From positions 1 through 64,000 of the IMG/VR virus record IMGVR_UViG_3300032893_000018: a stretch of DNA of 64,000 nt; one strand, written 5' to 3'. The position numbers were made by a program, and so were the translations under genes. The notes under the pieces are model-generated. The model was not told the DNA's origin. It saw only the letters and a list, made by a program, of their open reading frames with translations, and did no database searches. The stretch comes from a virus. Positions 1 to 64,000 of this stretch are shown here, one piece after another; the first letter of the stretch is position 1, and each line of letters opens with the position of its first letter.

Positions 1-1152
1 TGGCACCAGGGCGACACGGGGGTGCAGGGCGCCCAAGGATCGATTGGCGTCCAGGGATCTCAGGGATCCACCGGCGCGCAGGGGTCGCAGGGCCTTCAGG
101 GCGCGACCGGCGGAACCGGGGCGCAGGGCGCGCAGGGCGCCCCGGGGACGGGCGCGCAGGGCGCGCAGGGCGCGCAGGGTGCGGCGGGTTCCCCGGGCGC
201 GCAGGGCGCCGCCGGGAGCCAAGGCGCGCAGGGTGACGCGGGCAACGCGGGCGCGCAGGGCAACCAAGGGGCACAAGGTCGGCAGGGCGACGCGGGCGCG
301 CAGGGGGACGCGGGCGCGCAGGGCGCGGCGGGCACGCCGGGCGCGCAAGGGTCGCAGGGCGCGGCCGGCGGGACCGGCGCGCAAGGAGCTCCGGGTGGAA
401 CCGGGGCGCAGGGGTCGCAGGGCGCGGCCGGCGGGACCGGCGCGCAAGGCGCGCAAGGCGCGCCCGGAGCGCAGGGCAACCAAGGTCGGCAGGGGTCGCA
501 GGGCGCGACGGGAGGCGCAACGCTGCTGTACACGTGGAACGGCAGCTCCCCGCCGGCCGGGTCGGGCCAGATCCGCTACGACAACGCGGCGACCCTGTCG
601 GTCAACTACACCGACCGCAACGGCAACGACCTCACGGACGTGCTCGCGACGATCAACGGCGGCGCGCTGCTCTACATCTTCCAGGAGTCGGACCCGAGCA
701 TCTTCTTCTCGTTCACCGTCGTCTCGGCTGTCGCTGGGCCCAGCTACTACACGTTCACGGTCACCCCGCTCTCCGGCCCCGGCGGGATCGTCAACGGGAC
801 GCCGATCGGGCTCGGGATCGCGTACGCCGGGGTCGGGATCGTCAACGAGATCAACGACGGCAACAGCGGCACCGCCGACACGATCGACTTCACGCAGGGC
901 CCGAACCATCTGTCGACGGTCACCGGCAACTGCACCTACACGTTCGTGTCTCCTTCGAACTCGCGGCATGTGCAGCTCCGCCTCGTGAACGGGGCGCCCG
1001 GCGGCTTCTCGTTCGTGTGGCCCGCAAGCGTGAAGTGGACCGGTGGCGCCGAGCCCGTGTGGAACACGGCGCCAGGGGCCTGCAACATCGTCTCGTTCTT
1101 CTACGACGGCACCAACTTCCGAGGCACCCTCGGCTGGCAGGGCACGTCCTGA
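1..1152 (+). CDS. Collagen-like tail fibre protein (5' end outside window)
   Basis: Long G-X-Y (GAQ/GSQ) repeat tract, then a beta-rich C-terminal domain (FVWPASVKWTGG...IVSFFYDGTNF). Frame is open from base 1. Confidence 0.8.
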   Translation, partial: WHQGDTGVQGAQGSIGVQGSQGSTGAQGSQGLQGATGGTGAQGAQGAPGTGAQGAQGAQGAAGSPGAQGAAGSQGAQGDAGNAGAQGNQGAQGRQGDAGAQGDAGAQGAAGTPGAQGSQGAAGGTGAQGAPGGTGAQGSQGAAGGTGAQGAQGAPGAQGNQGRQGSQGATGGATLLYTWNGSSPPAGSGQIRYDNAATLSVNYTDRNGNDLTDVLATINGGALLYIFQESDPSIFFSFTVVSAVAGPSYYTFTVTPLSGPGGIVNGTPIGLGIAYAGVGIVNEINDGNSGTADTIDFTQGPNHLSTVTGNCTYTFVSPSNSRHVQLRLVNGAPGGFSFVWPASVKWTGGAEPVWNTAPGACNIVSFFYDGTNFRGTLGWQGTS

Positions 1153-1177
1153 TACAGTCTCCCGAAAGGACCACCAC

Positions 1178-1600
1178 ATGATCGCATCCCTCGCGCTCCG
1201 TACGACCACGTTCACCACGACCACGTCCGCCTGCTGGGAGATGCGCACCCCGTCGTCGCTGCGCCCGCGCGTGCTCGAGCTCTCGTACATTATCTCGGGA
1301 TCAGCCCAATCCATCGGGCTCGGTCGTCCGCAGGCGATCGGCACCACGCCGGTGAACGTGCTCTTCCAGGTCGACGACCCCGCCGATCAGCCGTCTCTGA
1401 TGAACGCCTCGCTGTCGTGGGGGACGTCACCGACGGTGCCGCTGATCTACCACCGCCGGTGGAACGGCGCGGCGACCGCGGGCACTGGCATTGTGTGGAC
1501 GTTCCCGCGCGGGCTCGTGGTCCCGGTGTCGAGCTCGATTGTGCTGTGGAACATCACGACGACGGCCGCGAGCGACGTGAACTGTGTCGAAGACGAGTGA
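1178..1600 (+). CDS. Putative virion structural protein
   Basis: ATG after AAAGGA; Ser/Thr-rich beta-type sequence; tail cluster context. Confidence 0.55.
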   Translation: MIASLALRTTTFTTTTSACWEMRTPSSLRPRVLELSYIISGSAQSIGLGRPQAIGTTPVNVLFQVDDPADQPSLMNASLSWGTSPTVPLIYHRRWNGAATAGTGIVWTFPRGLVVPVSSSIVLWNITTTAASDVNCVEDE

Positions 1601-1615
1601 AAGGGCCCCCGAACC

Positions 1616-1795
1616 ATGTCCAACCCCGATTACCCCTCATTCTCCAGCGAGACGTTCTCGTCGCACGAAGACCTAGTTTCGTTCGTGAACGACTTCGAGA
1701 CGAACGACGTGAACACGATCGTCGCAATTGTGTTCACCAGCTCGGGTCCCGAAGGCGCGAACCCCTGGGTTCTCTTCTACTCCAAGAGCACGTGA
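1616..1795 (+). CDS. Small hypothetical protein (59 aa, MSNPDYPSF...YSKST)
   Basis: Hand-translated ATG..TGA filling the gap between neighbours; below the ORF-track cutoff. Confidence 0.5.
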   Translation: MSNPDYPSFSSETFSSHEDLVSFVNDFETNDVNTIVAIVFTSSGPEGANPWVLFYSKST

Positions 1796-1799
1796 TCCG

Positions 1800-2297
1800 G
1801 TGACGCTCGCCATCCTCCGCACCGAGGACGTGGTCGCGTCGATCTCGATCCTCTTCCACGCGCCGAGCTACGAGCAGTCGACATCGGGCAATGTCGGCGA
1901 CAAGCCGCTCGCGCTCGCGCTGGTCGATCTCGCCGCCGATGCGATCAAGAACCGGAAGTTCTCGCCGTCGAAGGCGCCGATCCTCATCCCGAGCCGCGAC
2001 GTGGTCGCGAAGCAGTCCGACGTGATGTCGACGCTCGCGTTCGGCGACATGAGCCCGGAGGAGCGCGGCGACCAGCAGCGGAGGCTCCGCGCGCAGCGCG
2101 GCCAGGCGGACGTGTACGCCTGGGTCTCCGTGGAGCTCCGGTCGAACGGCGACGTGCTCGTCTCGTATGACTCGGGGATGGAGCCGACGCAGTTCGTGCT
2201 CGACATGCTGCGCGACGCGCGCGCCGCGATCGAGAAGCGGAACTTCGTGCCCGACCCGGCGCAACTGGAGGCCGCTCGACTGCGGCGCGTGAAGTGA
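1800..2297 (+). CDS. Hypothetical protein
   Basis: GTG start in ORF 1728-2297; GC3-rich codons; GTGA overlap with next gene. Confidence 0.55.
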   Translation: MTLAILRTEDVVASISILFHAPSYEQSTSGNVGDKPLALALVDLAADAIKNRKFSPSKAPILIPSRDVVAKQSDVMSTLAFGDMSPEERGDQQRRLRAQRGQADVYAWVSVELRSNGDVLVSYDSGMEPTQFVLDMLRDARAAIEKRNFVPDPAQLEAARLRRVK

Positions 2298-2788
2298 GCC
2301 AGCTACTCGGCGCCGTCTCGATCCTCGACCAGGTCATCCAGGCGGATGACCGTCGTCACGCGCGCATGGTCGATCAGTTCAAGGCGGAGGCGTACGCACC
2401 GCCGAACCCGTTCCTGAAGGCCGAGTACCGGACGCAGTTCTGGCCCGGCGCGCGCGGGCTCGGCGGCGGGGCGCTGCTCGGCGACGGCGGCGACGTGAAC
2501 GTGATGAACCCGGCGTACTGGGAGCCGCCGGAGGTCACGCGCGGCTGTTCGTCCAGGTGGGGCGTGATCGGCGTCGCGCGCGACCAGTACGGATCGATCA
2601 TCGTCGGCATGACGATGAAGCTCTACCGCACGAGCACGGACGAGATGGTCTCGACCATCGTCAGCGACGGCAACGGCGCCTACCTCCTCACGACGCCGTA
2701 CTACCCCGACGCGCACTACATCGTCGGTTACAAGGCGGGGTTCCCGGACATCTACGGGACGACAGTCAACACCATCGTCGCAGCGTGA
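2294..2788 (+). CDS. Virion protein with carboxypeptidase-regulatory/transthyretin-like beta domain
   Basis: Motif GVARDQYG...MKLYRTSTD...TIVSDGNGAY. Confidence 0.55.
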   Translation: MSQLLGAVSILDQVIQADDRRHARMVDQFKAEAYAPPNPFLKAEYRTQFWPGARGLGGGALLGDGGDVNVMNPAYWEPPEVTRGCSSRWGVIGVARDQYGSIIVGMTMKLYRTSTDEMVSTIVSDGNGAYLLTTPYYPDAHYIVGYKAGFPDIYGTTVNTIVAA

Positions 2789-2791
2789 GCC

Positions 2792-3904
2792 ATGGCGATC
2801 TCCTGCGTCGGCACGAGCACGGCGTCGGGCACGGGGTCCGTCTCGCCGACCATCCTGAACGACCCGGGCGTCGCGGGCGCGTTCCTTCTCGTGGTGTGCT
2901 CGTGCGACGGCGGCGACACGTGGTCGGCGCCCGACAACACGTGGACGCAGATCCGCACCGACTTCGTCTCGCCGAACGGAAACCAGGTCGCGCTGTTCTA
3001 CAAGCGCTCGGCGGTCGGCTCGGGCACGTACACCTTCAACATCACCGGCAACCCGCGGGCGATGGGCGCGGTGCTCGCGGCCTACACGGGCGTGACGGCG
3101 CTCGCGTCGATCGTGCCGGTGCAGGAGCAGGTCATGAACGCGGACAGCACGGCGCAGACATCGCCGTACGTGCTGACCACCGCTCAGCTCACGACGGCGA
3201 CGAACCTCGTGCAGCTCGTCGTCGCTTTCGCGATCTCGCCGAACAGCGGCGTCGGCACCGACTCGTTCGCCGTGCCGCAGGGCTACACGCGACAGGTCCA
3301 GTTCACGGACGCGAGCGGCAAGAATCCCCTATGCATCTGCGACGCTCCTTTCTCGCCCCGCGGCGTGACGCCGCCCGCCACGGCGATCGACACGCGCGCG
3401 GGCGGGCCGACAGCGGGATACGCCGCGTACACGCTCGCGCTCGTCGCGGCGGGTCCCGTGTTCTCCGCGCAGCCGCAGAACGTGGTCGTGCAGGCGGGCG
3501 CGTCGACGACGTTCTCGGTGTCGGCGACGGGGAGCGGCGGGCTCTCGTACCAGTGGTACCTGAACGGCTCCGCGATCTCGGGCGCGACGTCGTCGACGTA
3601 CACGACGCCCGCGCTCGGGTTGTGGAACAGTGGCGACGACTACTACTGCGCCGTCACCGACTCCGACTCGACGATCGCGACCGACCCGGCGACGGTGACC
3701 GTGCTCGGGACACAGACGACCGTCGCGAAGCGGTCGCCGTGGGCGCGCGAGAATCTGTACGTGGCGTCGGGGTTCGACGGCGCATCGCCGACGGACGTGT
3801 ACGCGGTGCGCGCGACGAACAGCCTCGCGGACGTGATCGCGCAGGGGTCGCAGTCGCAGGACAACCAGCGGTCACTCTACTTCGGCTCGGGCACGATGCA
3901 GTAA
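2792..3904 (+). CDS. Ig-like domain virion/tail protein
   Basis: Ig-domain motif QPQNVVVQAGASTTFSVSATG..LSYQWYLNGSAISGATSSTY...YYCAVT. Confidence 0.75.
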   Translation: MAISCVGTSTASGTGSVSPTILNDPGVAGAFLLVVCSCDGGDTWSAPDNTWTQIRTDFVSPNGNQVALFYKRSAVGSGTYTFNITGNPRAMGAVLAAYTGVTALASIVPVQEQVMNADSTAQTSPYVLTTAQLTTATNLVQLVVAFAISPNSGVGTDSFAVPQGYTRQVQFTDASGKNPLCICDAPFSPRGVTPPATAIDTRAGGPTAGYAAYTLALVAAGPVFSAQPQNVVVQAGASTTFSVSATGSGGLSYQWYLNGSAISGATSSTYTTPALGLWNSGDDYYCAVTDSDSTIATDPATVTVLGTQTTVAKRSPWARENLYVASGFDGASPTDVYAVRATNSLADVIAQGSQSQDNQRSLYFGSGTMQ

Positions 3905-3923
3905 GCGCGGCATCCTGGATCCC

Positions 3924-4244
3924 ATGCAGTTCATCAAGTGCCCGGAGTGCGACCAAGGGTCGCAGGACCCGGTGAAGTTCCCGATCTTCCACGCGCCGAC
4001 GTGCTCGAAGTTCGACGGCGCGAAGGTGCCGGTGCGACCGCTCCCGCTGTTCGCGAACGACGAGGAGCTCGAGACGTTCGGCGCCGGGTTCCGGTCCGCG
4101 CTCGCCGGGCACTGCGCGTTCCGAGTGAAGTGCAGCGAGGAGCAGCTCGCGGAGTTCCGCGCGTTCGCCGCCTCGCACCGGAGCAACCTGGAGCTCGCGC
4201 GCGCCGTGCTCGACGTGCTACGCGCCGAGGGTTCCCAGGTCTAG
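3924..4244 (+). CDS. Hypothetical protein with CxxC
   Basis: ATG ORF, CPEC motif, convergent with the GT gene. Confidence 0.45.
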   Translation: MQFIKCPECDQGSQDPVKFPIFHAPTCSKFDGAKVPVRPLPLFANDEELETFGAGFRSALAGHCAFRVKCSEEQLAEFRAFAASHRSNLELARAVLDVLRAEGSQV

Positions 4245-5632
4245 ATCATCCGCTGGCCGGGCAGTCGCCCGTCGTCGTCCTTGAGCGACACGAGCGCGGC
4301 GTGCACGTACGGCACCTTCCCGCGCTCGGTGAGGAGCCGCGCGGCCATGAATCGCTCCGTGGTGTTGTCGATGTACCGCGCGAGGCGCTGCTCGGTGTAG
4401 TAGCGGAACGAGTCCTCGACCCAGTAGGAGCAGTGCGTCGGGTCCTGATGCGCACCGGGCCCGCACCCGTCGGGCGTCGACGACAGGAGCCAGCCGCCGG
4501 GCGCGAGGCAGCGGTGGAGCTCGCTCATCGTGTGGAGCTTGTTCGGCAGGTGCTCGAGGAAGTCGACGGCGCGGAAGGCGCCGATCGACGAGTCGGGAAA
4601 CGGCCACGGCGTGCCATGCACGCCGAGCTGTCCGAGAGGGATCCCGGCATCGCGCCACGCCTTGTCGGCGAGCTCCAGGGTTTCGGGTGGCGCCCTGGTA
4701 CACGCGATCCATGCAGGCCACGGTAGCGCTGCGTCGACGGGGATCCACGGCGCGCCGGGCGTCCCGTGCGCGCCGCCGAGGTCGAGGCACGGCAGGCCGC
4801 GGAGCGACATCTCGCGCTCGACGAGGGCCTGGAGCCGTCGCGCCTGCATCTCGGCGCTCGCCGCCTGGATGTTCGGGATCTGCTTCGCCCACGTGTTCGC
4901 GCCGGGCGCGACCCGGTAGAAGTACAGCACCTCGGGGATCTTCCGCATGCGCCCGGCGAGGTACGTGCGCTGCAGCAGATCGAGGTCGTCGCACACCTTC
5001 AGCGACGCGTCATGCCCGCCGATGCGCTCGTAGAACGAGCGGCGCCACGCGCGGAGGTGGTTCGGCGCGTAGCTGATGAGCGAGACCGAGAGCGCGGACG
5101 GCTCGAACGTGATCGGGTACACGAGCCGCTCGGCGCCGACGTGCGCGCGGAGGTTCTCCGGCACGTCGCAGTCGGCGAAGCTCCAGTTGCACGTGAGCCA
5201 CGACGCCTTCACCGCGGGGTCGTGGTACGTGACGCGGAGCCCCGGCGGGTCGGAGAAGTCCGCGCAGTCGGAGTAGACGAAGTCCACGCCGGGGTCGACG
5301 AACGCCTCCGCGACGCGCGCGAGCGCATGCGGGTGCAGCATGTCGTCGTGGTCGAGCTCGAGCACGACGTCGCCCCCGGCGAGGCCGAACGCCACGCCCT
5401 TCACGGCGCCGACCGAGCCGCCCGTGCGCAGCATGGAGCGGTGCACGATCACGCGGTCGTCGACGTCCGCCAGGCCGAGGTTTCGATCCGACGGCGCCGG
5501 GGGGCCGTCGGGGTCGATGTTGTTCAGGAACACGCGCCATTCGAAGTCCGCGTGCGATTGCGCGCGGAGCGAGTCCCACGCCTGCTGCAGCCACCGCAGA
5601 TCGTGCGTGGGCGTGATGACGCTGATCTTCAC
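4241..5632 (-). CDS. GT2 glycosyltransferase fused to class I SAM methyltransferase
   Basis: KISVITPTH, ELDHDD (DxD), RIGGHD..LKVCDDLDL; C-terminal LDLGGA, DFLEHL, LAPGGWL, HQDPTH. Confidence 0.85.
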   Translation of the reverse strand: MKISVITPTHDLRWLQQAWDSLRAQSHADFEWRVFLNNIDPDGPPAPSDRNLGLADVDDRVIVHRSMLRTGGSVGAVKGVAFGLAGGDVVLELDHDDMLHPHALARVAEAFVDPGVDFVYSDCADFSDPPGLRVTYHDPAVKASWLTCNWSFADCDVPENLRAHVGAERLVYPITFEPSALSVSLISYAPNHLRAWRRSFYERIGGHDASLKVCDDLDLLQRTYLAGRMRKIPEVLYFYRVAPGANTWAKQIPNIQAASAEMQARRLQALVEREMSLRGLPCLDLGGAHGTPGAPWIPVDAALPWPAWIACTRAPPETLELADKAWRDAGIPLGQLGVHGTPWPFPDSSIGAFRAVDFLEHLPNKLHTMSELHRCLAPGGWLLSSTPDGCGPGAHQDPTHCSYWVEDSFRYYTEQRLARYIDNTTERFMAARLLTERGKVPYVHAALVSLKDDDGRLPGQRMI

Positions 5633-6258
5633 GAGCCGAGCATCCTCGGCGACGGCTTGGCGCTTGCGGCTGTTTGGGAGGGGCCCGCGATCGGTGCCGC
5701 GTCGAAGAAGAACATCTGAAACAGCCGCCCGTTGCCGCCGTCCGTCCCGAAGTACTCGGTCGCGCTGTGGATCATGCGCGCGTCCCACACCACGAGCCGA
5801 TTGAATACGTTGCCGACGCGGTCGACCTCGTCCCACTTCGTGCGGTCGAGGAGGTGCGCGCCGCCCGCACCGTACACGATCGCCTCCTCGGCGCCGTCGC
5901 GAACGTCGGTCGCCGAGCGCGCGCCGAGCTCCTTGTCGGCGAAGAACGAGATCCCCGACTCGAACGGCGCGTTCGGCGTGAGATACACGCACGCGGCCCA
6001 GCGCTGGCCGTCGGAGTGGTACACGCGCTGCGTGCCGGCGACGCAGAGCTGGAAGCACCAGTAGCCCTTCCCGACGCGGTGGCGGATGAGCTCGACCATC
6101 GCGACGGCGAACCCAGGCGCGATATCCATTTCCGGACCGCGCAGGCCCTTGTGCCGGTCAGGATGCTCCTCGACGTTGGTCTTGAGCGCCGCTTCTCGGA
6201 CCTCCATCGGGTTCGGGTAAAAGTCGTCGACGACCACGATCCGGGGGGTGATGTTCAT
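5629..6258 (-). CDS. 2OG-Fe(II) oxygenase-like protein (DUF6445-like)
   Basis: VVVDDFY start, HSD (HxD), VYLTP, NVFNRLVVWD..MIHSA, RLFQMFF. Confidence 0.75.
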   Translation of the reverse strand: MNITPRIVVVDDFYPNPMEVREAALKTNVEEHPDRHKGLRGPEMDIAPGFAVAMVELIRHRVGKGYWCFQLCVAGTQRVYHSDGQRWAACVYLTPNAPFESGISFFADKELGARSATDVRDGAEEAIVYGAGGAHLLDRTKWDEVDRVGNVFNRLVVWDARMIHSATEYFGTDGGNGRLFQMFFFDAAPIAGPSQTAASAKPSPRMLGS

Positions 6259-6427
6259 GGCCGGGAGTCATGCCGCACGCGCGCGATGCCGCGGAGCGTA
6301 GGCGCCGCGGTGGTGAGTGCCCGTGGGGCAACCTGGGGCGGCGTGGGAGTCACGCCCGCGGCACTCGGGGAACGGTTGGTTCGACGGCACTCGCGACGCC
6401 CGACTTCGGCCTGTTAGACTCCCTTCC

Positions 6428-6895
6428 ATGACGTTCCTCGCGCACCTCCGAGAACAGCTGAACGCGATACAACCCGGGCTCTTCAACGCGCTGCTCGCGC
6501 TCGTCTTGATGCTCTTGATCTGGGTGTGGCGAAAGGCGTCGCCCGCGACGTTCGACAAGCTGCCGCCGTCACTGCAGGCATGGCCCGCGCTCGCCGGGGG
6601 CGCCGTGCTCGCGGCGCTGTCGACGAACATAAGCGTGCCGCCGTTGCAGGTCGCGGTCGCCGCGCTCGCGCAGTCGCTCGGCGGCATCGTGTCGGGCATT
6701 GCCGCGGTGGGCACGCACCGCGTGCTGAAGGAGTCGCCGTTCCCGTACGGCGGGAAGTCGCAGCCGCCGAAGAGCGGTGGCGGTGGCGGCCCGGTGATGT
6801 CGATCCGGCAAGACTTCCGCGATCACGACCCGGACCGCATCGCGAAGCAGTTTCGAGACGACCTGATGAGGGTGCTCGGCCGGGGGCCGGCGTGA
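6428..6895 (+). CDS. Holin-like membrane protein
   Basis: About three hydrophobic segments and a charged C-tail. TAGACT (6415-6420) lies 7 nt before the ATG, suggesting a leaderless mRNA. Confidence 0.5.
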   Translation: MTFLAHLREQLNAIQPGLFNALLALVLMLLIWVWRKASPATFDKLPPSLQAWPALAGGAVLAALSTNISVPPLQVAVAALAQSLGGIVSGIAAVGTHRVLKESPFPYGGKSQPPKSGGGGGPVMSIRQDFRDHDPDRIAKQFRDDLMRVLGRGPA

Positions 6896-7176
6896 GCGAG
6901 GAAGCGACCACGATACCGCCCGGTTCTGCGCGCACGCCGCGGCGCCGCATGCTGCGCGCAATCGCGTACCAGGGCGGGGCGATCCGCGCGCTCCGCGATC
7001 AGGTGGTCGGGTCGATCAAGGGGCTACACGGCGCCATCCAGGAAGGCGATGCCGACATCGGGCAGAAGCTCGACGACATCAGCCAAAAGCTCGACAAGCT
7101 CCTCGGGCTGAAGGACCGCATCGAGAAGATCGAGGCGCACGTGGGGCTCCATGTCGACGAGACGCAACGGATCTAA
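6892..7176 (+). CDS. Coiled-coil hypothetical protein
   Basis: GTGA overlap; heptad-like QKLDDISQKLDKLL. Confidence 0.5.
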   Translation: MSEEATTIPPGSARTPRRRMLRAIAYQGGAIRALRDQVVGSIKGLHGAIQEGDADIGQKLDDISQKLDKLLGLKDRIEKIEAHVGLHVDETQRI

Positions 7177-7510
7177 CGGCGAGCGGCCCCACGGCGGACG
7201 CGACGCCGTCGACGACTTGCTCGCCCGCGCTGACGCGGAGCTCGAGCAGGCGGCGGCGGAGGAGCCCGGCGTCGACGAGGAGATCACGGGGCTCCACGAC
7301 CGGCTGAAGCTCATCGAGGCGGGCCGCGCCCCGATGGCGTCGCAGCCCGAGGTGCACATTCACTTTGACAAGCCGGAACCGCCCGCCGACTCGCTCGACC
7401 CCGAGAAGCTCCGCCCGACGCGGTGGGGCAAGCTCGTCGCGTCGATGATCCTCGCGGGCGCGTCCGTCGCCGCCGCGATCAAGGCGGCGTGGGCGCTCTT
7501 CCACGGGTGA
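7151..7510 (+). CDS. Hypothetical protein with C-terminal TM helix
   Basis: Hydrophobic C-terminus LVASMILAGASVAAAIKAAWALF. Confidence 0.5.
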   Translation: MSTRRNGSNGERPHGGRDAVDDLLARADAELEQAAAEEPGVDEEITGLHDRLKLIEAGRAPMASQPEVHIHFDKPEPPADSLDPEKLRPTRWGKLVASMILAGASVAAAIKAAWALFHG

Positions 7511-7514
7511 GCCG

Positions 7515-7796
7515 ATGCCGGGGGCGAAGCGACGGAGCAGCAGCGGCGCGATCAGGCTCGCGGCTCGCGACGCGCTGCCGAGCGAGGACCGGTCGACGCT
7601 CGTGCCGTGCCCGGTGTGCGACGGCGCGAAGATGGTGCCGAAGCTCGTGAAGGGAACGACGCGCTACCGCGCGGCGAAGTGCCGATGGTGCGACGGGCAC
7701 GGGTGCGTCGACGCGGAGCAGATGATGGCGTGGGTGCGGTGGCAGCGCATGTCGAACCGCGCGAAGGCGGCGGGGCGCGTGTGCATGCTCAGGTGA
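7515..7796 (+). CDS. DnaJ-type Cys-rich zinc finger protein
   Basis: CPVCDG and CRWCDGHG motifs. Confidence 0.55.
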   Translation: MPGAKRRSSSGAIRLAARDALPSEDRSTLVPCPVCDGAKMVPKLVKGTTRYRAAKCRWCDGHGCVDAEQMMAWVRWQRMSNRAKAAGRVCMLR

Positions 7797-8020
7797 GGCT
7801 CGCGACCTACTCCGGAACGCTGCCGCGCCAAGCCGGGAGCGTCTCACCGAATGAGTACGTCGCGCTCTCGATCGCGAAAGCATGATCGCCGGGACACCGA
7901 AGGAGCGCTCTGCCCAGGAGCTGCATGAAGACGTGGCGAGTGTCCGACTCGCTGAGCGGGACGGGATCCGCGCGAGCTGCCGGCGGCGACTGCTTCAGGG
8001 ATGCCACGGGAATGCTCCAC

Positions 8021-8521
8021 CTAGGAATGGCAGTCCACGACGACGCATCGGCCGGGCTGCGCGAGCATCATTCGGACCGTCGCCTCGTGCTCGGGATTCG
8101 CAACGAAGGTTTTCCCGTTCCACGACTCGCTCACCGAGCTTTTCCCTTTCGCGGCGATTGCGTGCGGGATGCGGTCCGGAGTGAGGCTTGCCAGCGCTTC
8201 GGCCGTTGTGAGCACGTCGCCTTCATGCGGAGCGCGGTCCGTTGACCACACCGCGGCTCTTCCTTTGCCCTGGCAGCCGTTGCATCCGTTCGCGACGCTC
8301 ATATCGCGGCGCCTCCCGGTGCCGCCGCATAGGTCACACGTCTTGATGTTCTTCGGATCCGTGTCCGGGTCGTAGCCGTCGAACAGCCCCGTCCACCGAC
8401 CTCCGATCTGGAACCAATCCCAGTCGAGCTCCGACTTGACGGCGCGCTGGCTCATGACGGCGTCCACGTGCTTCGCGACGTCTCCGTTCTCCGGTATCAC
8501 GACGAGTGTTAGGTAGTGCAT
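8021..8521 (-). CDS. Hypothetical phage protein with CxxCxGxG zinc finger
   Basis: WDWFQIGGRWTG, CDLCGGTG, CNGCQGKG, C-terminal VVVDCHS; AGGAG RBS. Confidence 0.7.
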   Translation of the reverse strand: MHYLTLVVIPENGDVAKHVDAVMSQRAVKSELDWDWFQIGGRWTGLFDGYDPDTDPKNIKTCDLCGGTGRRRDMSVANGCNGCQGKGRAAVWSTDRAPHEGDVLTTAEALASLTPDRIPHAIAAKGKSSVSESWNGKTFVANPEHEATVRMMLAQPGRCVVVDCHS

Positions 8522-8595
8522 GATTCAGGTAGCTCCTCTCAAAAGATTCAGACGTTCACGAGACGCGGTCTCACGGACAGCCGTTACCCACTGCT

Positions 8596-8934
8596 TCACG
8601 GTTGCACCGCAGATGTTTTCGGCTTGAGCAACGTGGTCCCGCTCACCGTCGCGAGTCCCATCTGAAGCGCCCACGCCGGATAGCCGCGGAGATGGTCGCC
8701 CGTGTGTTCCCAGCCGCCGCACAACTCTACCGCCACAAGCTCAACGAACCCGACCGGTTCTAGTTGCAGCGCCGCACACACTGAACAGTAGCCGAACGAG
8801 ACGGCGCCATAGGGACTGCTCGCGACCATGACGAGCGGGCGCAGCTCGCAGACCTGACAGAGCGATTCTATAGGTGGAGGGTTTGCCCCCTCCGTGACGG
8901 GTTGCTCTTGGTTTGCCATGTTCTGATGCTTCAC
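8596..8934 (-). CDS. Hypothetical zinc-binding protein
   Basis: CQVC and CSVC motifs; overlaps the upstream gene stop. Confidence 0.5.
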   Translation of the reverse strand: MKHQNMANQEQPVTEGANPPPIESLCQVCELRPLVMVASSPYGAVSFGYCSVCAALQLEPVGFVELVAVELCGGWEHTGDHLRGYPAWALQMGLATVSGTTLLKPKTSAVQP

Positions 8935-9218
8935 GAGTGCCGGTCCTTTCCGAGCTCTTGCATCTTGCGCACCAACGGGTCGTCCTTTCCGTATCGGTGC
9001 TTGCCGCGATGATCGAGGCGCAGCATGCAGTCACGCTCGGGACACGGCTTCGTGTCGTCGTGGTCGATGTCTGCCATCTCCAGCGGAGACGGGCGCCTAC
9101 CAATGCGGAACAAGTCCCACAAGGTCCAGCGAATAAAAACTGACCGCGCGTAGATTGAGAGCAGCCACTGCTTCATTGCCGAACGGCTGCTCGCGCGGAT
9201 CCCGTCCCGCTCACTCAC
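8931..9218 (-). CDS. Hypothetical protein (start crosses the right inverted repeat)
   Basis: GTG overlapping the J-protein stop; MSERDGIRASSRSAMKQWLL... Confidence 0.45.
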   Translation of the reverse strand: MSERDGIRASSRSAMKQWLLSIYARSVFIRWTLWDLFRIGRRPSPLEMADIDHDDTKPCPERDCMLRLDHRGKHRYGKDDPLVRKMQELGKDRHS

Positions 9219-9828
9219 CGCCGAGCTCCTTGCGCGCGGCGGAACGCGCAGCGCTGATCTCCGCCATGCGCGCGGTGTCACCGCCCTTGTCTGGGTGGTG
9301 GATCTTCGCGAGCTCGATGAACGCGCGCTCGACTTGGTCGAGCGTTGCCGCGATGTGTGGATCGCCGAACAAGACCTCGCGCCACCCGCGCGCGGACCCG
9401 GCGGCGGGCAGCGCCGCGAACCCGGCGAACGCGCGCTCGAGAACCTGGCTCGCGCCGTGTCGGTCAAGCGCGCGCATCGCGGCGATCGTGAGACCGATCG
9501 CGCGGAGGTTTTCCCAGACCTTCGTCCATGCGTCGCACGCGATGACGCGGGGCGCGCCCTTCTGCACCCAGTAGATCGCGACGCCGGGGTCCTTCGGTTC
9601 CGCGAAGTCCGCCTTCGGCAGGCCGTCGTTTCGAAGGGGGATGTTCGACGAGATGATGACTTCGCGCGAACCGAGCCGGCGCATCTCGGCGAGCACGAAG
9701 TCGCGGCAGCCCGCGAAGGAGTTGTTCCGGTGGTAGGCCGATCGCCTGCGGTGGTTCGCGCGCTTCCACCCTTCGGGCCAGTACAGCGGGTATCGCGTCA
9801 CTCCTTCGAAGGCCATGCCGGCGGTCAT
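9211..9828 (-). CDS. Phage J-domain protein
   Basis: YPLYWPEGWKR N-terminus; C-terminal J domain with HPD (LAKIHHPDKGGD). Confidence 0.8.
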   Translation of the reverse strand: MTAGMAFEGVTRYPLYWPEGWKRANHRRRSAYHRNNSFAGCRDFVLAEMRRLGSREVIISSNIPLRNDGLPKADFAEPKDPGVAIYWVQKGAPRVIACDAWTKVWENLRAIGLTIAAMRALDRHGASQVLERAFAGFAALPAAGSARGWREVLFGDPHIAATLDQVERAFIELAKIHHPDKGGDTARMAEISAARSAARKELGGE

Positions 9829-10111
9829 GCCACCGATCCGCCTTCGATCCAGTCCCCACCCAACCCCCGTGGGGTAAACCCGCGGGGCGCCTCGATCGCA
9901 CGAGCGGCGATCAAGGGGACGAGAAGGACGGATCCGTGCTCGACGCGCGCGGGGTTTCCCCTGCGAACGAGAACCGCCCGCGCGCGGACGTCGAGGCGTC
10001 CTCCGCGCGGTGCGCCACTTGGGCGCGCGCCTTTGCACGGTATGTGATCGCCGACGTCGGGGACGTTACCCGCCCGTCTTCGCCCAGCCACCAGCGGGTG
10101 GGTGCCGGCCG

Positions 10112-10130
10112 ACGGATTACCGTAATCCGT
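10112..10130. promoter_or_regulatory. 19-bp palindrome ACGGATTAC-C-GTAATCCGT (copy 1 of 4)
   Basis: Other copies at 22869 (one mismatch), 39201 and 54540, all at intergenic positions or gene boundaries. Confidence 0.7.
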
Positions 10131-10534
10131 GGCGCGGTCGGGGATGCCGGATCGCTCCTCAGCGTTTTCGGTCTGGGCGTGACGATGTTCTCCCCCCGGG
10201 CCTTGGGAGCGCCAAGGGGGGGCCGGCCGCTTCGGCTGTCGCCGTGCACCCGTCGACGGTTGGGTGCGGTTGGGCGCCACCGGGAGCGCTTGCGGGGGTC
10301 TCGCCGTGGGGCGTCGTCGACCCGCGTCGTGAAGGCGGTGGGAGCAAGGGGCGAGGAGCGGGCGGGCGCTTGTTGCGCGCGCGGGGCTGCCGTGACACCT
10401 TGGGCGTCGCGTTTCATGACGTTCGCGGGTCATACCGCGGGAGCGCACCCGTCGGCAACGGCGGACACGGCGGCGATCGTTTGGGATCGACCGCCGTCCG
10501 TGTTTTCCGGGATCGGTGGCATCATCGTCGAGCG

Positions 10535-11044
10535 ATGAAGGGCGCCGAGTCAGTGGACGAGCGCGAGCCGACGCGCGACCAAGTGCGATCGCGGAGGAAG
10601 CGCGGCGTGCGCGCCGTCACGATCGGGCTTCGACGGATCACGAAGAAGTCGATCGAGCTCGGGCTCGCGATGTACCCGCCGACGGACCACGGGCGGCCGA
10701 GGACGCGGGGCGAGTGCGAGGACGGCGCGCGTCCGTGCCCGTTCGTGTCGTGCCGGTACCACCTGTATCTCGACGTCACGCGGACGGGCATCAAGTTGAA
10801 CTTCCCGGACCTCGAACCGGACCAGCTGCCGGAGACGTGCGCGCTCGACGTCGCGGAGCACGGCGGCGAGCCGCTCGAGGTGGTGGGGGAGCTCGTGAAC
10901 GTGACGCGCGAGCGGTGCCGGCAGATCGAGGTGCGCGCGTTCGCGAAGGTGCAGGCGGCGACGGATCTCGTCGCGCTCGCCGACGTGGAGCAGCGCACGC
11001 CGTGCAGGGCGCATCATCACGACGACGAGGAGCCCGGCGAATGA
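10535..11044 (+). CDS. Cys-rich sigma70 region-4-like HTH DNA-binding protein
   Basis: [61 protein letters not shown] recognise this family from myxobacteria. Confidence 0.75.
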
Positions 11045-11586
11045 TCCGCATCTACCTGAAGTGCCCGTCGACCTCGATCGTGGAGTGCGACACGCCGGAG
11101 GAGGCGGTCGAGTTCCTCCGGCGCGTGGAGCTGCAGGAGCCGCCGCCGAAGGACGTCGCCGCGGTGCGCCGAGCGATCGCGACGGTGCGCCAGGACCCGC
11201 CGCCCGAGCCCGGCGTCACCGGCAAGCCCGAGCGCACGCCCGACGGCCGCGTGCGCGGGCACTTCGACATCCAACGGCCGCCGCCCGACGTCGAGGAGCC
11301 CGCGCAGGACGAGGACGACAAGGGGCGGCGGTACATGTCGAACGGCAGGCTGATCGGCGCGTCCGATCGCATCGTGGACGCGTTCGCCGCCGACTATCAG
11401 TACTCGCTCGCGCGACTCGCGGTCGAGCTCTACGACGACGCGAACGCGCACAACATCCGCCGGCTGAAGCGCATGATCGTCAAGCTGTGCTCATCGGGGC
11501 GGCTGCGGCGCGTGGGAGCGGCCGCGTGGAAGCCGATGCGGCATGACGGCGGGAATGCAACAGACGAAGCCGGTGGGACTGGGTGA
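11041..11586 (+). CDS. Hypothetical protein, possible C-terminal winged helix
   Basis: ATGA overlap; SLARLAVELY...LCSSGRLRRVG. Confidence 0.5.
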   Translation: MIRIYLKCPSTSIVECDTPEEAVEFLRRVELQEPPPKDVAAVRRAIATVRQDPPPEPGVTGKPERTPDGRVRGHFDIQRPPPDVEEPAQDEDDKGRRYMSNGRLIGASDRIVDAFAADYQYSLARLAVELYDDANAHNIRRLKRMIVKLCSSGRLRRVGAAAWKPMRHDGGNATDEAGGTG

Positions 11587-11791
11587 CGTCGTCCGGCTCG
11601 TGTCGGGCGGCCCGCACATGACGATCATCGCGTTCCGCGCGCCGGGTGAAGACGACAAGTACCCGGCGGTGATGTGCGGATGGTTCGACGAGCGGAGCAG
11701 CGCGTACTACCGCGACACGTTCTACCTGTTCTCGCTCGTGGCGGCGGCGCCGCCGCACGCGCGGGTTCAGTGGTCGTCGGCGACTGACTAG
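11555..11791 (+). CDS. DUF2158/YodC-like protein
   Basis: GDVVRLVSGGPHMTI...MCGWFD. Confidence 0.75.
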   Translation: MQQTKPVGLGDVVRLVSGGPHMTIIAFRAPGEDDKYPAVMCGWFDERSSAYYRDTFYLFSLVAAAPPHARVQWSSATD

Positions 11792-12183
11792 CGGACCTCG
11801 CCGCCCTGGATCCACCCGTGCCAGCACGACGGGTCGCCGACGTCGACGGACGGGTGCACGGTCAGGTCGGCGAGCCCGGTGCCCGACATCACCCACCGCG
11901 GGCGCGGCGCGTCGTGGTTTCCCTTCTGCAGCATGCCGTGGTTCTCCGGGCACGGTGGCGCGTTGCGGGGGTTCCGAAACGGGATCATCAGCATGTGGGG
12001 GCGGCCGCCGCTGAGCGGGTATCGCGGATCGCCGTAGCCGCACGGGCACCAGAGCTGCACGCCCTGCGCGCCGTCGATGGACGGGATCTCCTGGCGCGAG
12101 CGGTCGTCGGCGGAGACGTTGCCGTAGAAGGTCGCGGCGAACCACGGGTCGGTGAGGAGCGGCATCCGGCGAGGGTGGGACAT
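11788..12183 (-). CDS. DUF6527-like protein
   Basis: WCPCG...LTVHPSV..SCWHGWIQGG; true start may be 12165. Confidence 0.65.
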   Translation of the reverse strand: MSHPRRMPLLTDPWFAATFYGNVSADDRSRQEIPSIDGAQGVQLWCPCGYGDPRYPLSGGRPHMLMIPFRNPRNAPPCPENHGMLQKGNHDAPRPRWVMSGTGLADLTVHPSVDVGDPSCWHGWIQGGEVR

Positions 12184-12209
12184 GGACGTGCGGGCGGCAA
12201 TACCGGGGC

Positions 12210-13820
12210 ATGATGTCCCGCGGAATGAAGTTCGTTTCGAGGACCGCTGGGATCCGGGGGCGGACCCGCGGACGCGGGCGACGCGACGGCGCGTTCGAAT
12301 ACGTGCATCAGTCGGAGGTGCCGCGGCTCAAGTGGATCTCGCGGCGCGCGCTCGAGATCGTGACGGCCGACGTCGCGAAGGCGCGCGAGCTCATCATGGC
12401 GGGCGAGAAGATCGCCGAGCACGGTTACGAGGAAGACATCAAGCAAGTGCTCGCGGAGATGGCGGCGGCGGGCGTCGACATGGCGAGCGAGAAGGGGCTC
12501 GCGTGGCGTGGGCAGATCCTGCGGTCGCTCGGCTTCGCGCTCGATCTCGTGAAGGGCGAGCTGCAGTCGAGGCTGGAGGTGGACTGGTGGGCGACCGTGC
12601 TCGCGGAGATGGGGAACGACCCCGACCCGTCGTACACCGAGGACCAACGCGCGCTCATCGCGATCATCCGGAAGGAGCTCGACACGGCGCGCGCTACGGC
12701 GAACAACACTGTCGGGAGCGGGCAAGGCGTCGTCGACAAGTTCGTCGCGGTGAGCACGCAGCGCACGGGGGTGACGCCACACACGGTCGAGCGGCTCGAC
12801 ATGTACCAGCGCATGGGGGTCTACACGGAGCCCGCGCCGGACGACGACGAGGAGATGACGCACGAGAAGCTCGCAACGATGGCGGCCGAGTTTCCGGCGC
12901 TGAAGGCGGACGTCGCGCGGATCGCGCGCGAGGTGCCGACGCCGCCGCTCACGTCAGCGCAGAACGTGGAGGCCGCGCTGCAGGGGTTCGCGCACTTCTT
13001 CGGTTCGCTCGACGGGTTCGCGACCACGGATCGGCTCGGTAGCGTGCTCGCGGCGCTCGACAGCATGCAGGCGGCGGCCCGCGTGCGCACGTGCTTCGAG
13101 GAGCTCCTCGGGAAGAAGCTCGCGCACGGCGACAACCCGTCGCGCGACGCCGTGGTCTTCTCGCTCGCGTGGCGCGAGTGCGGGTTCGCGAAGCTCGAGA
13201 TCGGGCACAAGCTCGCCGCGAACCTGTGCCTGACCGACATCCCGGGCGACATGATGGTGCGGCACCCGTGGAAGGCGTGGTCGCTCGTCGTGCCCGACGG
13301 TCTCCTCGGCGACGTCGCGCGCGTGTGGGTGTGCGCCGAGCTCGACGCGAGGGACGTGATCGTCATCGACCGGCGCGGCGATCGCATGCGCGTCGACAAG
13401 GACTCGGAGCTCGCGAACATGATCACATCGCTCGTGCAGGGCGCCGCGCTCGCGCTCTCGAACCCGGACGACTTCAAGCGCGAGGTGCAGCACGGCGGTG
13501 GGGGTGTGCCGGGCACGTCACGGCGTCGCAAAGGCGGCGAGCCGGACTTCAATCAGGCGCGCTACATGCTGTCGGCGCCGGTGAAGATCGACATGCGTGA
13601 GCACGTGCACGCCGCGCTCGCGGGGCAACGTCGCGGCGGCGCACCGACGGTGCAGTTCCTCGTGCGCGGGCATTGGCGGAACCAGGCGCACGGCCCGAGG
13701 ATGTCACTCCGCCGGCAGCAGTGGATCCAGGCGTTTTGGAAGGGCCCGGAGGAGTCGGCGATCCTCCTCAGGAAGCACACGGTGGAAGATGAAAAAGAAG
13801 AAGACCCGAAGAAGGATTGA
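12210..13820 (+). CDS. Large hypothetical phage protein
   Basis: 536-aa ORF; C-terminal VRGHWRNQAHGP..WIQAFWKGP motif typical of phage proteins. Confidence 0.7.
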   Translation: MMSRGMKFVSRTAGIRGRTRGRGRRDGAFEYVHQSEVPRLKWISRRALEIVTADVAKARELIMAGEKIAEHGYEEDIKQVLAEMAAAGVDMASEKGLAWRGQILRSLGFALDLVKGELQSRLEVDWWATVLAEMGNDPDPSYTEDQRALIAIIRKELDTARATANNTVGSGQGVVDKFVAVSTQRTGVTPHTVERLDMYQRMGVYTEPAPDDDEEMTHEKLATMAAEFPALKADVARIAREVPTPPLTSAQNVEAALQGFAHFFGSLDGFATTDRLGSVLAALDSMQAAARVRTCFEELLGKKLAHGDNPSRDAVVFSLAWRECGFAKLEIGHKLAANLCLTDIPGDMMVRHPWKAWSLVVPDGLLGDVARVWVCAELDARDVIVIDRRGDRMRVDKDSELANMITSLVQGAALALSNPDDFKREVQHGGGGVPGTSRRRKGGEPDFNQARYMLSAPVKIDMREHVHAALAGQRRGGAPTVQFLVRGHWRNQAHGPRMSLRRQQWIQAFWKGPEESAILLRKHTVEDEKEEDPKKD

Positions 13821-14133
13821 ACCGATCGTCACGACGGCACCACCTGTGAGGGACGCGCTCCACGTCGGCATCGAGGTGACGCGGCGATCGCGCGGCGGCG
13901 TCGTGACGGACACGCTCGGGTGGAGCGGCGACGAGCTCTATCGCGCGGACGCGGAAGACCACGCCGAGCTGTCGGCGAAGCTGATGGACCTGTCGAACAT
14001 GTTCGACGGCATGATGCGGCGCGAACCGATGCGCGCGAAGGTGTTCGTGCTGCTCGTCCGCGACGACAACCCGCTGCGTCAAGACATGACCGACTTCCTG
14101 CCGCCGAACCTGTTCCGAGGGAAGCGACGCTGA
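13789..14133 (+). CDS. Hypothetical protein
   Basis: ATG in ORF 13597-14133; coupled to neighbours. Confidence 0.5.
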   Translation: MKKKKTRRRIEPIVTTAPPVRDALHVGIEVTRRSRGGVVTDTLGWSGDELYRADAEDHAELSAKLMDLSNMFDGMMRREPMRAKVFVLLVRDDNPLRQDMTDFLPPNLFRGKRR

Positions 14134-14438
14134 TGCCGACGCTCCGCGACGATCAGGTCGGGTGGGCGTCGTCGACGGTGACGTCGCGCGTGTTCAAGGA
14201 CCCGTCGCCGCGGGTGGAGTGCCCGCTCTGCGACAAGCCGATGAACCCCGCGGGCAACATCGGCACGCACACGGTCGCGCATCCGTCGGGGCGATTCGTC
14301 GCGTACTACCGCACGCACAAGAGCTGCGCGCAGGAGGCGCTGCCGACGGAGCGCGCCGACCTCGACGCGCAGGCGATCGCGTTGCTCGACGCCGAGCTCG
14401 AGCGTCACCGCGGGCTCGAAGTGCTGCGCCCGCACTGA
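14133..14438 (+). CDS. Hypothetical zinc-binding protein
   Basis: TGATG coupling; CPLC...HKSC. Confidence 0.5.
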   Translation: MPTLRDDQVGWASSTVTSRVFKDPSPRVECPLCDKPMNPAGNIGTHTVAHPSGRFVAYYRTHKSCAQEALPTERADLDAQAIALLDAELERHRGLEVLRPH

Positions 14439-14455
14439 CGCGGCATCACGCCGGC

Positions 14456-14710
14456 ATGGCGAACAAGAAGCGAAGCGCTCCGCGCCCCGACTACGTCGTC
14501 GGCGACCTCGTGATGCTGACGAGCGGCGGTCCGATCATGGTGGTCGAGAAGCTCGTGCCGCCCGCCGAGGACCCCGAGTGGGGCGTGAAGTGCGCGTGGT
14601 TCGACAAGAAGGGCCGCGAGCACGATTCGATCTTCTACCCGAAGACGATCGCGAAGCTGACGGCCGCCGAGGTGTTGCGGTACGCGGCGCTGCTCGTCCG
14701 CGGGGCATGA
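14456..14710 (+). CDS. Second DUF2158/YodC-like protein
   Basis: GDLVMLTSGGPIMVV...VKCAWFD. Confidence 0.7.
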   Translation: MANKKRSAPRPDYVVGDLVMLTSGGPIMVVEKLVPPAEDPEWGVKCAWFDKKGREHDSIFYPKTIAKLTAAEVLRYAALLVRGA

Positions 14711-14714
14711 TCGC

Positions 14715-17018
14715 GTGCCGGTCCGGCTCGTCGTCGACAACCGCGTGCGCGTCGTCGGCAAGATCCCCGACGACGCGTCGGAGAAGCTTCGCGAGGAGTT
14801 CGAGCACGACAACCCGGACTTCTGGAAGAAGAAGCGGTTCAACCTCCGAGGGCACTTCCCGAGGAAGGCGCCGACGTGGACGTCGGTCGGTGGCGAGCTG
14901 TCGTTCCCTCGCGGCGGGTTCGACCGCGTGCGCGACGCGCTGAACACCGCGGGCGTGTCGTGGGAGATCGACGACCAGCGGCTCTCGGTGCCGGCGGAGA
15001 TCCCGCCGCACCGGGTCGAGCCGTGGCCGTTCCAGCGCGACGTGGTCGAGCGCGCGCGGCTGCACCAGTCCGGGATCCTGCGGAGCCCGGCGGGATGCTT
15101 GGTGGGCGACACGGTGATCGGCACGAACAGAGCGACTCTCGGCCGACCGATGAAGCTGGCCCACGTGGTGAGGATGTACAACGGAGGCAGTGCCAGCGGG
15201 CGGACCTGGGACACGCGGATCGAGACGAGGGTCCGGGCGCCGCACCAGGATGGGGCCGTCAGGCTGTCGCGTGTTCTCGGCGCGACGGCCAGCGGTGTGC
15301 GGCCCGTGTACGAGTTGAAGTTGGAATGCGGCCTGCGCGTCGAGGGGACGGCAGACCATCGCGTGATGACCCCGTTCGGTTGGGTCGCGATCGGGGACCT
15401 GGTTCCCGGCGCCGATTACGTGATGTTCGATGACACGCGGGGACGGCGTCCGATCAAGAGGGTTCTGAAGAAGTCGAAGCCGTCGTACCTGATGCGACAC
15501 TGCCCCGGGCATCCGCAGGCGGTGGCGAGGGGCAAGGGGTGCTTCTCGGTCGTTCTCCATCGGCTCGTCGTCGAGGCGCAGATGAACGGGCTGCCGCTCG
15601 AGGAGTTCATCAAGCGGGTGAGAGCCGGGGCGCGCGGGCTTCGATTCTTGAGCCCGGATTTGGTGGTGCACCACGATGACCGGGACACGAGGAACAACGA
15701 GCTCTCGAACCTGATCGTGATGACGGAGGCCGAGCACAAGCAGGTGCACGCGGCTGACTGCACGAGGAACTTCCAAGCCAGGTTGGCGCCGTCTCGAGTG
15801 GTTTCGGTCGAGTACTCCGGGGAGAAGGAGACCTACGATCTGGAGGTCGAGGACGCGGGGGCGTTCATGGCGAACGGGATCGCCGTGCACAACAGCGGCA
15901 AGTCGACCGCGCTCCTCCGGCTCATCTCGCAGCTCGGGCAGCGGACGCTCGTCGTCGTGTGGGCGGGCGGGCTCCTCCGCCAGTGGGTGCGCCGCGTGGC
16001 GAAGGAGCTCGGCGTGCCCGAGTCGTGGGTCGGGGTCGTCGACGGCAAGACGAAGCGGCTCGGGCCGATCACGATCGGGATGCAGCGCACGCTGCTGAAC
16101 CGCGTGGACGAGTACGCGGGCGAGTTCGGGCTCGTCGCCGCGGACGAGGTGCACCGCGCCGCCGCCGACGGGCTCTATCGACTCGTCGACGCGATGCCGG
16201 CGAAGTACCGCATCGGCGTGTCGGACGACGAGCGCCGCCGCGACCGGAAGGAGTTCCTGATCTACGACCTCTTCGGCCCGGTCGTCGCGGACGTCGACCA
16301 CAAGATGCTCGTCGACGAGGGCTACATCCTCGACGTCGATGTGCGCGTCGTGCCGACCGAGTTCGACGCGCCATGGTATCGCGACATCGACGCGCGCCAC
16401 GACGCGATCGACGGCGACGACGAGCAGGCGCAGAAGGCGCGCGCCCGGCTCAAGCGCGAGAAGGGCGAGCGGTTCGACGAACTCCTCGCCGCGATGCTCG
16501 CGGACGAGCGCCGCAACGCCCTGATCGCGCGGCTCGCCGTCGACGAGAAGCGCGCCGGCGAGCAGGTGATCCTAATGTCGCACCGGATCGACCACGTGCG
16601 CATGTACGACCGCCTGCTCGGCGAGCTCGGCCTGCGGTGCGGGTTCGTGATCGGCGGCGAGGAGAATCGCGTCGAGTACGAGAGCACGGTCGCGCGGCTA
16701 GCCGCCGGCAGGCTCGACGCGGCCGTCGGCACGTACCAGGCGATCGGTACGGGCATCGATCTCCCGAAGGTCGCCGCCGGGATCTTGACGACGCCGATCG
16801 CGAACAGCCAGGACGGGCGCTCGCAGTTCAAGCAGTTCCGCGGGCGGTTCGCGCGCACCGCCGACGGCAAGGACGGCGCGCGGCTCTACTACCCGTGGGA
16901 CGTGAGGGTCTACGGCGCGCGCCCGCTCGAGAACCTCTGCCGGTGGTCGCGCCGCGTCGTCGTGTGGTGGCATGACGCATGGACGCCCGGGCGGGCCGTG
17001 CTGAAGGAGATGAGCTGA
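14715..17018 (+). CDS. SF2 (UvsW/ResIII-like) helicase containing an intein
   Basis: Q motif PWPFQ, Walker A restored by splicing (SPAG|SGKST), DEVH, GTGIDLP. Confidence 0.9.
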   Translation: MPVRLVVDNRVRVVGKIPDDASEKLREEFEHDNPDFWKKKRFNLRGHFPRKAPTWTSVGGELSFPRGGFDRVRDALNTAGVSWEIDDQRLSVPAEIPPHRVEPWPFQRDVVERARLHQSGILRSPAGCLVGDTVIGTNRATLGRPMKLAHVVRMYNGGSASGRTWDTRIETRVRAPHQDGAVRLSRVLGATASGVRPVYELKLECGLRVEGTADHRVMTPFGWVAIGDLVPGADYVMFDDTRGRRPIKRVLKKSKPSYLMRHCPGHPQAVARGKGCFSVVLHRLVVEAQMNGLPLEEFIKRVRAGARGLRFLSPDLVVHHDDRDTRNNELSNLIVMTEAEHKQVHAADCTRNFQARLAPSRVVSVEYSGEKETYDLEVEDAGAFMANGIAVHNSGKSTALLRLISQLGQRTLVVVWAGGLLRQWVRRVAKELGVPESWVGVVDGKTKRLGPITIGMQRTLLNRVDEYAGEFGLVAADEVHRAAADGLYRLVDAMPAKYRIGVSDDERRRDRKEFLIYDLFGPVVADVDHKMLVDEGYILDVDVRVVPTEFDAPWYRDIDARHDAIDGDDEQAQKARARLKREKGERFDELLAAMLADERRNALIARLAVDEKRAGEQVILMSHRIDHVRMYDRLLGELGLRCGFVIGGEENRVEYESTVARLAAGRLDAAVGTYQAIGTGIDLPKVAAGILTTPIANSQDGRSQFKQFRGRFARTADGKDGARLYYPWDVRVYGARPLENLCRWSRRVVVWWHDAWTPGRAVLKEMS
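15096..15893 (+). mobile_element. Intein with HNH homing endonuclease (266 aa)
   Basis: Starts CLVGDT, block B TADHR, HNH LHRLV..VHHDDRDTRNNELSNL, ends TYDLEV..AVHN followed by Ser. Confidence 0.92.
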
Positions 17019-17485
17019 TGAAGAAGAGAAGCGAGGCGATGGCGGCGACAGAGCAGGCGGCGGCGCCGCGGAAGCGCAGCGAGGCGGGGCCCGCGCCCGA
17101 CGCGCCGCTGCCGCAGGTGCGCGACGCCGAGGCGATCGCGGACAAGGCGAAGGTCGACATGACGGAGGGGCTCGGCGGCACGTCGACGGCGTCCGACATG
17201 GCGCGAGGCATGCGCGTGAAGCTGAAGGACGCGCGCATCGACGCGGCCGACCCGGGCGACGTGATCACGGTGACGCGCGGCGCCGAGCGCTATTGCCCGG
17301 TGAAGTACAACGGCTTCGACGTCGGGCCCGTGTCGGTGACCGTCACGGTGCGCGAGGGCGAGTCACACGCCGAAGCCTACATGCGCGCGACCGCGACGTG
17401 CGACGTGCTGATGCAGGTCGAGTTTGACATCAAGCTGAAGGAGTTCCGCGACCGGTTGGAGAAGGGGCGCGCGGCGGGGCTGTGA
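17018..17485 (+). CDS. Hypothetical protein
   Basis: TGATG coupling, AGGAG RBS. Confidence 0.55.
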   Translation: MKKRSEAMAATEQAAAPRKRSEAGPAPDAPLPQVRDAEAIADKAKVDMTEGLGGTSTASDMARGMRVKLKDARIDAADPGDVITVTRGAERYCPVKYNGFDVGPVSVTVTVREGESHAEAYMRATATCDVLMQVEFDIKLKEFRDRLEKGRAAGL

Positions 17486-17997
17486 GGTTCAGCAAGCCGA
17501 AGAAGTCGATCGAGGCGCCGCCGCCGACCCGCGGCGCCCGGTCGCTCGCCGAGCTCGTCGGCCCCGAGCCGAAGAAGCGGAAGGGGGTCGTCGCGGCGAA
17601 GCCCGCCGCGATCGCCGCGACGATGGGCGAGGCCGCGCTGATGAAGGCCGCGGACGACTTCTCGGAGGCGGAGCCGCGGCACGTCGTCGCGCTCTACGCG
17701 CTCCTCCACCGCGCCGTGTACGGCGTCGAGCCGGCGGAGCTGCGCGCAGCGGAGTGGACGCTCGCGGTGATGGCGGTGCGGCGGCTCGTCGACAGGGAGT
17801 TCGACGGCTCGGTGCCGAAGCTCGTCGAGCTCCTCCGGTGGACGTGGCGCCGGGAGATCCGAGCGCACGCGCGCGCGAACGGGTCGGAGCGGCGGCGGAT
17901 CGGGTGGCGGCTCCAGTTCTCGCCGTCGCTCGTCACCGACTACCGCGTGCACATGGTCTTGGGCAGGAGCGCGAAGGCGAAGGGAAGCGGCTCATGA
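17482..17997 (+). CDS. Hypothetical protein (replication module)
   Basis: GTGA overlap; 171 aa. Confidence 0.55.
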   Translation: MRFSKPKKSIEAPPPTRGARSLAELVGPEPKKRKGVVAAKPAAIAATMGEAALMKAADDFSEAEPRHVVALYALLHRAVYGVEPAELRAAEWTLAVMAVRRLVDREFDGSVPKLVELLRWTWRREIRAHARANGSERRRIGWRLQFSPSLVTDYRVHMVLGRSAKAKGSGS

Positions 17998-18230
17998 ACA
18001 CCAAGGAATTGATCGAGGAGGCCGACGCGCTCGAGAAGCGCGCGCGCGTTCTGCGCGTGCTCGCTGACACGCAGAAGCTGGAGCAGGAGCTGGCGGTGGC
18101 GCGCGAGGCGCTGAGACAGATCGCGATCGCGCTCGGGTTACCGCCCGACGCAAAGAGCGGTGCGATCGTCGAGAGCGTGCGCTCGTTCGTCCGTGACTTC
18201 GGCGAGGCCGTCAAGTGCGCGACGGGATGA
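17994..18230 (+). CDS. Coiled-coil hypothetical protein
   Basis: ATGA overlap. Confidence 0.45.
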   Translation: MNTKELIEEADALEKRARVLRVLADTQKLEQELAVAREALRQIAIALGLPPDAKSGAIVESVRSFVRDFGEAVKCATG

Positions 18231-18406
18231 TGACCGGCAACGAGCACGGGCAGCTCGTGCGCGTGTTCGCGCCGCCGTGGTGGAAGGTGTGGCGGTGGGC
18301 GGCGTGGCCGTTCACGAAGCGGCGCACGACGGTGCGGGTGCGGCACCTCGGCAAGATCGTGACGGTGCGCGCCGTGTTCGTTCGTTGACGGCATTACGCT
18401 CGACCC

Positions 18407-19852
18407 ATGGCGCGCAAGCGGAGCGAGGCGAACGAGGCGCCGAAGGACGTCGTTCGTGTCCCGATCGATCCGATCAACGAGCAGGTGATCATCGCGGCCG
18501 CATGCTGCAGCAAGGAGGCGGCCGACGCGCTCCTGCCGGCCTACCCGCCCGACTTCTTCTTCGCGAAGGGTCACGCGCGCATGTGGGAGGTGCTGCGCGC
18601 GATGCACGCGCAAAAGCTCTACTACGACCCGGCGACCGTCGCGCAGATGTCGGGCGGCGACGTCGACGTGAAGTACCTGGAGGAGCTCGTGCGCGAGCGC
18701 CCCGCACCGCCGCCGAACCTCCGCCACCACGTCGGCAACCTCCGGTGGGATCGCGCGCGCGTGGAGGCGACGCGGGGCCCGCTGTCGGCGCTCCACGAGG
18801 CGCTGAAGGACGTGACGTCGAAGCCCGACCGCGTGCGCGCGCTGTCGCGCCAGCTCGCCGACGCGCTCGACGGCTACGGGTCCGACGGGTACCTGCGCAG
18901 CGGCGCCGCGATCGCGCGCGAGCACGCGGCGGAGCTCGAGCGGCGCCGCGCGGGCGAGGCGTGCTTCCCGTACGGGATCCCGGGGCTCGACGTGTACACG
19001 GAGGGCGTCAAGCAGGGGCAGCCGCGCATGGTGCCCGGCGCGGCGCCGAAGAAGACCACGCTGTTCACGGGCGTGTCGGGGTCGTGCAAATCGACGATGG
19101 CCGCCTTCGTCGCGCTCGCGCAGGCGGGCATGCGGCGCCGCGTGCTCTTCGGATCGTGGGAGGAGGAGGAGGCGATCTCGCTCGAGCTGATCGCGTGCAT
19201 CGACCTCGGGTACTCGCGCGCGGACATCAGCGCGGGCAGGTTCAACGCGGACGACCAGCGCCAGATCCTCCAGCGCATGGAGGAGCTCGGGGAGTTCATC
19301 CAGTTTTTCGTGCTGCCGTTCGGGCGCGCGCGCGGCGAGCGGCAGTACAACGACAAGGCGCTCGACCTCGTGCACCAGGTGGTCGCCGACGCGCGCGCCG
19401 ACATCTTCATCGCGGACCTGATGCGGCGCGCGCTGAAGGAGACCGACCCGGACGACGAGGAGCAGGCGCTGTTTCGGCTCCAGCAGATGGGCAAGGAGTT
19501 GAACGTCCATCAGCTGTGGCTGCACCAGCAGCGGCTGAAGGACGTCGAGGCACGCACCGACCGGCGCCCGACGCGCGAGGGGATGAAGGGGTCCTCCGCG
19601 TGGGTCGAGGTGCCCGACTCGATCATCGGGTTCCACCGCCCCGCGTTGTGGAAGTCGGTTCCCGACGATCGGTTGGAGATGATCATCCTGAAGCAGCGCC
19701 GCGGCGCGTGGCCGCAGGCGATCGAGTTCGACTGGGATCCGGAGTACGTGACGGTCGAGAACGGCCGCACGATCGACTACCTGCGACCGGGCGAGGAGTC
19801 CGACGTCGACGGGTTCCTCGCGTCGCCGAAGAAGGGAAAGGGCGGGTGGTGA
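18407..19852 (+). CDS. DnaB-like replicative helicase
   Basis: N-domain EQVII..DFFFAKGHARMW; Walker A GVSGSCKST; IFIAD; LHQ; IILKQRRG. Confidence 0.85.
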   Translation: MARKRSEANEAPKDVVRVPIDPINEQVIIAAACCSKEAADALLPAYPPDFFFAKGHARMWEVLRAMHAQKLYYDPATVAQMSGGDVDVKYLEELVRERPAPPPNLRHHVGNLRWDRARVEATRGPLSALHEALKDVTSKPDRVRALSRQLADALDGYGSDGYLRSGAAIAREHAAELERRRAGEACFPYGIPGLDVYTEGVKQGQPRMVPGAAPKKTTLFTGVSGSCKSTMAAFVALAQAGMRRRVLFGSWEEEEAISLELIACIDLGYSRADISAGRFNADDQRQILQRMEELGEFIQFFVLPFGRARGERQYNDKALDLVHQVVADARADIFIADLMRRALKETDPDDEEQALFRLQQMGKELNVHQLWLHQQRLKDVEARTDRRPTREGMKGSSAWVEVPDSIIGFHRPALWKSVPDDRLEMIILKQRRGAWPQAIEFDWDPEYVTVENGRTIDYLRPGEESDVDGFLASPKKGKGGW

Positions 19853-19930
19853 TCGGCGGCATGACCCGAGCGTGGTGGTTCGCTGCTGGCTCTACCTTCC
19901 GCCGCGACGCGCGACGAGAGTCGGCGTGGT

Positions 19931-20938
19931 GTGGGGAGGGCAAGCAGCGTCGAGGTGGTGCCGCGTGCTGACGTGGGTGATCGTTTGATCGGCCTGCCCG
20001 AGGTGCTGCGCGGACTCGGCATCCATTCCCAGCGGAGGGGGCATCGACTCGTCGCGCACTGCCCGCACCCGGACCACGCCGATCGATCGCCGTCGTGGGC
20101 GATCTGGGTGCACGACGACGGGTCGATCCGCCACAAGTGCCTGTCGTGCGGGTGGGGCGGCGGCGTGGGGCGCCTCGTGATGACCGTGCTCGGGTGCACG
20201 TGGGAAGAGGCGCGCGAGTGGCTACGCGGCGCGGAGGTGGCGGGGCCCGGCACGCCGCTCGAAGCGGAGGTCGAGATCCGCGGGGTGAAGGATCCCGTCG
20301 ACGCCGCGTCGACGCCGTTCGGCGTCGAGCACGCGCCGCTCGCCGACTGGCCGACGCCCGCTCGCCGCTACCTCGAAGATCGCGCCATCACGCCCGAGCA
20401 GGTCGACCGGTTCGGGATCGGGTTCGCCGTCGGCGGCGACTTGATCGGGCGCGTGTGGATCCCGGTGCGCGACCGCGAGCTCCGGCTGCTCGCGTGGACG
20501 GCGCGCGCGTTCGACGGCCGGCCGCCGAAGTACCGCGAGCCGGGCGCCGACGTGAAGATCGATCCGGGCGCGCTCATGGGCCAGCAGGAGTGGCCCGCCG
20601 AGCCCGACATCGTCGTCGTCGTCGAGGGGCCGTTCGACGGACTCGCCATCGACTCGCTCGGGATGTCGTTCGCCGTGCTGCGCGGTTCCGACATGCATCC
20701 GCTGAAGGCGTCGCGGCTCGCGCGGTTCCCGATCGTGATCGTCGCGACAGATGCCGACGCAGCGGGCGACAAGGCGGCGGCGCTCGTATCTGGGATCGGG
20801 AGATGGTCGGCCGTCGTGCGCGCCGACCTACAGCCCGGCGTCGATCCGGCGGAGCTCCGAGTGCGGGACGCGTCAGCGCTTCGATCGATCATCATGGAGG
20901 CGGCCCGCCGTGGCTTACGTCTGGTCCGCGATCGGTGA
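19931..20938 (+). CDS. DNA primase (CHC2 zinc finger + TOPRIM)
   Basis: CPHPDH..SPSW..KCLSCGWGG; VVVEGPFD; ATDADAAG. Start uncertain. Confidence 0.85.
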   Translation: MGRASSVEVVPRADVGDRLIGLPEVLRGLGIHSQRRGHRLVAHCPHPDHADRSPSWAIWVHDDGSIRHKCLSCGWGGGVGRLVMTVLGCTWEEAREWLRGAEVAGPGTPLEAEVEIRGVKDPVDAASTPFGVEHAPLADWPTPARRYLEDRAITPEQVDRFGIGFAVGGDLIGRVWIPVRDRELRLLAWTARAFDGRPPKYREPGADVKIDPGALMGQQEWPAEPDIVVVVEGPFDGLAIDSLGMSFAVLRGSDMHPLKASRLARFPIVIVATDADAAGDKAAALVSGIGRWSAVVRADLQPGVDPAELRVRDASALRSIIMEAARRGLRLVRDR

Positions 20939-21209
20939 GCTCGTGCGCACGAACCCGCCGCGCGCGCGGCGGGCGATCGTGGAGGCGCTCGAGCTGTCGG
21001 GGGGCAACGTGCGCCGCGCCGCGCACGTGCTCGTCATCGAGCGTCGGACGTTGCAGCGATGGCTGTGGCGGCTTAGCCTGTGGTCGGAAGTCGATCGCAT
21101 CCGAGCGGCCGCGGCGGCGGCTTACGCGGAGCGGCGACGGGCGCAGACAGGAAGAGACGATGGACGAGCTAGACCAGGTTTTCGAGGCGTGCGCAGGGAT
21201 GTCGCCTGA
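20910..21209 (+). CDS. Fis-like HTH protein
   Basis: IVEALELSGGNVRRAAHVLVIERRTLQRWL. Confidence 0.7.
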   Translation: MAYVWSAIGELVRTNPPRARRAIVEALELSGGNVRRAAHVLVIERRTLQRWLWRLSLWSEVDRIRAAAAAAYAERRRAQTGRDDGRARPGFRGVRRDVA

Positions 21210-21336
21210 CGACATCATGTCGGCGATCGAAGAGTCCGGCGTGCAGGTGGACGACGCCGCGCAGCTCGCGGCCTACCTCGCATCGCGCGCTGAAGCGTGA
21301 AGTCGCGCGCGCAAGGCGCGGCATGAAAGGACGGCC

Positions 21337-21600
21337 GTGGCGTTCCAACATCAACCGCTCGGGATGCTCGTCGCGACGAACCCGGACGAGGCAGCGCGGA
21401 AGATCAACGCGGCGCTCGCTCGCGAGGGCGGGCTCGTGCTTCGCGCGGCGACGCGGCTCGGCGTCGGGCACACGTCGCTGAAGCGGTGGATCGCCAAGCT
21501 CGGCACGCGCATCCGGGCGCGAGCCCCCCGCGGGGGCGTGCCGGGCAACCGGGCGCGCGCGCGGAAACCGCAGAAAACCCGCCAGCTCGCCGCCGACTGA
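21337..21600 (+). CDS. Fis-like HTH protein (paralog)
   Basis: INAALAREGGLVLRAATRLGVGHTSLKRWI. Confidence 0.7.
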   Translation: MAFQHQPLGMLVATNPDEAARKINAALAREGGLVLRAATRLGVGHTSLKRWIAKLGTRIRARAPRGGVPGNRARARKPQKTRQLAAD

Positions 21601-21646
21601 AAAAAGGTTTGCACGGTGGGCCATGTTGGCCTATCTATCGGGTGTC
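21601..21646 (+). promoter_or_regulatory. Sigma70-like promoter with palindromic operator
   Basis: TTGCAC-N17-TATCTA containing TGGGCCATGTTGGCCTA; near-identical to 34224-34268. Confidence 0.65.
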
Positions 21647-21705
21647 ACCGCGACAGGCCGGCAATCAAGCCGGATGCGTCGGTGAAAACCGAAAGACAGG
21701 CCACC

Positions 21706-22839
21706 GTGAAATCAGGAAAGTCGCTTCAGGAGCTCGCGCAGGAACTCGACCGTCAAGCCACCGCCCGCAAGGATTACATCGCGCCGCAGGGCAAGGTCGT
21801 CGCGCGTGCCGTCACGCCGGGCGAGGGCGACGCGCTCGCGCCCGACGTCGTGCTCGACGGGTTCAACGGCAACGCGCTCGCGATCAACGGGCACGCGCAC
21901 AAGCAGCTCGCCGACGTGCTCGGCATCCCGACCCGGTACTACGACCGCATGCGCACGGAGCAGCCGGCGCTCCTCGCGCAGAACATCAACACGTGGCTTC
22001 ACGACGAACCGAACGCGAAGCGGATGATCCGCACGCTCGACGGCAAGGTGCGCGCGGTGCTGTCGCCGAAGTACCGGCCGCTCGACAACTTCGAGCTCGC
22101 GCAGGCGGTGCTCCCGAAGCTCGTGAACCTCGGCGTGCAGATCATGTCGAGCGAGCTCACGGAGACACGCATGTACATCAAAGCGATCCTCCCGGAGCTA
22201 TCGGACGAGCTCCCGGCGGGGCTCTCATGGGGCAGCGGTCACAACCGCGTCGCGGAGTACGAGGGCAACCGCGCGGGCCGCGTCGTCGCAGCCATCGTGA
22301 TCTCGAACAGCGAGGTCGGCGCGGGCACGCTCCGGATCGAGCCGTCGGTGTTCACGACGTGGTGCACGAACCTCGCGGTGATGAAGTCCGCCGCGATGAA
22401 GAAGTACCACGTGGGCCGCGCGTCGGAGGCGTCAGACAACTGGGAGGTGTTCCGCGACGAGACGCGCGCCGCGGACGACCGCGCGTTCTTCCTCAAGGTC
22501 GCCGACGTCACCGACGCGGCCTTCGACCGCAAGGTGTTCGCGGCGGCGATCGACCAGATCCGCCAGGCGGGCGCGGACCCGATCGAGTCGAAGGACTTGT
22601 CGAAGGTCGTCGAGGCGACGGTGAAGGAGCTCGCGCTGCCGGTGTCGACGCAGGGTTCGATCCTGACGTACCTCGCGCAGGGCGGCGACCTGACGCGGTG
22701 GGGCTTGTCGTCCGCGGTCACGGCCACGGCGAACGGGTTCGACGACTACGAGGGCGCGACCGAGCTCGAACGCGCGGGCGGTGAGATCCTCGCGATGGAC
22801 CAGGGGCGGTGGAAGACCATCGCCCGGGTCGCCGCCTGA
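21706..22839 (+). CDS. DUF932/DUF945-like phage protein
   Basis: HKQLA..LGIP..YYDRM, MIRTLDG.VRAVLS.KYRPLDN, ISNSEVGAG, WCTNL. Confidence 0.75.
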   Translation: MKSGKSLQELAQELDRQATARKDYIAPQGKVVARAVTPGEGDALAPDVVLDGFNGNALAINGHAHKQLADVLGIPTRYYDRMRTEQPALLAQNINTWLHDEPNAKRMIRTLDGKVRAVLSPKYRPLDNFELAQAVLPKLVNLGVQIMSSELTETRMYIKAILPELSDELPAGLSWGSGHNRVAEYEGNRAGRVVAAIVISNSEVGAGTLRIEPSVFTTWCTNLAVMKSAAMKKYHVGRASEASDNWEVFRDETRAADDRAFFLKVADVTDAAFDRKVFAAAIDQIRQAGADPIESKDLSKVVEATVKELALPVSTQGSILTYLAQGGDLTRWGLSSAVTATANGFDDYEGATELERAGGEILAMDQGRWKTIARVAA

Positions 22840-22859
22840 GCGGCTCCGATGCGGGGTAC

Positions 22860-22896
22860 CCGCGCGCCACGGATTACCGGAATCCGTGGCGCGCGG
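22860..22896. terminator. 16-bp-stem hairpin built around palindrome copy 2
   Basis: CCGCGCGCCACGGATT-ACCGG-AATCCGTGGCGCGCGG after the DUF932 stop; no U-tract. Confidence 0.45.
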
Positions 22897-22930
22897 ACCC
22901 CCGACGCGGAGCCGCGCGGGAGAAAAGGAC

Positions 22931-23176
22931 ATGGGAGAAATGGCAATCACAACGACGTTCGATTCGTTGGCGGTGAGGCATCAGCGAGATAAGTGGGTCG
23001 TGGTCGCGTTCGGCCACGTGCTCGCGTACTGCGACACCGAGATGGAAGCGGTTGGGTTCGCGAAGGCGGTGGAAGAAGCGGCCGACGGTGCCGCCGCGTT
23101 CGCGGCCGAAGCGGACGACCAGGAGGACTACACGCTGACGAACCCGGATCGCGAGCGCTTCGGGGGGCTCGGGTGA
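22931..23176 (+). CDS. Small acidic hypothetical protein
   Basis: ATG with AAAAGGA/GGAG RBS. Confidence 0.5.
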   Translation: MGEMAITTTFDSLAVRHQRDKWVVVAFGHVLAYCDTEMEAVGFAKAVEEAADGAAAFAAEADDQEDYTLTNPDRERFGGLG

Positions 23177-23838
23177 GCTCGTTCGCGGATGAGCTCATGG
23201 CCTGCCGCTCGGGGGCGATCGACGTCCCCGAGCTTCTCCGCCGCACGGCGCCCGTGTGGCGGCGGTTCGCCCGATATCTCCTTCGCAAGTGGCGCGCCCC
23301 GCTCGGCGTCGACGAGGAGGACGTGGTGCAGGAGGTGCTCGCCGCGGGCATCCCGGCGATCAAGGCGTGGGACCCGTCACGCGGGCCCGCGATCGACGCA
23401 TACGTGCAGTTCCAGGCGCTCGACAAGGCGAAGAAGTGGCTGCACACGCAGCGCAAGGCGAAGCGGCGCGACGACTCGGCGCCGTCGCGCGCGCCGCTCA
23501 CGTACACGCAGCTCGGGCTCGAAACGGCGGCGGACATCGAGCGCGTGGAGTCGTTTCGCACGCCGTGGTCGGCGACGCCCGAGGAGGTGGCGACCGAGCG
23601 GGAGGCGATTGCCCGCGTGGCCGAGCAGCTCAGGGCGGAGGCGCAGCGGTTCGTGGGCGAGGACCGCGGCATCCTGACGGCGCTGGCCGATGCCCGCTTG
23701 TGCGTGGACGATGCGGCGGAGTCGCTTCCGCTCGACGTCAGGATCGGACTGAGGCTATCCAACGTCGACGGCGCGCGCGCGGTCGTCCGACGTGCGATCG
23801 ATCGACTGCGCGCATCAACAGGAGGATCCGCATCATGA
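23173..23838 (+). CDS. Phage sigma70-family factor
   Basis: Region-2-like DEEDVVQEVL..AIKAWDPSRG..IDAYV. Confidence 0.65.
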   Translation: MSSFADELMACRSGAIDVPELLRRTAPVWRRFARYLLRKWRAPLGVDEEDVVQEVLAAGIPAIKAWDPSRGPAIDAYVQFQALDKAKKWLHTQRKAKRRDDSAPSRAPLTYTQLGLETAADIERVESFRTPWSATPEEVATEREAIARVAEQLRAEAQRFVGEDRGILTALADARLCVDDAAESLPLDVRIGLRLSNVDGARAVVRRAIDRLRASTGGSAS

Positions 23839-24908
23839 ACGTGAACATCGAGAAGGTCAGCGAAACCGCCCTTGCGGGCTACTGCAAGTCGCGCGGGATC
23901 AAAGTCCCGCGGGGCATCACGCTCCGCGAGAAGGTGAAGCTCGTCGAGACGCACCAGGTGGAGACCGTGCCCGACGACAACCTGTCGGAGCCGTGCACGG
24001 TGTGCGGCGGCGAGTCCGACACGAAGCTCGCCGCGTGCCCGTTCTGTGGCGCGGCAGGTATCGACGGCATGGTCGACGGCAAGCCGGTCGAGGCCGAGGG
24101 GCACGTCGTGCCCGACACGGAAGGGCCGCCGAAGGAGGCGAAGAAGAGCAGGAAGAAGCGGTCGGAGGCGGGACCGCCGGAGGTCGAGTCGCCGCCGAGC
24201 ACGACGCTTGCCGCCGACCACCCGCTGGAAGTCGGCATCGCGCGCGTGTTCGAGGCGAAGCGGGCGGGCGCGAACTGCATGTGGGACCTCGGCCGCGCGC
24301 TGATCGGGATCTTCGAGCACAACCTGTGGAAGCACCGCGTCGACGCGAACGGGAAGCCCAAGTACCGCGGGTGGAACCAGTTCGTGCAGGAGGAGCTCGA
24401 GATCGTGCCGAGCTACTCCTACAGGGTGATGGACGTCGCCGCGAACTTCTCGCGCGAGCAGTTCGTGTCGATCGGCGTGAAGAAGCTCACGTACTTGCTC
24501 GGCATCGGCGATCAGGACCGCAAGGAATTGATCGCGCGCACGCGCGACGAGAAGCTTACGGCGGAGCAGCTCGCCGACATCGTTTCCAAGATGAATAAGA
24601 GCGGCAAGAAGCCGAAGGGTCGCACGGCGGCGGCGACGCAGGCGGCGGCGGACAAGGCGGCGAAGCGCAAGGAAGGGCAGGGCGTGACCGCGATCGTCGC
24701 GCTCGGTCGGCAGACCGTGCCGCTATTCGCGCGTCCGTCGAAGGCGAATGGCAAGGGCAAGGACGAGAAGCCGAAGCACGCGAAGAAGATCGCGGACGAC
24801 CCGCACGGCCAGCTCGAACTGCACAACGGCGTCGTGATGCACTTCCGCCTCATGATGGGCGCGAAGGGCTTGAACCTCGTCGTGGAGACGCGGCGCACCG
24901 AGTCCTGA
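23835..24908 (+). CDS. Hypothetical DNA-binding protein with zinc ribbon
   Basis: CTVC/CPFC motifs, Lys-rich, AGGAGG RBS. Confidence 0.6.
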   Translation: MNVNIEKVSETALAGYCKSRGIKVPRGITLREKVKLVETHQVETVPDDNLSEPCTVCGGESDTKLAACPFCGAAGIDGMVDGKPVEAEGHVVPDTEGPPKEAKKSRKKRSEAGPPEVESPPSTTLAADHPLEVGIARVFEAKRAGANCMWDLGRALIGIFEHNLWKHRVDANGKPKYRGWNQFVQEELEIVPSYSYRVMDVAANFSREQFVSIGVKKLTYLLGIGDQDRKELIARTRDEKLTAEQLADIVSKMNKSGKKPKGRTAAATQAAADKAAKRKEGQGVTAIVALGRQTVPLFARPSKANGKGKDEKPKHAKKIADDPHGQLELHNGVVMHFRLMMGAKGLNLVVETRRTES

Positions 24909-24929
24909 CCGCCGGCATTACCGCCGACC

Positions 24930-27434
24930 ATGGTCGAGGCGATCGGAGCGTTCTACGACGGCCGCGACGTCGTGTCGTGGACTCGGGACCCGGGCGGCAG
25001 GCGCGTGTGGCGCCGCGCCCGGGCCGAGCATTCTTGCTACCTGCGATCGGCGGACGTCGCGGCGAACGAGGAGGTGAAGCGGTGGCTGCGCAGTTCGCAG
25101 CTCGTGACGGGCGTCGCTGACGATGGCACGTGGACGCACGTATCGTTCAAGGACTCCGACGTGCTGTATCGCGCGTGCGCGCCCCGCGTGCGAGTGCCCG
25201 ACGGCGAGCCGCGCCCGGGGCTGTTCCCCGGCCTCAAGATCCAGTCGTTTGAGGGCGACCTCCGGCCGGTGCAGCGCTGGCTCCTGGAGAAGTCGGTGCG
25301 CATTGTGCCGGGCCGCCGGTGCTACCTCGACATCGAGGCCGACAGCCGCGTTCCGATCAGCAAGAAGGAGCAGGCCCGCATCCTGTCGTGGACGATCGGC
25401 GACGAGCAGGGCGAGATGGTCACGGGGATGCTCGCGGAGGACTCGAACGACGCCGAGCGCGAGCTCCTCCTCGACCTGTTCAACGAGCTGGAGGCGTACG
25501 ACCAGATCGTCGGCTGGTACCTCGACGGGTACGACAAGCCCGTGATCGCGGCGCGCACGGAGGCTCGGCGCGTGACGGTCGACCCGCGGTCGTGGGTGTG
25601 GACGGACTTCCTCCCGATCTTCGACCGCTACAACATGAACGCCAGCAAGAGCGGCGACGAGAAGCAGTCGCTGAAGCTCGACGACGTGGCGCGCGCGGTC
25701 GCGGGCGTCGGCAAGCTGGAGGGCGTCGACGGGTCGCAGAGCTACGCGCTGTGGTTGACGGATCGCCCGCGGCTCGGCCGGTACAACGTCCAGGACGTGT
25801 GGTGCATGATCAAGGTGAACGAGGCCACGGGGTACCTCGACGTGCACGACGCGATCGCGCAGGAGTGCGGCGTGCTGCCCGACACGAACGGCGCGAACCC
25901 GCTACGCTTCGTGGACGCGTTCATCCTCCGACTCGCGCGCGAGCGGGGCATGCGGCTCCCGTCGATGTTCGGCAAGGGCGAGGCGCCGACGAACCTCGGG
26001 CAGTTCGAGGGCGCGTACGTGCTCGACCCGGCCCGCACGGGGCTGATCGACGACGTGCACGTGTGCGACTTCGCCGGCATGTACCCGTCGATCATCCGCA
26101 CGTGGAACATGAGTGCGGAGACGTGGGCGCCCGACGTGCAGCTCACCGCGGGCGCGACGCCGACCTATCTCCGGCACCTGCCCGCGGACACGACGCGGAA
26201 ACCGATCCCCGACGGCCACTGCGCGGCGCCGAATGACACCGTCTTCAGGACGGAGCCCGAGGGGATCCTCTCGATCGCGTGCGGCCAGCTGATGGCGCGC
26301 CGCAAGCACTGGACCGAGCTCCAGGCGAGCTTCCCGCCGGGCACGCCCGAGGCGACGGACGCGGCGCGCCGCGCGGGCGGGTTCAAGATCGCGATCAACA
26401 GTTTCTACGGCGTGCAGGGTTGCCCGTTCTTCCGCGTGCACGAGCGCGACGTCGCGGAGGCCGTGTCGACGACGGGGTCGTGGCTGATCCGGCTCGTGCT
26501 CGCCGAGGCCGAGAAGCGCGGATGGAAGGCGGAGTACGGCGACACCGACTCGGCGTTCGTCAGCGGGTGCAGCGAGGAGCAGTTCCGAGAGTTCGTGCGG
26601 TGGTGCAACGACGTGCTGTTCCCGCGCGAGTGCGAGCGGATGAAGACGCCGCGCATGCTCCTCAAGCTCGAGTACGAGAAGGCGTTCGAGCGGCTCGTGA
26701 TGGTCGGGAAGAAGACGTACGCGGGCCGATACGCGCACTACAAGGGCAAGCGCGCCTCCGACGCGAGCGAGCCGGAGATCAAGGGGCTCGAGTACAAGCG
26801 CGGCGACGCGGTGAGGATGGCGCGCGCGATGCAGGCGGAGGTGCTCGACCTCCTCCTCGGCGGCGGCGTGAAGATCGACGGCGTCGCGAGCCCGCGCCGC
26901 GAGCGGTGCGAGGACGACCCGGCGGTGTTCGTCGCGCTCGTCGAGCGGTGGAAGGAGCGGATCATGCGCGGACCGCTCACCGTCGACGACGTGATCGTGT
27001 CCGTCGTCATGAACAAGGAACTCGACGACTACGCTTCTCGGAAAAAGAAGGACGGCAACTGGGCGGCGCAGCCGCCGCACGTCGAGATCGGCAAGCGGCT
27101 CCGCTCCGCTGGCGTGCCCGTCGGCGAGGGGACCAGGATCCGGTACTACGTGCGCGACGGCGCGACGTCGCCGCTCGGCGTCGCGCACGAGAGCGAGTGG
27201 AAGGACGACGTCGATCGCTACTACCTGTGGGACGAGAAAGTGTTCGAGCCGTCGCACCGCGTACTCGCGGCGGCGTTCCCCGGCATCCGGTGGAAGGACC
27301 ACCTCGAGCGGCAACGGGTGAAGTCCGCGCTAAAGGCGATCCAGGCGTTCGCCGCGAGCCTTTCGCGCGCGGCGAAGGTGGACGCGCGCGCGCCGAAGAA
27401 GAAAGACGCCGCCGGGCAGGGCCGCTTGTTCTGA
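24930..27434 (+). CDS. polB: Family B DNA polymerase
   Basis: Exo LDIE; DFAGMYPSII; KIAINSFYG; YGDTDS; KKTYAG. Confidence 0.95.
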   Translation: MVEAIGAFYDGRDVVSWTRDPGGRRVWRRARAEHSCYLRSADVAANEEVKRWLRSSQLVTGVADDGTWTHVSFKDSDVLYRACAPRVRVPDGEPRPGLFPGLKIQSFEGDLRPVQRWLLEKSVRIVPGRRCYLDIEADSRVPISKKEQARILSWTIGDEQGEMVTGMLAEDSNDAERELLLDLFNELEAYDQIVGWYLDGYDKPVIAARTEARRVTVDPRSWVWTDFLPIFDRYNMNASKSGDEKQSLKLDDVARAVAGVGKLEGVDGSQSYALWLTDRPRLGRYNVQDVWCMIKVNEATGYLDVHDAIAQECGVLPDTNGANPLRFVDAFILRLARERGMRLPSMFGKGEAPTNLGQFEGAYVLDPARTGLIDDVHVCDFAGMYPSIIRTWNMSAETWAPDVQLTAGATPTYLRHLPADTTRKPIPDGHCAAPNDTVFRTEPEGILSIACGQLMARRKHWTELQASFPPGTPEATDAARRAGGFKIAINSFYGVQGCPFFRVHERDVAEAVSTTGSWLIRLVLAEAEKRGWKAEYGDTDSAFVSGCSEEQFREFVRWCNDVLFPRECERMKTPRMLLKLEYEKAFERLVMVGKKTYAGRYAHYKGKRASDASEPEIKGLEYKRGDAVRMARAMQAEVLDLLLGGGVKIDGVASPRRERCEDDPAVFVALVERWKERIMRGPLTVDDVIVSVVMNKELDDYASRKKKDGNWAAQPPHVEIGKRLRSAGVPVGEGTRIRYYVRDGATSPLGVAHESEWKDDVDRYYLWDEKVFEPSHRVLAAAFPGIRWKDHLERQRVKSALKAIQAFAASLSRAAKVDARAPKKKDAAGQGRLF

Positions 27435-27458
27435 CGGGGGCGGCATAACCCCCGGCCC

Positions 27459-28082
27459 ATGGCCATGCGAAAACGCAGCGAGATCGGAACGTCACAACCC
27501 GAGGCGCAGGGTGAGCCCGCGCCCGAGCCCCCGGCGCGTGAGGTGCGCACGCCCGAACCCAAGGCGGCCGCGTCGCCGCCGGGCGCGCCGCGCCGAATGG
27601 CGTCGATGGACGAGTACGACGCGATCGTGTCGTCCGTGTTCAACCTCCCCGACCCGGGCGCGGTGCACGTGGAGCTCGAGCGCGCGCTGGAACTATCCAT
27701 GCAGCCGTCGCGCGCGCAGTACGGGATGATCGCCGACGAGCTCGACAAGGCTCAGAAGCGGTGGTGGCAGGCCGTGCGGCTCCATGCCGGCGCGAAGGTC
27801 GCGCTCGCGAACTTCGAGATCGACGCGGCCGTGACGATGGGCGCGATCCGGGAACACGCCATCGAGGTGCTGCAATCGGAGAAGGAGAAGGGGCTTCGCA
27901 GCAAGGCGATCACGGAGGCCGACGTCGAGCTGTGCTCGGCGAAGATGCACCCGGACGAGTACCGGCAGCTCCGGCAGGGCGAGGAGCGCGCGAAGCAGAT
28001 GGTCGCCGCGATGGCGACCTTCGCGGACATCTGGAAGCAGCGGTGCCGCGCGCTCGAGGTGATGGCGCAGGGCGCGCGCTGA
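27459..28082 (+). CDS. Helical protein, possible UvsY-like recombination mediator
   Basis: Coiled-coil with SKAITEADVE; lies between Pol and RecA. Function is inference. Confidence 0.45.
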   Translation: MAMRKRSEIGTSQPEAQGEPAPEPPAREVRTPEPKAAASPPGAPRRMASMDEYDAIVSSVFNLPDPGAVHVELERALELSMQPSRAQYGMIADELDKAQKRWWQAVRLHAGAKVALANFEIDAAVTMGAIREHAIEVLQSEKEKGLRSKAITEADVELCSAKMHPDEYRQLRQGEERAKQMVAAMATFADIWKQRCRALEVMAQGAR

Positions 28083-28110
28083 AGTTTTCGACGCAACGAA
28101 AGGACGAACG

Positions 28111-29400
28111 ATGACCCGAGGATTCGACGACTTCCTGAAGCACACCGGCTCGCAGTCGAGCTCCGGCTACCTGAAGAACTGGCACGACGACGGCATGGTC
28201 GACGTGTGGCTCACGCCCGCGGGCGGGTGGGACGTGCGCTGGCCGCACGGCTTCTTCCAGCTCGGCAAGAAGCGCGACAAGAAGGGCAACGAGTACGACG
28301 GCGTCCGGTGGATGCGGTGGAACTGCCACGAGAAGGAGACGATCCTCAAGAAGCAGCGCAAGCGCGACGACTCCGATCGTCGGCTCGTGCCGCCCGCGGT
28401 GTGCCCGTTCGACATGGCGATCGAGCTCGTGCGCTCGATGATCGTCGCGGGGCGCATCTCGCCGACGCAGCCGCTCTTCAAGTTCGAGACGGACCAGGAG
28501 GACGAGGTCATCCTCGCCGGCGCGTGGACCGGCGCGTTCGGCAAGGACGACGACGACATGTTCCGGATCCTCAAGGTGTCGGACCGCGAGGCGCAGTCGA
28601 AGTTGATGAAGCAGCTTCGATCGGCGCAGGTCGACCGCACCGAGACGTTCAAGACGTCGGGCTTCCCGAAGATGGAGTACCTGTTCCGCGTCGTGCAGGT
28701 CGCGTCGCCGGACGACGGCTACCTCGTCGCGAACGTCCCCGACGCGCTCGGGTCGAAGGTGCGCAAGGGGATCAACGACCGCGTGATCCAGACGAAGGGC
28801 AAGTACAACCCGGCGCGCGATCCTCTCGCGATGCGCTGGGTCTACAACGAGCACGAGGAGTACTCGAAGAAGTACGACGTCGTGGTGCTCACCGAGGAGG
28901 TGGTCACGCCGGAGCTCGAGGACGCGTTCGCGATGGAACCGCCGAACATCGACGAGGACGTCGCCCCGGGGTCGATCGCGCTCCTCCGCTCGCTCTTCGA
29001 GAAGCACTGCCTGATCGACATGCCGTGGGACGACGTCTTCGGGCCGGCGGAGCGCGCCGGGCTCGGGGGCAACCGGTCGGCGACGCCCGAGCCGTGGGAC
29101 AAGGCGCGCGAGGCCGCGCAGTCGCCGAGGTCGTCGGCGAACGACGAACCGCCGGCACCGGCGAGCGACGCGGGCGACGACGACGCCGAGCCTGCCGACG
29201 GGTTCGAGTGCGACTGCTGCGACCAGATCCTGACGCCGAAGGATCTGAAGTGCCCGAAGTGCGGCGCCGAGTACGACCCGATCACGGGCAAGCTGACCTA
29301 CGACCCCCGGAAGGCCCCGGCGCCCGCGCAGGCGGCCCAGGGCGCCCCGGCCGCCGCCGCGGACGGGCCACCGGCCGCCCGCAAGCCGAAGGCGCGTTGA
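28111..29400 (+). CDS. Putative ssDNA-binding/replication protein with C-terminal zinc ribbon
   Basis: Position in module, acidic tail, CDCC/CPKC motifs. Confidence 0.5.
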   Translation: MTRGFDDFLKHTGSQSSSGYLKNWHDDGMVDVWLTPAGGWDVRWPHGFFQLGKKRDKKGNEYDGVRWMRWNCHEKETILKKQRKRDDSDRRLVPPAVCPFDMAIELVRSMIVAGRISPTQPLFKFETDQEDEVILAGAWTGAFGKDDDDMFRILKVSDREAQSKLMKQLRSAQVDRTETFKTSGFPKMEYLFRVVQVASPDDGYLVANVPDALGSKVRKGINDRVIQTKGKYNPARDPLAMRWVYNEHEEYSKKYDVVVLTEEVVTPELEDAFAMEPPNIDEDVAPGSIALLRSLFEKHCLIDMPWDDVFGPAERAGLGGNRSATPEPWDKAREAAQSPRSSANDEPPAPASDAGDDDAEPADGFECDCCDQILTPKDLKCPKCGAEYDPITGKLTYDPRKAPAPAQAAQGAPAAAADGPPAARKPKAR

Positions 29401-29407
29401 GGGGCAC

Positions 29408-30568
29408 GTGAGGGCATCGAAGGCGAAGGCGTCCCCCCCGGCGAGCCCGGGGGGGAACCGGGCGCGGATGCGGCAGCTGGAGGCCGTGGCCGGCCGGATC
29501 AAGGGGTGGCGGCCGGCGCGGGAAGTGCTCCGGGAGGTGCGCGCCGTGCCGACCCGGTTCCTGCAGTACGACGTCGCGACCGGCGTCGGCGGGCACCCGC
29601 TCGATCGTATCGCGCTGATCCACGGTCCTTCGAACGAGGGGAAGAGCGAGTTTGCGCTCGGGCTCGGCGCGTCGTTCGTGGAGCGCGGGCACTTCTTCGG
29701 CCTGCTCGACGCGGAGCGGACGACGCCGCCCGCGTGGGTGCGCACGCTCGCGGGCTCGCTGATGGAGCAGCCGAACTTCATGGCGCTGCCGGCGAGCACG
29801 TACGAGAAGGCGGTCGACGGCGTGCGCGGGTTCGCGACGACGATCGCCGACGCGCGCGCCGCGGGCGACCTGCCCGACGATTGCACCGGGCTCGTTGTCG
29901 TCGACTCGATCCGGAAGCTCGTGCCCGCTGACATCATGAAGCGCATCCTCGCGGACGGCATCGAGGGCGGCGGAAAGAAGGGGCGCCGCGGCAAGCCCGC
30001 CGGAGTCGACGGCATGGGCGGGCGCGCCGCGCAGATCAAGGCCGCGTTGAACGCCGCGTGGATGGATGAGCTTGTGCCGCTGATGGCCGACACCGGTTGC
30101 GCGATCCTGATCGTCGCGCGCGAGACGGACGACGATAGCTACGAGGGCGTGAAGGTCGGCGGCGGCAAGGCGCTCGTGTACGAGTCGTCGCTGCGGCTAC
30201 GCATCGTGCGCCAGCAGCTGTGGGTCGGGCCCGAGGGGAAAAAGAAGTACGTCGGCGAGAAGCACACCGTCGGGATCCACAAGACGAAGGTCGCGGGACG
30301 GATCGAGCCGGTGGTGTACGCGAGCTACTTCACGTCGAACGGCGTGCACGTGCCGGCGGGATTCTGGCCCGAGCGCGACGCGCTCGAGGTCGGGCAGGAG
30401 CTCGGCGTGGTCGACCTGAAGGGCAGCTGGTACGGGTTCGACGGCAAGCGGCTCGGCAATGGCGAGGAGGCCGCGGTACAGCGGCTCCTCGACGAGCCGG
30501 CGCTCCTCGCCGCCGTGCAGTCGGCGGTGCGTGAAGCAGCACGCCCGGCGGCATCACCGTCGACGTGA
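29408..30568 (+). CDS. recA: RecA/UvsX-like recombinase
   Basis: GVGGHP..IHGPSNEGKS, LLDAE, VVVDSI, GGGKAL, KTKVA, KGSWYGF..LGNG. Confidence 0.9.
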   Translation: MRASKAKASPPASPGGNRARMRQLEAVAGRIKGWRPAREVLREVRAVPTRFLQYDVATGVGGHPLDRIALIHGPSNEGKSEFALGLGASFVERGHFFGLLDAERTTPPAWVRTLAGSLMEQPNFMALPASTYEKAVDGVRGFATTIADARAAGDLPDDCTGLVVVDSIRKLVPADIMKRILADGIEGGGKKGRRGKPAGVDGMGGRAAQIKAALNAAWMDELVPLMADTGCAILIVARETDDDSYEGVKVGGGKALVYESSLRLRIVRQQLWVGPEGKKKYVGEKHTVGIHKTKVAGRIEPVVYASYFTSNGVHVPAGFWPERDALEVGQELGVVDLKGSWYGFDGKRLGNGEEAAVQRLLDEPALLAAVQSAVREAARPAASPST

Positions 30569-31281
30569 AGATAGTCGTCACGTCGGATCTGCATCTCGAC
30601 CACCGCACCGGCGGGTTCGAGCGGTTCGGGGAGATCAAGGTCGCACTGGAGCAGACGGTCGAATGCGCACTCGATGTGCACGCCGACGCTTGGGCGTTCC
30701 TCGGCGACCTGACCGACCCCGATCTCGATGAGGGGCTCACGCATCGCGCGATCGCGCTCGCGGTGCAAACCGACGGGCGGCTTCGCGAAGAAGGACTCGC
30801 GCCGTGGTGGCTCGTCGGGAACCACGACGTGATCGAGGATGGGCGCCTCAGTCACACGCTGCTGGCGCTCGCCGGCGCGGGTGCAAAGGTGTTCGATCGC
30901 CCCGACTTTTTCCAACGGGACGACGTGGGCGTGATCGCGCTGCCCTACGCTGCCCTCGCGTACCGGTATGACCCGGCGGCCTACGTCCGGTCGGTCACGG
31001 AGAAGCACGGCGATCTTCGCCAGTGGTTCGTGATGGGGCACATGACTCGCGTCGACGGTGTCGACGATGGGAGCGAGACGGTCGACATGGCGCGCGGCGG
31101 CGACATGCGGTTCCCAATCGAGGAGGCGCAAAAGCTGCCGCGCGCGGTGCTCGTCAATGGACACTACCACCGGCAGCGCATCGCTCGGCACGTCGGCGAC
31201 GTGAACATCCCCGGAAGCCTCGCACGATTGACGCACGGCGAGGAACAGAACGAGCCGGGCTTTTTGATCGTGGAGGTGTGA
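30565..31281 (+). CDS. Mre11/SbcD-like metallophosphoesterase nuclease
   Basis: SDLHL, LGDL, GNHD, GHYH, PGSL. Confidence 0.9.
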   Translation: MKIVVTSDLHLDHRTGGFERFGEIKVALEQTVECALDVHADAWAFLGDLTDPDLDEGLTHRAIALAVQTDGRLREEGLAPWWLVGNHDVIEDGRLSHTLLALAGAGAKVFDRPDFFQRDDVGVIALPYAALAYRYDPAAYVRSVTEKHGDLRQWFVMGHMTRVDGVDDGSETVDMARGGDMRFPIEEAQKLPRAVLVNGHYHRQRIARHVGDVNIPGSLARLTHGEEQNEPGFLIVEV

Positions 31282-31284
31282 CGG

Positions 31285-31689
31285 ATGCGACGGTCGAAGG
31301 TGACGGCGCGAGCGCCGGTGGTAGATGGATCGATCGAGCGGGTGCCAGTGAAGGGCGCGATGCCGCTTGCGACGGTGACGATGGTTGAAGGCAAGGTGCC
31401 GGTGCCTGCGATGCTCGGGATCGTCCGTGTGATTCCCGAGCCGGGCACGACGACGGCGGCGCGAGCTGCGATCTTGAACGCGCTCAAGCAGGCGGGCGCC
31501 GTCCACGTGTGGTTCGCGCCGCCGTCCGCGGGCGCGCGCGTCGTGCTCGACGAGTCGGTCGCGCCGAGCGCTGCCCGCCGGGAAACCGCGCGCGAGGCAG
31601 TCACGGCGATGCTCAAGGAGGCGGCATCGAGGGATCCGGTGCGGCTCGCCGCCGTGCTGGAGAAGGCGCTCGCGAGGGCGGGGCTTTGA
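31285..31689 (+). CDS. Hypothetical protein between the Mre11 and Rad50 genes
   Basis: Fills the gap; may be a split-off Mre11 C-terminal part. Confidence 0.45.
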   Translation: MRRSKVTARAPVVDGSIERVPVKGAMPLATVTMVEGKVPVPAMLGIVRVIPEPGTTTAARAAILNALKQAGAVHVWFAPPSAGARVVLDESVAPSAARRETAREAVTAMLKEAASRDPVRLAAVLEKALARAGL

Positions 31690-33641
31690 GCGGCGTCCAC
31701 TTGGTCGGCCTTCGGCTGACGAACTGGCGGTGCTTCCGTGGTGTGCACGAGCTCGAGCTCGGCCCGGGCGCGTACGCGATCCAGGCGCAGCACGACGACG
31801 ATCGCGACCGATCGAACTGGCTCGGCAAGTCGTCGCTCTTGTGGGCGATCCGGTTCCTGATGACGGGCGACCACCCGGACGCGACTGAGGATGAGTGGAT
31901 CGCCCGGGGCGAGACCGTCGGAGGCGTCGACGGGGAGTTCTCCGACGGGACGTTCGTCAGCCGTGAGCGGAAGCTCGGCGACGCCACGCGGCTCCTCGTG
32001 ACGCGCCCGATCGACGGTGGCGAGCGACGGCTCGACGGCGACGCGGCGCAGGCGGAGCTCGACGCCTGGCGGTGCATGAACAAGGACGAGGATCTCACCA
32101 CCTGGTGGATCGAGCAGAAGATGTCCGACCGCTTCGTGCGCGAGGACCCCGCGGTGCGCACGCGGATGATCGCGCGATGGCTGGAGCTCGGGCCGATCCA
32201 GGCGGCGCACGCGCACGCGGCCGAGTGGCTTCGGGACATCGTCAAGGAGCGCGACGCGATCGCGGCGGTGTGCGAGTCGACGGCGGCGCAGGCGGTCGAG
32301 CTGTGGCAGCAGCTGGACGTCGAACCGAAGGACGTCGGCGGGCTCGTTCTCGGGCGCGACGCGCTTCGCCGCGAGGTGAGCGCGCTTCGGGCCTCGGCGG
32401 AAACGGACGCCGAGACGCGCCGCGTGCTTGCGCGAGTGGAGCAGAACAGGCGCGATGCGGAGGAGCACGCGCGGCTGTCCGACGAGCTGGAGGAGGTGGA
32501 CGCGACGATCGCCGAGCTGCCGCCTCCCGTTGACGAGTTCCGAGTCGCGGCGGCGGAGCAGGCGGCGGCCGACGCCGCCGCGGTGCTCGCCGAGCGGGCC
32601 CGCGACGAGCAGAGCAAGCGGACGCTCGCGCGCGGTCGATTCGACGGGAAGTGTCCGGTCGGCGGCATCGCATGCCCCGCGACGGCGCAGCTGAACGCCG
32701 ACGTCGAGCGCAATGAGCAGCTGCTGCGCGATGCCGCGGAGGCGAAGGCGTTGGCGAGGAAGGCGGCGGACACCGCGCGCGAATCGGTCGCCGCGCTCGC
32801 CGCTGAGCGGAACCGTCTGTCGCAGCTGGAGTTCCGTCGCGAGAAGGTCGTCGTCGCGCTCGCGCGCGTGGAGGCTGGCGCGAAGGCGCACGCGCGCGCC
32901 GCGCAGGTGACGCGCGAGGATCCGGACGCGGCGACCAAGCTGTGGGAGGCGCAGCAGAAGCTCGACAAGCTCGAGAAGGACGCCGCGATGATCGAGCGGC
33001 TGCAGAAGACGCTGCTCGAGAAGAACGCGCGGCTGCAGGACATGGCGCCCGACGTGCAGGCGCACTGCGAGGCCGTCGCGATCCTCGGGCGCGCGGGCGT
33101 GCAGCGGCGGCTCGCCGAGGGTCTCCTCGCGTCGATTGCGGACGACGTGAACCGGTCGCTCGCCGACTGCGGCGTCGCGCTCCACGTGCGGTTCGAGTGG
33201 GCGCGCGAGACCGACAAGCTCGCCGACGCCTGCGGGCAATGCGGCGCGCCGTTCCCGGCCTCGCGCAAGGTGCGACTGTGTGCGACGTGCGGCGGCGCGC
33301 GCGGGAACAAGCTCGACGAGAAGCTCCGCGTGGTGATGTCGGATCGGTCGGGCGGCGCCGACGACCTCGTCGGGCTCGCGACGTGCCTCGCCGGGGGCGC
33401 GTGGCTCCGCGCGCGCCGCGGGTCGCCGTGGTCGATCGCGTGCATCGACGAGGCGTTCGCGCACGTCGACCTCGCGAACCGGCGCGCGATGGGCCGTCAC
33501 CTGCTGTCGCTGCTCTCCGGCGAGCACGGATACGACCAGGCGTTCGTCACGGCGCACGACACGGTGACGCTCGCGTCGCTCCCCCGTCGCATCCTGATCG
33601 AGGCGGGGGCTTCCGGATCGCGCGTCCGCGTGGTGGGGTAG
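31686..33641 (+). CDS. Rad50/SbcC-like SMC ATPase
   Basis: LTNWRCF, NWLGKSS, coiled coil, central CPV, SGG signature, CIDEAF, VTAH. Confidence 0.88.
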   Translation: MSGVHLVGLRLTNWRCFRGVHELELGPGAYAIQAQHDDDRDRSNWLGKSSLLWAIRFLMTGDHPDATEDEWIARGETVGGVDGEFSDGTFVSRERKLGDATRLLVTRPIDGGERRLDGDAAQAELDAWRCMNKDEDLTTWWIEQKMSDRFVREDPAVRTRMIARWLELGPIQAAHAHAAEWLRDIVKERDAIAAVCESTAAQAVELWQQLDVEPKDVGGLVLGRDALRREVSALRASAETDAETRRVLARVEQNRRDAEEHARLSDELEEVDATIAELPPPVDEFRVAAAEQAAADAAAVLAERARDEQSKRTLARGRFDGKCPVGGIACPATAQLNADVERNEQLLRDAAEAKALARKAADTARESVAALAAERNRLSQLEFRREKVVVALARVEAGAKAHARAAQVTREDPDAATKLWEAQQKLDKLEKDAAMIERLQKTLLEKNARLQDMAPDVQAHCEAVAILGRAGVQRRLAEGLLASIADDVNRSLADCGVALHVRFEWARETDKLADACGQCGAPFPASRKVRLCATCGGARGNKLDEKLRVVMSDRSGGADDLVGLATCLAGGAWLRARRGSPWSIACIDEAFAHVDLANRRAMGRHLLSLLSGEHGYDQAFVTAHDTVTLASLPRRILIEAGASGSRVRVVG

Positions 33642-33645
33642 CACC

Positions 33646-34197
33646 GTGCGCGCGCGGAAGCAGATCGACCCGTCGAAGGTGGTCGTGCTCGGCGTTGATC
33701 TGTCGCTCGCTGGCACAGGGCTCGTCGCGTTGCCCGCGACGTGGGGAGGCAAGTGGAAGCGCGTCGTAGTGCACACGGTGAAGATCCCGATCCCGACGCA
33801 TGCGACGGAGGGCGAGCGTGTCTCGCGGCTCGGCAAGATCGTGATGGAGGTGCTCGCGTTCGCACGCGACAACCGATGCACGCACGGCGTCGTGTTGAAC
33901 TACGCATTCAGCAAGTCGAACAAGGCGCACTGGCTCGGCGAGCTCGGCGGCGTCGTGAAGCTGATGATGCGCGACCACCGGGGACTGCTGCTGCAGCCGG
34001 TCGCCGAGAGCGCCGCTCGTTCGCTGATCGTCGGCAAGCTGCCCCGCGCCGACGTGAAGGTTCTCGTGCGCGCGGAGCTGACCCGGATGGGCATGCCCGC
34101 GGCGTGGTCGCTGGACGAGGGCGACGCGTTCGTCGCGGCGAACTGGGGGCTGTTCGAGTCGGGGGCCCCGGGGGCCCTGGTTCACGCCGCCGCGTGA
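33646..34197 (+). CDS. RuvC-like Holliday junction resolvase
   Basis: VLGVDLSLAGTG, LGELGGVVK, DEGDA. Confidence 0.8.
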   Translation: MRARKQIDPSKVVVLGVDLSLAGTGLVALPATWGGKWKRVVVHTVKIPIPTHATEGERVSRLGKIVMEVLAFARDNRCTHGVVLNYAFSKSNKAHWLGELGGVVKLMMRDHRGLLLQPVAESAARSLIVGKLPRADVKVLVRAELTRMGMPAAWSLDEGDAFVAANWGLFESGAPGALVHAAA

Positions 34198-34223
34198 TTC
34201 CCGCGGGTTCGTGGCCCCGGCGG

Positions 34224-34268
34224 AAAAGGTTGCAATGATGGGCCATCATGGCCTATCCTTTGGGTGTC
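34224..34268 (+). promoter_or_regulatory. Promoter/operator of the Cas12-like gene
   Basis: TTGCAA-N18-TATCCT containing the palindrome TGGGCCATCATGGCCTA (34239-34255). Confidence 0.65.
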
Positions 34269-34304
34269 CGGTCGACGGTCGGCCGCAAAGGACATGGAGA
34301 TCAA

Positions 34305-35960
34305 ATGCTGACTCTTTCTCGACCAGCTCTGATCGAATCAGACGAAGAACGACTGTTGCGTGAGTGTGCCTCGGCGTGCTGGACCTATCACCGATTGCTC
34401 GACTTCGAGGAGCAGCACCAGCGTGTGCTCGACGAGGTCGCGAACACCATCGCCCCCGGCATCGTTAGAGTCGGTCGCATTCTTGCGCGGCTAGCGCGAC
34501 GAGCACGACGCGCGGAGCGCACGACGAAGGGGCAATGGGCGCCGAACCCGAGACCGGAACTCGCCGCCGGGTTGCGCCTGCGCTTGGACTCGATGCGCGC
34601 GGCGCGCAACGCAGATCCGCGTTGGGCCGTGGCGCTAGGCTGGGCCGACGAGCAAGTGGGAGAGCCGAAGTCCGTGCGTCGGCGTCGTGCGAAGCCCGTC
34701 GACAAGATCAAGCGTCGCAAGACGGAGACCGATGAAGCTTTTGCCAAGCGCCTCGCGCTGCTCTCGCAAGACGAGAGCGACGAGCACTACGCCAAAAAGC
34801 TCGAGGTCATTCCGCGAGACACTCGTCGCGACGCGTATCGCAAAGAGCTCTACGGGCAGCGCCGCATCTACTGGGGCACGTGGAACGCTCTCGTGCGGAG
34901 CGTCGACCAGGCGCGGAAGGACGTGATCGGCCAGCGTGCGCGAGGGATGCCGGCGGAGATCCGGCGCCCGAAGTTCCGCGACCCGGTTTCTCTTTCGGCG
35001 GACGCTGGCGGTTTCCGAATAGTCGAGCGCGGCTCGCCGTGGTGGACGCTGGAGCTCCGCATCGGGGTGAGCGACGGATGGGTCCGGTTCCGCGCAAAAT
35101 GCGGTAACTGGCACGCTGTCCCGGCGGACGCGGCGTTCCGCACGCTCAAGCTCACGCGGCGCAGGGATGGTGAGCGCTGGACGTATTCGGTGAGCCTAAC
35201 GATCGACATGGAAAAGTCGACGGCGCAGCGAGCAGAGTCGCGGGTCGTAGCGTTCGACTGGGGCCACCGTGAGCACGGGCATGACCGAGCATCCGATGGG
35301 ATCCGGGTTTTCACATGGCTCGGCGACGATGGCGAGCAAGGCGAAGTTCTGATCCCATCCGAGTGTCGCGCCGCCCTCGACGAGATCGACGGGCTGAAGA
35401 GCCGCCTGGACACGACCTACGATGCGAGACGGACGACGCTCGCTCGCCTTCATCGAAACAGGTACCTGTATCGGCGCGCGCTGATGCGGTCCGGCGTGCG
35501 GACCGCTGAGGAAACGGACTGGCTCCGATGGGAGATGCGGTACGAGCGTCGAATCATGGCGCGGCGAAAGAGGATCGTGAACCTCCGTCGAGAGATCTAC
35601 CTCACTGCCGTCCGGGAGCTGCGGGCCCGCTACGCGATCTTCGCGTTCGAGGCCGAGTCGGTACCGCAGATCAAGAAGAAGCAGAAGGACGAGGAGCGGA
35701 AACGTCGGCAGCGGAGCAACCGCGACCTCGCGGCGAGGTACGAGTTCACTTCGATTTGCGAGCGGTCAGGTGCCACGATTATCTCGGTACCCGCTCGCAA
35801 ATCGACGAAGGAGTGTCCAGATTGCGGGCAACTCACCGAAAACGGTCCTGAATTGCTCATTGCCTGCCCGGGTTGTGGGCGTATTCGGGACAAGGACCGA
35901 GGTGCGTCACGTGTCATCCTGGGCCGGGCGAAGGAGGCGCTCGCAAACCGTGCTGCATGA
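34305..35960 (+). CDS. cas12: Compact type V CRISPR effector, Cas12m (V-U1/V-M)-like, 551 aa
   Basis: IYWGTWN, RuvC-I VVAFDWG, RuvC-II FAFE, zinc finger CPDC/CPGC, RuvC-III RDKDRGASRVIL. GGAG RBS before ATG 34305; ends 31 bp before the array. Confidence 0.85.
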   Translation: MLTLSRPALIESDEERLLRECASACWTYHRLLDFEEQHQRVLDEVANTIAPGIVRVGRILARLARRARRAERTTKGQWAPNPRPELAAGLRLRLDSMRAARNADPRWAVALGWADEQVGEPKSVRRRRAKPVDKIKRRKTETDEAFAKRLALLSQDESDEHYAKKLEVIPRDTRRDAYRKELYGQRRIYWGTWNALVRSVDQARKDVIGQRARGMPAEIRRPKFRDPVSLSADAGGFRIVERGSPWWTLELRIGVSDGWVRFRAKCGNWHAVPADAAFRTLKLTRRRDGERWTYSVSLTIDMEKSTAQRAESRVVAFDWGHREHGHDRASDGIRVFTWLGDDGEQGEVLIPSECRAALDEIDGLKSRLDTTYDARRTTLARLHRNRYLYRRALMRSGVRTAEETDWLRWEMRYERRIMARRKRIVNLRREIYLTAVRELRARYAIFAFEAESVPQIKKKQKDEERKRRQRSNRDLAARYEFTSICERSGATIISVPARKSTKECPDCGQLTENGPELLIACPGCGRIRDKDRGASRVILGRAKEALANRAA

Positions 35961-35991
35961 ATCCGAGATCATTGGGGTCGTCCGGATGTCC

Positions 35992-37076
35992 CCATCAACA
36001 GCCGCGCGAGGCTTCGAGTATCGCGACAGCATGAACACCGACGGTGTTGCGACGTTCGAGCCGTCCATCAACAGCCGCGCGAGGCTTCGAGTATCGCGAC
36101 CCCGAGCACGACGAGAACTCGTCGGGCCATCAACAGCCGCGCGAGGCTTCGAGTATCGCGACGACCGATGACGGCGAGGCAGTTGTCGCGCCCGACGAAC
36201 CATCAACAGCCGCGCGAGGCTTCGAGTATCGCGACAGCTCTCCGAGTACCCCACGTCTTGGGACTTCTACGAATCCATCAACAGCCGCGCGAGGCTTCGA
36301 GTATCGCGACGCGTCGCTGCGGCGTCGGCGGGTCACGCGAGCTCCCCCATCAACAGCCGCGCGAGGCTTCGAGTATCGCGACAAGACCCGGCGAACCCCA
36401 CCGGCAACGACCTGTCCGCCATCAACAGCCGCGCGAGGCTTCGAGTATCGCGACAAGTAGAACACGATCGCTCCGACCACGGTCACGACGAGCTGCCATC
36501 AACAGCCGCGCGAGGCTTCGAGTATCGCGACGCATCAAAGAGCGTGAGTGGTACGGGGCCGTCGATCGCGGGCCATCAACAGCCGCGCGAGGCTTCGAGT
36601 ATCGCGACATGTTCTCGACCCTTTCGACCTGCTCGCGTCCCGCCCCATGCCGCCATCAACAGCCGCGCGAGGCTTCGAGTATCGCGACGCGGCACGCCTC
36701 CGGGACATCGCGGACCGCGCGCCGCCATCAACAGCCGCGCGAGGCTTCTTCGAGTATCGCGACGAGTCGGCACTGCACCGCGCGCCGCACGAGGTCGGCC
36801 ATCAACAGCCGCGAAGGGCTTCGAATACTTCGACCGTCGAGCACGCGGACCGGTCTCCCGCCATCAACAGCCGCGAAGGGCTTCGAATACTTCGACCATG
36901 GACGATCCGGGAGCGAGCGGCGGCGTACGCACACAAATAACAGCCGCGACGGGCTTCGAATACTTCGACCCCCACACGAGCAGCCATCAATAGCCGCGAA
37001 GGGCTTCGAATACTTCGACCGGTGGTAGCTGCCTGCCGCTTTATCAACAGCTGCTAGGGGCTTCGAGTACCTAGAC
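35992..37076 (+). CRISPR. CRISPR array: 16 repeats (36 bp), 15 spacers (14-44 bp)
   Basis: 11x CCATCAACAGCCGCGCGAGGCTTCGAGTATCGCGAC (11th has a 3-bp insertion), 4x the CCATCAACAGCCGCGAAGGGCTTCGAATACTTCGAC type, 1x TTATCAACAGCTGCTAGGGGCTTCGAGTACCTAGAC. Confidence 0.98.
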
Positions 37077-37146
37077 GAGAGGATGTAGATGCGCGGCAAT
37101 AACGGGCGATGGCAAAGCGAAAGCTCCGAGGCAAGCTGAAAAAACT

Positions 37147-37479
37147 TTGGACCACGAGCGGCAAGCACATCAATTCCAATTCGACGAGTTCTCCGAACGG
37201 GAGCGCAAGCTCAACGAGCTGCCCATGCACGTGAAGGTGCTGCAGAAGGCTCTCGGCGAAGCGCATCAGGAGATCGCGAAGCTTCGTCGTGTAGCGGACA
37301 AGAACAAATTCAGATTCGATGACGACGAGGACAGGGTGGGCGAAGTCGTGAACCAGGTCACGATGTATTTAGCGGCCATTGGTGCTCGCGTGAATTTGGA
37401 GGTCGAATTCGCCTCGGGGCGCAGGAACTCCTTCGAACTGCAAAACAGCCTCCTGCGCGATTTCTTGGGGATTCGATGA
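37147..37479 (+). CDS. Lower-GC coiled-coil ORF between CRISPR repeats 16 and 17
   Basis: 110-aa TTG ORF with protein-like composition; start uncertain. Confidence 0.5.
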   Translation: MDHERQAHQFQFDEFSERERKLNELPMHVKVLQKALGEAHQEIAKLRRVADKNKFRFDDDEDRVGEVVNQVTMYLAAIGARVNLEVEFASGRRNSFELQNSLLRDFLGIR

Positions 37480-37492
37480 GAGGATGCGCGAA

Positions 37493-37528
37493 CGCCCAAC
37501 AGCCGCGAAGGGCTTCGAATACTTTGAC
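37493..37528 (+). CRISPR. Orphan 17th repeat (type B, degenerate)
   Basis: CGCCCAACAGCCGCGAAGGGCTTCGAATACTTTGAC. Confidence 0.9.
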
Positions 37529-37693
37529 GGTCGTGCTCTCCCCGAAGAACGCGGAGCCGGAGCTTCGCGCGGGCATCGACAACGCGCGGCGCGCGGCGCA
37601 GGCCGCGGCGGCGTCCGGGGACGTGCGCCGCGCGATCCGGTACCTCGCCGACGCCGAGTGCCTGGAGCGCGCGCTCGCCCGCGCGACCCGGAG

Positions 37694-37954
37694 ATGACGC
37701 ACGCGGAGCGCCGGATGGCCCTGTGGCTCGCGCACCTGTACGAGGTCGAAGGCGACCGCTTCGAACACGGCGACGAACCGTGGTTGGTCCGATACGAGCG
37801 CGTCGTGCCCGACCTGCGCGAGGCGGGGCGCTGCTACGAGGCAGCGACGCGGATGAACGAGCGCGGGATGGGGGGGATCCCATTCGGGCACGATCTCGAA
37901 GAACTTCACGAGCGGGCGATGGACGCCTTCGCGCCAATGGACTGTGACGAGTAG
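37694..37954 (+). CDS. Hypothetical protein
   Basis: ATG ORF MTHAERRMALWL... Confidence 0.45.
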   Translation: MTHAERRMALWLAHLYEVEGDRFEHGDEPWLVRYERVVPDLREAGRCYEAATRMNERGMGGIPFGHDLEELHERAMDAFAPMDCDE

Positions 37955-37988
37955 TGAATGGCATCCTCCTCGCCGGAGGATCTGATCG

Positions 37989-38690
37989 ATGACGAGGAAA
38001 ACGAAGGCGCCACTCCGCGCGCCTGATGCGTTCTTGGAGTATCCCACGGTGCTCCTCTCCCGGTTGAAGGAGGACCCGAAGAACCCGCGCGTGATCACGA
38101 ACGCGGAGCTCGAGATCCTGGAGCGGTCGATGTTCGAGTTCGGGTTCGTCGAACCGGTCGTCGCGAGACCGAGCGATGGCTTGATCATGGGAGGGCACCA
38201 GCGGCGCCGCGCGTACCTCGCGCTCTATCCGAAGTTGAAGCTGTTGATTCAGTTCACCGTCAGGATCAGCGGCGGCACTATCACCGACGAAGACTTCGGC
38301 GCTCCGCGCGCGCCGGTGATGTGGCGCGAACTCGACGACCAACGCGCGCGCATGTTGAACCTCGCCCTGAATCGGATCGGCGGGACATGGGACGCTGATA
38401 AGCTGCCGCAATTGATCGAGTCGCTCACGACGCAGATGCCGCTAGAGGCGTTGATGGTCACGGGGTTCACCGCTGCCGAGCTGACCGACTTCGCCGATCT
38501 CGCGAGTAACCCGGTGGTGACGACCGGTGACGCACCGGTCTCGACGCCGCGGGCGCCGCACTTGTCGTTTGACTTCAGCAGCGAGAAGAAGCGCGATGCC
38601 GTGAAGCGGTTCATCGCTGCGCGTGTCGAGAAAGGTAAGAAGACCGAGCTCGGTGGTGACCTGCTCGCGAAGCTCCTGGGTGTGCGATGA
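37989..38690 (+). CDS. ParB/Srx N-terminal domain protein
   Basis: PKNPRVI..LERSMFEFGFVEPVV..IMGGHQR..LNLALNRIGGTWD. Confidence 0.85.
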   Translation: MTRKTKAPLRAPDAFLEYPTVLLSRLKEDPKNPRVITNAELEILERSMFEFGFVEPVVARPSDGLIMGGHQRRRAYLALYPKLKLLIQFTVRISGGTITDEDFGAPRAPVMWRELDDQRARMLNLALNRIGGTWDADKLPQLIESLTTQMPLEALMVTGFTAAELTDFADLASNPVVTTGDAPVSTPRAPHLSFDFSSEKKRDAVKRFIAARVEKGKKTELGGDLLAKLLGVR

Positions 38691-39124
38691 CGCGCCTCGG
38701 TCGCATGTTCAGGAACCTGTTGGAGCGGTTCCTCGGTCGCTACCATGAAGGGCCCGAGCCGCCGCGCCGGCTCGCCGAGGAGGTGCGGATCTTCCGCCAC
38801 CTGTTCCCGCTTGCCGACGCCAGGCAGTGGGAGGAGCTCGCCGTCGAGCTCGCGGGGCGGTCGTACCGCGACGGGTTCACGCGCGGATTCGAATGGTGTG
38901 AGCGGAGCTGGGAGGGGCCCGCCGTGGAGCCCGAGCGGCTCGCCGAGGCGCAGGCCCACGACTGGTCGGCGGGCGACGCGAACCCCGTCGTGCGCGAGCT
39001 CCTCCTGCGCGAGCCCGACCCGCTCACGGCGCGACAGGTGCGCGACCTCGAAGAGGCGGCGGCCGACGCGATCGCGCGCGGGATCCCGTTCCGCGCGGCA
39101 CCCGGGCCGCGCCAGCGGTGGTAG
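38687..39124 (+). CDS. Hypothetical protein
   Basis: ATGA overlap; 145 aa. Confidence 0.55.
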   Translation: MTRLGRMFRNLLERFLGRYHEGPEPPRRLAEEVRIFRHLFPLADARQWEELAVELAGRSYRDGFTRGFEWCERSWEGPAVEPERLAEAQAHDWSAGDANPVVRELLLREPDPLTARQVRDLEEAAADAIARGIPFRAAPGPRQRW

Positions 39125-39227
39125 CCGCGGCATGATGGGGGAGGCGGCGTTCGGCGAGAACATTCCCCCCCATGTCCCCGGGCGCCGTCGCTTCTTCCTC
39201 ACGGATTACCGTAATCCGTCGCAACCC

Positions 39228-39536
39228 ATGAACACCGCATCCCACGCCATCGCTTCCGTCGTCGCGTATTACTCGCAAGCGCTCGCCGAGGCCGAGGCCG
39301 GAAAGCAGCAGCTCGTGTCGATGCTCAAGGCGTCGACCGCGCCCGATCCGACGCGCGACGCGTTAGTCGCGGCGGCGCTCGTCGTCGCCGAGCTGAAGCT
39401 GCCGACCGACGCGATGATCGCCGCGCTCGAAACCCTCCGGAGGGAAGCCCATGCCTACCGAACCGCGCCCGGTCGAGTCGATCCCGCCCGGATGGCGCGA
39501 GTGGAGCCCGCCCGCGACACCCCACGTCAGGGCTAG
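39228..39536 (+). CDS. Hypothetical protein downstream of palindrome copy 3 (39201-39219)
   Basis: ATG ORF, helical. Confidence 0.45.
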   Translation: MNTASHAIASVVAYYSQALAEAEAGKQQLVSMLKASTAPDPTRDALVAAALVVAELKLPTDAMIAALETLRREAHAYRTAPGRVDPARMARVEPARDTPRQG

Positions 39537-39691
39537 CTACGCGCCGCCGTCGCCGATGGGCCGCGTCGTGCGCATGCGATGCGAGCGGTGTGGGGCGTCG
39601 CGGGCGGTCGTGTGCACGTCGAACGCGCCGCGCTCCCACATCGTGAGGTTTGCGATCGAGCACGCCGGTTGCGCGGCGGCATGAACGCGCG

Positions 39692-41590
39692 ATGACCTAC
39701 GTCGCGGATGTCCTCGGGGACGGCGGGCTGATGGCGCGAGCGCGCAAGGATTACGCCGCGCGGCCCGGGCAGATCGAGATGGCGGAAGCGGTCGACGCGG
39801 CGATGCGCGATGGCGCGCGCCTGCTCGTCGAGGGACCGACGGGCACGGGCAAGTCGCTCGCGTACCTCGTGCCGGCGCTGTGGCGCGCGGTGCACGAGGG
39901 GAAGAAGTGCGTCGTCGTGACGGGGTCGATCCCGCTCCAGGAGCAGCTCAGCCGGAAGGACCTGCCGATGCTCGCCGCGGTGCTGCCGTGGAAGTTCGAG
40001 CACGCGATGCTGAAGGGGATCTCGAACTACCTGTGTCTGCTCGCGCAGGAGGAGGCCGGCACGGACGCCACCATGCTGCGCCCGCTCGACGCGCTGGCGT
40101 CGTGGGCGTCGTCGACGACGACGGGCGACTTCTCCGAGCTGGAGGAAGAGCTCGAGCCGGAGGTGCGGGGAAAGCTGACGACGACGTCGGAGGATTGCCT
40201 CGGGCAGCGCTGCCCGAGAGCGGCCGAGTGCCACGTGCTCAGGGGCCGCGCGATCGCTGCCCGCGCGCACGTCGTTGTGACGAACTACCATCTGTTCTTC
40301 GCTGACCTCGTGCTTCGCCGCGAGATCGGAAAGGGGATCCTCCCGGACTACTCGAACGTCGTGTTCGACGAGGGGCACCAGGCGGCGGAGATCGCGCGCG
40401 CGTTCTTCGGGTTCAAGCTGACGCCGTTTGCGATCCGGCGATGGTCGAAGCGGCTCATGCCGATCGACTCGCGCTTGCACGATCGACTCGTCGGCGCGTC
40501 CGATCGGTTCTTCGCGGCGCTCGCCGAGTACCGGGCGTCGGACTCGTACAAGGCGCGGCTCCTGGAGCACGACCCGGTCGACTGGGAGCCGCTGTGGCAC
40601 GACCTCCGCGCGGCGGAGAAGAAGCTCTCGGACGCCGCGAAGAACGAGCCGGATCCGGCGAGGTCGAAGAAGATCATGTCGGCGGCGGGCTCCGCCGCGA
40701 GCGCCGCTACGATCGTTTCCACGTCGATGCGTCAGACCGAGGACGGCATCGTGTATCACGTCGACGTGGAGGGTCAGGGCCGCGTCGCGCTGTGCGGGCA
40801 GCCGCTCGACGTGTCGCGGAAGCTCCGTGAGTGGATCTTCGCTCATCCCGCGGTCTCGTCCATGGTCGTCGCGTCCGCGACCCTGACGGCGGCCGGTAGC
40901 TTCGAGATGGTCGAGCGCGAGCTCGGCGCCGACGGCGCGCGAAAGCTCGAGGTCGAGTCCCCGTTCGACTGGGCATCGCAGTCGATGGTCGTTGTTCCTC
41001 CCGGCTTGCCGAACCCGACCGAGCGCACGTTCCAGGCGGCCGCGTGCGCCGCGTTCGTCGACGCTGTGCGCGCGGCGCGCGGGCGCACGCTCGGGCTGTT
41101 CACGAGCCGGCGGATGATGGAGGCGGCGGCGGCCGCGCTCCGCGAAGCGCGGCTCGGGTTCGCCGTCATGTGCCAGGGCGAAGCGCCGCGGATGAAACTC
41201 GTCGAGCGGTTCCGCGCCGACGTGAGCTCCGTCCTGATCGGCACGTCGTCCTTGTGGGAGGGCGTCGACGTGCCGGGCGAGGCGCTCTCGTGCGTCGTGA
41301 TCGACCGCCTGCCGTTCGATTCGCCCGACGATCCGATCTCGGACGCGATGAACGAGCGCCGCCGCGACGCGTTCAAGAAGTGGATGCTGCCGCGTGCGAT
41401 CCTCGGCTTTCGCCAGGGGACGGGGCGGCTCATCCGGTCGGTGACCGACCGGGGCGTCATCGTGGTGCTCGACCGCCGGCTCGTCGAGAAGCCCTACGGC
41501 AAGTCGTTCCTGCGCGGGCTGCCGCTCGGCGTGCCGCTCGTTCGGGGAGAGGCCGCGTGGGAGAAGACGATCGCGGACTTCCTCCGATGA
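39692..41590 (+). CDS. dinG: DinG/YoaA-family Fe-S helicase
   Basis: RPGQ, EGPTGTGKSLAYL, NYLC..DC..C..C, VVTNYHL, FDEGH, SATL, SLWEGVDVPG, QGTGRLIRS. Confidence 0.93.
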   Translation: MTYVADVLGDGGLMARARKDYAARPGQIEMAEAVDAAMRDGARLLVEGPTGTGKSLAYLVPALWRAVHEGKKCVVVTGSIPLQEQLSRKDLPMLAAVLPWKFEHAMLKGISNYLCLLAQEEAGTDATMLRPLDALASWASSTTTGDFSELEEELEPEVRGKLTTTSEDCLGQRCPRAAECHVLRGRAIAARAHVVVTNYHLFFADLVLRREIGKGILPDYSNVVFDEGHQAAEIARAFFGFKLTPFAIRRWSKRLMPIDSRLHDRLVGASDRFFAALAEYRASDSYKARLLEHDPVDWEPLWHDLRAAEKKLSDAAKNEPDPARSKKIMSAAGSAASAATIVSTSMRQTEDGIVYHVDVEGQGRVALCGQPLDVSRKLREWIFAHPAVSSMVVASATLTAAGSFEMVERELGADGARKLEVESPFDWASQSMVVVPPGLPNPTERTFQAAACAAFVDAVRAARGRTLGLFTSRRMMEAAAAALREARLGFAVMCQGEAPRMKLVERFRADVSSVLIGTSSLWEGVDVPGEALSCVVIDRLPFDSPDDPISDAMNERRRDAFKKWMLPRAILGFRQGTGRLIRSVTDRGVIVVLDRRLVEKPYGKSFLRGLPLGVPLVRGEAAWEKTIADFLR

Positions 41591-41949
41591 AGCGGCGCGT
41601 GCACCCGAACGTTCAAGCCGCGATCGACGAGATCGAGCGGCAGACGAAGGCGTTGAAGAAGCTCGCCGAGCTCGTCGACATGCTCGCGATCCCGACGTCG
41701 CGCGGCGGCGTGTATGTCACGGACTGGGAGCGCGAGTTCGTGCGGGGCCTCGCGATGAGGGTCGGCGAGGAATTGACCGACAAGCAGATCGAGAAGATCG
41801 ACCAAGTGCACGACGACCTGAGGAAGGGGCGCACGGCGCCGCAGGATCGCGACCCCGGCGCCGCGAACCTGTTCAGCAACATGGAGCCGGCGAAGCGGGC
41901 CGAGCAGTTCGCGCGGGCGAAGAAGGTGAAGCTGCCGTGGGAAAAGTAG
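41587..41949 (+). CDS. Hypothetical protein
   Basis: ATGA overlap; TDWEREFV..LTDKQ. Confidence 0.55.
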   Translation: MKRRVHPNVQAAIDEIERQTKALKKLAELVDMLAIPTSRGGVYVTDWEREFVRGLAMRVGEELTDKQIEKIDQVHDDLRKGRTAPQDRDPGAANLFSNMEPAKRAEQFARAKKVKLPWEK

Positions 41950-42252
41950 CGCGCAGGAAGGTCGAGCGTGAACGGCAACGGGTGCGCCGCCGTCGCGCGC
42001 GCTCGCACAAGCTGCAGCCGGGGCTGCACGCCCTGTCGGCGCTCCTCGGCGCCGATGCGTACGAGGAGGTTCGACAACGCCGCGCCGACGATCTGATGCG
42101 CGAGCTCGGGCGGAACTTCGGGCGGTTCCTCTTCCGAGACTCGATCCTGCTCACCGTGCTCCGGCGAATGAAGCCGCCGCTTGGGATGCGCATGGCGGTG
42201 AGGCGTGGCGAGGTGCAGTGGTCGCCCGATAGATTTTTCCCCGGGATGCACG

Positions 42253-42942
42253 ATGCGCCGTAGCAAGCCGCGCGAGCCGTTCCGCACCATCGTTGCCGAC
42301 CCACCATGGCCATACGCGGACAAGCTGCCGGGCGCGAAGCGCGGCGCCGAGAAGCACTACTCGACGTTGCCCATGAACCGCATCGAGTCGTTCCTTCGCG
42401 ACCGCGGGTTCCCGATCGCCGACGACGCGCTGCTCTTCCTGTGGCGCGTGGCGCCGATGCAGTCCGAAGCGCTCGGCGTGATGCGCGAGTGGAGGTTCCA
42501 GCAAAAGAGCGAGATCGTGTGGTGCAAGTCGGTACGGGACGACGAGGAACAGATCGCGCGCGTTGCCAAGTCGTTCGACAATAAGGGCCCGCGCGTGGAA
42601 GCGGTCATCGAGGCGTCGTTCGAAGCGGCGCGCCGCTTGAAGTTCGGCATGGGCCACTACGTGCGCAACGGGCACGAGGTCTGCCTGATCGGCCGCCGCG
42701 GTCGCGCAAAGGTGCTGCACCGGTCACAACGGTCCGTGTTCTTCGCCCCCGTCGGCGAGCACTCGGAGAAGCCCGACGAGTTTTACCGGATCGTCGAGGA
42801 GCTCGCGCCCGGGCCGTATCTCGATCTGTTCGCGCGGAAGGAGCGCCGCGGGTGGACGTCGATCGGAGACGAGATCAGCACGCCGCCGATCTTCACGCAC
42901 ACGCCGGAGGAGCTCGGCTGGGTGAAGGCTCCGGGTGGGTGA
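42253..42942 (+). CDS. MT-A70-family N6-adenine DNA methyltransferase
   Basis: IVADPPW, LLFLW, GMGHYVRNGHE, HSEKPD, YLDLFAR..GW. Confidence 0.9.
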   Translation: MRRSKPREPFRTIVADPPWPYADKLPGAKRGAEKHYSTLPMNRIESFLRDRGFPIADDALLFLWRVAPMQSEALGVMREWRFQQKSEIVWCKSVRDDEEQIARVAKSFDNKGPRVEAVIEASFEAARRLKFGMGHYVRNGHEVCLIGRRGRAKVLHRSQRSVFFAPVGEHSEKPDEFYRIVEELAPGPYLDLFARKERRGWTSIGDEISTPPIFTHTPEELGWVKAPGG

Positions 42943-43002
42943 TCTTGCCGGCCGCGAGGCGAGCGTGGCACCTTTGGGTCGGAGGATCCGAAGACCGCTC
43001 GC

Positions 43003-43650
43003 ATGCGCCGAACACGCGCACCAAGGCCCCCCGCGCCGCCGCGGGCAGGGAAAAGCCCCGCCGTCGAAGGAGGCGAGGGGTCACGCGGCACACCGCCGTC
43101 GTCGCCGTTCGAGATGCAGCAGCGGCGCGAGTGGGCGCTCCGGCTCCTCCGCGGCGGCGCGACGCTCGACCACCTGATCGAGTTCGGTCGCCGCCACGAC
43201 CCGCCGCTCTCCGAGCATCAGGTTCGGACTGCGTACCACGGCGTGCTCGACGATCAGTCGGAGGCGTTCGCGGACCAGCGCGAGAAGTACCGCTCGCTCC
43301 AGATCGCGCGGCTGTCGAACGACCTCGTGAACCTCCGGTCGCTGCTCGCGCAGTACACGCCGCGCCCACCGTCGGTGCAGGAGCCCACGGGATACCCGGG
43401 GCAGCCGCGGCAGCTCGCGTGGGTGTACTCGGCGATCGCCCGGCATGAGCGAGAGTGGGCGCGCGTCGCCGGCACGCACGCGCCGATCCGCGTCGAGCTC
43501 GACGCGAACGTCGGGATCAGGATCCGCGGCGCCGTGATGCAGGTCGTCGGCTCGCTCAGCGACGAGCAGATGGACGACCTCGCAGCGCAGCAGCTCGAGA
43601 TCGAGCGACGCGCTGGCGTGATCGACGCCCACGGGGACGCGGTCGAATGA
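43003..43650 (+). CDS. Probable terminase small subunit
   Basis: Helical HTH-like protein overlapping the terL start; C-terminal LSDEQMDDL. Confidence 0.55.
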   Translation: MRRTRAPRPPAPPRAGKSPAVEGGEGSRGTPPSSPFEMQQRREWALRLLRGGATLDHLIEFGRRHDPPLSEHQVRTAYHGVLDDQSEAFADQREKYRSLQIARLSNDLVNLRSLLAQYTPRPPSVQEPTGYPGQPRQLAWVYSAIARHEREWARVAGTHAPIRVELDANVGIRIRGAVMQVVGSLSDEQMDDLAAQQLEIERRAGVIDAHGDAVE

Positions 43651-45296
43651 GCGAGGTTCCCCCGAAGAAGGTGCAGGCGGTGGTGAAGCGCTTGTTCGCG
43701 CAAGCGGCGCGCGCTCGCGTCGACCCGGCGGCGTTCTTCGAGTTCGTGATGGTCGAGGAGTTCACAGGCAAGCCGCTGAAGATCGCCCCGCACCAGCAGC
43801 TCTTCTTCGACTTCGTGACGGCCCACCCGCGGTGCGTCGTCCGCGCGTTCGCAGGCGCGTCGAAGACGTACATGGTGTCGGCGCTCACGCTGTTCAAGCT
43901 CGGCCAGGACTCGTCCGAGCGCGGCGTCATCCTGAGCGCCACCGTCGGGCAGGCGAAGAAGCCGGTCGGCATGGTGCGCCGGTACATCGAGGACGGCGGC
44001 CGGCTCGCGCTCGTGTTCCCCAAGCTGATGCGCTCGCCGCGGCCCGGCGACTCATGGACGCAGACGCAGCTCGTCATCGCCCGCGAGCGCGTGATCCGAG
44101 ACCCGTCGCTCACCGTGTGCGGCATCGGCGGCAAGCTGCCCGGCGCGCGCATCTCGTGGGCGAACGCCGACGACCTCCTGACGCTGGAGAACACGCTCGC
44201 CGAGGCGCAGCGCGAGCACACATTTACGTGGATGGGCAGCACGGTGATCCCGCGGCTCGACACCGACGACAGCCACATCGTCGTGACGAACACGCCGTGG
44301 TTCCCGACCGACCTCACCTACCAGCTTGAGAAGGGCATGGACGGCGCCGACCCGTGGCCGTCGCTCACGATGGAGGCGCACGGGGACGTGATCATCCGCA
44401 ACACGGAGTGGGACTCGCCGCTCGTGCGCCCCGCGATGACGGACGACCCGAGGCAGGAGCGGTGCCGACTCGTCGCGCACGATCACCCCCGCTACGCGAA
44501 GATGGTCGGGGTCCATGGGGCGAAGGCGGGGTGGGTCGACGAGGCGGATCGCGTGCCGCTGTGGCCCGAGAAGTGGAACTGGGAGCAGCTCGAGGCGCGC
44601 CGGAAGATCATGCCGGCGTCCGAGTACAACCGCACCATGCGCTGCATCGTCCGCGACAAGGACAGCGAGCGCGTCAAGACCGAGTGGATCGACGCGTGCA
44701 AGGACGCGGCGAAGAAGAACGGCGCCGACAAGCTCGTGTCGCAGTGGGGCGGCGACCACGTGTACACGGGCGTCGACCCCGCCTTCGGGCTGTCGGCGAA
44801 GCACGACCGCAGCTGCATCTTCACGTTCTGCGTTCTGCCGACCGGGCACCGTCGGATCCTCGACGTGAAGGTCGGGCGGTGGCGGTCGAGCGACATGGTC
44901 GACCGCATCATCCAGACGTCGCAGGCGTACGGCTCGCTGGTCTGCGTCGAGGGCAATTCAGCGCAGAAGCTCATCCGCGACTGGGCGCGCGAGAAGAACG
45001 TGAACGTGATGATCCGCGCGCGCGACACGACGGGGAAGAACAAGATGGACCCGCGCTTCGGCATCGAGTCGATCTTCCACGAGGTCGAGCGCGGCGCGTG
45101 GCTCATCCCGTCCGACGCGAAGGGGGCGATGCCCGCCGGGGTGGCGGACTGGGTGCAGGACCTCTTCGACTACGAGCCGGACCAGCACACGGGTGACGTG
45201 CTGATGGCGTCGTGGATCGCGCGCGAGCAGGCACGTCGCCGCGGTGCGTTCGCCCACGCGGACGCGGGCGGGCTCGCGGGGCTTTCGAGCCGGTGA
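43647..45296 (+). CDS. terL: Terminase large subunit
   Basis: PHQ, RAFAGASKT, ADDL, NTPW..DL, PLWPEKW, GVDPA, VEGNSAQ, HTGDVLMA. Confidence 0.88.
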   Translation: MSEVPPKKVQAVVKRLFAQAARARVDPAAFFEFVMVEEFTGKPLKIAPHQQLFFDFVTAHPRCVVRAFAGASKTYMVSALTLFKLGQDSSERGVILSATVGQAKKPVGMVRRYIEDGGRLALVFPKLMRSPRPGDSWTQTQLVIARERVIRDPSLTVCGIGGKLPGARISWANADDLLTLENTLAEAQREHTFTWMGSTVIPRLDTDDSHIVVTNTPWFPTDLTYQLEKGMDGADPWPSLTMEAHGDVIIRNTEWDSPLVRPAMTDDPRQERCRLVAHDHPRYAKMVGVHGAKAGWVDEADRVPLWPEKWNWEQLEARRKIMPASEYNRTMRCIVRDKDSERVKTEWIDACKDAAKKNGADKLVSQWGGDHVYTGVDPAFGLSAKHDRSCIFTFCVLPTGHRRILDVKVGRWRSSDMVDRIIQTSQAYGSLVCVEGNSAQKLIRDWAREKNVNVMIRARDTTGKNKMDPRFGIESIFHEVERGAWLIPSDAKGAMPAGVADWVQDLFDYEPDQHTGDVLMASWIAREQARRRGAFAHADAGGLAGLSSR

Positions 45297-45319
45297 CCTG
45301 GGCGGCATGATCCGCAGCC

Positions 45320-45880
45320 ATGCGGTACGACGACGTCTCGAAGCTCATCAACGGCGCCTGCTCGCTCATGGAGTGCAGCGTGTGCGGCAGGGTGTTCGCG
45401 ATGCAGGCGCGGGAGGACCGGTGCCCGGGGTGCGGCGTGCGGTCGGAGACGGCCGGCTATCTGATGTCGATCCGCGTGTTCAAGTCGCGGCCGACCGGCG
45501 ACCCCGAGGAGGTCGTGCACTGCATCTTCAACTTCGAGATGTCGAACGTTCCGAAGAAGATTCGCGTGGACGACGAGGCGGGTCGGTGCCGGTTCGTCAT
45601 CGACGCTATGACGCGCGCATCTCGCGCGGCCGCCGCCGCCGTGGGGAGGGCGTTCGAGCTCGACGTCGTGGCGTGCACGCGCGCCGACCTGGCGTCGTTC
45701 ACGTCCTGGTCGTGCAGGGGATCCGAGCTCGTCCAGGTGGACGTGTCGACGATGGTCCCCGACGACGCGGAGAACCTCCGCGTGTACTGCTTCGTCGACG
45801 AGGCCGGGCGCCGGTACCTGTCGGGGGCGATCGGCGCGCTCGTGATGGGTCGCCGCGCCGCCACGCTCGGCGATGCCTGA
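45320..45880 (+). CDS. Zinc-ribbon hypothetical protein
   Basis: CSVC...CPGC. Confidence 0.5.
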   Translation: MRYDDVSKLINGACSLMECSVCGRVFAMQAREDRCPGCGVRSETAGYLMSIRVFKSRPTGDPEEVVHCIFNFEMSNVPKKIRVDDEAGRCRFVIDAMTRASRAAAAAVGRAFELDVVACTRADLASFTSWSCRGSELVQVDVSTMVPDDAENLRVYCFVDEAGRRYLSGAIGALVMGRRAATLGDA

Positions 45881-45895
45881 GCTATCCTGCTTGGC

Positions 45896-46594
45896 ATGGA
45901 TCACGTCGTTCTCGGCCCCGGCACGATTCCTCCCGCTCCGGTAGACAGCTCGTGCGCGCACGAGTTCAAGCAGGCGAGGTTTTACCGGCAGGGGCGCCGC
46001 GGGTTCGGCATCGTGTACGTCTTGCTGCACGTCGCGGAGTGCGCGGAGGTCAACAGCGCCGCGGACAATCTTTGCTCCTACTGCGCGTCGATGCCCGACG
46101 GCCGCGTCGCCAGCTGGACGTACGCGACCGACCGGTACTCGGTGACGCAGTCGGTGCGCGAGGCCGATACGGCGTTCCACGCGCCGCCGCTGAACGACTG
46201 CTCGATCGGCATCGAGTCGGCGGGGTTCTCTAGCCAGCTCGATGCGGACTGGGCCGACGACTACTCGCGCGACATGCTCGACCGGTTCGAGACGCTCGTC
46301 GCCGACGTGTGCAGGCGGCACGGGATCCCGGCCCGGGTCGTCCCCGATGACGCGCTCCTCGCGGCGCTGCCGCAACTGACCGCGCTCGCCGGGCGCGGGC
46401 ACATCTACGGCGGCCCGACCGAGCCCACGATCGCGGTCACGTGGGAGCAGGCCGCATCGATCTTCGGGGGGATCTTGACGCACGCGCAGGTCAGCCGGGT
46501 GTTCAAGAAGTCCGCGCACTACGACCCCGGTGCGCACTTCCCGCTTGATGACTTCGTGCGCAAGGTGGCCGCGCGAGTGGCTTCTGCGGCATGA
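45896..46594 (+). CDS. N-acetylmuramoyl-L-alanine amidase (endolysin, Amidase_2)
   Basis: VLLH, AFHA, SIGIE, LTHAQV, HYDPG..FP. Confidence 0.85.
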   Translation: MDHVVLGPGTIPPAPVDSSCAHEFKQARFYRQGRRGFGIVYVLLHVAECAEVNSAADNLCSYCASMPDGRVASWTYATDRYSVTQSVREADTAFHAPPLNDCSIGIESAGFSSQLDADWADDYSRDMLDRFETLVADVCRRHGIPARVVPDDALLAALPQLTALAGRGHIYGGPTEPTIAVTWEQAASIFGGILTHAQVSRVFKKSAHYDPGAHFPLDDFVRKVAARVASAA

Positions 46595-46920
46595 CCCCGG
46601 GCCCGGCCGCGGCATACAGCGGAGCAGCGGTGGTCGGATGCGACCCCGAGGAAGGAACTCCGGTGGAAGACGTGCGGCACTCGAAGAAGAAGGACACGGC
46701 CCGAGCAGTGATCCCCGACGAGCAACGCGAGGACGTCGCCGAGCTCGACGCCCGGCTAGAGGAGGTGATCCGGCTCGTCGACAACCTGGTCGACGCGCAG
46801 GTCATGGGAGCGAGCGACGACGAGCTCGTCGAGCACGCGAAACGGATCGGGAATGCGGGCGCGAAGAAGCGAATCGCGCTGCGCCGCGTCGCAGACCACG
46901 ACATCGCCCTCGGCGTGTAG
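46591..46920 (+). CDS. Hypothetical protein
   Basis: ATGA overlap. Confidence 0.45.
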   Translation: MTPGPAAAYSGAAVVGCDPEEGTPVEDVRHSKKKDTARAVIPDEQREDVAELDARLEEVIRLVDNLVDAQVMGASDDELVEHAKRIGNAGAKKRIALRRVADHDIALGV

Positions 46921-47027
46921 CGGTGGCATAAACGGAGCGGCCCGGGCTCCCGCGAGGGTTGCCTCCGTTCTGACCCGTCTTCTTTGCAGTTGCGCGACGG
47001 GCCCGGGCCTTCAACCCGGGAGATCCC

Positions 47028-47489
47028 ATGCTGGAAGTCATCGAGACGGCGCGGATGCAGGACGGGAGCGTGATGGCGCTCCTTCGGTCGGAGACGCCGG
47101 GCGAGGCCCAGAAGGTGAAGGACGGCGTCACGCTCATGTGCGGGGCCCGCGCGTTCCGGCCGACCAAGGTGTTCGCCGCGACCGACACGGGCCGCCGCGT
47201 GTCGGTCGCGTTCGAGCCGTCGACCCAGCTCGCGGTGCGGATGAAGTTCCGCGTCGCCGGCGAGCCGATGGATGACGAGGAGTTCGCGCACGCCACGAAG
47301 CTCCTCGCGATGGTCGGGCAGTCGATGCGCACGGTCGACGCGGCCGCGTTCCTGGAGCGGCTCCTGTCGATGCCTGGGTCGTCGGGCGCGGGCACCCTCG
47401 CCAGGATCGCCGCGGTGCTGATGGCGGCGCAGGAGTCGCTGCCGCCGAGCGACGACGTCGACGACCTGGCCGCGAGGTTGCGGTCGTGA
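47028..47489 (+). CDS. Hypothetical protein
   Basis: GGAG RBS, 153 aa. Confidence 0.55.
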   Translation: MLEVIETARMQDGSVMALLRSETPGEAQKVKDGVTLMCGARAFRPTKVFAATDTGRRVSVAFEPSTQLAVRMKFRVAGEPMDDEEFAHATKLLAMVGQSMRTVDAAAFLERLLSMPGSSGAGTLARIAAVLMAAQESLPPSDDVDDLAARLRS

Positions 47490-47965
47490 CGGACGCGAAC
47501 GCGATCGCGCTGTGCGTCGTGATCTCGGTGTTCGGCGCGTACGCGGTCGCGTCGGTGCTCGGGAGGACGAAGCTCGGCGCCGCGGTGCTGGCCATGATGG
47601 CGGAGCAGAAGCGGGCGCGGAACCTCGCGAACTACGCCGCGGACGCGCGCGCGGCGACGAACCGCGCGATCGATGCCCGGCTTGAGGTCGCGTTGTCCGA
47701 GCTCGAGCTCTCCCGGATCGCGGCCGAGGTGCCGCCTGAGATGGCGCCCGCCGTCATCCAGGCCGCGCAGTACGGCTACCGCATGGAGCGGGCGGTGCTG
47801 CAGCAGGCGCGCGCCCTCGGGCTCCACGTGCCGCAGGACGTACTTCCCGACGTCACGGCGCCCGAGCCCCGGCCGGACGCCGAACCGGGCCCGCGGCTTG
47901 CCGTGGTGACCGCCGCCGACCCGATGGAGTACCGCGGCGGCTCGTTCGTGCCGCGGCGCCGCTGA
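47486..47965 (+). CDS. Membrane-anchored hypothetical protein
   Basis: N-terminal TM segment; GTGA overlap. Confidence 0.5.
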   Translation: MTDANAIALCVVISVFGAYAVASVLGRTKLGAAVLAMMAEQKRARNLANYAADARAATNRAIDARLEVALSELELSRIAAEVPPEMAPAVIQAAQYGYRMERAVLQQARALGLHVPQDVLPDVTAPEPRPDAEPGPRLAVVTAADPMEYRGGSFVPRRR

Positions 47966-48276
47966 CGCCGTGGCGGCATGACATCCGGTCGAAGGAAGGT
48001 GCGCTTTGCCCAACATCGGCCACAACATCCTGCTGACGCCCGAGGAGATCGAGCTCGCGCTGAAGGAGTGCGCGTTTGAGAAGCTCCGGGCGCGGGGCAA
48101 CTTCCCGAACTTGGAGCGCGGCGAGTTCATCCGCGCGGCGAGCACGCACCGGCTGGAGAACGGCTCGGTGTCGGTGGTGTTCGCCGAGGAGTGAGCGCGG
48201 CTTGTGACCGAGCCCGGCGTCGCGTACGCTGACGGCGCGCCCTCCAAGTGCGGGGGCCCCACTCCCAGGAGAAGCG

Positions 48277-48663
48277 ATGGCCACGTACTACCTCATCAAC
48301 TGCGTCAAGGTCGGCGGGATCGAGCGATACGCCGGCGAGCTCGTCGACAGCGCGCAGGAAAGCACGACGGCGATCACCGACGCGGGCGGCGTGCTCGAGG
48401 CGAGCAGCAATGGCCAGGTCGCGGCGGCCGCGCTCGTCGCGCAGCAGCTCCGCCTGGACGGCGAGACGCAGACGCGCATGAACGGCGTCATGTGCGCGGC
48501 GCTCGCGCAGAGCGGCGGGACGGGCGCGCAAGGGGCGCAGGGCGACACGGGCGCCCAAGGTGACGCCGGGGCGCAGGGCGCGCAGGGTCATCAGGGCGCG
48601 GCCGGGTCGCAAGGCTCCCAAGGTTCACAGGGCGCGCAGGGCTCTCAAGGCGCGCAGGGCTGA
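48277..48663 (+). CDS. Small protein with collagen-like C-terminus
   Basis: AGGAG RBS; about 16 G-X-Y triplets running to the stop. Confidence 0.7.
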   Translation: MATYYLINCVKVGGIERYAGELVDSAQESTTAITDAGGVLEASSNGQVAAAALVAQQLRLDGETQTRMNGVMCAALAQSGGTGAQGAQGDTGAQGDAGAQGAQGHQGAAGSQGSQGSQGAQGSQGAQG

Positions 48664-48735
48664 GTCGCAGTCCGAGGGTTTGGCGCGCGGGGCGGACAGC
48701 TAGCTCCGCGCGTCGTTGTTTGATTGGAGGATCCG

Positions 48736-49266
48736 ATGCTGAATGCGATCGTCGTGCACGACCCGCGCCGCGAGGTGCCGGATGGTCAGATCATCAGGGG
48801 CGAGCTCGAAGTGGCGAAGGCAAAGTCGCACGGGCTTCTTCTCCTGCCCGTCGATCTCGACCACGCCGCGGACGGGCTTGGCGGTTACTTCCGCCGCGGG
48901 TGGGGTACTGGGTGGCTGATGAACCGCAACTCGGGCGAGCGCGCGTGTCCGATGGCGCTCGGCGCCGATCCCGAGTTCGGGTGGATCTACTGGGCGGCGT
49001 GGGTCGTCAGCTCGGGCGGCGATCCGCGGGGCTCGGTCCGGCTTGCGAGCGACACGACGGTGCCCGGCGTGATGCAGGCGGGCATCGGCGCGAGCGACGC
49101 GGCCGACCTCGGCGGAAACCCGGAGGGGTTCGCGATCGCCGGTAAGTGCCAGCTGACGGCCAAGCAACGCGGCCCGATCGCAGTGTCGCTGTGGGGCGTC
49201 GCGAAGCACTCGCTGATCGTCGTGTCCGCGGTGTCGACGACGCGCCGCGAAGTCGGCTACCCGTAG
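48736..49266 (+). CDS. Hypothetical protein
   Basis: GGAGG RBS. Confidence 0.55.
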   Translation: MLNAIVVHDPRREVPDGQIIRGELEVAKAKSHGLLLLPVDLDHAADGLGGYFRRGWGTGWLMNRNSGERACPMALGADPEFGWIYWAAWVVSSGGDPRGSVRLASDTTVPGVMQAGIGASDAADLGGNPEGFAIAGKCQLTAKQRGPIAVSLWGVAKHSLIVVSAVSTTRREVGYP

Positions 49267-49577
49267 CCGGCGGGCGGCGTGTATCCTTCCCGCATGCTTC
49301 GGGAGCTCACCGCCCGCGCGTTGTGGGTCGCTTCGAACAGCTGCGCACTGGCCGCGGACTTCCTGTCTCGGGCGGCGGATCGCGCGCTGGACGCCGCGCT
49401 GCTCATCGAACCCGCCGAGGAGCCCACGCACGAGGAGGTTGTGCGCGACGGTCCGGTGGTGTCGGACGAGGCGCGGCGGATGATCGCCGACCTGGAGGAG
49501 CGGCCACAACCGCTGCCTGTTGAAACCAAGCCGCTCGTCGGCTCGCTCGCCGATCGCGGGGCGATGGTCGGCAGGAA

Positions 49578-52145
49578 GTGGTCGCTGTGACGGCCGTCGC
49601 GACGAACTACAAGTTCCCGACCGAGAAGAGCTCGGACGGATCGATCCGCGCCGTGTCGAGCTTCGGCCCCGACATGACGTCCTTCGGCCTGGACCCGTCG
49701 CACCTCGGGAAGGCCGGCTACGACGCGGAGGCGCTGTACAACAGCGAACGCGCCAAGGAGCTCGACTTCCGATCGAGCTTCTACCGGTGCACGAACCACA
49801 ATTGGAAGCCATTCAACATGGACGGCGGGCTGATTGGGCCGCAGGAGCGCAGCGCTCCGTTCGAGGGCGCTCAGCCCATGATGTCGACCATGTCGGGGCC
49901 GACGTCGTACGTGCCGCTGTCGGCGCGCCGCCCGCACGCGCCGGTTCGGATCGCGCGCACGATCGTGCGCGCGTTCACCGGGATGCTCTTCGGGCACAAT
50001 CGCTGGCCCGGGATCCGCAGCGACGACCCCGACACGCAGGCGTTCGGCGAGGCCGTGGCGAAGGCGGCGAACCTCCGGAACCGGTTCGTGCGGGCGCGGA
50101 ACCTCGCGGGCTCGTGCGGCACCGCGGCGCTCTCGTGGTTCTTCCGCCAGGGCTCGCCGCGCGTGCGGGTGCACACCGGGCGGTTCGTCCACGTGCTCGA
50201 GTGGGACGACGTCGACGACTACGTCGTGAGGCACGCGACGGAGCTCTACCAGAGCTGGGCGACGCGCGAGACCGAGGACGGGCCGCAGCGCTATCGCGTG
50301 TGGGTGCGTCGCGATTGGACGCCCGAGGCCGACGTCGTGTTCAAGCCGATCGAGGTGACGGGCGAGAGCCCCGAGCAGTGGGTGATCGATAAGGAGCGGA
50401 GCTTCGTTCATGGCGACGGGTTCGCCCACATCGTCTGGCTCACGAACTACCCGGACGACGACGAGCCGTCGGCGGTCGACGGGCAACCGGATTACGCCGA
50501 GCTGTACGACCCGATGGCGACGCTCGACGTGTCGAACTCCGTCGCCGTGCGCGGCGTGATGCGGAACCTCGACCCGACGCTCGTCGTGAAGATGGACCCG
50601 ATGGACGTCGGCGCGGCGATGATCAAGAAGGGCAGCGATAACGCCCTGGTCGTCGGCGAGCAGGGCGACGCGGATTACCTCACGATCGATGGAGATGTGG
50701 TGACGGCGGGCAAGGAGTTCGTCGGCACGCAGCGCGAGCAGATCCTGGAAGTCGCGCAGTGCGTGGTGCCCGATCCGAACGAGGTCGCCGCGGGCGGCAC
50801 GAGCTCGGTCGCGCAGAAGATGATGTACGCGCCGATGATCGGCACCGCCGACGTCCTTCGCGAGCCGTGCGGGCACGCGCTCGTCCAGCTGCTCGAACAG
50901 ATGAAGCTATCGGCTGCAAACGAGATGAGCCGACCGCCGGGCGAGGTGCAGGAGTACGACGTCGACCTGTCCGAGCCCGAGTCGGAGCCCGACGCGCTGG
51001 AGCAGGACGACGACGTTGAGAACTTCGAGGCCGAGGAGATGACAGCGGCGGACCAGGAGCAGCCGGCATCCGCGGTCGAGTACTACCTCGACCTCCCTCC
51101 GCGCGTAGTGATCGACGTCGTCGACGGTCAGAAGGTCGAGCGCAAGGTCGAGATCAAACCGGGCGAGGGGAAGTTCTGGCTGGAGTGGGGCGAGTACTTC
51201 CCGCCGACGTCACAGGACAAGCAGGCCGCCACCGAGGCGGTGTCGTCGGCGGCGGGCGGGAAGTCCGTGCTGTCGCAGCAGACCGCGGTCGAGCTCGCGT
51301 CATCGCTGTACAACAAGGACGCCACGGAGGAGTGGGCGCGCGTGCAGGCGGAGCGCGAGCAGGACGCACGCGAGACGGCGGGCATGTTCCCGGGCACGGG
51401 CGGCGAGGTCGATCCGAACGCGTCCGAGCCCGTCGACACCCCTGCGCCCGACGACGATCAGGAGACGTTGATCACGCCGACCGACATGAGCGTCGTCACG
51501 CTCGTGAACGAGGCGCGCGCGTCGGCAGGGCTCGGTCCGCTCCGCACGCCCGAGGGGCAGTCCGACCCCGACGGGTGGCTCACGGTCGAGGAGTTCCGCG
51601 CGAAGCGACAGGCGAAGGGCGAGCAGCAGGGCGCGGTCGAGGGCAAGGTCGCCGCGGGCGTCGACCCAGCGGATGCGGCAGCCGACGCGATCGATGCGCC
51701 GGCTGCCGATGCGCCGCCGACCGATGCTGCCGATCCGCCGACCGGCGGTGGCGACATCACGAACCAGGTCGACGGGATCCTGCAGGGCGATTTCCCCGAC
51801 GAGGCGTTCGACTGGGTGCACGACGCCAAGTGGACGGGCCCGACGAGCGTGCCGATTGACAAGATCGACACGTCGCAGCGCGACACGTGGCGCGCTAGCA
51901 AGGAGCCCGGCAAGGTCGCCGACTTCGCTGGCCTGATGCAGGCGGGCGGTGAGGACATCAAGCCGGTGATCCTCGTGCGATGGCCCGGTTCGAAGCAGCT
52001 GTTCGTCGCCGATGGTCACCACCGAGTGCTCGCGGCGGAGAAGGCGGGCGTGCCGGTGAAGGCGTTCATCGCCGACGTGCCGCAGCAGAACGGCCCGTGG
52101 ATGACGATGCACTCGAAGCAGATCCCGAAGGCGGCAGGGCAATGA
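49578..52145 (+). CDS. Portal protein with acidic linker and C-terminal ParB-like domain
   Basis: First large head gene, directly before MuF; portal-like core (ARTIVRAFTGMLFG, LSQQTAVE); C-terminal PVILV..VADGHHRVLAA. Confidence 0.7.
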   Translation: MVAVTAVATNYKFPTEKSSDGSIRAVSSFGPDMTSFGLDPSHLGKAGYDAEALYNSERAKELDFRSSFYRCTNHNWKPFNMDGGLIGPQERSAPFEGAQPMMSTMSGPTSYVPLSARRPHAPVRIARTIVRAFTGMLFGHNRWPGIRSDDPDTQAFGEAVAKAANLRNRFVRARNLAGSCGTAALSWFFRQGSPRVRVHTGRFVHVLEWDDVDDYVVRHATELYQSWATRETEDGPQRYRVWVRRDWTPEADVVFKPIEVTGESPEQWVIDKERSFVHGDGFAHIVWLTNYPDDDEPSAVDGQPDYAELYDPMATLDVSNSVAVRGVMRNLDPTLVVKMDPMDVGAAMIKKGSDNALVVGEQGDADYLTIDGDVVTAGKEFVGTQREQILEVAQCVVPDPNEVAAGGTSSVAQKMMYAPMIGTADVLREPCGHALVQLLEQMKLSAANEMSRPPGEVQEYDVDLSEPESEPDALEQDDDVENFEAEEMTAADQEQPASAVEYYLDLPPRVVIDVVDGQKVERKVEIKPGEGKFWLEWGEYFPPTSQDKQAATEAVSSAAGGKSVLSQQTAVELASSLYNKDATEEWARVQAEREQDARETAGMFPGTGGEVDPNASEPVDTPAPDDDQETLITPTDMSVVTLVNEARASAGLGPLRTPEGQSDPDGWLTVEEFRAKRQAKGEQQGAVEGKVAAGVDPADAAADAIDAPAADAPPTDAADPPTGGGDITNQVDGILQGDFPDEAFDWVHDAKWTGPTSVPIDKIDTSQRDTWRASKEPGKVADFAGLMQAGGEDIKPVILVRWPGSKQLFVADGHHRVLAAEKAGVPVKAFIADVPQQNGPWMTMHSKQIPKAAGQ

Positions 52146-52273
52146 TCCGGAAGAAGGGATCGCAGTACCAGGTGCGCTCGAAGAGCGGGAAGAACCTCGG
52201 CACGTACAAGTCGAAGGCCGGCGCGAAGAAGCGCCTCGCTCAGGTCGAGTATTGGAAGCACAAGAAGAAGTGA
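52142..52273 (+). CDS. Small basic phage protein (43 aa)
   Basis: MIRKKGSQYQVRSKSGKNLGTYKSKAGAKKRLAQVEYWKHKKK; ATGA overlap. Confidence 0.7.
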   Translation: MIRKKGSQYQVRSKSGKNLGTYKSKAGAKKRLAQVEYWKHKKK

Positions 52274-52277
52274 GCGA

Positions 52278-54263
52278 ATGGCCGCGCGGAAACCGCCACC
52301 GCACGAGCTCGTCAAGGCGACGCGCGACGACGCGAACGCGTACAAGGGTCGCGCCGATCCCGTGCGCGTGCTCCGGGCGAACCGCGAGCAGGTGATCCGG
52401 CTTGCGCAGGGCAAGGGCGTCGGCCGCATGCGCGAGGTGCTGAAGCGCGCGGAGAAGGCGCTCGCGTCGCGCCTCGGCTCGGGCCCGCTTGCCGGTGGCA
52501 AGGAGGGGTTCTCCGCGGTGCAGCGCCGGCTCGCGCTTGCACAGATCCGCGCGGTGGTCGGCGACGTGGGCGATGGCGTGAAGGACGTCGTCGTCGATGG
52601 TGCGGGGCCTCTCGCGGAGGACGCGGGCGCGGGCGTGATCGACTACATGCGCGCGTCGGATCGGAAGTTCAGAGGCATCGTCGAGCGGCTACCGATCCGC
52701 GAGGCCGCGGTGCTCGACCGCGCGACGCAGGGCGCCGAGAGCAGCGTGCTTCACCGGCTGATGGGCGACCCGAGGAAGGGTCCGGGGATCCTCAAGCGGT
52801 ACGGCGACGGCGTCGTCGAGCGGTTCGAGCAGGCGCTGCAGCAGCGCTTCCTGCAGAAGACATCCTGGGAGGACACGCGCGCCGCGATCGTCGCCGAGTC
52901 GCCGTTCCTGCAGGGCGTGCCCGGGCACTGGGCGGAGCGCATCGTGCGCACCGAGTGCTTAGTCGGCGAGACGCCGGTTTCCGGAGCGGTGGTACGGGCA
53001 GCTTTTCGCCGGTGGTACGAGGGCCCGATCGTCGAGTTCATCACCGACAATGGCCGCCACTTCGCCACAACCCCGAATCACCCAATGCTGACGAGGCGCG
53101 GATGGGTCGCGGCGGCGGCTCTCAACGATGGTGACGATCTGGTCTGCTACCGAGGGCAGCAGCACGCGCGTGCGCCTGGCGACGAACACCGTGAGCACGC
53201 ACCATCCACGGTCGCTCAGATATTCGATTCGCTCACGGAGATACGGGTCCTTCAGCGGCGACGCGGTTCCAAGGACGACTTCCACGGCGACGGGATGCAG
53301 CGCGAGATCGAGATTGCGAGTGCCGACCGGGAGCTGGAGGTCGGGGTGTACGCCCCTCTCTTCAAGCCACTGTGCGATCAGATCCTCACCCCAACCCACG
53401 CGACGCGCCCTGCTTTTTGCCGCAATTGCGGACGCCTTCTGTCGATCGATGAGCAGGCGTGCTTCTGCAGAGCTCCGAATTTGTACTCCCTCCATACGCA
53501 AACGGTAGAGCACGCCGCGTTTATCGATGCCGAACTCGCGAGCGAGACTCTTGATGCTCTCGCCGGAGACGTAGCGTTTCGCAATCGCTTGCGTGGGCAC
53601 CTCGCCGCGGAACCTGGGTGGCACTCCGCCCCTGGTATGAAACGCAAGGCGAGCCGCCGATCGGGTGCGGGCCTTTCCGATCTTGCGCAGATGCTTGCGC
53701 AGAGTGTGGACGTTGGCTCCGGCTCGGGCGGCCGCGTCGCCGGTGCTCGCGCCTGCGACGTAGAGTTCGATGGCGTGGTCGAGGTTCGAATGCGCGAGTT
53801 TCGAGGACACGTCTACAACCTGACCACGTGGGACGGATACTTCTGCATTGCCGGAGCTTATACCGGAAACACGATGGGTGTGTATAACCGCGCGTCGCTC
53901 GACGCGTCCCGCGAGCTCGATGACCAGCTCGGCGACGTCGTGAAGATCCTGTGCGCCACGTTCGACGGTCGCACGGCGTGGGACAGCTACCTCGTGCACG
54001 GGCAGATCCGGCGCGTCGACGAGCCGTTCGAATGCCCCGAGTATAACGGGTCGGTGCATCGGTACATGCATCCGCCGAACCGCCCGAACGATCGCGAGGT
54101 GGTCGTGACGCACCGGGTGGCGTGGCCGATCCCCCCGGAGCTCCGCCCGCGGCCGAGGAGCGAGGCGGCGTCGCGGTGGGCCGACGCGGGGTACTCGCGG
54201 GCGATGCCGGCGACGCCGCGACAGACCACCGTGCCGCTTGAGCGGTTCGGCAGGGTCGCTTGA
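52278..54263 (+). CDS. MuF/SPP1 gp7-like head morphogenesis protein containing an intein
   Basis: AERIVRTE|...|TMGVYN, DGRT, VHGQIR, PPNRPNDR. Confidence 0.85.
   Translation: MAARKPPPHELVKATRDDANAYKGRADPVRVLRANREQVIRLAQGKGVGRMREVLKRAEKALASRLGSGPLAGGKEGFSAVQRRLALAQIRAVVGDVGDGVKDVVVDGAGPLAEDAGAGVIDYMRASDRKFRGIVERLPIREAAVLDRATQGAESSVLHRLMGDPRKGPGILKRYGDGVVERFEQALQQRFLQKTSWEDTRAAIVAESPFLQGVPGHWAERIVRTECLVGETPVSGAVVRAAFRRWYEGPIVEFITDNGRHFATTPNHPMLTRRGWVAAAALNDGDDLVCYRGQQHARAPGDEHREHAPSTVAQIFDSLTEIRVLQRRRGSKDDFHGDGMQREIEIASADRELEVGVYAPLFKPLCDQILTPTHATRPAFCRNCGRLLSIDEQACFCRAPNLYSLHTQTVEHAAFIDAELASETLDALAGDVAFRNRLRGHLAAEPGWHSAPGMKRKASRRSGAGLSDLAQMLAQSVDVGSGSGGRVAGARACDVEFDGVVEVRMREFRGHVYNLTTWDGYFCIAGAYTGNTMGVYNRASLDASRELDDQLGDVVKILCATFDGRTAWDSYLVHGQIRRVDEPFECPEYNGSVHRYMHPPNRPNDREVVVTHRVAWPIPPELRPRPRSEAASRWADAGYSRAMPATPRQTTVPLERFGRVA
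52956..53870 (+). mobile_element. Intein (305 aa) in the MuF-like gene
   Basis: CLVGET start, TPNHPMLTRRGW block B, GHVYNLTT block F, ends TGN followed by Thr. Confidence 0.88.
52959..53810 (-). CDS. HTH-containing Vsr/DUF559-like endonuclease encoded antisense inside the intein
   Basis: Two HTHs (IELYVAGASTGDAA; KRYVSGESIKSLAREFGI), then GEDLIAQWL..NLDLAL..VAVEV..RERIEYLSDRGWCVL. Confidence 0.75.
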   Translation of the reverse strand: MSSKLAHSNLDHAIELYVAGASTGDAAARAGANVHTLRKHLRKIGKARTRSAARLAFHTRGGVPPRFRGEVPTQAIAKRYVSGESIKSLAREFGIDKRGVLYRLRMEGVQIRSSAEARLLIDRQKASAIAAKSRARRVGWGEDLIAQWLEERGVHPDLQLPVGTRNLDLALHPVAVEVVLGTASPLKDPYLRERIEYLSDRGWCVLTVFVARRTRVLLPSVADQIVTIVESRRRDPSAPRQHWVIRGCGEVAAIVGDELDDRALVPPAKSCPYHRSGNRRLAD

Positions 54264-54291
54264 CCGCGCCCGGCGTGATACTGATCTCGTC

Positions 54292-54540
54292 ATGGCTCAG
54301 CGCCCGAACCGACCGATGAAGCTCGGCGTCACGAAGGCGCCCGCGGCGCGCGACAGCGCCGGGCGCTTCTCCGCGCTGCCCGACAACCCGATCGACGAGG
54401 TCGACGCGGGCAGGAAGGCGAGCGAGTGGGCCCCGGGCATCGGCCAGGGCACGGCGCGCACGTTCGATGAGCCGCTGCCGATGACGCCCGCCTTCATCCC
54501 CGAGAAGCGCCCCATGGGCGCCATGCGAAACGGACGCTGA
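54292..54540 (+). CDS. Hypothetical protein
   Basis: ATG ORF in the head module. Confidence 0.45.
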   Translation: MAQRPNRPMKLGVTKAPAARDSAGRFSALPDNPIDEVDAGRKASEWAPGIGQGTARTFDEPLPMTPAFIPEKRPMGAMRNGR

Positions 54541-54583
54541 CGGATTACCGTAATCCGTCGACCCCACCCAGGAGACCCGACCC

Positions 54584-54805
54584 ATGCCGAACAACTTCGT
54601 CGAGAACCCCACCGTGAAGTCGCCCGCCGCGAAGAAGCCGCGCGACATCACCCAGGCGTTCACCAACCCGCAGAAGCCCGTCGCCGACAACGGCTCGACG
54701 GAGGACGCGGCGCGCACGCGGTTCGCGGTCGACGACGTGTCGCCCGGCGGCGGCGTCGGTTCGGTCGGCAACGGCTCGAAGCCCTTCCGCGTCGGCGGCG
54801 GCTGA
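54584..54805 (+). CDS. Small hypothetical protein after palindrome copy 4 (54540-54558)
   Basis: AGGAG RBS. Confidence 0.55.
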   Translation: MPNNFVENPTVKSPAAKKPRDITQAFTNPQKPVADNGSTEDAARTRFAVDDVSPGGGVGSVGNGSKPFRVGGG

Positions 54806-54811
54806 TCTCCG

Positions 54812-55234
54812 ATGGGTCAGCTCGTTCTCAGCGGGACGCTGCAGGGCGGCCCCCCGAACGGCACGGACATCGGTCCGGGCCCGCGCATGTCGCTGAACGT
54901 CCCGCTGGCGTTCAAGGGCGGCAGCTGGGGCAAGTCGTACAACGCGGCGACCGGCATCCTTCAGCGCTCGGTGTCGACCGACGTCTACCTGCAGCTGGCG
55001 GGCGTGAGCAGCAGCGCGTCGGATCCCGTGACGAAGGGCGATACGCTCTACCTGCTCACGAACGGCCCCGTGTCGTTCCGGCTCACGACGGACGACGGGA
55101 GCGGCGGCAACGTCGTCGCGGTCGTCCCCGTCGACGGGTTCGCGATGTGGGAGTTCCCCGGCAACAAATTCCTCAAGCTGCTCGAGGTGCTCGGCTCCGC
55201 GAGCATCGAGTACTTCGTCAGTGGCCAGCAGTGA
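54812..55234 (+). CDS. Putative virion protein
   Basis: Gly/Ser/Thr-rich beta-type sequence, head module. Confidence 0.55.
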   Translation: MGQLVLSGTLQGGPPNGTDIGPGPRMSLNVPLAFKGGSWGKSYNAATGILQRSVSTDVYLQLAGVSSSASDPVTKGDTLYLLTNGPVSFRLTTDDGSGGNVVAVVPVDGFAMWEFPGNKFLKLLEVLGSASIEYFVSGQQ

Positions 55235-55385
55235 CGTGACTCGCCGCCGCGACCTGGGCTAAGCTCCTTCGCGGGCCGCGTCCCGGCGCGCGGCGGTCGT
55301 CGAACGGCACTCACGCGCGGACGGCGGCTAGGCGAACCACAACACCGGAGCCACCCCCTGAGAACGGGGAGAGACAGAGGCCACC

Positions 55386-56063
55386 ATGACCGTACGTGAA
55401 GACTTCAACCGCGCGCCGATCGGCGCGCTTCCCGACATGTTCCGCGTGCTCGCGCTCGGCGACTTCCTCGCCGGCAACGTGCCGCAGTTCTTGCGACACC
55501 AGGACCCCGTCGCGGTGGGTGGCTATGGCGTCGCGTCGACCGAGATGGTCTCGCTCGACTACTACAGCCGCGCGTCGAGCATCCAGCGCGCGACGAGTCG
55601 AGCGGGCACGTCGACGGGCGATCTCACGGTCGACGGTTACTCGGGCACGGCGCCCGCGGCGGCCCACATCGGCATCAGCCCGGACGGGAACCTGATGTTC
55701 GCGCCGTCGTCGGACGTGACGAACGTCGATGTGTACTACACGCCCGAGCGTGGCGTGCCTGTCGAGCTCGTTCGCCCCGTGTCGTCGAACGCGATCGCGT
55801 TGCCGTCATCCATCACGGATCTCGGCGCGGTCCTCCTGATGGAGGCCGAGTCGCTCGAAGGGACGCTCACCGGACTTCTCCGCGTGCAGCTCCCGTCGGG
55901 TTCGGCGGCGTCGAGCGGGTGCGCGAGGTTCGACCTTGCGAAGGCGAACGTGAAGTTCGCGGCGGCGAACGCGGTCACGCGCGCCCGCGTGCTCCTCCTC
56001 GTCTCGGTGTCGAGTGACGAGGACCTGCAGAAGCTCCTGCAGTCCGACTCGCAGTTCATCTGA
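55386..56063 (+). CDS. Putative head decoration/structural protein
   Basis: GAGG RBS, composition and position. Confidence 0.55.
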   Translation: MTVREDFNRAPIGALPDMFRVLALGDFLAGNVPQFLRHQDPVAVGGYGVASTEMVSLDYYSRASSIQRATSRAGTSTGDLTVDGYSGTAPAAAHIGISPDGNLMFAPSSDVTNVDVYYTPERGVPVELVRPVSSNAIALPSSITDLGAVLLMEAESLEGTLTGLLRVQLPSGSAASSGCARFDLAKANVKFAAANAVTRARVLLLVSVSSDEDLQKLLQSDSQFI

Positions 56064-56081
56064 AGACGGTGAGGCAGGGCT

Positions 56082-56122
56082 AAAAAAGAAAAGGGGGCGT
56101 CGGGCTCCAACCCGGCGCCCCC
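56082..56122 (-). terminator. Intrinsic terminator oriented for the minus strand
   Basis: On the minus strand: GGGGGCGCCGGG-TTGGAG-CCCGACGCCCCC-TTTTCTTTTTT. Confidence 0.7.
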
Positions 56123-56150
56123 GAGTGTTTCGACCAAGGAGGATCCGAGG

Positions 56151-57176
56151 ATGTTTGCAGCGTTCAGCAGGTGCGTGCTCGCACCATTTCTTTGCATCGA
56201 GGCGGGCGAGGGTGACGGGGGTGGAGGAGATGGCGGCGAAGGTGGCGACGAACCGCCGCCCCCGCCGGCAGGTGCTCAAGGCACCGCGGGTGCTCAAGGC
56301 ACCGCGGGTGCTCAAGGCGCCGCGGGTGCTGCGCCGGCCGCGCCACGCCGCACCGAGGTGTCGGAGACCGCGATCGCCGACGTGCGGCGCCGCGAGCGCC
56401 GGAAGCTCCTCCGGGAGGAGTACGGCACCGACAACGAGGAGGAGGTCGCGCGCATCAAGAAGCAGCGCGCCGAGGAGGCGGACCAGCGCAAGCGCGAGGC
56501 GGAGGAGCTCGCCACGTTCAAGGCGGCGGAGGACGAGCGCAAGCGCGCTTCGCAGACCGACCTCGAGCGCGTCACCGACGAGCTGACCAAGTCGAAGGAA
56601 CGCGTCCAGCAGCTGGAGCGCGAGCTAGCCGACACGAAGCGCCAGGTGATCGTGGTCAAGCAGGACGCGGTGCTGTCGCAGAAGATCGCGTCGCACCGGT
56701 TCAAGGCGAGCCGAGCGAAGTACGTGCTCCGCGACATGGCGGAGTACGTGCACGCGCTCCCGAAGAAGGAGCAGGAGAAGTTCGGCGACCGCGAGATCGA
56801 TCGCTGGCTCCGCAAGTACGCGGCGGAGAACCCCGACTTCCTCGAACCCGCGCCCGCCGCGCCAGCGGCCGCCGCCGGTGCGGGTGAAGCCGGCGAAGGT
56901 GGCGAGGGCACGCCCAAGCCGCGGCCCGCGGCGCCAGCCGCCCCCGCACGCCCGATCCGCCGCCCGGTCGGCGCCGACAAGCGCCCACCGCAGCAGCGCC
57001 CCGCGCCGGTGACGGACGTGAAGAAGACGTTCGCGCCGGGCAAGGCGAACTCGATGACTGACGCCGAGGTGAAGGCGGAGCTGAAGCGCCGCGGGATGTC
57101 GGGCTGGCCTGGCGCGGGTCGCGCGCCGCGGTCTCGCTACGAGGGCGGCGCGGGCCGCGACAGGAGCGGCAAGTGA
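56151..57176 (+). CDS. Capsid scaffolding protein
   Basis: Gly/Pro-rich N-terminus, long coiled coil, Pro/Ala tail, upstream of the capsid gene; 3x18-bp repeat at 56271-56324. Confidence 0.7.
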   Translation: MFAAFSRCVLAPFLCIEAGEGDGGGGDGGEGGDEPPPPPAGAQGTAGAQGTAGAQGAAGAAPAAPRRTEVSETAIADVRRRERRKLLREEYGTDNEEEVARIKKQRAEEADQRKREAEELATFKAAEDERKRASQTDLERVTDELTKSKERVQQLERELADTKRQVIVVKQDAVLSQKIASHRFKASRAKYVLRDMAEYVHALPKKEQEKFGDREIDRWLRKYAAENPDFLEPAPAAPAAAAGAGEAGEGGEGTPKPRPAAPAAPARPIRRPVGADKRPPQQRPAPVTDVKKTFAPGKANSMTDAEVKAELKRRGMSGWPGAGRAPRSRYEGGAGRDRSGK

Positions 57177-57835
57177 CGAACCAGCAGCTGAACCGCGGGC
57201 AGATCGCCATGGTCGCCCGCGCCGCGCACGAGGCGAATCGCGCCTACTGCCTGTGGATGGGCGACGAGACGGTGAAGCCGTGGGAGACCGCCGGCGATCA
57301 GCAGCACGAGTCGGCCATGCGAGGCGTGGAGGGCGTGCTCTCCGGCACGACGCCAGAGAAGAACCACGAGTCGTGGCTCGACTTCAAGCGGCGCCAGGGC
57401 TGGACGTGGGGCCCCGAGAAGGACGAGGCCGCGAAGAAGCATCCGTGCATGGTGCCGTACGACGAGCTGCCGCCCGAGCAGAAGCTGAAGGACGCGATGT
57501 TCATCGGCGTCGTGTCGGCGTGCGTGGCGGCGGCGTTCGGCGACGCGCACCTGTGGGTTGTGCCGTACGAGCGGCAGGAGCCCGAGCCGACGCTGGACGC
57601 GATGCGCCGCGAGCGCGACTCGCTCAAGGTGGCGAACGACGAGCTCGGGTCGCTGCTGGCGGTGCGCGGTGCGCAGCTCGACTCGCTCACCGTCCAGCTG
57701 ACGGGGACGCTGAAGAAGCTCGACGATGCGCTCGCGCAGCTCGACGCGAAGCCCGACAGCGAGGAGAAGGTGCCGACGTCGCCGAGCGGCGACCCGCCCC
57801 CGGCTCCACCGACGGAAGCGCCCCCCGCGCCCTGA
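57173..57835 (+). CDS. RyR-domain phage protein
   Basis: AHEANRAYC, HESWL, GWTWGPEKD..KKHPCMVPYDELP..QKLKD. Confidence 0.8.
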   Translation: MTNQQLNRGQIAMVARAAHEANRAYCLWMGDETVKPWETAGDQQHESAMRGVEGVLSGTTPEKNHESWLDFKRRQGWTWGPEKDEAAKKHPCMVPYDELPPEQKLKDAMFIGVVSACVAAAFGDAHLWVVPYERQEPEPTLDAMRRERDSLKVANDELGSLLAVRGAQLDSLTVQLTGTLKKLDDALAQLDAKPDSEEKVPTSPSGDPPPAPPTEAPPAP

Positions 57836-58025
57836 CCGCTTGCGCGACGCCGGGTCGGTCGGCTACTAATCAGGGGTGTAGCCGACCTCGGCTCACCGGC
57901 CCCGATCCCGCGCGCCACCCTCGCGGTCACAAATCACGGTGGACTCCAAGGAGGCAGGTTGAGCGCGGGAAGGCAAAGCGCCCCGCGAAGCGGACGCGCC
58001 CGCAACCCCTGAAGGAGTCCACCGC

Positions 58026-59420
58026 ATGTCTCAGCAACTCGTCGTAGGCATCCCGCCTGCGGTCCTCAAGCTCCAGCAGGAAGGTCTGCTCGAGCGTTCG
58101 TTCCACGACGGCCTGTTCCCGGCTCTCCTCTTCCGCGGCGAAGCGGAGGTCGACACGTGGCCCGAGCACGCCGGCACCGAGATGCTCTTCACGCGGCCCG
58201 GCCTGATGGCGCCCGTGACGGAGCCGATCGCGCCCGGCACGGACCCGCAGAGCCAGACGGTGCCCTACGAGCAGTGGGTCGCGCAGCTCGTGCGGTACGC
58301 GAACAGCATCGACACGCACATCCCGACGTCGGTCACGGCGAACGGCGATCTGTTCCTCCGCAACATCCACCAGCTCGGCCTGAACGCCGGGCAGTCGGTG
58401 AACCGCATCGTGCGCAACGCGCTCTTCGTCCCGTACCTCTCGGGGTCGACGAACATGATCGCGGCGGGCGGCAGCACGGACGACACGATCCGCGTCGCCG
58501 CGCTGAACGGCTTCACGGACGTCGTGCTGACGGCGAACGTGCGACCGGTGCCGGTGAGCTCGTCCTCGCCGCTGCCGATCACGATCAAGAACTCGGGCGG
58601 CGACATCGCGGTGAACGTCGTCGGTTTCGAGGCGGACGACCCGACCGATCCGAACGGCCCGGGCACGCTCTTCCTCGACGCCGCGCTCGGCGCGACCGTG
58701 GCGATCCGCACGCCGGTGCTCTCGGCGAACCGGCCGATCATCATCCGCGCGGGCGGCGGCTTCTCGGTCGACGCGATCAGCTCGTCCGACGTGCTGCAGC
58801 TGCAGGACATCATCAACGCGGTCCAGAAGCTGCGTAAGCAGAACGTGATGCCCCACGAGGACGGGTTCTTCCACGACCACGTCCCGACGGAGGGCGAGGC
58901 CCAGCTGTTCACCGACCAGGTCGTGCAGCGCCTCAACACGTCCCGCCCCGACGACGTCTACTACCAGGAGGCGTTCATCGGGACGATGGCCGGGTGCGTG
59001 CACTACTCGAACAACGAGTGCCCGGACTCGGACAACAGCGGCACGCTCGTGTCGACGGGCACGAGCTCGTTCTACTCGCGCGGCATCGGCGCGGAGACGA
59101 TCAACGCGGCCGGCGTGCGCATCGGTCGCCTGATCATCACGGGCCGCGGCGTCCTCCAGGAGCGGTGGATGGACGAGAACAAGTACCTCACCGAGGCCGG
59201 CGTCACCGGCAAGGTCGGGGACTTCCAGATCGTCAACATGGGCATCCAGGTCGACACCGACCGCGTGCAGCTCAAGCTGCGCGCGCCGCTGAACAAGCTC
59301 ATGGACGAGGTGAGCGCGACGTGGGCGGCGACGACGTCGTTCGCCGCGCCGACCGACATCGCGTCGGGGGGCCCTCAGAGATATAAGAGGGCCATCTGCG
59401 TGGAATTCGCAATCGAATGA
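58026..59420 (+). CDS. Major capsid protein
   Basis: 464 aa after the scaffold gene; strong AAGGAG RBS, very biased codons, structured leader. Confidence 0.75.
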   Translation: MSQQLVVGIPPAVLKLQQEGLLERSFHDGLFPALLFRGEAEVDTWPEHAGTEMLFTRPGLMAPVTEPIAPGTDPQSQTVPYEQWVAQLVRYANSIDTHIPTSVTANGDLFLRNIHQLGLNAGQSVNRIVRNALFVPYLSGSTNMIAAGGSTDDTIRVAALNGFTDVVLTANVRPVPVSSSSPLPITIKNSGGDIAVNVVGFEADDPTDPNGPGTLFLDAALGATVAIRTPVLSANRPIIIRAGGGFSVDAISSSDVLQLQDIINAVQKLRKQNVMPHEDGFFHDHVPTEGEAQLFTDQVVQRLNTSRPDDVYYQEAFIGTMAGCVHYSNNECPDSDNSGTLVSTGTSSFYSRGIGAETINAAGVRIGRLIITGRGVLQERWMDENKYLTEAGVTGKVGDFQIVNMGIQVDTDRVQLKLRAPLNKLMDEVSATWAATTSFAAPTDIASGGPQRYKRAICVEFAIE

Positions 59421-59480
59421 TTCCGAGCACTTAGCTCGCCGCTTAAACCGCGGCGGGCCGAGTGCGGCATCATTCGGGGC

Positions 59481-60275
59481 GTGAAGCGCTGCACGATCTG
59501 CACTCGCGAGCATCACCGCAAAGACGGTCGGTGCTCCGAGTGCAGTCGCGCACGCAAGCGCGGCGAGCTCTACGGCCGCGCGATCGAGTGGGGGATGCGC
59601 GCCGCGACGGGTCTTCGAGCGTGCACGCACTGCGGGGCGATGAAGGACGTCGACGCCTTCAAGTGGCAGAAGCGGAAGCTCGGCAGGCATCGAACGTCTT
59701 GGTGCAGGGCGTGCCTCAACGAGCGCGCGAACGAGTCGATGAAGGTGCTCTGGCACTCGCCCGAGCGGAGGGCCTTGCGCGGGTTGCAGCGGGGGATGCG
59801 GTGGCTTTGCAGGCCGAAGCCGTTGACTCCGAACGAACGCGCGGCCAATTGGCGGAATGCGAACCGGGAGCGTTACCGAGAGATCACGCGGTCGTTTTGG
59901 CGCACGCCGAAGGGCAAAGCCTGGATCCGGAATAACCGGGACAAGTTGAGCGCAGCCCGCAAGCGCTTCGCCAGGACGCCGCACGGCCGCGAGGCGATCC
60001 GCCTGCAGGCGCAGAAGCGGCGGGTGCTCATCGCGCGGGCGGTGTGCACGCTCACGCGGGCCGAGTGGGAGGCGATCGTCGAGCGGCACCGCCACTGCTG
60101 CGCGTACTGCGGGAAGAAGCTCGTCGGCGCCGACCTGACGATGGACCACGTCGTGCCGATCTCGAAGGGCGGGCACCACACGGCGGCGAACGTCGTGCCC
60201 GCATGCGGCTCGTGCAACTCGAGGAAGCACGCGCTGGGCCTGGAGGACTTCCTCGCGCGCCTCCGGTCGTCGTAG
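59481..60275 (+). CDS. HNH homing endonuclease
   Basis: CAYCG..LTMDHVVPISKGGHHT..NVVPACGSCNSRK. Confidence 0.92.
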   Translation: MKRCTICTREHHRKDGRCSECSRARKRGELYGRAIEWGMRAATGLRACTHCGAMKDVDAFKWQKRKLGRHRTSWCRACLNERANESMKVLWHSPERRALRGLQRGMRWLCRPKPLTPNERAANWRNANRERYREITRSFWRTPKGKAWIRNNRDKLSAARKRFARTPHGREAIRLQAQKRRVLIARAVCTLTRAEWEAIVERHRHCCAYCGKKLVGADLTMDHVVPISKGGHHTAANVVPACGSCNSRKHALGLEDFLARLRSS

Positions 60276-60303
60276 TACCCTCCCGCCTGGAGGACCGAAA
60301 ACC

Positions 60304-60681
60304 ATGCGACACAACAGGCAGCAACGAACGCACGCGCCCGCCGCGCCGACCGCCAAGCAGGGTGGCACGACCGTGACCACGCTCGGCACCGGGCCGATCC
60401 CGAACGTCGACCCGCAGCTGATCGACCATTCCGGCAAGATCGGCGGCGACGCGACGGCGCACAACCCGCCACCGCCCGACGAGCCCGTGCCGCCGCCCGA
60501 GCAGTACGTCGTGCTCGTGGACAAGATGGCGACGGTGAACGGCTTCCGCACGATGATGCGGCGGGGCAAGGTCGTCGACCGCGCGAACTACGACGTGAAG
60601 TCGCTCGCCGCGCAGGGCGTGCGCATGAAGAAGCTCGCCGCGGGCGAGGAGCCGGGCGACGTTCTGCTCGAGACCGGCTGA
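60304..60681 (+). CDS. Hypothetical virion-associated protein
   Basis: GGAGG RBS. Confidence 0.55.
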   Translation: MRHNRQQRTHAPAAPTAKQGGTTVTTLGTGPIPNVDPQLIDHSGKIGGDATAHNPPPPDEPVPPPEQYVVLVDKMATVNGFRTMMRRGKVVDRANYDVKSLAAQGVRMKKLAAGEEPGDVLLETG

Positions 60682-60693
60682 AAGGAGTAGCCG

Positions 60694-61104
60694 GTGTCCG
60701 TCCCCGCGCCTCTCACGGACGACGAGAAGAGCCGCGTCCGGTACCACATGGGCTACCCGGAGGTGCGGGCGGCGGCGACGTTCGCGCTCGGCATGCCGGC
60801 GACGGTCGAGACGGCGTTCCTGATCGAGCTCGCGCTGAACCAGCTGACGGACCAGGGTCGGGCGCGGTGCAGGTACATCCTCTCCGTGCTCGATTCGCTC
60901 GACGCGCAGATGGTCGATAACGCGGAAAACCTCGCGGCGGAGGCGGTGGGCGACATCAAGATCAATCTGCGCGAGCAGAAGCACCTGAACTACAAGTACG
61001 ACCGGTGGGTCGCGTCGCTCTCGAACCTGCTCACCGTGCCGCGCAATCCCTTCGACCAGCGGCTCACGCAGTCGGGCGGGATCAACGTCGGCGTGATGGG
61101 GTGA
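60694..61104 (+). CDS. Head-tail adaptor-like protein
   Basis: LTDDEKSRVRYHMGY, AVGDIKIN; position after the capsid gene. Confidence 0.6.
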   Translation: MSVPAPLTDDEKSRVRYHMGYPEVRAAATFALGMPATVETAFLIELALNQLTDQGRARCRYILSVLDSLDAQMVDNAENLAAEAVGDIKINLREQKHLNYKYDRWVASLSNLLTVPRNPFDQRLTQSGGINVGVMG

Positions 61105-61108
61105 GCCG

Positions 61109-61327
61109 GTGGCCCGCAAGTACGTCATTGCGACCGACCACCCGAGCGGGGATCTGATCTTCCCGGCGACGCAACGGTTCGACACTCGCGAGGAGGCAGA
61201 AGCGGAGCTCTCCACGCACACCGCGGAGTTCAGGGCAACGCACCGGATCGTGGAGGGTGACGAGGCGCCGGATGGCGTCCTCGACTTTGAGGGGTACCGC
61301 AGGCGTCGGCCAGGGGATCCGGTCTGA
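61109..61327 (+). CDS. Small hypothetical protein
   Basis: Fills the gap; TGATG coupling. Confidence 0.45.
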   Translation: MARKYVIATDHPSGDLIFPATQRFDTREEAEAELSTHTAEFRATHRIVEGDEAPDGVLDFEGYRRRRPGDPV

Positions 61328-61965
61328 TGCCCGTCCCGAAGCCGCTGCCGTCCGGCCCGGTCGCGCGCACGAAGCTCGCCCACAAGCTCGCGCGCCGCGC
61401 CGATCGCATCCGGCAGATCGCGACGAAGTTCGGCGCGATGCCGTACCGCGTCTTCCTGACGTGGGAGCGGTGGTCGGGCGGCAGGGTCGGCGCGGGCGAC
61501 CCGGCCATCTACCGGCGCATCGAGCTCCTGCCGACGCCGCGCGTGGCCGACATGACGGCGATCACGCTGCGAACGACGCCGGTCGGGACGTTCCCCGAGG
61601 GGAGCCTGCGCGTCGACCGCGTGAGCTGCTTCGCGTACACGGAGGACGTCCTGCGCGGGCTCGCGATCCCGCCCGCCGCGCCGAACGAGCAGCCGCAGCT
61701 GCCGCCGATGATCGACCAGCGCGGGCCGGGCGCCGACGAGCGGTTCGGGCCGTCGATGGACTTCTACTACGAGGTGGTCGAAGACGGTCGCGGCGACGAC
61801 CCCGCCTATCGGAAGCGGTTCCGCATCATGGCGGGGCCGTGGAGGAACGCGACGGGCGTCGAGTGGGCGGTGGTGGTGCAGCGCGCGTCGCAGGACGACG
61901 ACCGCCGCGGACAGCCCGTCACGCCGGAGCAGGACGCGGCGCTCGCGCGGTTCTTCGGGCGGTGA
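61327..61965 (+). CDS. Head-closure/neck-like protein
   Basis: Position and beta-rich pattern. Confidence 0.5.
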   Translation: MPVPKPLPSGPVARTKLAHKLARRADRIRQIATKFGAMPYRVFLTWERWSGGRVGAGDPAIYRRIELLPTPRVADMTAITLRTTPVGTFPEGSLRVDRVSCFAYTEDVLRGLAIPPAAPNEQPQLPPMIDQRGPGADERFGPSMDFYYEVVEDGRGDDPAYRKRFRIMAGPWRNATGVEWAVVVQRASQDDDRRGQPVTPEQDAALARFFGR

Positions 61966-62217
61966 CCGCGGCGGCATGATCGGATCGATGGCCGATTGCT
62001 TGGTTTGCGCTGAGGCGAAACCCCTCAAGATTTGTGAGAAGTGCGGGTTGCAGATGGCCATCAGCATCTTGCAAAACGCGGTGCTGGACGATGGGCAGCA
62101 GCAGGAAGTGCTGAAGACCGCCGTCAAACGCGCGCTCGTACTGCTGGAAGCATTGGGTTGAGTGCGGCATGACCTCCGAACGTGGGCCATCTTGACCCAC
62201 CCAACAGGAGGCACGAC

Positions 62218-62892
62218 ATGACCAGGCAACCCAAGAAGGAATCGATCGACCGGGCGAAGGCGCTCATCACGGGCGGCGGGGAGGAGCGGGTGTCGCTCAA
62301 GGCGCCCGACCTGCGGGTGGCGACCTTCCACATCGTCGGCACCGCGCCGTACGTTCAGAACAAGTTTTCGAACAAGGCGCGCGAGATGATGAAGCAGACC
62401 CAGATGATGGGGTCGCAGGCGAAGACCCGGAAGGTGCGCGAGCCGAAGGACTTCGACGCCGTGTACCGGGGCGCGATGCACCTCACCGAGGACGGTAAGT
62501 ACGGGATCCCGGCGAACGCCTTCAGGTCGGCCTTGATCTCGGTGTGCCGCCTCATCGGGTTCAAGATGGTGCTCGCGAAGCTGTCGGTGTTCGTGCTGCC
62601 CGACGGGTTCGACGCGGACGATGGCACGCCGCTCGTGTTCATCAACGGCGAGCCGGTGGCGCACGAGACGGTCGGCAGGAACGACAACGGCAGCGCCGAC
62701 ATCCGCGTGCGCCCGATGTGGCGAGAGTGGTCGGCCGACGTGCGCGTGCGGTTCGATGCGGACCAGTTCTCGCACAAGGACGTCGCGAACCTGCTGATGC
62801 GCGTCGGCATGCAGGCGGGCGTCGGCGAGGGGCGGCCCGACTCGAAGAACAGCGGCGGCATCGGCTGGGGCACGTTCGAGTTGGAGGGCTGA
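62218..62892 (+). CDS. Stand-alone Cas7/RAMP-like RRM protein (224 aa)
   Basis: TFHIVGTAPYVQN (beta1-G-P), YGIPANAFRSAL, RPMWREW...VRFD, Gly-rich loop GVGEGRP..GGIGWGTFEL; AGGAGG RBS. Confidence 0.75.
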   Translation: MTRQPKKESIDRAKALITGGGEERVSLKAPDLRVATFHIVGTAPYVQNKFSNKAREMMKQTQMMGSQAKTRKVREPKDFDAVYRGAMHLTEDGKYGIPANAFRSALISVCRLIGFKMVLAKLSVFVLPDGFDADDGTPLVFINGEPVAHETVGRNDNGSADIRVRPMWREWSADVRVRFDADQFSHKDVANLLMRVGMQAGVGEGRPDSKNSGGIGWGTFELEG

Positions 62893-62895
62893 GCG

Positions 62896-63339
62896 ATGGC
62901 CGAGATTACCGACAAGGTCATCGACAGGCTCGAGGCGCTGAGGAAGAAGGGAGGTGGCGTCCTCACGCCCGAGGCCGTGCTCGCCGACGCGAAGGCGAAG
63001 GCGAGCCCGCTCCACGCGCACTTCGACTGGGACGACACGGTAGCGGCGCACCGCTACCGGCTGATCCAGGCGGGGCAGCTCATCGTGCGCGTGAAGGTCA
63101 CCATCGAGCCGCGGACGCAGCGCGACGTGCAGGTCGACGTGCAGATGTACGAGCAGACCGGGCAGGAGCAGGGCGAACGCGTGTACCGGCACATCGCCGA
63201 CATCGCGACGAACGAGGAGTACTACGCCGAGCTGCTCGACTCGGCGAAGAAGGAGCTGCAGGCATTCCAAAGGAGGTATCAATCGCTCAAGGAGCTGCGG
63301 GCGCTCTTCGAGCAGATCGAGAAGTTGTTCGCGGCCTGA
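62896..63339 (+). CDS. Helical partner protein of the RAMP-like gene (147 aa)
   Basis: LTPEAVLADA..SPLHAHFDWDDTVAAHRYRLIQAGQLI; starts 3 bp after the RAMP stop. Confidence 0.75.
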   Translation: MAEITDKVIDRLEALRKKGGGVLTPEAVLADAKAKASPLHAHFDWDDTVAAHRYRLIQAGQLIVRVKVTIEPRTQRDVQVDVQMYEQTGQEQGERVYRHIADIATNEEYYAELLDSAKKELQAFQRRYQSLKELRALFEQIEKLFAA

Positions 63340-63342
63340 CCA

Positions 63343-63670
63343 CGCAGGCGCCGCATCTCTTCGCTCCGCGCCACAACACGGTCCTCCTCACCGCTCCGCA
63401 ACGCAGGCTACGCCACGCCCCGCTTCACGCAACCCCGCCGCACCAGCCATCGCAGGCTACGCACCGTTCCGCCGCGCTACGCCCCGCCCGTACTCCGCCG
63501 CCCACTTCATCGCAGGCTCCGCTCCGCTCCGCCACGCGTGTCAGCACAACGCACCGCCACGCTCATCAGCTCACCGCAGGCCTCGCTCGTCTCTCCGGTC
63601 CTGGCACGGCTCATCTGTGCTTCGCAGGCATCGCCACGCACCGTCACGCATCGCATCGGCCGGCAACGCT
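63343..63670 (+). ncRNA. Pentamer-periodic array of six CGCAGGC-headed units; putative guide RNA array
   Basis: Heads at 63343, 63402, 63451, 63511, 63575, 63623. Each unit is CGCA plus n x (triplet + NN), with triplets mostly CGC/CAC/CTC. Confidence 0.75.
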
Positions 63671-63686
63671 GGTTATCATCTGAACG

Positions 63687-64000
63687 GTGAAGGTCGACCT
63701 CCGGGACGCCGGGCGCGCGCTCGCGCAGCTCGGCATCGGCATGAACCGAGCCGCTGAGCGCGGGCTCCTCTCCGCGGCGATCCGCGGCGTGCAGATCATC
63801 CAAAGCCAGATCATCCCGTCGAAGGTCCCGCAGCCGGTCGACCGCGGGCTCTACCGCGCCGGGTGGAAGTGGGGGCCGGTGCCCGGCGGCGGCGAGCTGT
63901 GGAACTCGGAGCCGCACGCGCCGCTGATCGAGTTCGGCGTGCGCGCCGGGAACATCAAGGTCGGGCGCAAGATGATCGACGCGCTCACCGAGTGGGCGAT
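63687..64000 (+). CDS. HK97 gp10-like neck/tail-completion protein (3' end outside window)
   Basis: PVDRGLYRAGW...NSEPHAPLIEFG motif. Confidence 0.65.
   Translation, partial: MKVDLRDAGRALAQLGIGMNRAAERGLLSAAIRGVQIIQSQIIPSKVPQPVDRGLYRAGWKWGPVPGGGELWNSEPHAPLIEFGVRAGNIKVGRKMIDALTEWA

Follow-up and report, generated by a model that had tools for sequence, protein, structure and literature searches.

The effectors closest to the one described here belong to the Cas12m (type V-M) family, in which the RuvC triad reads HDD, NDD, HEK or DED depending on the clade, with DED placed within the family (PMC10442227; PMC11013384). The DED state is carried by clades 3 and 4, for which two-metal hydrolysis has been deemed possible (PMC10442227). 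The four D-E-D proteins studied in 2024, MsCas12m, TfCas12m, ApCas12m and UnCas12m, the last of which comes from an IMG/VR viral contig, showed no cleavage of dsDNA or ssDNA and no collateral cleavage (Bigelyte et al. 2024, PMC11013384, Table S2), and Cas12m2 remained unable to cut when its HDD triad was converted to DED (PMC10442227). Adaptation genes are typically absent from V-U1/V-M loci (PMC11013384). A phage-borne case, MvCas12m of the myxophage MV-1, which combines a Cas12m protein with an array, was described in a preprint of September 2026 (bioRxiv 10.64898/2026.09.14.751636). Our search of the literature on Cas12m3, Cas12m4 and UnCas12m4a returned nothing.

Here we describe a locus in a window of 64,000 nucleotides (positions 1 to 64,000 of the IMG/VR virus record IMGVR_UViG_3300032893_000018). 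With somewhat more confidence than doubt, we consider it to be a self-contained type V-M cassette of a tailed phage, acting as an RNA-guided DNA-binding silencer in phage-host or phage-phage conflict.

The cassette and the phage that carries it

The complete phage genome (93,897 bp, high GC, CheckV completeness 100%) is that of a tailed phage. Its phage origin is confirmed by a large terminase, a portal protein, a MuF-like head protein and a major head protein, along with a complete set of replication genes. No tyrosine integrase was found in this genome, and the phage is probably virulent; its host is probably a member of the Polyangiales. The features of the locus are as follows.

34230-34259, + strand: promoter-like element with TTGCAA, the 13-bp palindrome GGCCATCATGGCC (34241-34253) and TATCCT
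34305-35960, + strand: cas12m-like effector gene, 551 aa (Pfam PF07282, PDB sequence matches, AF2 model, Foldseek, VIA-align, invariant residues)
35961-35991, + strand: gap of 31 bp separating the effector gene from the first repeat
35992-36763, + strand: proximal array with ten identical class A repeats, an eleventh with a TTC insertion (3 nt), and spacers S1-S10
36383-36418, + strand: spacer S6, with the in-frame reading (E)DPANPTGNDLS, resembling genes for CBASS-type oligonucleotide cyclases
36764-37076, + strand: distal array with five repeats of the variant classes B and C (36799-37076) and spacers S11-S15
37077-37492, + strand: intervening stretch of 416 nt with lower GC (56%) and an orphan ORF inside
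37147 or 37225 to 37479, + strand: orphan ORF of 110 or 84 aa
37493-37528, + strand: solitary repeat that resembles class B and has 11 differences to class A, directly before the next small gene

A GGAG lies 6 nt before the ATG of the effector gene, and the resulting N-terminus fits the consensus of 55 homologues; an alternative ATG at 34248 falls within the upstream palindrome. The promoter-like element is likely to be a binding site for a regulator: the palindrome search returned three sites where 0.07 were expected, and the gene at 21616 is preceded by a near-copy of the entire element (~40 nt). A simple sigma-70 scan called no promoter at the element, and no Rfam family was detected within the window. 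The orphan ORF behind the array matched no Pfam or PHROG family, and no homologue other than itself was found among 5.8 billion proteins.

The array proper (35992-37076) consists of 16 repeats of 36 nt and 15 spacers, all distinct. Spacers are 26-44 nt long ahead of the variant repeats and 14-37 nt among them, where S12-S15 measure 26, 37, 14 and 21 nt. Given the gap of only 31 bp, the array is probably either co-transcribed with the effector gene or served by a promoter inside the 3' end of that gene; there is no room in the gap for a tracrRNA gene of its own. We also found no reverse-strand copy of the repeat within 12 mismatches anywhere in the genome. The cassette thus reads as one without a tracrRNA, in which crRNA alone is the predicted guide. 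The repeat folds into a conserved pseudoknot, with stem 1 formed by positions 9-12 and 19-22 and stem 2 by positions 14-18 and 30-34. Across 67 distinct repeats, 98.8% of the pair cells were paired as compared to 29-46% in slid controls, with 77 double-change cells and six covarying pairs. The two halves of stem 2 are changed in concert in the variant repeats (CGAAG/CTTCG, CTAGG/CCTAG), so that the pseudoknot is preserved by compensatory changes, which indicates selection on the RNA.

The locus therefore bears out much of the original prediction, which had described a minimal Cas12m-like phage system with a 551-aa effector followed after 31 bp by an array, and with neither cas1/cas2 nor a tracrRNA; no match to Cas1 or Cas2 was obtained across all 93,897 bp. 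Of the eleven proximal repeats that it had taken to be uniform, ten are identical and are separated by distinct spacers, but the eleventh carries the insertion. The missing adaptation genes, which it had treated as a special trait, are on the other hand typical of V-U1/V-M loci (PMC11013384), and its proposal that the spacers were acquired through the Cas1-Cas2 proteins of the host is unsupported; among 401 Polyangiales genomes the repeat family is nearly confined to one MAG (two contigs, plus three isolated repeat-like matches elsewhere).

Homologues of the effector are abundant in metagenomes, where they fall into 127 protein clusters, many of them on contigs of 60-113 kb, and three of the IMG/VR genomes with a homologue are rated complete. 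Among the 401 Polyangiales genomes a homologue was found in only one, on an 8-kb MAG contig. The Cas12m subfamily to which the effector belongs thus looks phage-restricted. Its members are small proteins of about 510-570 aa. In each of the 13 related loci whose sequence extends past the effector gene, the same repeat family follows directly. The genes around the cassette vary from phage to phage and are unconserved in the related loci. None of the 110 spacers in the related arrays is common to two relatives, which implies spacer turnover.

Family assignment of the effector

The effector is homologous to Cas12m and represents a divergent subfamily. The AF2 model (pLDDT 89.6) contains the helical REC lobe and the coiled-coil insertion between RuvC-I and RuvC-II that make up the Cas12m architecture, and is arranged as follows.

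Residues 1-10 and about 228-301: WED domain
Residues about 14-212: helical REC
Around D318 (AFDWG): RuvC-I
Residues 352-440: helices of the coiled-coil insertion, between D318 and E449
Around E449 (AFE): RuvC-II
C504/C507/C521/C524: zinc-ribbon TNB
D529 (DKD = D529/D531): RuvC-III

The acidic RuvC triad that the original prediction had read from these three motifs is intact. In 55 homologues with 46-80% identity, D318, E449 and D529/D531 are invariant, as are the zinc cysteines C507 and C521, and C504 is retained in at least 90%; among wider relatives DED is kept in 114 of 132, and a deep branch of the phage subfamily carries D-D-D. The residues D318/E449/D529, spaced by 131 and 80 residues, represent the RuvC state of Cas12m clades 3/4. 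Such strictness in the triad would equally be expected of a nuclease.

A family profile built from the 55 homologues and searched against the PDB sequences matched UnCas12m4a (23vu; 5e-21) and a 577-aa Cas12m (23vw; 1e-17) best, the latter nearly over its full length (profile positions 117-543), followed by Cas12m2 (1.8e-11) and GoCas12m (5.8e-11), for which the alignments span REC/WED (119/121-329/375). Matches of the profile to TnpB and Cas12f were confined to the C-terminus. The structural comparisons gave the same picture: Cas12m2 and GoCas12m were the top Foldseek hits (1e-20 to 1e-21), with Cas12f and TnpB at 1e-11 or weaker, and they also ranked first in VIA-align (Z 19.6 with 479 aligned residues and Z 19.3 with 474). 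TnpB reached a Z of 19.2, but over 340 residues only, and for the Cas12f structures about 375 residues aligned, at Z 15-16 (Foldseek 1e-10 to 1e-11). Cas12f (type V-F) proteins are dimeric, 400-550 aa long and require a tracrRNA. In a tree built with unnamed representatives the effector subfamily forms a long separate branch, and its structure-based identity to Cas12m2 and GoCas12m is about 18%; for both reasons the activity of the subfamily could differ.

Spacers and their possible sources

A plausible source was identified for only one of the 15 spacers, S6. Two Polyangiales genomes, neither known to be that of the host, contain cyclase genes that match it at 32 of 36 nt (G174; 89% identity) and 30 of 36 nt (G091). 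All differences in the alignable part are synonymous third-codon changes (four of four in G174, three in G091, whose final 5 nt are divergent), and the 5' flank of the protospacer homologues is TCG or TTG. Both genes were called Cyclase by PADLOC (E 2e-26 and 2e-35) and carry the Pfam domain AGS_C. The coding pattern of S6 occurred in these two of the 401 genomes only and was absent from the reversed control; a search of the family of G174 gave no better match. By alignment score alone the S6 match is at noise level, and a chance match of equal E-value exists. Its support therefore comes from the synonymous-only mismatches, the rare peptide and the flank, and not from the score. The cyclase gene carries a frameshift or a truncation in both genomes, and in one of them it adjoins a CapH/CapP-like regulator, suggesting that the CBASS system may be inducible.

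The original prediction had proposed that the spacers be compared with viral and host sequences; this yielded the resemblance of S6 to a CBASS cyclase gene, but no exact protospacer for any spacer in the phage genome itself, related phages, GenBank phages, the IMG/VR patterns or the 401 Polyangiales genomes. Within its own genome no match exceeded 13 nt, and three related complete phage genomes gave repeat matches only. GenBank phages matched neither the array (blastn) nor the protein (tblastn), and codon-tolerant degenerate patterns for S1, S4, S6 and S8 had no match in IMG/VR. Likewise, the 110 spacers of the related arrays showed no cross-targeting of related phage loci, and the array of one related phage (G003; 37 repeat copies, about 35 spacers) gave only low-complexity matches to the 401 genomes. 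The many matches of S5, S7, S10 and S11 to these genomes, at E 1e-3 to 1e-5, were rejected as GC-rich noise in unrelated genes (NuoL, P-type ATPase, ABC transporters, AcrB, PilM), and those of S7 and S11 served as the noise control for S6. One of the rejected matches lies in an unpublished genome (G129) and supports no claim.

The spacers showed no strand bias with respect to the coding direction (14 confidently sense, 11 antisense). An in-frame ATG lies within the first 5 nt of nine of 85 spacers where 3.1 were expected, an enrichment that is in line with silencing by binding near gene starts. It is conceivable, and we offer it tentatively, that the phage Cas12m is a programmable anti-defence silencer whose S6 crRNA blocks transcription of a CBASS cyclase gene in the host or a resident element, and that the subfamily generally silences host immunity or rivals near gene starts. 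Silencing of transcription would leave cyclase protein that had already been made in the cell, a point that counts against an anti-CBASS role.

Mode of action and relation to known systems

By analogy with characterized Cas12m systems, the gene and the array would be transcribed from a promoter at about 34230-34259, and the effector itself may process the transcript into crRNAs that consist of a repeat and a guide of roughly 17-20 nt. The complex would then bind dsDNA beside a 5' T/C-rich PAM and block transcription or replication instead of cutting; the sole hint of such a PAM in the present data is the TCG or TTG next to the S6 protospacer homologues. Targets may lie outside the phage, as S6 suggests. 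With at least one spacer from a CBASS cyclase gene, the cassette would probably be used for counter-defense or for competition with mobile elements that carry such genes.

The effector could also be a cleavage-competent relative of Cas12m that destroys rival phages, plasmids or host loci, an alternative that we regard as unlikely but that deserves attention. DNA cutting is known from other compact phage effectors, among them Cas12j, the subfamily is distant from every Cas12m that has been tested, and the triad is kept both in the close homologues and in most of the wider relatives, in a state for which two-metal hydrolysis might be supported (PMC10442227). The original prediction had reasoned in this direction from the premise that characterized Cas12m proteins have a degenerate RuvC, which fails because clades 3 and 4 carry DED (PMC10442227). 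Neither does an intact triad speak for cleavage, since four of four tested D-E-D proteins did not cut (PMC11013384) and neither did Cas12m2 after conversion to DED (PMC10442227). The deep D-D-D branch moreover resembles the dead HDD and NDD forms, and the triad of Cas12m2 serves in metal-mediated binding of the non-target strand, a use that could also explain its conservation.

Another thought is that the locus is a decaying relic or a selfish passenger with a fossil array, in which all spacer matches, that of S6 included, arose by chance. The degenerate distal repeats, the short distal spacers (14-26 nt), the 3-nt insertion and the solitary repeat 416 nt away would fit such decay, as would the lack of an exact protospacer in any search, and the flanking genes vary among phages as they do around mobile elements. 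We nevertheless give this idea little weight, because the gene has an unbroken frame and a promoter-like element of its own, the catalytic and zinc positions do not vary among the 55 homologues, ten repeats are identical, the variant ones retain the pseudoknot by compensatory change, and spacer turnover is implied. The notion of a TnpB of the IS200/IS605 type with its own guide RNA and unrelated repeats nearby is less credible still. Pfam and NCBIfam recognize only the TnpB/Cas12f TNB region, and some sources label the homologues as transposases. TnpB proteins of this type are about 400 aa long and lie inside a transposon with ends, often with TnpA, and their guide RNA overlaps the 3' end of the gene, without a CRISPR array. 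The phage protein, in contrast, has 551 aa and contains REC and coiled-coil insertions of the Cas12m type, 13 of 13 loci have an array of one repeat family behind the gene, and the crRNA scaffold covaries; the gene is single-copy, with no scattered repeats elsewhere in the genome. Nor does the effector group with IS-associated TnpB, the one outcome that the original prediction had set against itself, as its REC/WED homology is specific to Cas12m.

We thus retain the reading of a DNA-binding silencer. Phage Cas12m systems are not a one-off but form a sizeable subfamily, to all appearance phage-restricted, of 127 clusters at varied positions in phage genomes. The small effectors, the predicted use of crRNA alone and the well-defined pseudoknot scaffold recommend the subfamily as a source of compact DNA-targeting tools. 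Should S6 indeed derive from a CBASS gene, a phage would here be using a CRISPR silencer in nature to counter a nucleotide-signaling defense, which would offer a direct route to the natural role of the D-E-D Cas12m proteins.

With the D-E-D Cas12m proteins the phage system has in common the compact TnpB-derived effector, the triad, the (here predicted) crRNA-only guide, the absence of adaptation genes and a structured 36-nt repeat with two stems. The similarity is at the HMM level only (E 5e-21), however, the spacing of the catalytic residues is 131/80 as compared to about 153-155/89-91, and the phage effector sits on a separate branch that looks phage-restricted. The best structural matches, MmCas12m2 (8hhl) and GoCas12m (8pm4; Z 19.3-19.6, about 475 residues), share the bilobed fold, the helical REC and the RuvC coiled-coil insertion, and their crRNA likewise forms a pseudoknot and ends in ...GAC, with a stem between the positions near -23 to -19 and those near -7 to -3, but they are bacterial proteins with HDD instead of DED, and the phage effector is 45-60 residues shorter.

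Other phages also carry CRISPR systems, such as the type I-F system of Vibrio phage ICP1, which targets PLE, and the Cas12j arrays of huge phages, often without adaptation genes and aimed at host islands or competing elements. Those systems cut DNA, whereas members of the present effector family are known to silence by binding, and only one candidate target, a CBASS cyclase gene, emerged for the present cassette. MV-1 is a Polyangiales phage, as is probable here, and likewise combines a V-M effector with a conserved DED and an array, without cas1/2/4 or a tracrRNA; no protospacers were found for it. MvCas12m has 610 aa (D305/E463/D555) and eight spacers, as compared to 551 aa and 15 spacers here, the two effectors being compared by description only. 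A temperate lifestyle is predicted for MV-1, which has an integrase, whereas none was found in the present phage. D-E-D Cas12m clades, V-M loci without adaptation genes and a myxophage Cas12m with an array are thus already known, whereas the phage-restricted-looking subfamily, the variable neighborhoods of its cassettes and the match of S6 to a CBASS cyclase gene are new.

The cassette and its phage

The window covers the initial 64 kb of one 93,897-bp virus record, which was rated as 100% complete by CheckV and in which no exact terminal repeat was found. The GC content is about 69% and the plus strand carries nearly all genes. Matches to PHROG and Pfam identify a tailed phage that encodes proteins for replicating and repairing its DNA: a DNA polymerase, a primase, a DnaB-type helicase, a RecA/UvsX-like recombinase, SbcCD-like proteins and a RuvC-like resolvase. 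A search of the phage for a tyrosine integrase found none.

Features of the cassette and of the phage
34230-34259, promoter-like element upstream of cas12m (TTGCAA, palindrome GGCCATCATGGCC, TATCCT)
34305-35960 (+), cas12m, ORF of 551 aa with GGAG upstream
first repeats of the array, 10 identical 36-nt copies, then an 11th with a TTC insertion
distal repeats of the array, five variants, ending at 37076
3' of the array, 416 nt of lower GC content that hold an orphan ORF
37493-37528, solitary repeat
43455-45296, large terminase (PHROG/Pfam)
49578-52145, portal (PHROG/Pfam)
52278-54263, MuF-like head protein (PHROG/Pfam)
58026-59420, major head protein (PHROG/Pfam)

The N-terminal consensus of 55 homologues backs the start of cas12m at 34305, and a search of the whole genome for the repeat on the reverse strand gave no copy. 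The CRISPR array starts 31 bp downstream of the gene, and Cas1/Cas2 had no match across the whole genome. The layout described in the original prediction, with an effector gene, a 31-bp gap, an array and no cas1/cas2, was thus confirmed in every detail. The orphan ORF (84-110 aa, 37147-37479) lies 3' of the last array repeat and 5' of the solitary one, where the GC content is 56%; a search of 5.8 billion proteins gave no homologue of it, and it matched no family. One reading is that it was recently inserted into the array, for example as a regulatory or anti-CRISPR-like gene; another is that the frame is not a real gene.

A near-copy of about 40 nt of the promoter-like element sits upstream of the gene at 21616, which belongs to PHROG 1362, a family that does not assign a function. 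The presence of two near-identical elements suggests that this gene and cas12m may be under common regulation by a putative palindrome-binding protein. The elements at 21610-21640 and 34230-34260 have the form AAAAGGTTGCA-N4-TGGGCCATnnTGGCCTATC-N4-GGGTGTC, and a weaker relative is located at about 62183. Elsewhere, the helicase ORF at 14715-17018 contains an HNH-endonuclease-like segment (residues about 288-354), and a free-standing HNH/endonuclease VII gene (59481-60275) comes directly after the gene for the major head protein; both features point to traffic of homing endonucleases in the phage.

Relationships of the effector

Pfam recognized only the Cas12f/TnpB TNB zinc ribbon in the effector; deeper comparisons of sequences and predicted structures point to the Cas12m family. 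A single-sequence search against PDB sequences retrieved UnCas12m4a (5e-15) and a 577-aa Cas12m (9e-10), and with a profile of the 55 homologues these values were 5e-21 and 1e-17, the latter match being nearly full-length. Through the REC/WED region, the same profile also reached Cas12m2 and GoCas12m (about 1e-11), and its matches to TnpB, Fanzor and Cas12f were confined to the C-terminal RuvC/TNB part. The AlphaFold model has high confidence (pLDDT 89.6), and its top Foldseek matches were Cas12m2 and GoCas12m (1e-20 to 1e-21), with Cas12f and TnpB ten orders of magnitude behind. Using VIA-align, Z was 19.6 and 19.3 for Cas12m2 and GoCas12m, with 479 and 474 residues aligned; Z was similar for TnpB, with only 340 residues aligned, corresponding to the shared core.

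Related clusters in a large protein database numbered 127, at 43-82% identity, almost all of them metagenomic and many on contigs of 60-113 kb; the relatives include three IMG/VR genomes rated complete. Only 31 representatives scored below 1e-30 in an exhaustive profile search, followed by a sharp gap, past which the next tier (about 1e-25) consists of proteins of 550-650 aa that are mostly D-E-D. In the tree, the subfamily is monophyletic on a long branch, with D-D-D in one deep sub-branch. A homologue was identified in 1 of 401 Polyangiales genomes, on an 8-kb MAG contig, and the subfamily looks phage-restricted. No flanking genes of the cassette are conserved between the phages, and the cassette thus behaves as a portable module.

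Repeat RNA and related arrays

In each of the 13 related loci for which downstream DNA was available, the gene is directly followed by an array of the same repeat family. In an alignment of 67 distinct repeats, we tested a pseudoknot in which positions 9-12 pair with 19-22 (stem 1) and 14-18 with 30-34 (stem 2). Standard pairs occupied 98.8% of the pair cells, as compared with 29-46% for slid partners, and there were six covarying pairs and 77 cells changed on both sides, values that none of the shuffles equalled. Three forms of stem 2 are present in the window: CGCGA/TCGCG, CGAAG/CTTCG and CTAGG/CCTAG. The published Cas12m2 crRNA (PMC10442227) has matching geometry: its pseudoknot likewise lies close to the 3' end, and it shares the G:A pair and the terminal C.

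The arrays of some relatives are very heterogeneous. In the 109-kb phage G003, a 2.5-kb array (L003, 7688-10230) contains 37 repeat copies with dozens of variants, and the pairing of the pseudoknot is retained in all of them. So much variation is uncommon in CRISPR arrays and suggests either slow, acquisition-independent evolution or recombination between arrays. These patterns indicate that the RNA is under selection and that frequent acquisition does not homogenise these arrays. In the 70.6-kb IMG/VR phage G002, another array with repeats of this family lies about 26 kb away from the cas12m homologue (array and repeat coordinates about 23446-24180 and 49700-49880, single matches near 3770, 12450 and 69485), and several solitary repeat-like sequences are dispersed over the phage genome.

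Spacer targets and the role of the cassette

The spacers had no match in the phage itself, in three related phage genomes or in GenBank phages, nor in IMG/VR, even by codon-degenerate patterns. Many weak matches to the array were obtained in 401 Polyangiales genomes; those of spacers S7 and S11 fall in unrelated genes and represent noise. Spacer S6 (36383-36418, +) aligns end to end with a gene in genome G174 (32/36) and with its homologue in G091 (30/36). In the frame of the G174 gene it reads (E)DPANPTGNDLS, and the four nucleotides that differ are all at third codon positions and leave the amino acids unchanged. Up to the Leu codon, the G091 gene has three differences from S6, again synonymous, and it then diverges over the final 5 nt (LA, not LS). 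By alignment score alone the match is at noise level, and the two genomes are not independent support because their genes are homologues; the DPANPTGNDL coding pattern was found in 2 of the 401 genomes, G174 and G091, and a reversed control in none.

The matching genes encode CBASS-type oligonucleotide cyclases (PADLOC Cyclase, 2e-26 and 2e-35; Pfam AGS_C), with a CapH/CapP-like regulator upstream in G091, and the 5' flanks, TCG or TTG, fit a T/C-rich Cas12m PAM. The G174 gene (L070, 7027-8249) has a frameshift between its N- and C-terminal halves, and the G091 gene (L071, 5080-5997) is truncated, with the C-terminal part and AGS-C remaining, which could be due to assembly errors or real decay. 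No exact S6 match was found in the sequences searched. We consider it quite probable that S6 derives from a CBASS-type cyclase gene, in a host chromosome or a rival element.

The spacers had no strand bias relative to coding sense. Across all arrays examined, 9 of 85 spacers of at least 30 nt, including S1, S9 and S13 of the window, have an in-frame ATG within their first 5 nt and no stop after it, an enrichment over the 3.1 that shuffled sequences predict (p about 0.003, for a post hoc hypothesis); protospacers may thus be located at gene starts.

The most likely role, which we favor with some reserve, is that of a crRNA-guided DNA-binding silencer that would act against DNA outside the phage. 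That the cassette acts as a nuclease is less likely. All 55 homologues share D318, E449, D529/D531 and the zinc cysteines C507/C521 without exception, and at least 90% of them keep C504. The original prediction took the intact triad as a sign of possible cleavage competence, on the premise that characterised Cas12m proteins all have a degenerate RuvC. The premise is contradicted by DED in clades 3 and 4 of the four Cas12m clades (PMC10442227) and by four D-E-D proteins among eight assayed, one of these being UnCas12m, a 583-aa protein encoded on an IMG/VR contig (PMC11013384). The argument itself is weak, since dsDNA cleavage was seen for none of the eight (PMC11013384) and Cas12m2 remained unable to cut after its DED triad had been restored (PMC10442227). 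Six of the eight bound DNA beside T- or C-rich PAMs, and Cas12m pre-crRNA processing does not depend on RuvC (PMC11013384).

The type V-M cassette is genuine and phage-borne, and systems of its kind have been described before. Adaptation genes are typically absent from V-U1 to V-U5 loci (PMC11013384), and a September 2026 preprint reports MvCas12m in a Polyangiales phage, with an array, without cas1/2/4, with DED conserved and with targets not found (bioRxiv 10.64898/2026.09.14.751636). Our findings extend this literature by a large subfamily that looks confined to phages, a pseudoknot established by covariation and a candidate CBASS target.

Follow-up and report, generated by a model that had tools for sequence, protein, structure and literature searches.

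A VIPR-like cassette with CGC body triplets among the structural genes of a complete phage genome

Results

The cassette and its surroundings

We analysed the first 64,000 nucleotides (the window) of virus record IMGVR_UViG_3300032893_000018, a 93,897-bp phage genome with 69% GC and a CheckV completeness of 100%. We detected on the + strand a vipr gene (62218..62892, 224 aa, ATG start, AGGAGG ahead), a vap-like accessory gene (62896..63339, 147 aa, ATG start) and a C-rich pentamer array (63346-63669), all three as described in an earlier note on this DNA. The cassette is virus-borne, lying in a complete phage genome with head and neck genes on either side. The earlier note had placed it between two neck genes. 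Of these only the downstream one is confirmed, a Neck1/tail-completion-like gene that opens with a GTG start at 63687; the upstream side carries a major head gene, an HNH gene and small unknown ORFs. The matches of the major head protein reach only 26-30% identity and belong to phages of Streptomyces, Ralstonia and Komagataeibacter.

According to the neighbour gene annotation, the cassette adjoins neither class 1 cas genes nor CRISPR repeats, as the earlier note had claimed. The sole CRISPR array of the phage is located 25 kb away (35992-37082), and its spacers gave no match to GenBank phages. No promoter, including a sigma-70-like one, and no terminator was recognised at the cassette, and an Rfam scan of 62000-64000 gave no match, hence no hammerhead or other known RNA. 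The 17-bp imperfect palindrome TGGGCCATCTTGACCCA (62183..62199), 18 nt 5' of the vipr start, is what we infer to be a candidate operator or promoter element; at up to three mismatches it was found in the 93.9-kb genome only at 21617, 34239 and 62183, each time just 5' of a gene.

The vipr product is a predicted RAMP-fold homologue of SUSP1 Vipr

VIPR (Viral Interference Programmable Repeat) is an RNA-guided DNA silencing system described in 2026 (bioRxiv 10.64898/2026.04.26.720920, 10.64898/2026.04.26.720927; hereafter the VIPR papers). It comprises a vipr gene, encoding a minimal RAMP fold (RRM core, thumb and G-loop), and an accessory gene, with neither cas genes nor a CRISPR array attached, and is mostly virus-encoded; seven types have been published. 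Its RNAs consist of tandem pentanucleotides, about 9-16 per RNA, each with a fixed triplet (canonical GGY) and a variable NN, and are bound by Vipr; its targets match the NN dinucleotides, one nucleotide being skipped between them. In SUSP1 Vipr, R138 and D177 are essential, and the pocket for triplet position 3 excludes a purine (VIPR papers). The earlier note had named VIPR as a precedent; the system exists, with the same logic in SUSP1.

Sequence comparison and the structural model identify the 224-aa protein as a Vipr homologue of RAMP fold. It matched SUSP1 Vipr by BLASTP (E 1e-8) and hhalign (probability 95.5%), and its family profile found PDB 36pp_D, 'SUSP1 Vipr protein' (E 6e-7). It also matched phrog_4652 (E 7e-18), the same PHROG that SUSP1 Vipr matches at E 1e-96. 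The AF2 model (pLDDT 93) was closest in fold to Csm3/Cas7 (Z 11.2 over 152 aa, with an rmsd of 3.4 A), in line with the Cas7/RAMP-like fold proposed earlier for 62218-62892, and the top 50 structural matches were Cas7-family proteins without exception (50/50, Z up to 11.2). No sequence family match to Cas7, Csm3, Cmr4 or Csf2 was found in NCBIfam, PADLOC or Pfam.

The RAMP-type motifs named in the earlier note have aligned counterparts in SUSP1 Vipr: for IVGTAP it is ITGTRP (beta1, which holds H17), and for the C-terminal Gly loop GVGEGRP it is GVGDWRP, the G-loop GVGEGRP...GGIGWG keeping the invariant glycines. R165, invariant in the clade, corresponds to SUSP1 R138, and R206 to R179. E204, the majority residue of the clade, corresponds to D177; the change is conservative, an acidic residue being kept at this position. 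All family-invariant residues (G197, G205, R206, G214 and G218) are retained. Unlike in SUSP1 Vipr, an invariant Gly replaces W178 and the G-loop has 8 additional residues; identity to SUSP1 Vipr is about 20% outside the C-terminal third.

We detected five substitutions at otherwise near-invariant positions, W94K, A109V, T118V, R141F and V200A, without counterpart in the relatives with DNA. V200A is unique among 270 family members and the full set of five occurs in no other member, while the protein homologues P0077, P0078 and P0108 also have K94 and F141. The tree branch of this Vipr is long (0.91 vs a median of 0.083).

The partner gene

The 147-aa partner is helical and matched phrog_15946 (E 3e-21). 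Its homologues adjoin Vipr homologues in 46 related loci (tblastn), and it is unrelated to SUSP1 vap1 by sequence comparison. The AF2 model (pLDDT 78) has an N-terminal three-helix domain followed by a long C-terminal helix. A wide fold search gave Myb/HTH-like three-helix DNA-binding domains, with a best Z of about 5, which is weak and below significance. Foldseek gave nothing under E 1, Pfam and PDB sequence searches gave no match, and the Atlas entries were viral hypothetical clusters only.

The pentamer array

The array is the sole strongly 5-nt-periodic stretch of the 93.9-kb genome and ranks first for lag-5 periodicity in both the window and the whole genome. Its lag-5 autocorrelation is 0.48 (z 5.6), vs 0.32 +/- 0.028 for 5000 Markov shuffles, of which the highest reached 0.42. 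CGCAGGC occurs six times (63343, 63402, 63451, 63511, 63575 and 63623), each time followed by NNCGC-type pentamers, dividing the array into six units of AGGC plus 8-12 NNxGC pentamers. In the in-phase pentamers positions 1-2 are variable and positions 3-5 are fixed (C 0.73, G 0.58, C 0.81). The first base of the in-phase xGC triplets is C in 91%, where the relatives have G. Thus the body triplet is CGC, outside the canonical GGY, while GGC stays as the head of each unit; several triplets of the array read CAC.

Unit 1 (63346..63404, 59 nt, a length of 4 mod 5) is AGGC plus 11 pentamers and unit 2 (63405..63453, 49 nt) AGGC plus 9. Unit 3 (63454..63513, 60 nt) has 11 pentamers and one extra base, with a 1-nt register shift mid-unit. 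Unit 4 (63514..63577, 64 nt, AGGC plus 12 pentamers) is the best preserved, with CGC in 8/12 triplets, and unit 5 (63578..63625, 48 nt) is degenerate (CGC in 1/8) and has probably decayed. Unit 6 (63626..63669, 44 nt, AGGC plus 8 pentamers) ends 17 nt before the Neck1-like gene. CGC makes up at least 55% of the triplets in four of the six units. The head-to-head intervals are 59, 49, 60, 64 and 48 nt, two of the five being out of register. Each of 100 shuffles was more structured than the + strand array RNA (z +4.2), whereas the - strand is ordinary in this respect (z 0.9).

Relatives mostly carry GGC-type arrays

The homologue search bore out the expectation of 5-nt periodic arrays in related loci. 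In about 58 of them, with proteins 47-63% identical, we detected pentamer arrays that are punctuated by GCAGGC and lie on the vipr strand. Their units have a length of 4 mod 5 in 193/238 cases (modes 44, 49, 54, 59 and 64 nt), and these 193 share the unit grammar of the present array, AGGC plus n pentamers. The nearest relative with DNA, L009, has the identical vipr-vap-array order.

The triplet comparison covers these about 58 relatives with DNA and leaves out the closest protein homologues, P0002-P0007 (65-68% identity), P0077, P0078 and P0108. The body triplet is mostly GGC, two loci have AGC and one mixes GAC and GGC; none of the about 58 has another CGC-type array. The earlier note was correct that GGC is confined to the opening triplet of a unit and gives way to CGC-type triplets after it, and this combination of head and body is unique to the present array within the set. 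Its further claim of a distinct code variant stands insofar as the CGC body is unlike these relatives, but fixed triplets that depart from the canonical one are, in general terms, already on record. An IMG/VR scan for CGCAGGC plus three NNCGC pentamers gave at least 120 stretches; among the matches listed none is periodic, and these look like chance in GC-rich DNA.

In both loci with AGC-type arrays (L179 and L015) the Vipr has E204A, at the position of a SUSP1 residue contacting G1, suggesting that protein and fixed triplet co-vary in the clade. The link is imperfect, since L177 has A204 yet mostly GGC repeats. In the present Vipr, N48 and E204, which correspond to the SUSP1 G1 contacts, are unaltered, so by sequence comparison no structural reader was identified for the G-to-C switch.

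Target searches

We detected no self-target in the phage's own 93.9-kb genome, skip rules 0-3 performing no better than shuffled guides; according to the VIPR papers, self-targets are absent from the phage's own genome there too. Exact one-skip patterns of units 1, 2 and 4 gave 0 matches in IMG/VR. The partial pattern of unit 4 gave one match (21/24 bases, in a contig of 41% GC) and that of unit 6 gave 34, nearly all in AT-rich contigs; we judged these matches to be chance.

Discussion

The cassette is very probably a VIPR system, located in the structural-gene module of a phage, with the CGC body triplet as its peculiarity. As in the SUSP1 and Pseudomonas fulva type II VIPR, a phage-encoded two-gene operon with a homologous Vipr is followed by pentamer-repeat RNAs on the same strand. 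Unlike in SUSP1, where the locus consists of Vipr, vap1 and vrRNAs, the partner is not related to vap1, CGC takes the place of GGY as fixed triplet, and the units abut without 3' tail hairpins or per-guide flanks. Abutting GGC/NN arrays with GCAGGC occur in Cyanophage Cy-LDV1, Mycobacterium phage Quico and other Cheoctovirus phages, Gordonia phage Pipp and many IMG/VR contigs, and probably represent the 'staggered array' architecture of the VIPR papers. These homologues share with the present locus proteins 31-63% identical, a phrog_15946-like partner, arrays on the vipr strand and units of AGGC plus n x 5 nt with 8-12 repeats, but their body triplet is GGC. The cassettes of the cultured relatives are located in the early/immunity region by cI/cro/antirepressor and excisionase genes, whereas here the cassette lies between head and neck genes.

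The VIPR definition in the VIPR papers admits 'a related consensus' (YNNNG, NNNGG, NNNNG), and therefore the non-GGY triplet does not exclude VIPR membership; CGC/NN fits the YNNNG description. The triplets GAC/NN, CAC/NN, WGT/NN and TGH/NN are reported in bioRxiv 10.64898/2026.10.21.760802, and the present array resembles such non-canonical arrays in its period of 5, its non-GGY fixed triplet and the adjacent Vipr-like fold. CGC/NN is not named in the accessible text of that report or of the VIPR papers, nor did we find there a description of the mixed grammar of GGC head and CGC body. Since VIPR has been published (10.64898/2026.04.26.720920,.720927), the locus is not a new kind but a further VIPR.

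The earlier note had proposed a solo RAMP on a pentamer-coded RNA, with a clamped triplet, a displayed NN and each unit as one guide; homology, the SUSP1 VIPR and the shared unit grammar argue for such a reading. By homology to the SUSP1 VIPR, the vipr gene, the vap-like gene and the array would be co-transcribed on the + strand, and the transcript would give rise to one guide RNA per unit, six in all, 44-64 nt long and starting at A-GGC. Each pentamer would be held by one Vipr protomer, with the fixed triplet gripped and the NN dinucleotide exposed, and the filament would bind and silence dsDNA by reading NN-x-NN-x with one base skipped. A competing phage or satellite is the likely target.

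A decaying or inactive VIPR remnant, with a drifted protein and an array lacking functional guides, would agree with the long branch, the substitutions at near-invariant positions absent from relatives with DNA, the degenerate unit 5, the off-register intervals and the target searches, which found nothing in exact form and chance-like matches in partial form. We regard it as unlikely, however: random decay would not give the same first base across most body triplets, the ORF is intact with the family-invariant residues and R165 kept and a confident model, and the + strand still avoids secondary structure with CGC prevailing in most units. It is very improbable that the array is read from the - strand, giving G-rich GCG/NN RNAs like those of the relatives, whose arrays are all G-rich (G 0.40-0.53), as is here only the - strand. 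Here and in all relatives it is the vipr strand that carries the non-palindromic head GCAGGC, and the arrays of the relatives lack its complement GCCTGC save stray single copies in three loci. Moreover, a - strand RNA would have at triplet position 3 the purine excluded by the SUSP1 pocket, shows neither unusual folding nor folding avoidance, and opposes the direction of the flanking genes.

We give almost no credence to a class 1 CRISPR-Cas Cas7 subunit or to a non-guide array, that is, a coding or DNA-structural repeat. The protein resembles Cas7 of CRISPR types III/VII (Csm3, Cmr4, gRAMP), with a Z of 10-11 across ~150 residues and an RRM/RAMP core, a thumb and a glycine-rich loop in common, but identity is 8-12%, the NCBIfam and PADLOC Cas models all gave no match, and neither partner cas genes nor CRISPR repeats adjoin it, the phage CRISPR array being 25 kb off. 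VIPR advances in steps of 5 nt and has a gapped code, type III/VII Cas7 in steps of 6 nt with contiguous pairing. A 379-codon ORF (62544-63683) formally crosses the array, but it overlaps the two real genes in a different frame, and a coding sequence would not have a period of 5.

For the VIPR system with a CGC body, we read the change from GGC, together with the Vipr substitutions, as a putative shift in RNA-scaffold specificity. That the CGC body with its GGC head and the locus-specific Vipr substitutions form a co-evolved specificity switch is a tentative and rather doubtful proposal. If it is true, this VIPR would be orthogonal to GGC-type systems and to the orphan vrRNAs of competitors, which can hijack a phage's Vipr (10.64898/2026.10.15.759431), and the invariant A-GGC head would be read in another way than the body repeats, as a signal of its own that serves unit processing or filament nucleation.

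VIPR is months old, and natural variation of the RNA scaffold reveals which parts of the code are set by the protein. Here a CGC/NN array and a Vipr whose few substitutions are rare in its family, or missing from it, form a natural pair. The about 58 relatives with DNA mostly have GGC/NN, and the two independent AGC/NN arrays of the clade both coincide with E204A. If the CGC specificity is real, the pair would point to the triplet-recognition residues and provide an orthogonal scaffold for multiplexed VIPR tools. The locus also shows that VIPR cassettes can occupy a late structural operon, in a phage bearing its own CRISPR array.

Identification of the 224-aa protein as a Vipr

The cassette (62183-63690) consists of two ORFs on the same strand and a non-coding array. 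The product of the first ORF (62218-62892, + strand, 224 aa, AGGAGG 6 nt upstream) had no match in Pfam, NCBIfam or PADLOC and matches phrog_4652 almost end to end (E 7e-18); 5383 homologues were detected at E <= 0.001 (90% clusters), with 2546 representatives at 50% identity. The RAMP/Cas7 fold proposed in the earlier note was recovered by structure prediction: the AlphaFold2 model (74-sequence alignment) has pLDDT 93, and every one of its best structural matches is a Cas7-family subunit (Csm3, Cmr4, type VII Cas7, gRAMP); Foldseek E is about 1e-5, and VIA-align superposes 152 residues with Z 11.2 and rmsd 3.4 Å.

The VIPR (Viral Interference Programmable Repeat) precedent named in that note was correct: two preprints of April-June 2026 describe such systems. 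In a VIPR locus, vrRNAs of 9-16 YNNGG repeats adjoin the genes for a ~20-kDa RAMP, Vipr, and for an accessory protein (vap), one Vipr protomer sequesters GGY and presents NN of each repeat, and DNA is bound with one base skipped per repeat; there are seven types, 'staggered' is among the array architectures, NNNGG, YNNNG and NNNNG are alternative repeats, D177 of the Vipr from phage SUSP1 hydrogen-bonds G1, and no self-targeting is reported (10.64898/2026.04.26.720920, 10.64898/2026.04.26.720927). A third preprint shows that the Vipr of a phage can be redirected by orphan vrRNAs (10.64898/2026.10.15.759431), and a further one describes VIPR-like arrays, in 21 clusters, whose triplets are non-canonical, e.g. 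GAC/NN and CAC/NN (10.64898/2026.10.21.760802).

The SUSP1 locus was found in NC_028808 as 195-aa and 146-aa genes between GGT/NN arrays. The 195-aa protein matches phrog_4652 at E 1e-96 and the window protein at E 1e-8, with R138..P180 opposite R165..P207; the hhalign probability is 95.5%, and the family profile matches PDB chain 36pp_D, named 'SUSP1 Vipr protein' (E 6e-7). In the alignment, IVGTAPYVQN of beta1 corresponds to ITGTRPFLSH (N48 opposite H17), and E204, G205 and R206 correspond to D177, W178 and R179. The 224-aa protein is a Vipr.

The pentamer array and its relatives

CGCAGGC occurs six times, at 63343, 63402, 63451, 63511, 63575 and 63623, each followed by NNCGC-form pentamers; the first copy begins three bases past the stop of the 147-aa ORF. 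Lag-5 identity of the array is 0.48; 5000 first-order Markov shuffles give 0.32 +/- 0.028 and at most 0.42, which puts the array at z 5.6. Identity is also raised at lags 10, 15 and 20, and the array is the top-ranked lag-5 periodicity both in the window and genome-wide. Counted in phase from the head of each unit, pentamers have C at position 3 (0.73), G at position 4 (0.58) and C at position 5 (0.81), and positions 1-2 are variable and G-poor. The lag-5 excess, the genome-wide rank and the in-phase composition together show that the periodicity is real and does not arise by chance, in agreement with the pentamer-coded, CGCAGGC-headed units described before. The + strand array RNA folds worse than 100/100 dinucleotide shuffles (z +4.2), as would be expected if the RNA has to stay unpaired to be bound by protein, and the - strand is unremarkable. 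A search of 62000-64000 matched no Rfam family, so the units have no ribozyme between them.

We compared about 60 related loci, with proteins 31-63% identical to the window Vipr, from cultured phages (Cyanophage Cy-LDV1, Mycobacterium phage Quico and other Cheoctovirus phages, Gordonia phages), MAGs, IMG/VR contigs and metagenome contigs. Except for a few short or truncated contigs with too little flanking DNA, all of them carry a strong 5-nt-periodic array on the vipr strand with GCAGGC punctuation; the head is non-palindromic, and both in the window and in all relatives it is on the same strand as vipr. From head to head, their units consist of AGGC followed by complete pentamers, the length being 4 mod 5 in 193/238 distinct units (modes 44, 49, 54, 59 and 64 nt). 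The window intervals (59, 49, 60, 64 and 48 nt) appear to fit this pattern. The abutting units are probably the 'staggered' architecture of the VIPR paper.

In Gordonia phage Pipp (MN234179), a GGC/NN array with GCAGGC heads (L004:3556-3835, locus coordinates) directly follows the Vipr homologue (gene 42), and the overlying gene 43 CDS ('hypothetical protein', L004:3584-3853) is probably spurious.

The CGC body triplet and the Vipr substitutions

The fixed triplet of the relatives is GGC, base 1 of in-phase xGC being G in 77-100% at nearly all loci. In the window array this base is C in 91% and the head retains GGC (CGC-A-GGC), as the first reading of the sequence had it. AGC body triplets make up 100% in locus L179 (717-917) and 51% in L015 (3600-4380), both with GGC heads, and L183 mixes GAC and GGC. 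CGC ends each unit in many relatives and is an occasional repeat in L009, so some sites in other loci do accept C at base 1, although in none of those loci is it the rule.

The Viprs of both AGC-type loci carry E204A, at the equivalent of the G1-contacting SUSP1 D177, and canonical members lack it. This coincidence suggests that protein and fixed triplet co-vary; the link is not strict, as L177 has A204 yet mostly GGC. The window Vipr retains N48 and E204. It differs from the relatives with DNA by W94K, A109V, T118V, R141F and V200A: in those relatives the five positions are 90-100% conserved, and the window residues never occur there. Among 270 family proteins V200A is unique, no other protein combines all five changes, and three others have both K94 and F141, possibly an interacting pair that has been swapped. 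Helix 1 and the G-loop are among the RNA-binding surfaces in the VIPR cryo-EM paper; on helix 1, A109 is one turn away from the counterparts of SUSP1 E71/M72, and in the G-loop V200 corresponds to C173. The window and L179 Viprs are on long terminal branches of a quick, preliminary tree, where such branches make placement unsure.

The partner protein and the genomic context

The second ORF (62896-63339, + strand) encodes the 147-aa partner, whose homologues adjoin vipr in 46 of the about 60 related loci; the order vipr-partner-array is also that of L009, the closest relative with DNA. The partner is not related to SUSP1 vap1. It is modelled as a helical protein in which a small N-terminal domain of three helices precedes a long C-terminal helix, and structure searches gave weak resemblance, below significance, to Myb/HTH-type DNA-binding domains. 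By analogy with other vaps in the VIPR paper, our guess is that it may be a DNA-binding accessory.

No sigma-70-like promoter or terminator was recognised at the cassette. A 17-bp near-palindrome, TGGGCCATnnTGrCCyA, lies directly upstream of vipr (62183-62199) and of two other genes (21617-21633 and 34239-34255), the only three sites with <=3 mismatches in the whole 93.9-kb genome; the latter two are also alike in their wider surroundings. The three copies may be a shared operator.

The window covers the first 64 kb of a virus record of 93,897 bp, rated 100% complete, with 69.3% GC. Upstream of the cassette are the major head gene (58026-59420), small unannotated ORFs and, between that gene and the small head/neck ORFs, an HNH endonuclease gene (59481-60275); downstream, a 'tail completion or Neck1' gene (phrog_5 match) starts at 63687. 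The head gene and the Neck1-like gene place the cassette in the late structural module; of the two flanking neck genes proposed earlier, the downstream one stands and a second was not confirmed. A genuine CRISPR array is also present in this phage (35992-37082, plus a lone copy at 37492), with 15 or more copies of the 36-nt repeat CCATCAACAGCCGCGCGAGGCTTCGAGTATCGCGAC and variant classes at the far end; no protospacers were found among GenBank phages.

Targets, novelty and significance

Guides were read as NN with one skipped base. Against the phage's own genome, none of the six guides outperformed shuffled guides or readings under other skip rules, in agreement with the published absence of self-targeting. 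Exact IMG/VR scans with units 1, 2 and 4 gave no match; partial patterns gave one match in a 41% GC contig and 34 matches nearly all in AT-rich contigs, which we judged to be chance. By sequence homology, the cassette would be expressed and processed, with RNA binding and DNA targeting by its products.

VIPR is already known as a kind of system. CGC/NN with a GGC head is unique among the loci whose arrays were read and is not named in the available text of the VIPR and non-canonical-array preprints (10.64898/2026.10.21.760802); it falls within the range described there for VIPR (YNNNG), and the cassette is therefore a further member of the known kind.

Mycobacterium phage Quico (NC_028751) and about 27 related Mycobacterium phage records encode a Vipr homologue. 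These phages are cultured on Mycobacterium smegmatis, and the one looked up is a Cheoctovirus. In Quico, the one read among these records, a GGC/NN array of roughly 300 nt (L003:2592-2880) lies upstream of the homologue; cro-like and antirepressor genes are its neighbours in this early region.

As a scaffold variant, CGC/NN with a GGC head may be informative, and the Mycobacterium phages with a Vipr homologue could be a culturable model of the clade.

Follow-up and report, generated by a model that had tools for sequence, protein, structure and literature searches.

What does a phage encode in a short tract of tandem pentamers that lies in an intergenic gap of its structural region? This question is raised by a 347-nt gap, flanked by an open reading frame (ORF) at 62896-63339 and another starting at 63687, in the 64,000-nt stretch of viral DNA analysed here (the window; positions 1 to 64,000 of IMG/VR record IMGVR_UViG_3300032893_000018). 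The initial annotation had described the tract at 63343-63670 as a fixed triplet plus a free dinucleotide (NN), arranged in units of 4+5n nt, and this description was right, with entropies of 0.0-1.6 bits at pentamer positions 1-3 and 1.8-1.95 bits at positions 4-5. We conclude, with a probability of about 0.85, that the tract encodes the guide RNAs (vrRNAs) of a phage-borne VIPR system consisting of vipr, a vap-like partner gene and six head-to-tail guides. This reading is supported here by the RAMP fold of the Vipr protein, its homology to the Vipr of phage SUSP1, a conserved gene pair, a conserved array grammar and hypervariable NN.

VIPR, described in 2026, is a CRISPR-related, RNA-guided DNA silencer whose parts are Vipr (a single RAMP protein of ~20 kDa), the accessory gene vap (its product predicted to act on DNA) and vrRNAs of 9-16 pentamers; the GGY triplet of each pentamer is buried in the protein, while the NN reads double-stranded DNA with one base, usually the codon wobble, skipped per dinucleotide (bioRxiv 10.64898/2026.04.26.720920). 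This minimal, PAM-free DNA-binding system, for which self-targeting was reported to be absent, has been proposed as an ancestor of CRISPR effectors (bioRxiv 10.64898/2026.04.26.720920). The one-base-skip code was established experimentally in Escherichia phage SUSP1 (bioRxiv 10.64898/2026.04.26.720920 and 10.64898/2026.04.26.720927), and cryo-EM revealed one protomer per repeat and named the residues holding G1, G2 and Y3 (bioRxiv 10.64898/2026.04.26.720927). Furthermore, satellites and phages have been found to borrow or decoy one another's Vipr via solo vrRNAs. A gapped reading of the pentamers in which the wobble base is skipped, as had been proposed for this tract from its letters, is thus the published VIPR code and not a new idea.

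Layout and grammar of the array

Six CGCAGGC marks, all on the + strand, are located at 63343, 63402, 63451, 63511, 63575 and 63623, and their spacings (59, 49, 60, 64 and 48 nt) are those listed previously, including two that are off by one; these belong to units 3 and 5, each of which is off register by one base. Over the entire window, the heptamer occurs about as often as expected (33 copies versus 31.9). The other 27 sites, distributed over 2 x 64 kb, correspond to ~0.07 per 330 nt on one strand, and therefore six phased copies are far beyond chance.

Guide unit 1 (63343-63401, +) begins 4 nt past the vap stop and consists of the CGCA junction, GGC-NN and ten xxC-NN pentamers, giving 11 NN. 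It is followed by unit 2 (63402-63450, +) with 9 NN, and by unit 3 (63451-63510, +), in which 7 NN and 4 NN are separated by a one-base slip; if one inserted G is allowed, C returns to position 3 in every pentamer of this unit. Unit 4 (63511-63574, +; 12 NN) is the cleanest, and unit 5 (63575-63622, +) is degenerate, with the register lost after five pentamers. The last one, unit 6 (63623-63670, +; 8-9 NN), has no closing junction and runs toward the start of the neck gene at 63687. Units 1-4 contain 11, 9, 11 and 12 pentamers, within the published range of 9-16 repeats per vrRNA.

The pentamer parsing given earlier for units 1, 2 and 4 proved to be exact: C occupies position 3 in all 32 in-register pentamers, and 16 of them start with CGC. 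The composition of these pentamers is C1 75%, G1 16% (mostly the first pentamer of a unit), G2 59% and C3 100%, and the entropies at the five positions are 1.14, 1.57, 0.00, 1.95 and 1.81 bits. The fixed triplet is therefore CGC, except that the first pentamer of a guide has GGC. The array thus exhibits the conserved trinucleotide and hypervariable NN in tandem pentamers by which VIPR arrays are recognised; its triplet departs from the canonical GGY in that position 1 is mostly C.

The five-base rhythm was also evident in autocorrelation and period-5 statistics. The autocorrelation of the tract is 0.48, 0.44, 0.40 and 0.39 at lags 5, 10, 15 and 20, and 0.2-0.35 at other lags. Its period-5 index (0.169; genome mean 0.005, sd 0.028) and its C-skew (-0.43) are both the strongest across the 93,897-bp phage record. 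The array RNA, strongly C-rich and G-poor, folds more weakly than all 100 of 100 dinucleotide-preserving shuffles (z +4.2); such avoidance of structure is expected for a guide that is held single-stranded.

No second tract of this kind and no solo guides were detected elsewhere in the 94-kb genome, and Rfam, searched at a permissive threshold with the tract and five relatives, returned no relevant match. CRISPR direct repeats (~23-50 nt) with spacers were not found at the tract, where the 7-nt junction is the sole recurring element, and no cas1 or cas2 lies near the array. Neither a sigma-70-like promoter nor an intrinsic terminator was predicted at the locus. A 379-codon open frame at 62544-63683 (+), which spans vipr, vap and the entire array, was considered and rejected as a gene, being an artefact of a sequence that is poor in G and high in GC.

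The upstream gene pair and its relatives

The gene vipr (62218-62892, +; PHROG 4652) encodes a 224-aa Cas7-like RAMP protein when read from its likely ATG at 62218 behind AGGAGG, whereas the mechanically called ORF starts with GTG at 62182 and has 236 aa. With 17 homologues as input, AlphaFold (AF2) modelled the protein at a pLDDT of 76. With this model, the top Foldseek matches were all Cas7-family proteins (type VII Cas7, Csm3, Cmr4 and Cas7-11; E ~1e-4, prob 1.0), and a wide VIA-align search placed Cas7/Csm3/Cmr4 among the top 13 (Z 6.5-7.9). When all PDB sequences were searched with a profile built from the clade, the single match was 36pp_D "SUSP1 Vipr protein" (E 6.9e-5), aligned over both the G-loop and the Arg of the thumb. 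Throughout the clade, the G-rich loop at the C terminus does not vary. Judged from its sequence and predicted structure, the upstream gene is a Vipr homologue, namely a small stand-alone RAMP with an RRM core, a thumb and a C-terminal glycine-rich loop.

The vap-like accessory gene (62896-63339, +; 147 aa; PHROG 15946) follows directly, and its homologue adjoins vipr in 62 of the 71 related loci described below. In its AF2 model (pLDDT 80), the N-terminal half comprises three helices and a beta-wing, and the C-terminal helix is long. Structural matches were weak (E ~1), mostly to winged-helix DNA binders and none significant, and the protein has neither a Pfam match nor a PDB sequence match. 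Both PHROGs are annotated as function unknown, and the gene after the array is a neck or tail-completion gene.

To place the array, the 236-aa upstream ORF was compared with IMG/VR, yielding 20 relatives with 47-63% identity. The full set of related loci, found through the Vipr protein, consists of 71 loci: 21 from IMG/VR and 50 from prokaryote genomes, the latter from many phyla and mostly metagenome-assembled. The Vipr family as a whole comprises 3,583 proteins at E<=1e-30, and those nearest to the window Vipr are 65-68% identical. Of the 21 IMG/VR loci, 20 have a period-5 array beside vipr, as do ~46 of the 50 prokaryote-genome loci. In a period-5 scan, the five-base rhythm just downstream of vipr was stronger in nearly all IMG/VR relatives than in the window.

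Built of GGC-NN pentamers, the arrays of the relatives are interrupted at intervals of 44-64 nt by a step of four bases (xGCA|GGC, often CGCAGGC itself). Across 752 of their pentamers, G1 reaches 93%, G2 89% and C3 78%, and the entropies of N4 and N5 are 1.87 and 1.95 bits; every in-register unit measures 4+5n nt, in most cases 44-64. GCA|GGC is preceded by G in 64% and by C in 26% of 319 junctions, and the NN before the junction starts with A in 61% of these and in four of the five cases in the window. The window array and its relatives are thus alike in unit lengths, in the CGCA|GGC junction and in an A-rich last NN. The + strand of the window is the homologous strand, and position 3 is a pyrimidine there, in agreement with the published Y3 pocket.

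The initial annotation had named invariance of the NN among relatives as evidence against its model. What was found is hypervariability: loci whose Vipr proteins are 98-100% identical have 0-1 guides in common. A separate observation concerns two contigs (L145 and L146) of one Clostridia-labelled MAG, which encode identical Vipr and carry three arrays each with no guide in common.

Several other routes to counterparts of the array led nowhere. C-skewed regions in relatives turned out to be unrelated coding sequence. An IMG/VR scan for three spaced CGCAGGC marks listed 120 matches, all of them coding repeats without period 5, and one for a junction with three phased CGC gave at least 120 matches, which among the matches listed were all due to chance.

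The locus was next compared with known systems. With the type II VIPR of SUSP1 (PDB 36pp; bioRxiv 10.64898/2026.04.26.720927) it shares a homologous Vipr (E 6.9e-5), the pentamer code and an adjacent accessory gene. In the profile alignment, R138 of SUSP1 Vipr corresponds to R177, D177, W178 and R179 to E216, G217 and R218, and C173 to residue 212. The two differ in that SUSP1 guides are ~100 nt long with a 3' pseudoknot tail, whereas no tail was seen in the window guides; in that W178 of SUSP1 stacks on G2, while the aligned residue is Gly in the window clade; and in that function in SUSP1 needs G1, while position 1 in the window is C. The "staggered" vrRNA arrays (bioRxiv 10.64898/2026.04.26.720920) likewise combine a lone phage RAMP and an accessory gene with three fixed and two variable bases and 9-12 pentamers per guide. 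As in the window, where guides abut without a tail and the four-base step xGCA|GGC fits the published "one-nucleotide overlap", they appear to be joined head to tail, a likeness judged by the legend of fig. S18. The window differs from them in its triplet, CGC instead of GGY. The methods of the same preprint list the non-canonical forms YNNNG, NNNGG and NNNNG (bioRxiv 10.64898/2026.04.26.720920), and in the register used there YNNNG can accommodate the window triplet only with its additional N fixed as C; in the YNNGG register, CGC-NN reads C-NN-CG.

Also similar are the non-canonical VIPR arrays of a later preprint (bioRxiv 10.64898/2026.10.21.760802), in which a Vipr-like fold stands by period-5 arrays with a non-GGY triplet, as it does here. 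Section 2.3 and fig. S10 of this source name GAC, CAC, WGT and TGH; CGC is not named in its consulted text. The variants described there define whole clusters, whereas the window variant is a single lineage among GGC relatives. The Cas7 backbone of Class 1 CRISPR is also a RAMP filament on a guide RNA, with a thumb that periodically breaks the duplex. It reads 5 of every 6 bases, whereas VIPR reads non-contiguously, 2 of every 5, and the window locus lacks the CRISPR repeats, spacers and cas1/cas2 of Class 1 systems.

By analogy with SUSP1, the array would be transcribed with or after vipr-vap, and cleavage of the transcript at each xGCA|GGC junction would release guides of ~50-64 nt. Each pentamer would then be bound by one Vipr protomer, with the fixed triplet buried and the two N bases presented. 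The 9-12 NN pairs of a guide may base-pair with a DNA strand with every third base, usually the codon wobble, skipped, and the resulting Vipr filament would be predicted to silence transcription of a rival mobile element.

Reading of the guides, target search and rival explanations

The reverse-complement NN strings written out earlier for units 1, 2 and 4 were correct, and it had been noticed that they resemble codon positions 1-2 of proteins. Codon statistics were taken from 25 genes of the phage itself, and the 51 NN pairs of the window were scored against them. The results bore out this resemblance: the antisense of codon positions 1-2 fitted best, scoring +17.7 bits relative to background, a value reached by none of 5,000 background samples. 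Sense positions 1-2 scored +5.0 bits, the other four phases -22 to -62 bits, and a plain composition model +7.6 bits. Such a codon-like NN composition implies a target with period 3. The sense orientation gave unit 6 its higher score, and unit 2 scored about equally both ways, in keeping with the published finding that either strand can be targeted. Overall, the NN composition suggests protein genes as the targets of most guides, with pairing to their coding strand.

None of the six guides gave a natural target at a gap of 0, 1, 2 or 3, a result that argues against working guides. In the phage's own genome, the best matches at gaps 0-2 equalled those of shuffled guides, and at gap 3 the matches fell on the array alone; this lack of self-targets is in line with the published VIPR systems. 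In ~1.4 Mb of retrieved loci, no match rose above shuffles at any gap. The major head protein has only three relatives in IMG/VR (51-56% identity), all without an array and without a guide match, and a TerL tblastn search for sister phages against 50,697 phage records gave no match. Exact one-base-skip patterns of guide 4 (10 NN), guide 1 (10 NN) and guide 2 (9 NN) had zero matches each in IMG/VR.

In JGI metagenomes, the exact one-base-skip pattern of guide 1 (10 NN) had five matches (L313-L317), all in unrelated cellular genes. The eleventh NN is left unmatched in all of them, and three or four of the five do not have the codon phase that the model predicts. The actual gene at L315 and L317 occupies another frame and strand, and L313 reads as a MerR/HspR-like gene in another frame; the match of L316 is near the end of a gene, and L314 lies on a contig of 36% G+C. 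These five matches look like chance, about five being expected by a rough, unverified estimate of the collection size.

The excess of matches at one gap size that had been predicted thus did not appear at gaps 0, 1, 2 or 3, in a search of low power: the collection scans were exact-match only, and the published criterion of >=80% of NN was applied to local sequence at most. As to the one-base-skip, wobble-skipping reading itself, it agrees with the SUSP1 VIPR code, and the part that concerns this locus, a one-base skip in a CGC-type clade, is an inference.

A clade-level test, in which 154 guides of relatives were compared with 0.44 Mb of VIPR loci, detected no overall shift. Its best one-base-skip match was a single case, between a guide at L159:3191 and the vipr gene at L156:1215-1243, with 18 of 20 bases matching in codon phase; the matched stretch spells a conserved Vipr motif, the helix before the G-loop, and the vipr of L159 itself matches at 14 of 20. 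With a joint chance probability estimated at ~0.01, this case looks, from the sequences, like targeting of one VIPR by another.

Two other explanations of the window tract have to be weighed against a working guide array. One is that the array derives from a GGC-NN ancestor and is decaying, or is read by a different rule (contiguously or with another skip). The triplet is indeed looser than in relatives (C1 75% and G2 59% versus G1 93% and G2 89%), units 3 and 5 are off register, unit 5 is degenerate, and the one-base-skip search yielded no target. Partial decay is possible in view of the loose positions 1-2, the two off-register units and the degenerate unit 5. However, C3 is kept in 32 of 32 pentamers and all six junctions are intact; the RNA avoids structure; the NN composition implies a period-3 target; and vipr and vap are intact, with a Vipr branch length (0.5) that is ordinary for the clade. 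A different skip fares no better, because gaps 0, 2 and 3 are likewise without matches. We consider decay or another reading rule unlikely as the main explanation.

Less probable still, in our judgement, is an element that does not act as a guide at all, whether a pentanucleotide microsatellite formed by slippage, a rut site (C-rich, for the loading of Rho) or the binding track of a TRAP-like ring protein between head and neck genes. The RNA is C-rich, G-poor and unstructured, as a rut site would be, and the binding site of TRAP formally resembles a triplet-plus-spacer grammar; a ring protein or rut site was in fact our first idea, which was abandoned given the arrays of the relatives and the VIPR papers. 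Slippage had already been doubted in the initial annotation, and rightly so, since slippage products would not combine positions 4-5 of near-maximal entropy with an invariant position 3. Moreover, the same grammar stands beside a RAMP gene in nearly all of the 71 loci, from many phyla, and the arrays of the relatives are G-rich, so that C-richness is not the conserved property. The homology of the adjacent protein to SUSP1 Vipr is a further point against an element without guide function.

The CGC scaffold and the setting of the locus

Having assigned the tract to a VIPR array, we examined how its triplet departs from that of its relatives. Among the 71 loci, the window is the sole case of a CGC-type array. 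In a quick maximum-likelihood tree, the window Vipr is nested among GGC-type rows on a branch of 0.5, ordinary for the clade.

One other locus of the set has a different triplet. Locus L187, on contig BPJP01000018.1 of a Gemmatales MAG, contains at 3230-5110 a very long array (1.9 kb) of GTC-NN pentamers with four-base GTCA|GTC junctions, which directly follows a Vipr homologue of 43% identity. The same tree places L187 elsewhere. Support for the placement of the window Vipr and L187 is modest (SH-aLRT 86, branch not starred). From these sequences, the switches to CGC in the window and to GTC in L187 look independent and derived.

In SUSP1, G1 is held by H17 and D177 (bioRxiv 10.64898/2026.04.26.720927), and a change of G1 in GGY abolished silencing (bioRxiv 10.64898/2026.04.26.720920); a CGC scaffold would therefore need altered recognition. 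The residues at the SUSP1 G1 contacts (E216 and, tentatively, N60) are the same in the window Vipr and in GGC-type relatives. Compared with 64 relatives, the window Vipr is changed at only four well-placed positions of >=85% conservation, namely W106K, A121V, T130V and V212A. Val212, in the G-loop, is invariant in all other relatives (n=64), and residues 106 and 121 are tentatively assigned, by position alone, to a site at or in RNA-binding helix-1. It is conceivable, though we hold it to be rather doubtful, that the window lineage switched its scaffold base from G1 to C1 within the GGC clade, with GGC kept at the first pentamers, and that W106K, A121V and V212A carry this switch.

If this is true, the CGC array, together with the GTC switch in L187, would provide natural and mutually orthogonal VIPR scaffolds, and rival phages would be unable to borrow each other's guides. 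A changed scaffold that excludes foreign guides would bear on the borrowing and decoying of Vipr by solo vrRNAs. As mutation of G1 kills function in SUSP1, natural switches direct attention to the few residues that determine which scaffold is read, and such pairs of Vipr and vrRNA might be orthogonal. Within one tight Vipr clade (71 loci), the "invariant" triplet can change (GGC to CGC, GGC to GTC), with junction, unit length and NN variability being kept. The locus adds nothing to the principle of VIPR; its distinctive point is a CGC variant with GGC first pentamers, nested in a GGC clade.

In the phage, the VIPR locus is located downstream of the terminase, portal, MuF and major head protein genes, between the major head protein/HNH genes and the neck gene. 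Its presence in a 93.9-kb virus record fits the finding that VIPR is mostly encoded by viruses or proviruses. Just upstream of vipr, and followed by AGGAGG and the ATG at 62218, is an operator-like 17-bp near-palindrome (62183-62199, +). This near-palindrome (TGGGCCAT...) occurs three times, at 21617-21633, 34239-34255 and 62183-62199, with at most three mismatches between copies and 0.1 occurrences expected; the copy at 34239-34255 directly precedes a gene at ~34305. The sequence of these three sites suggests that they share an operator and that the VIPR module has a promoter of its own within the structural region.
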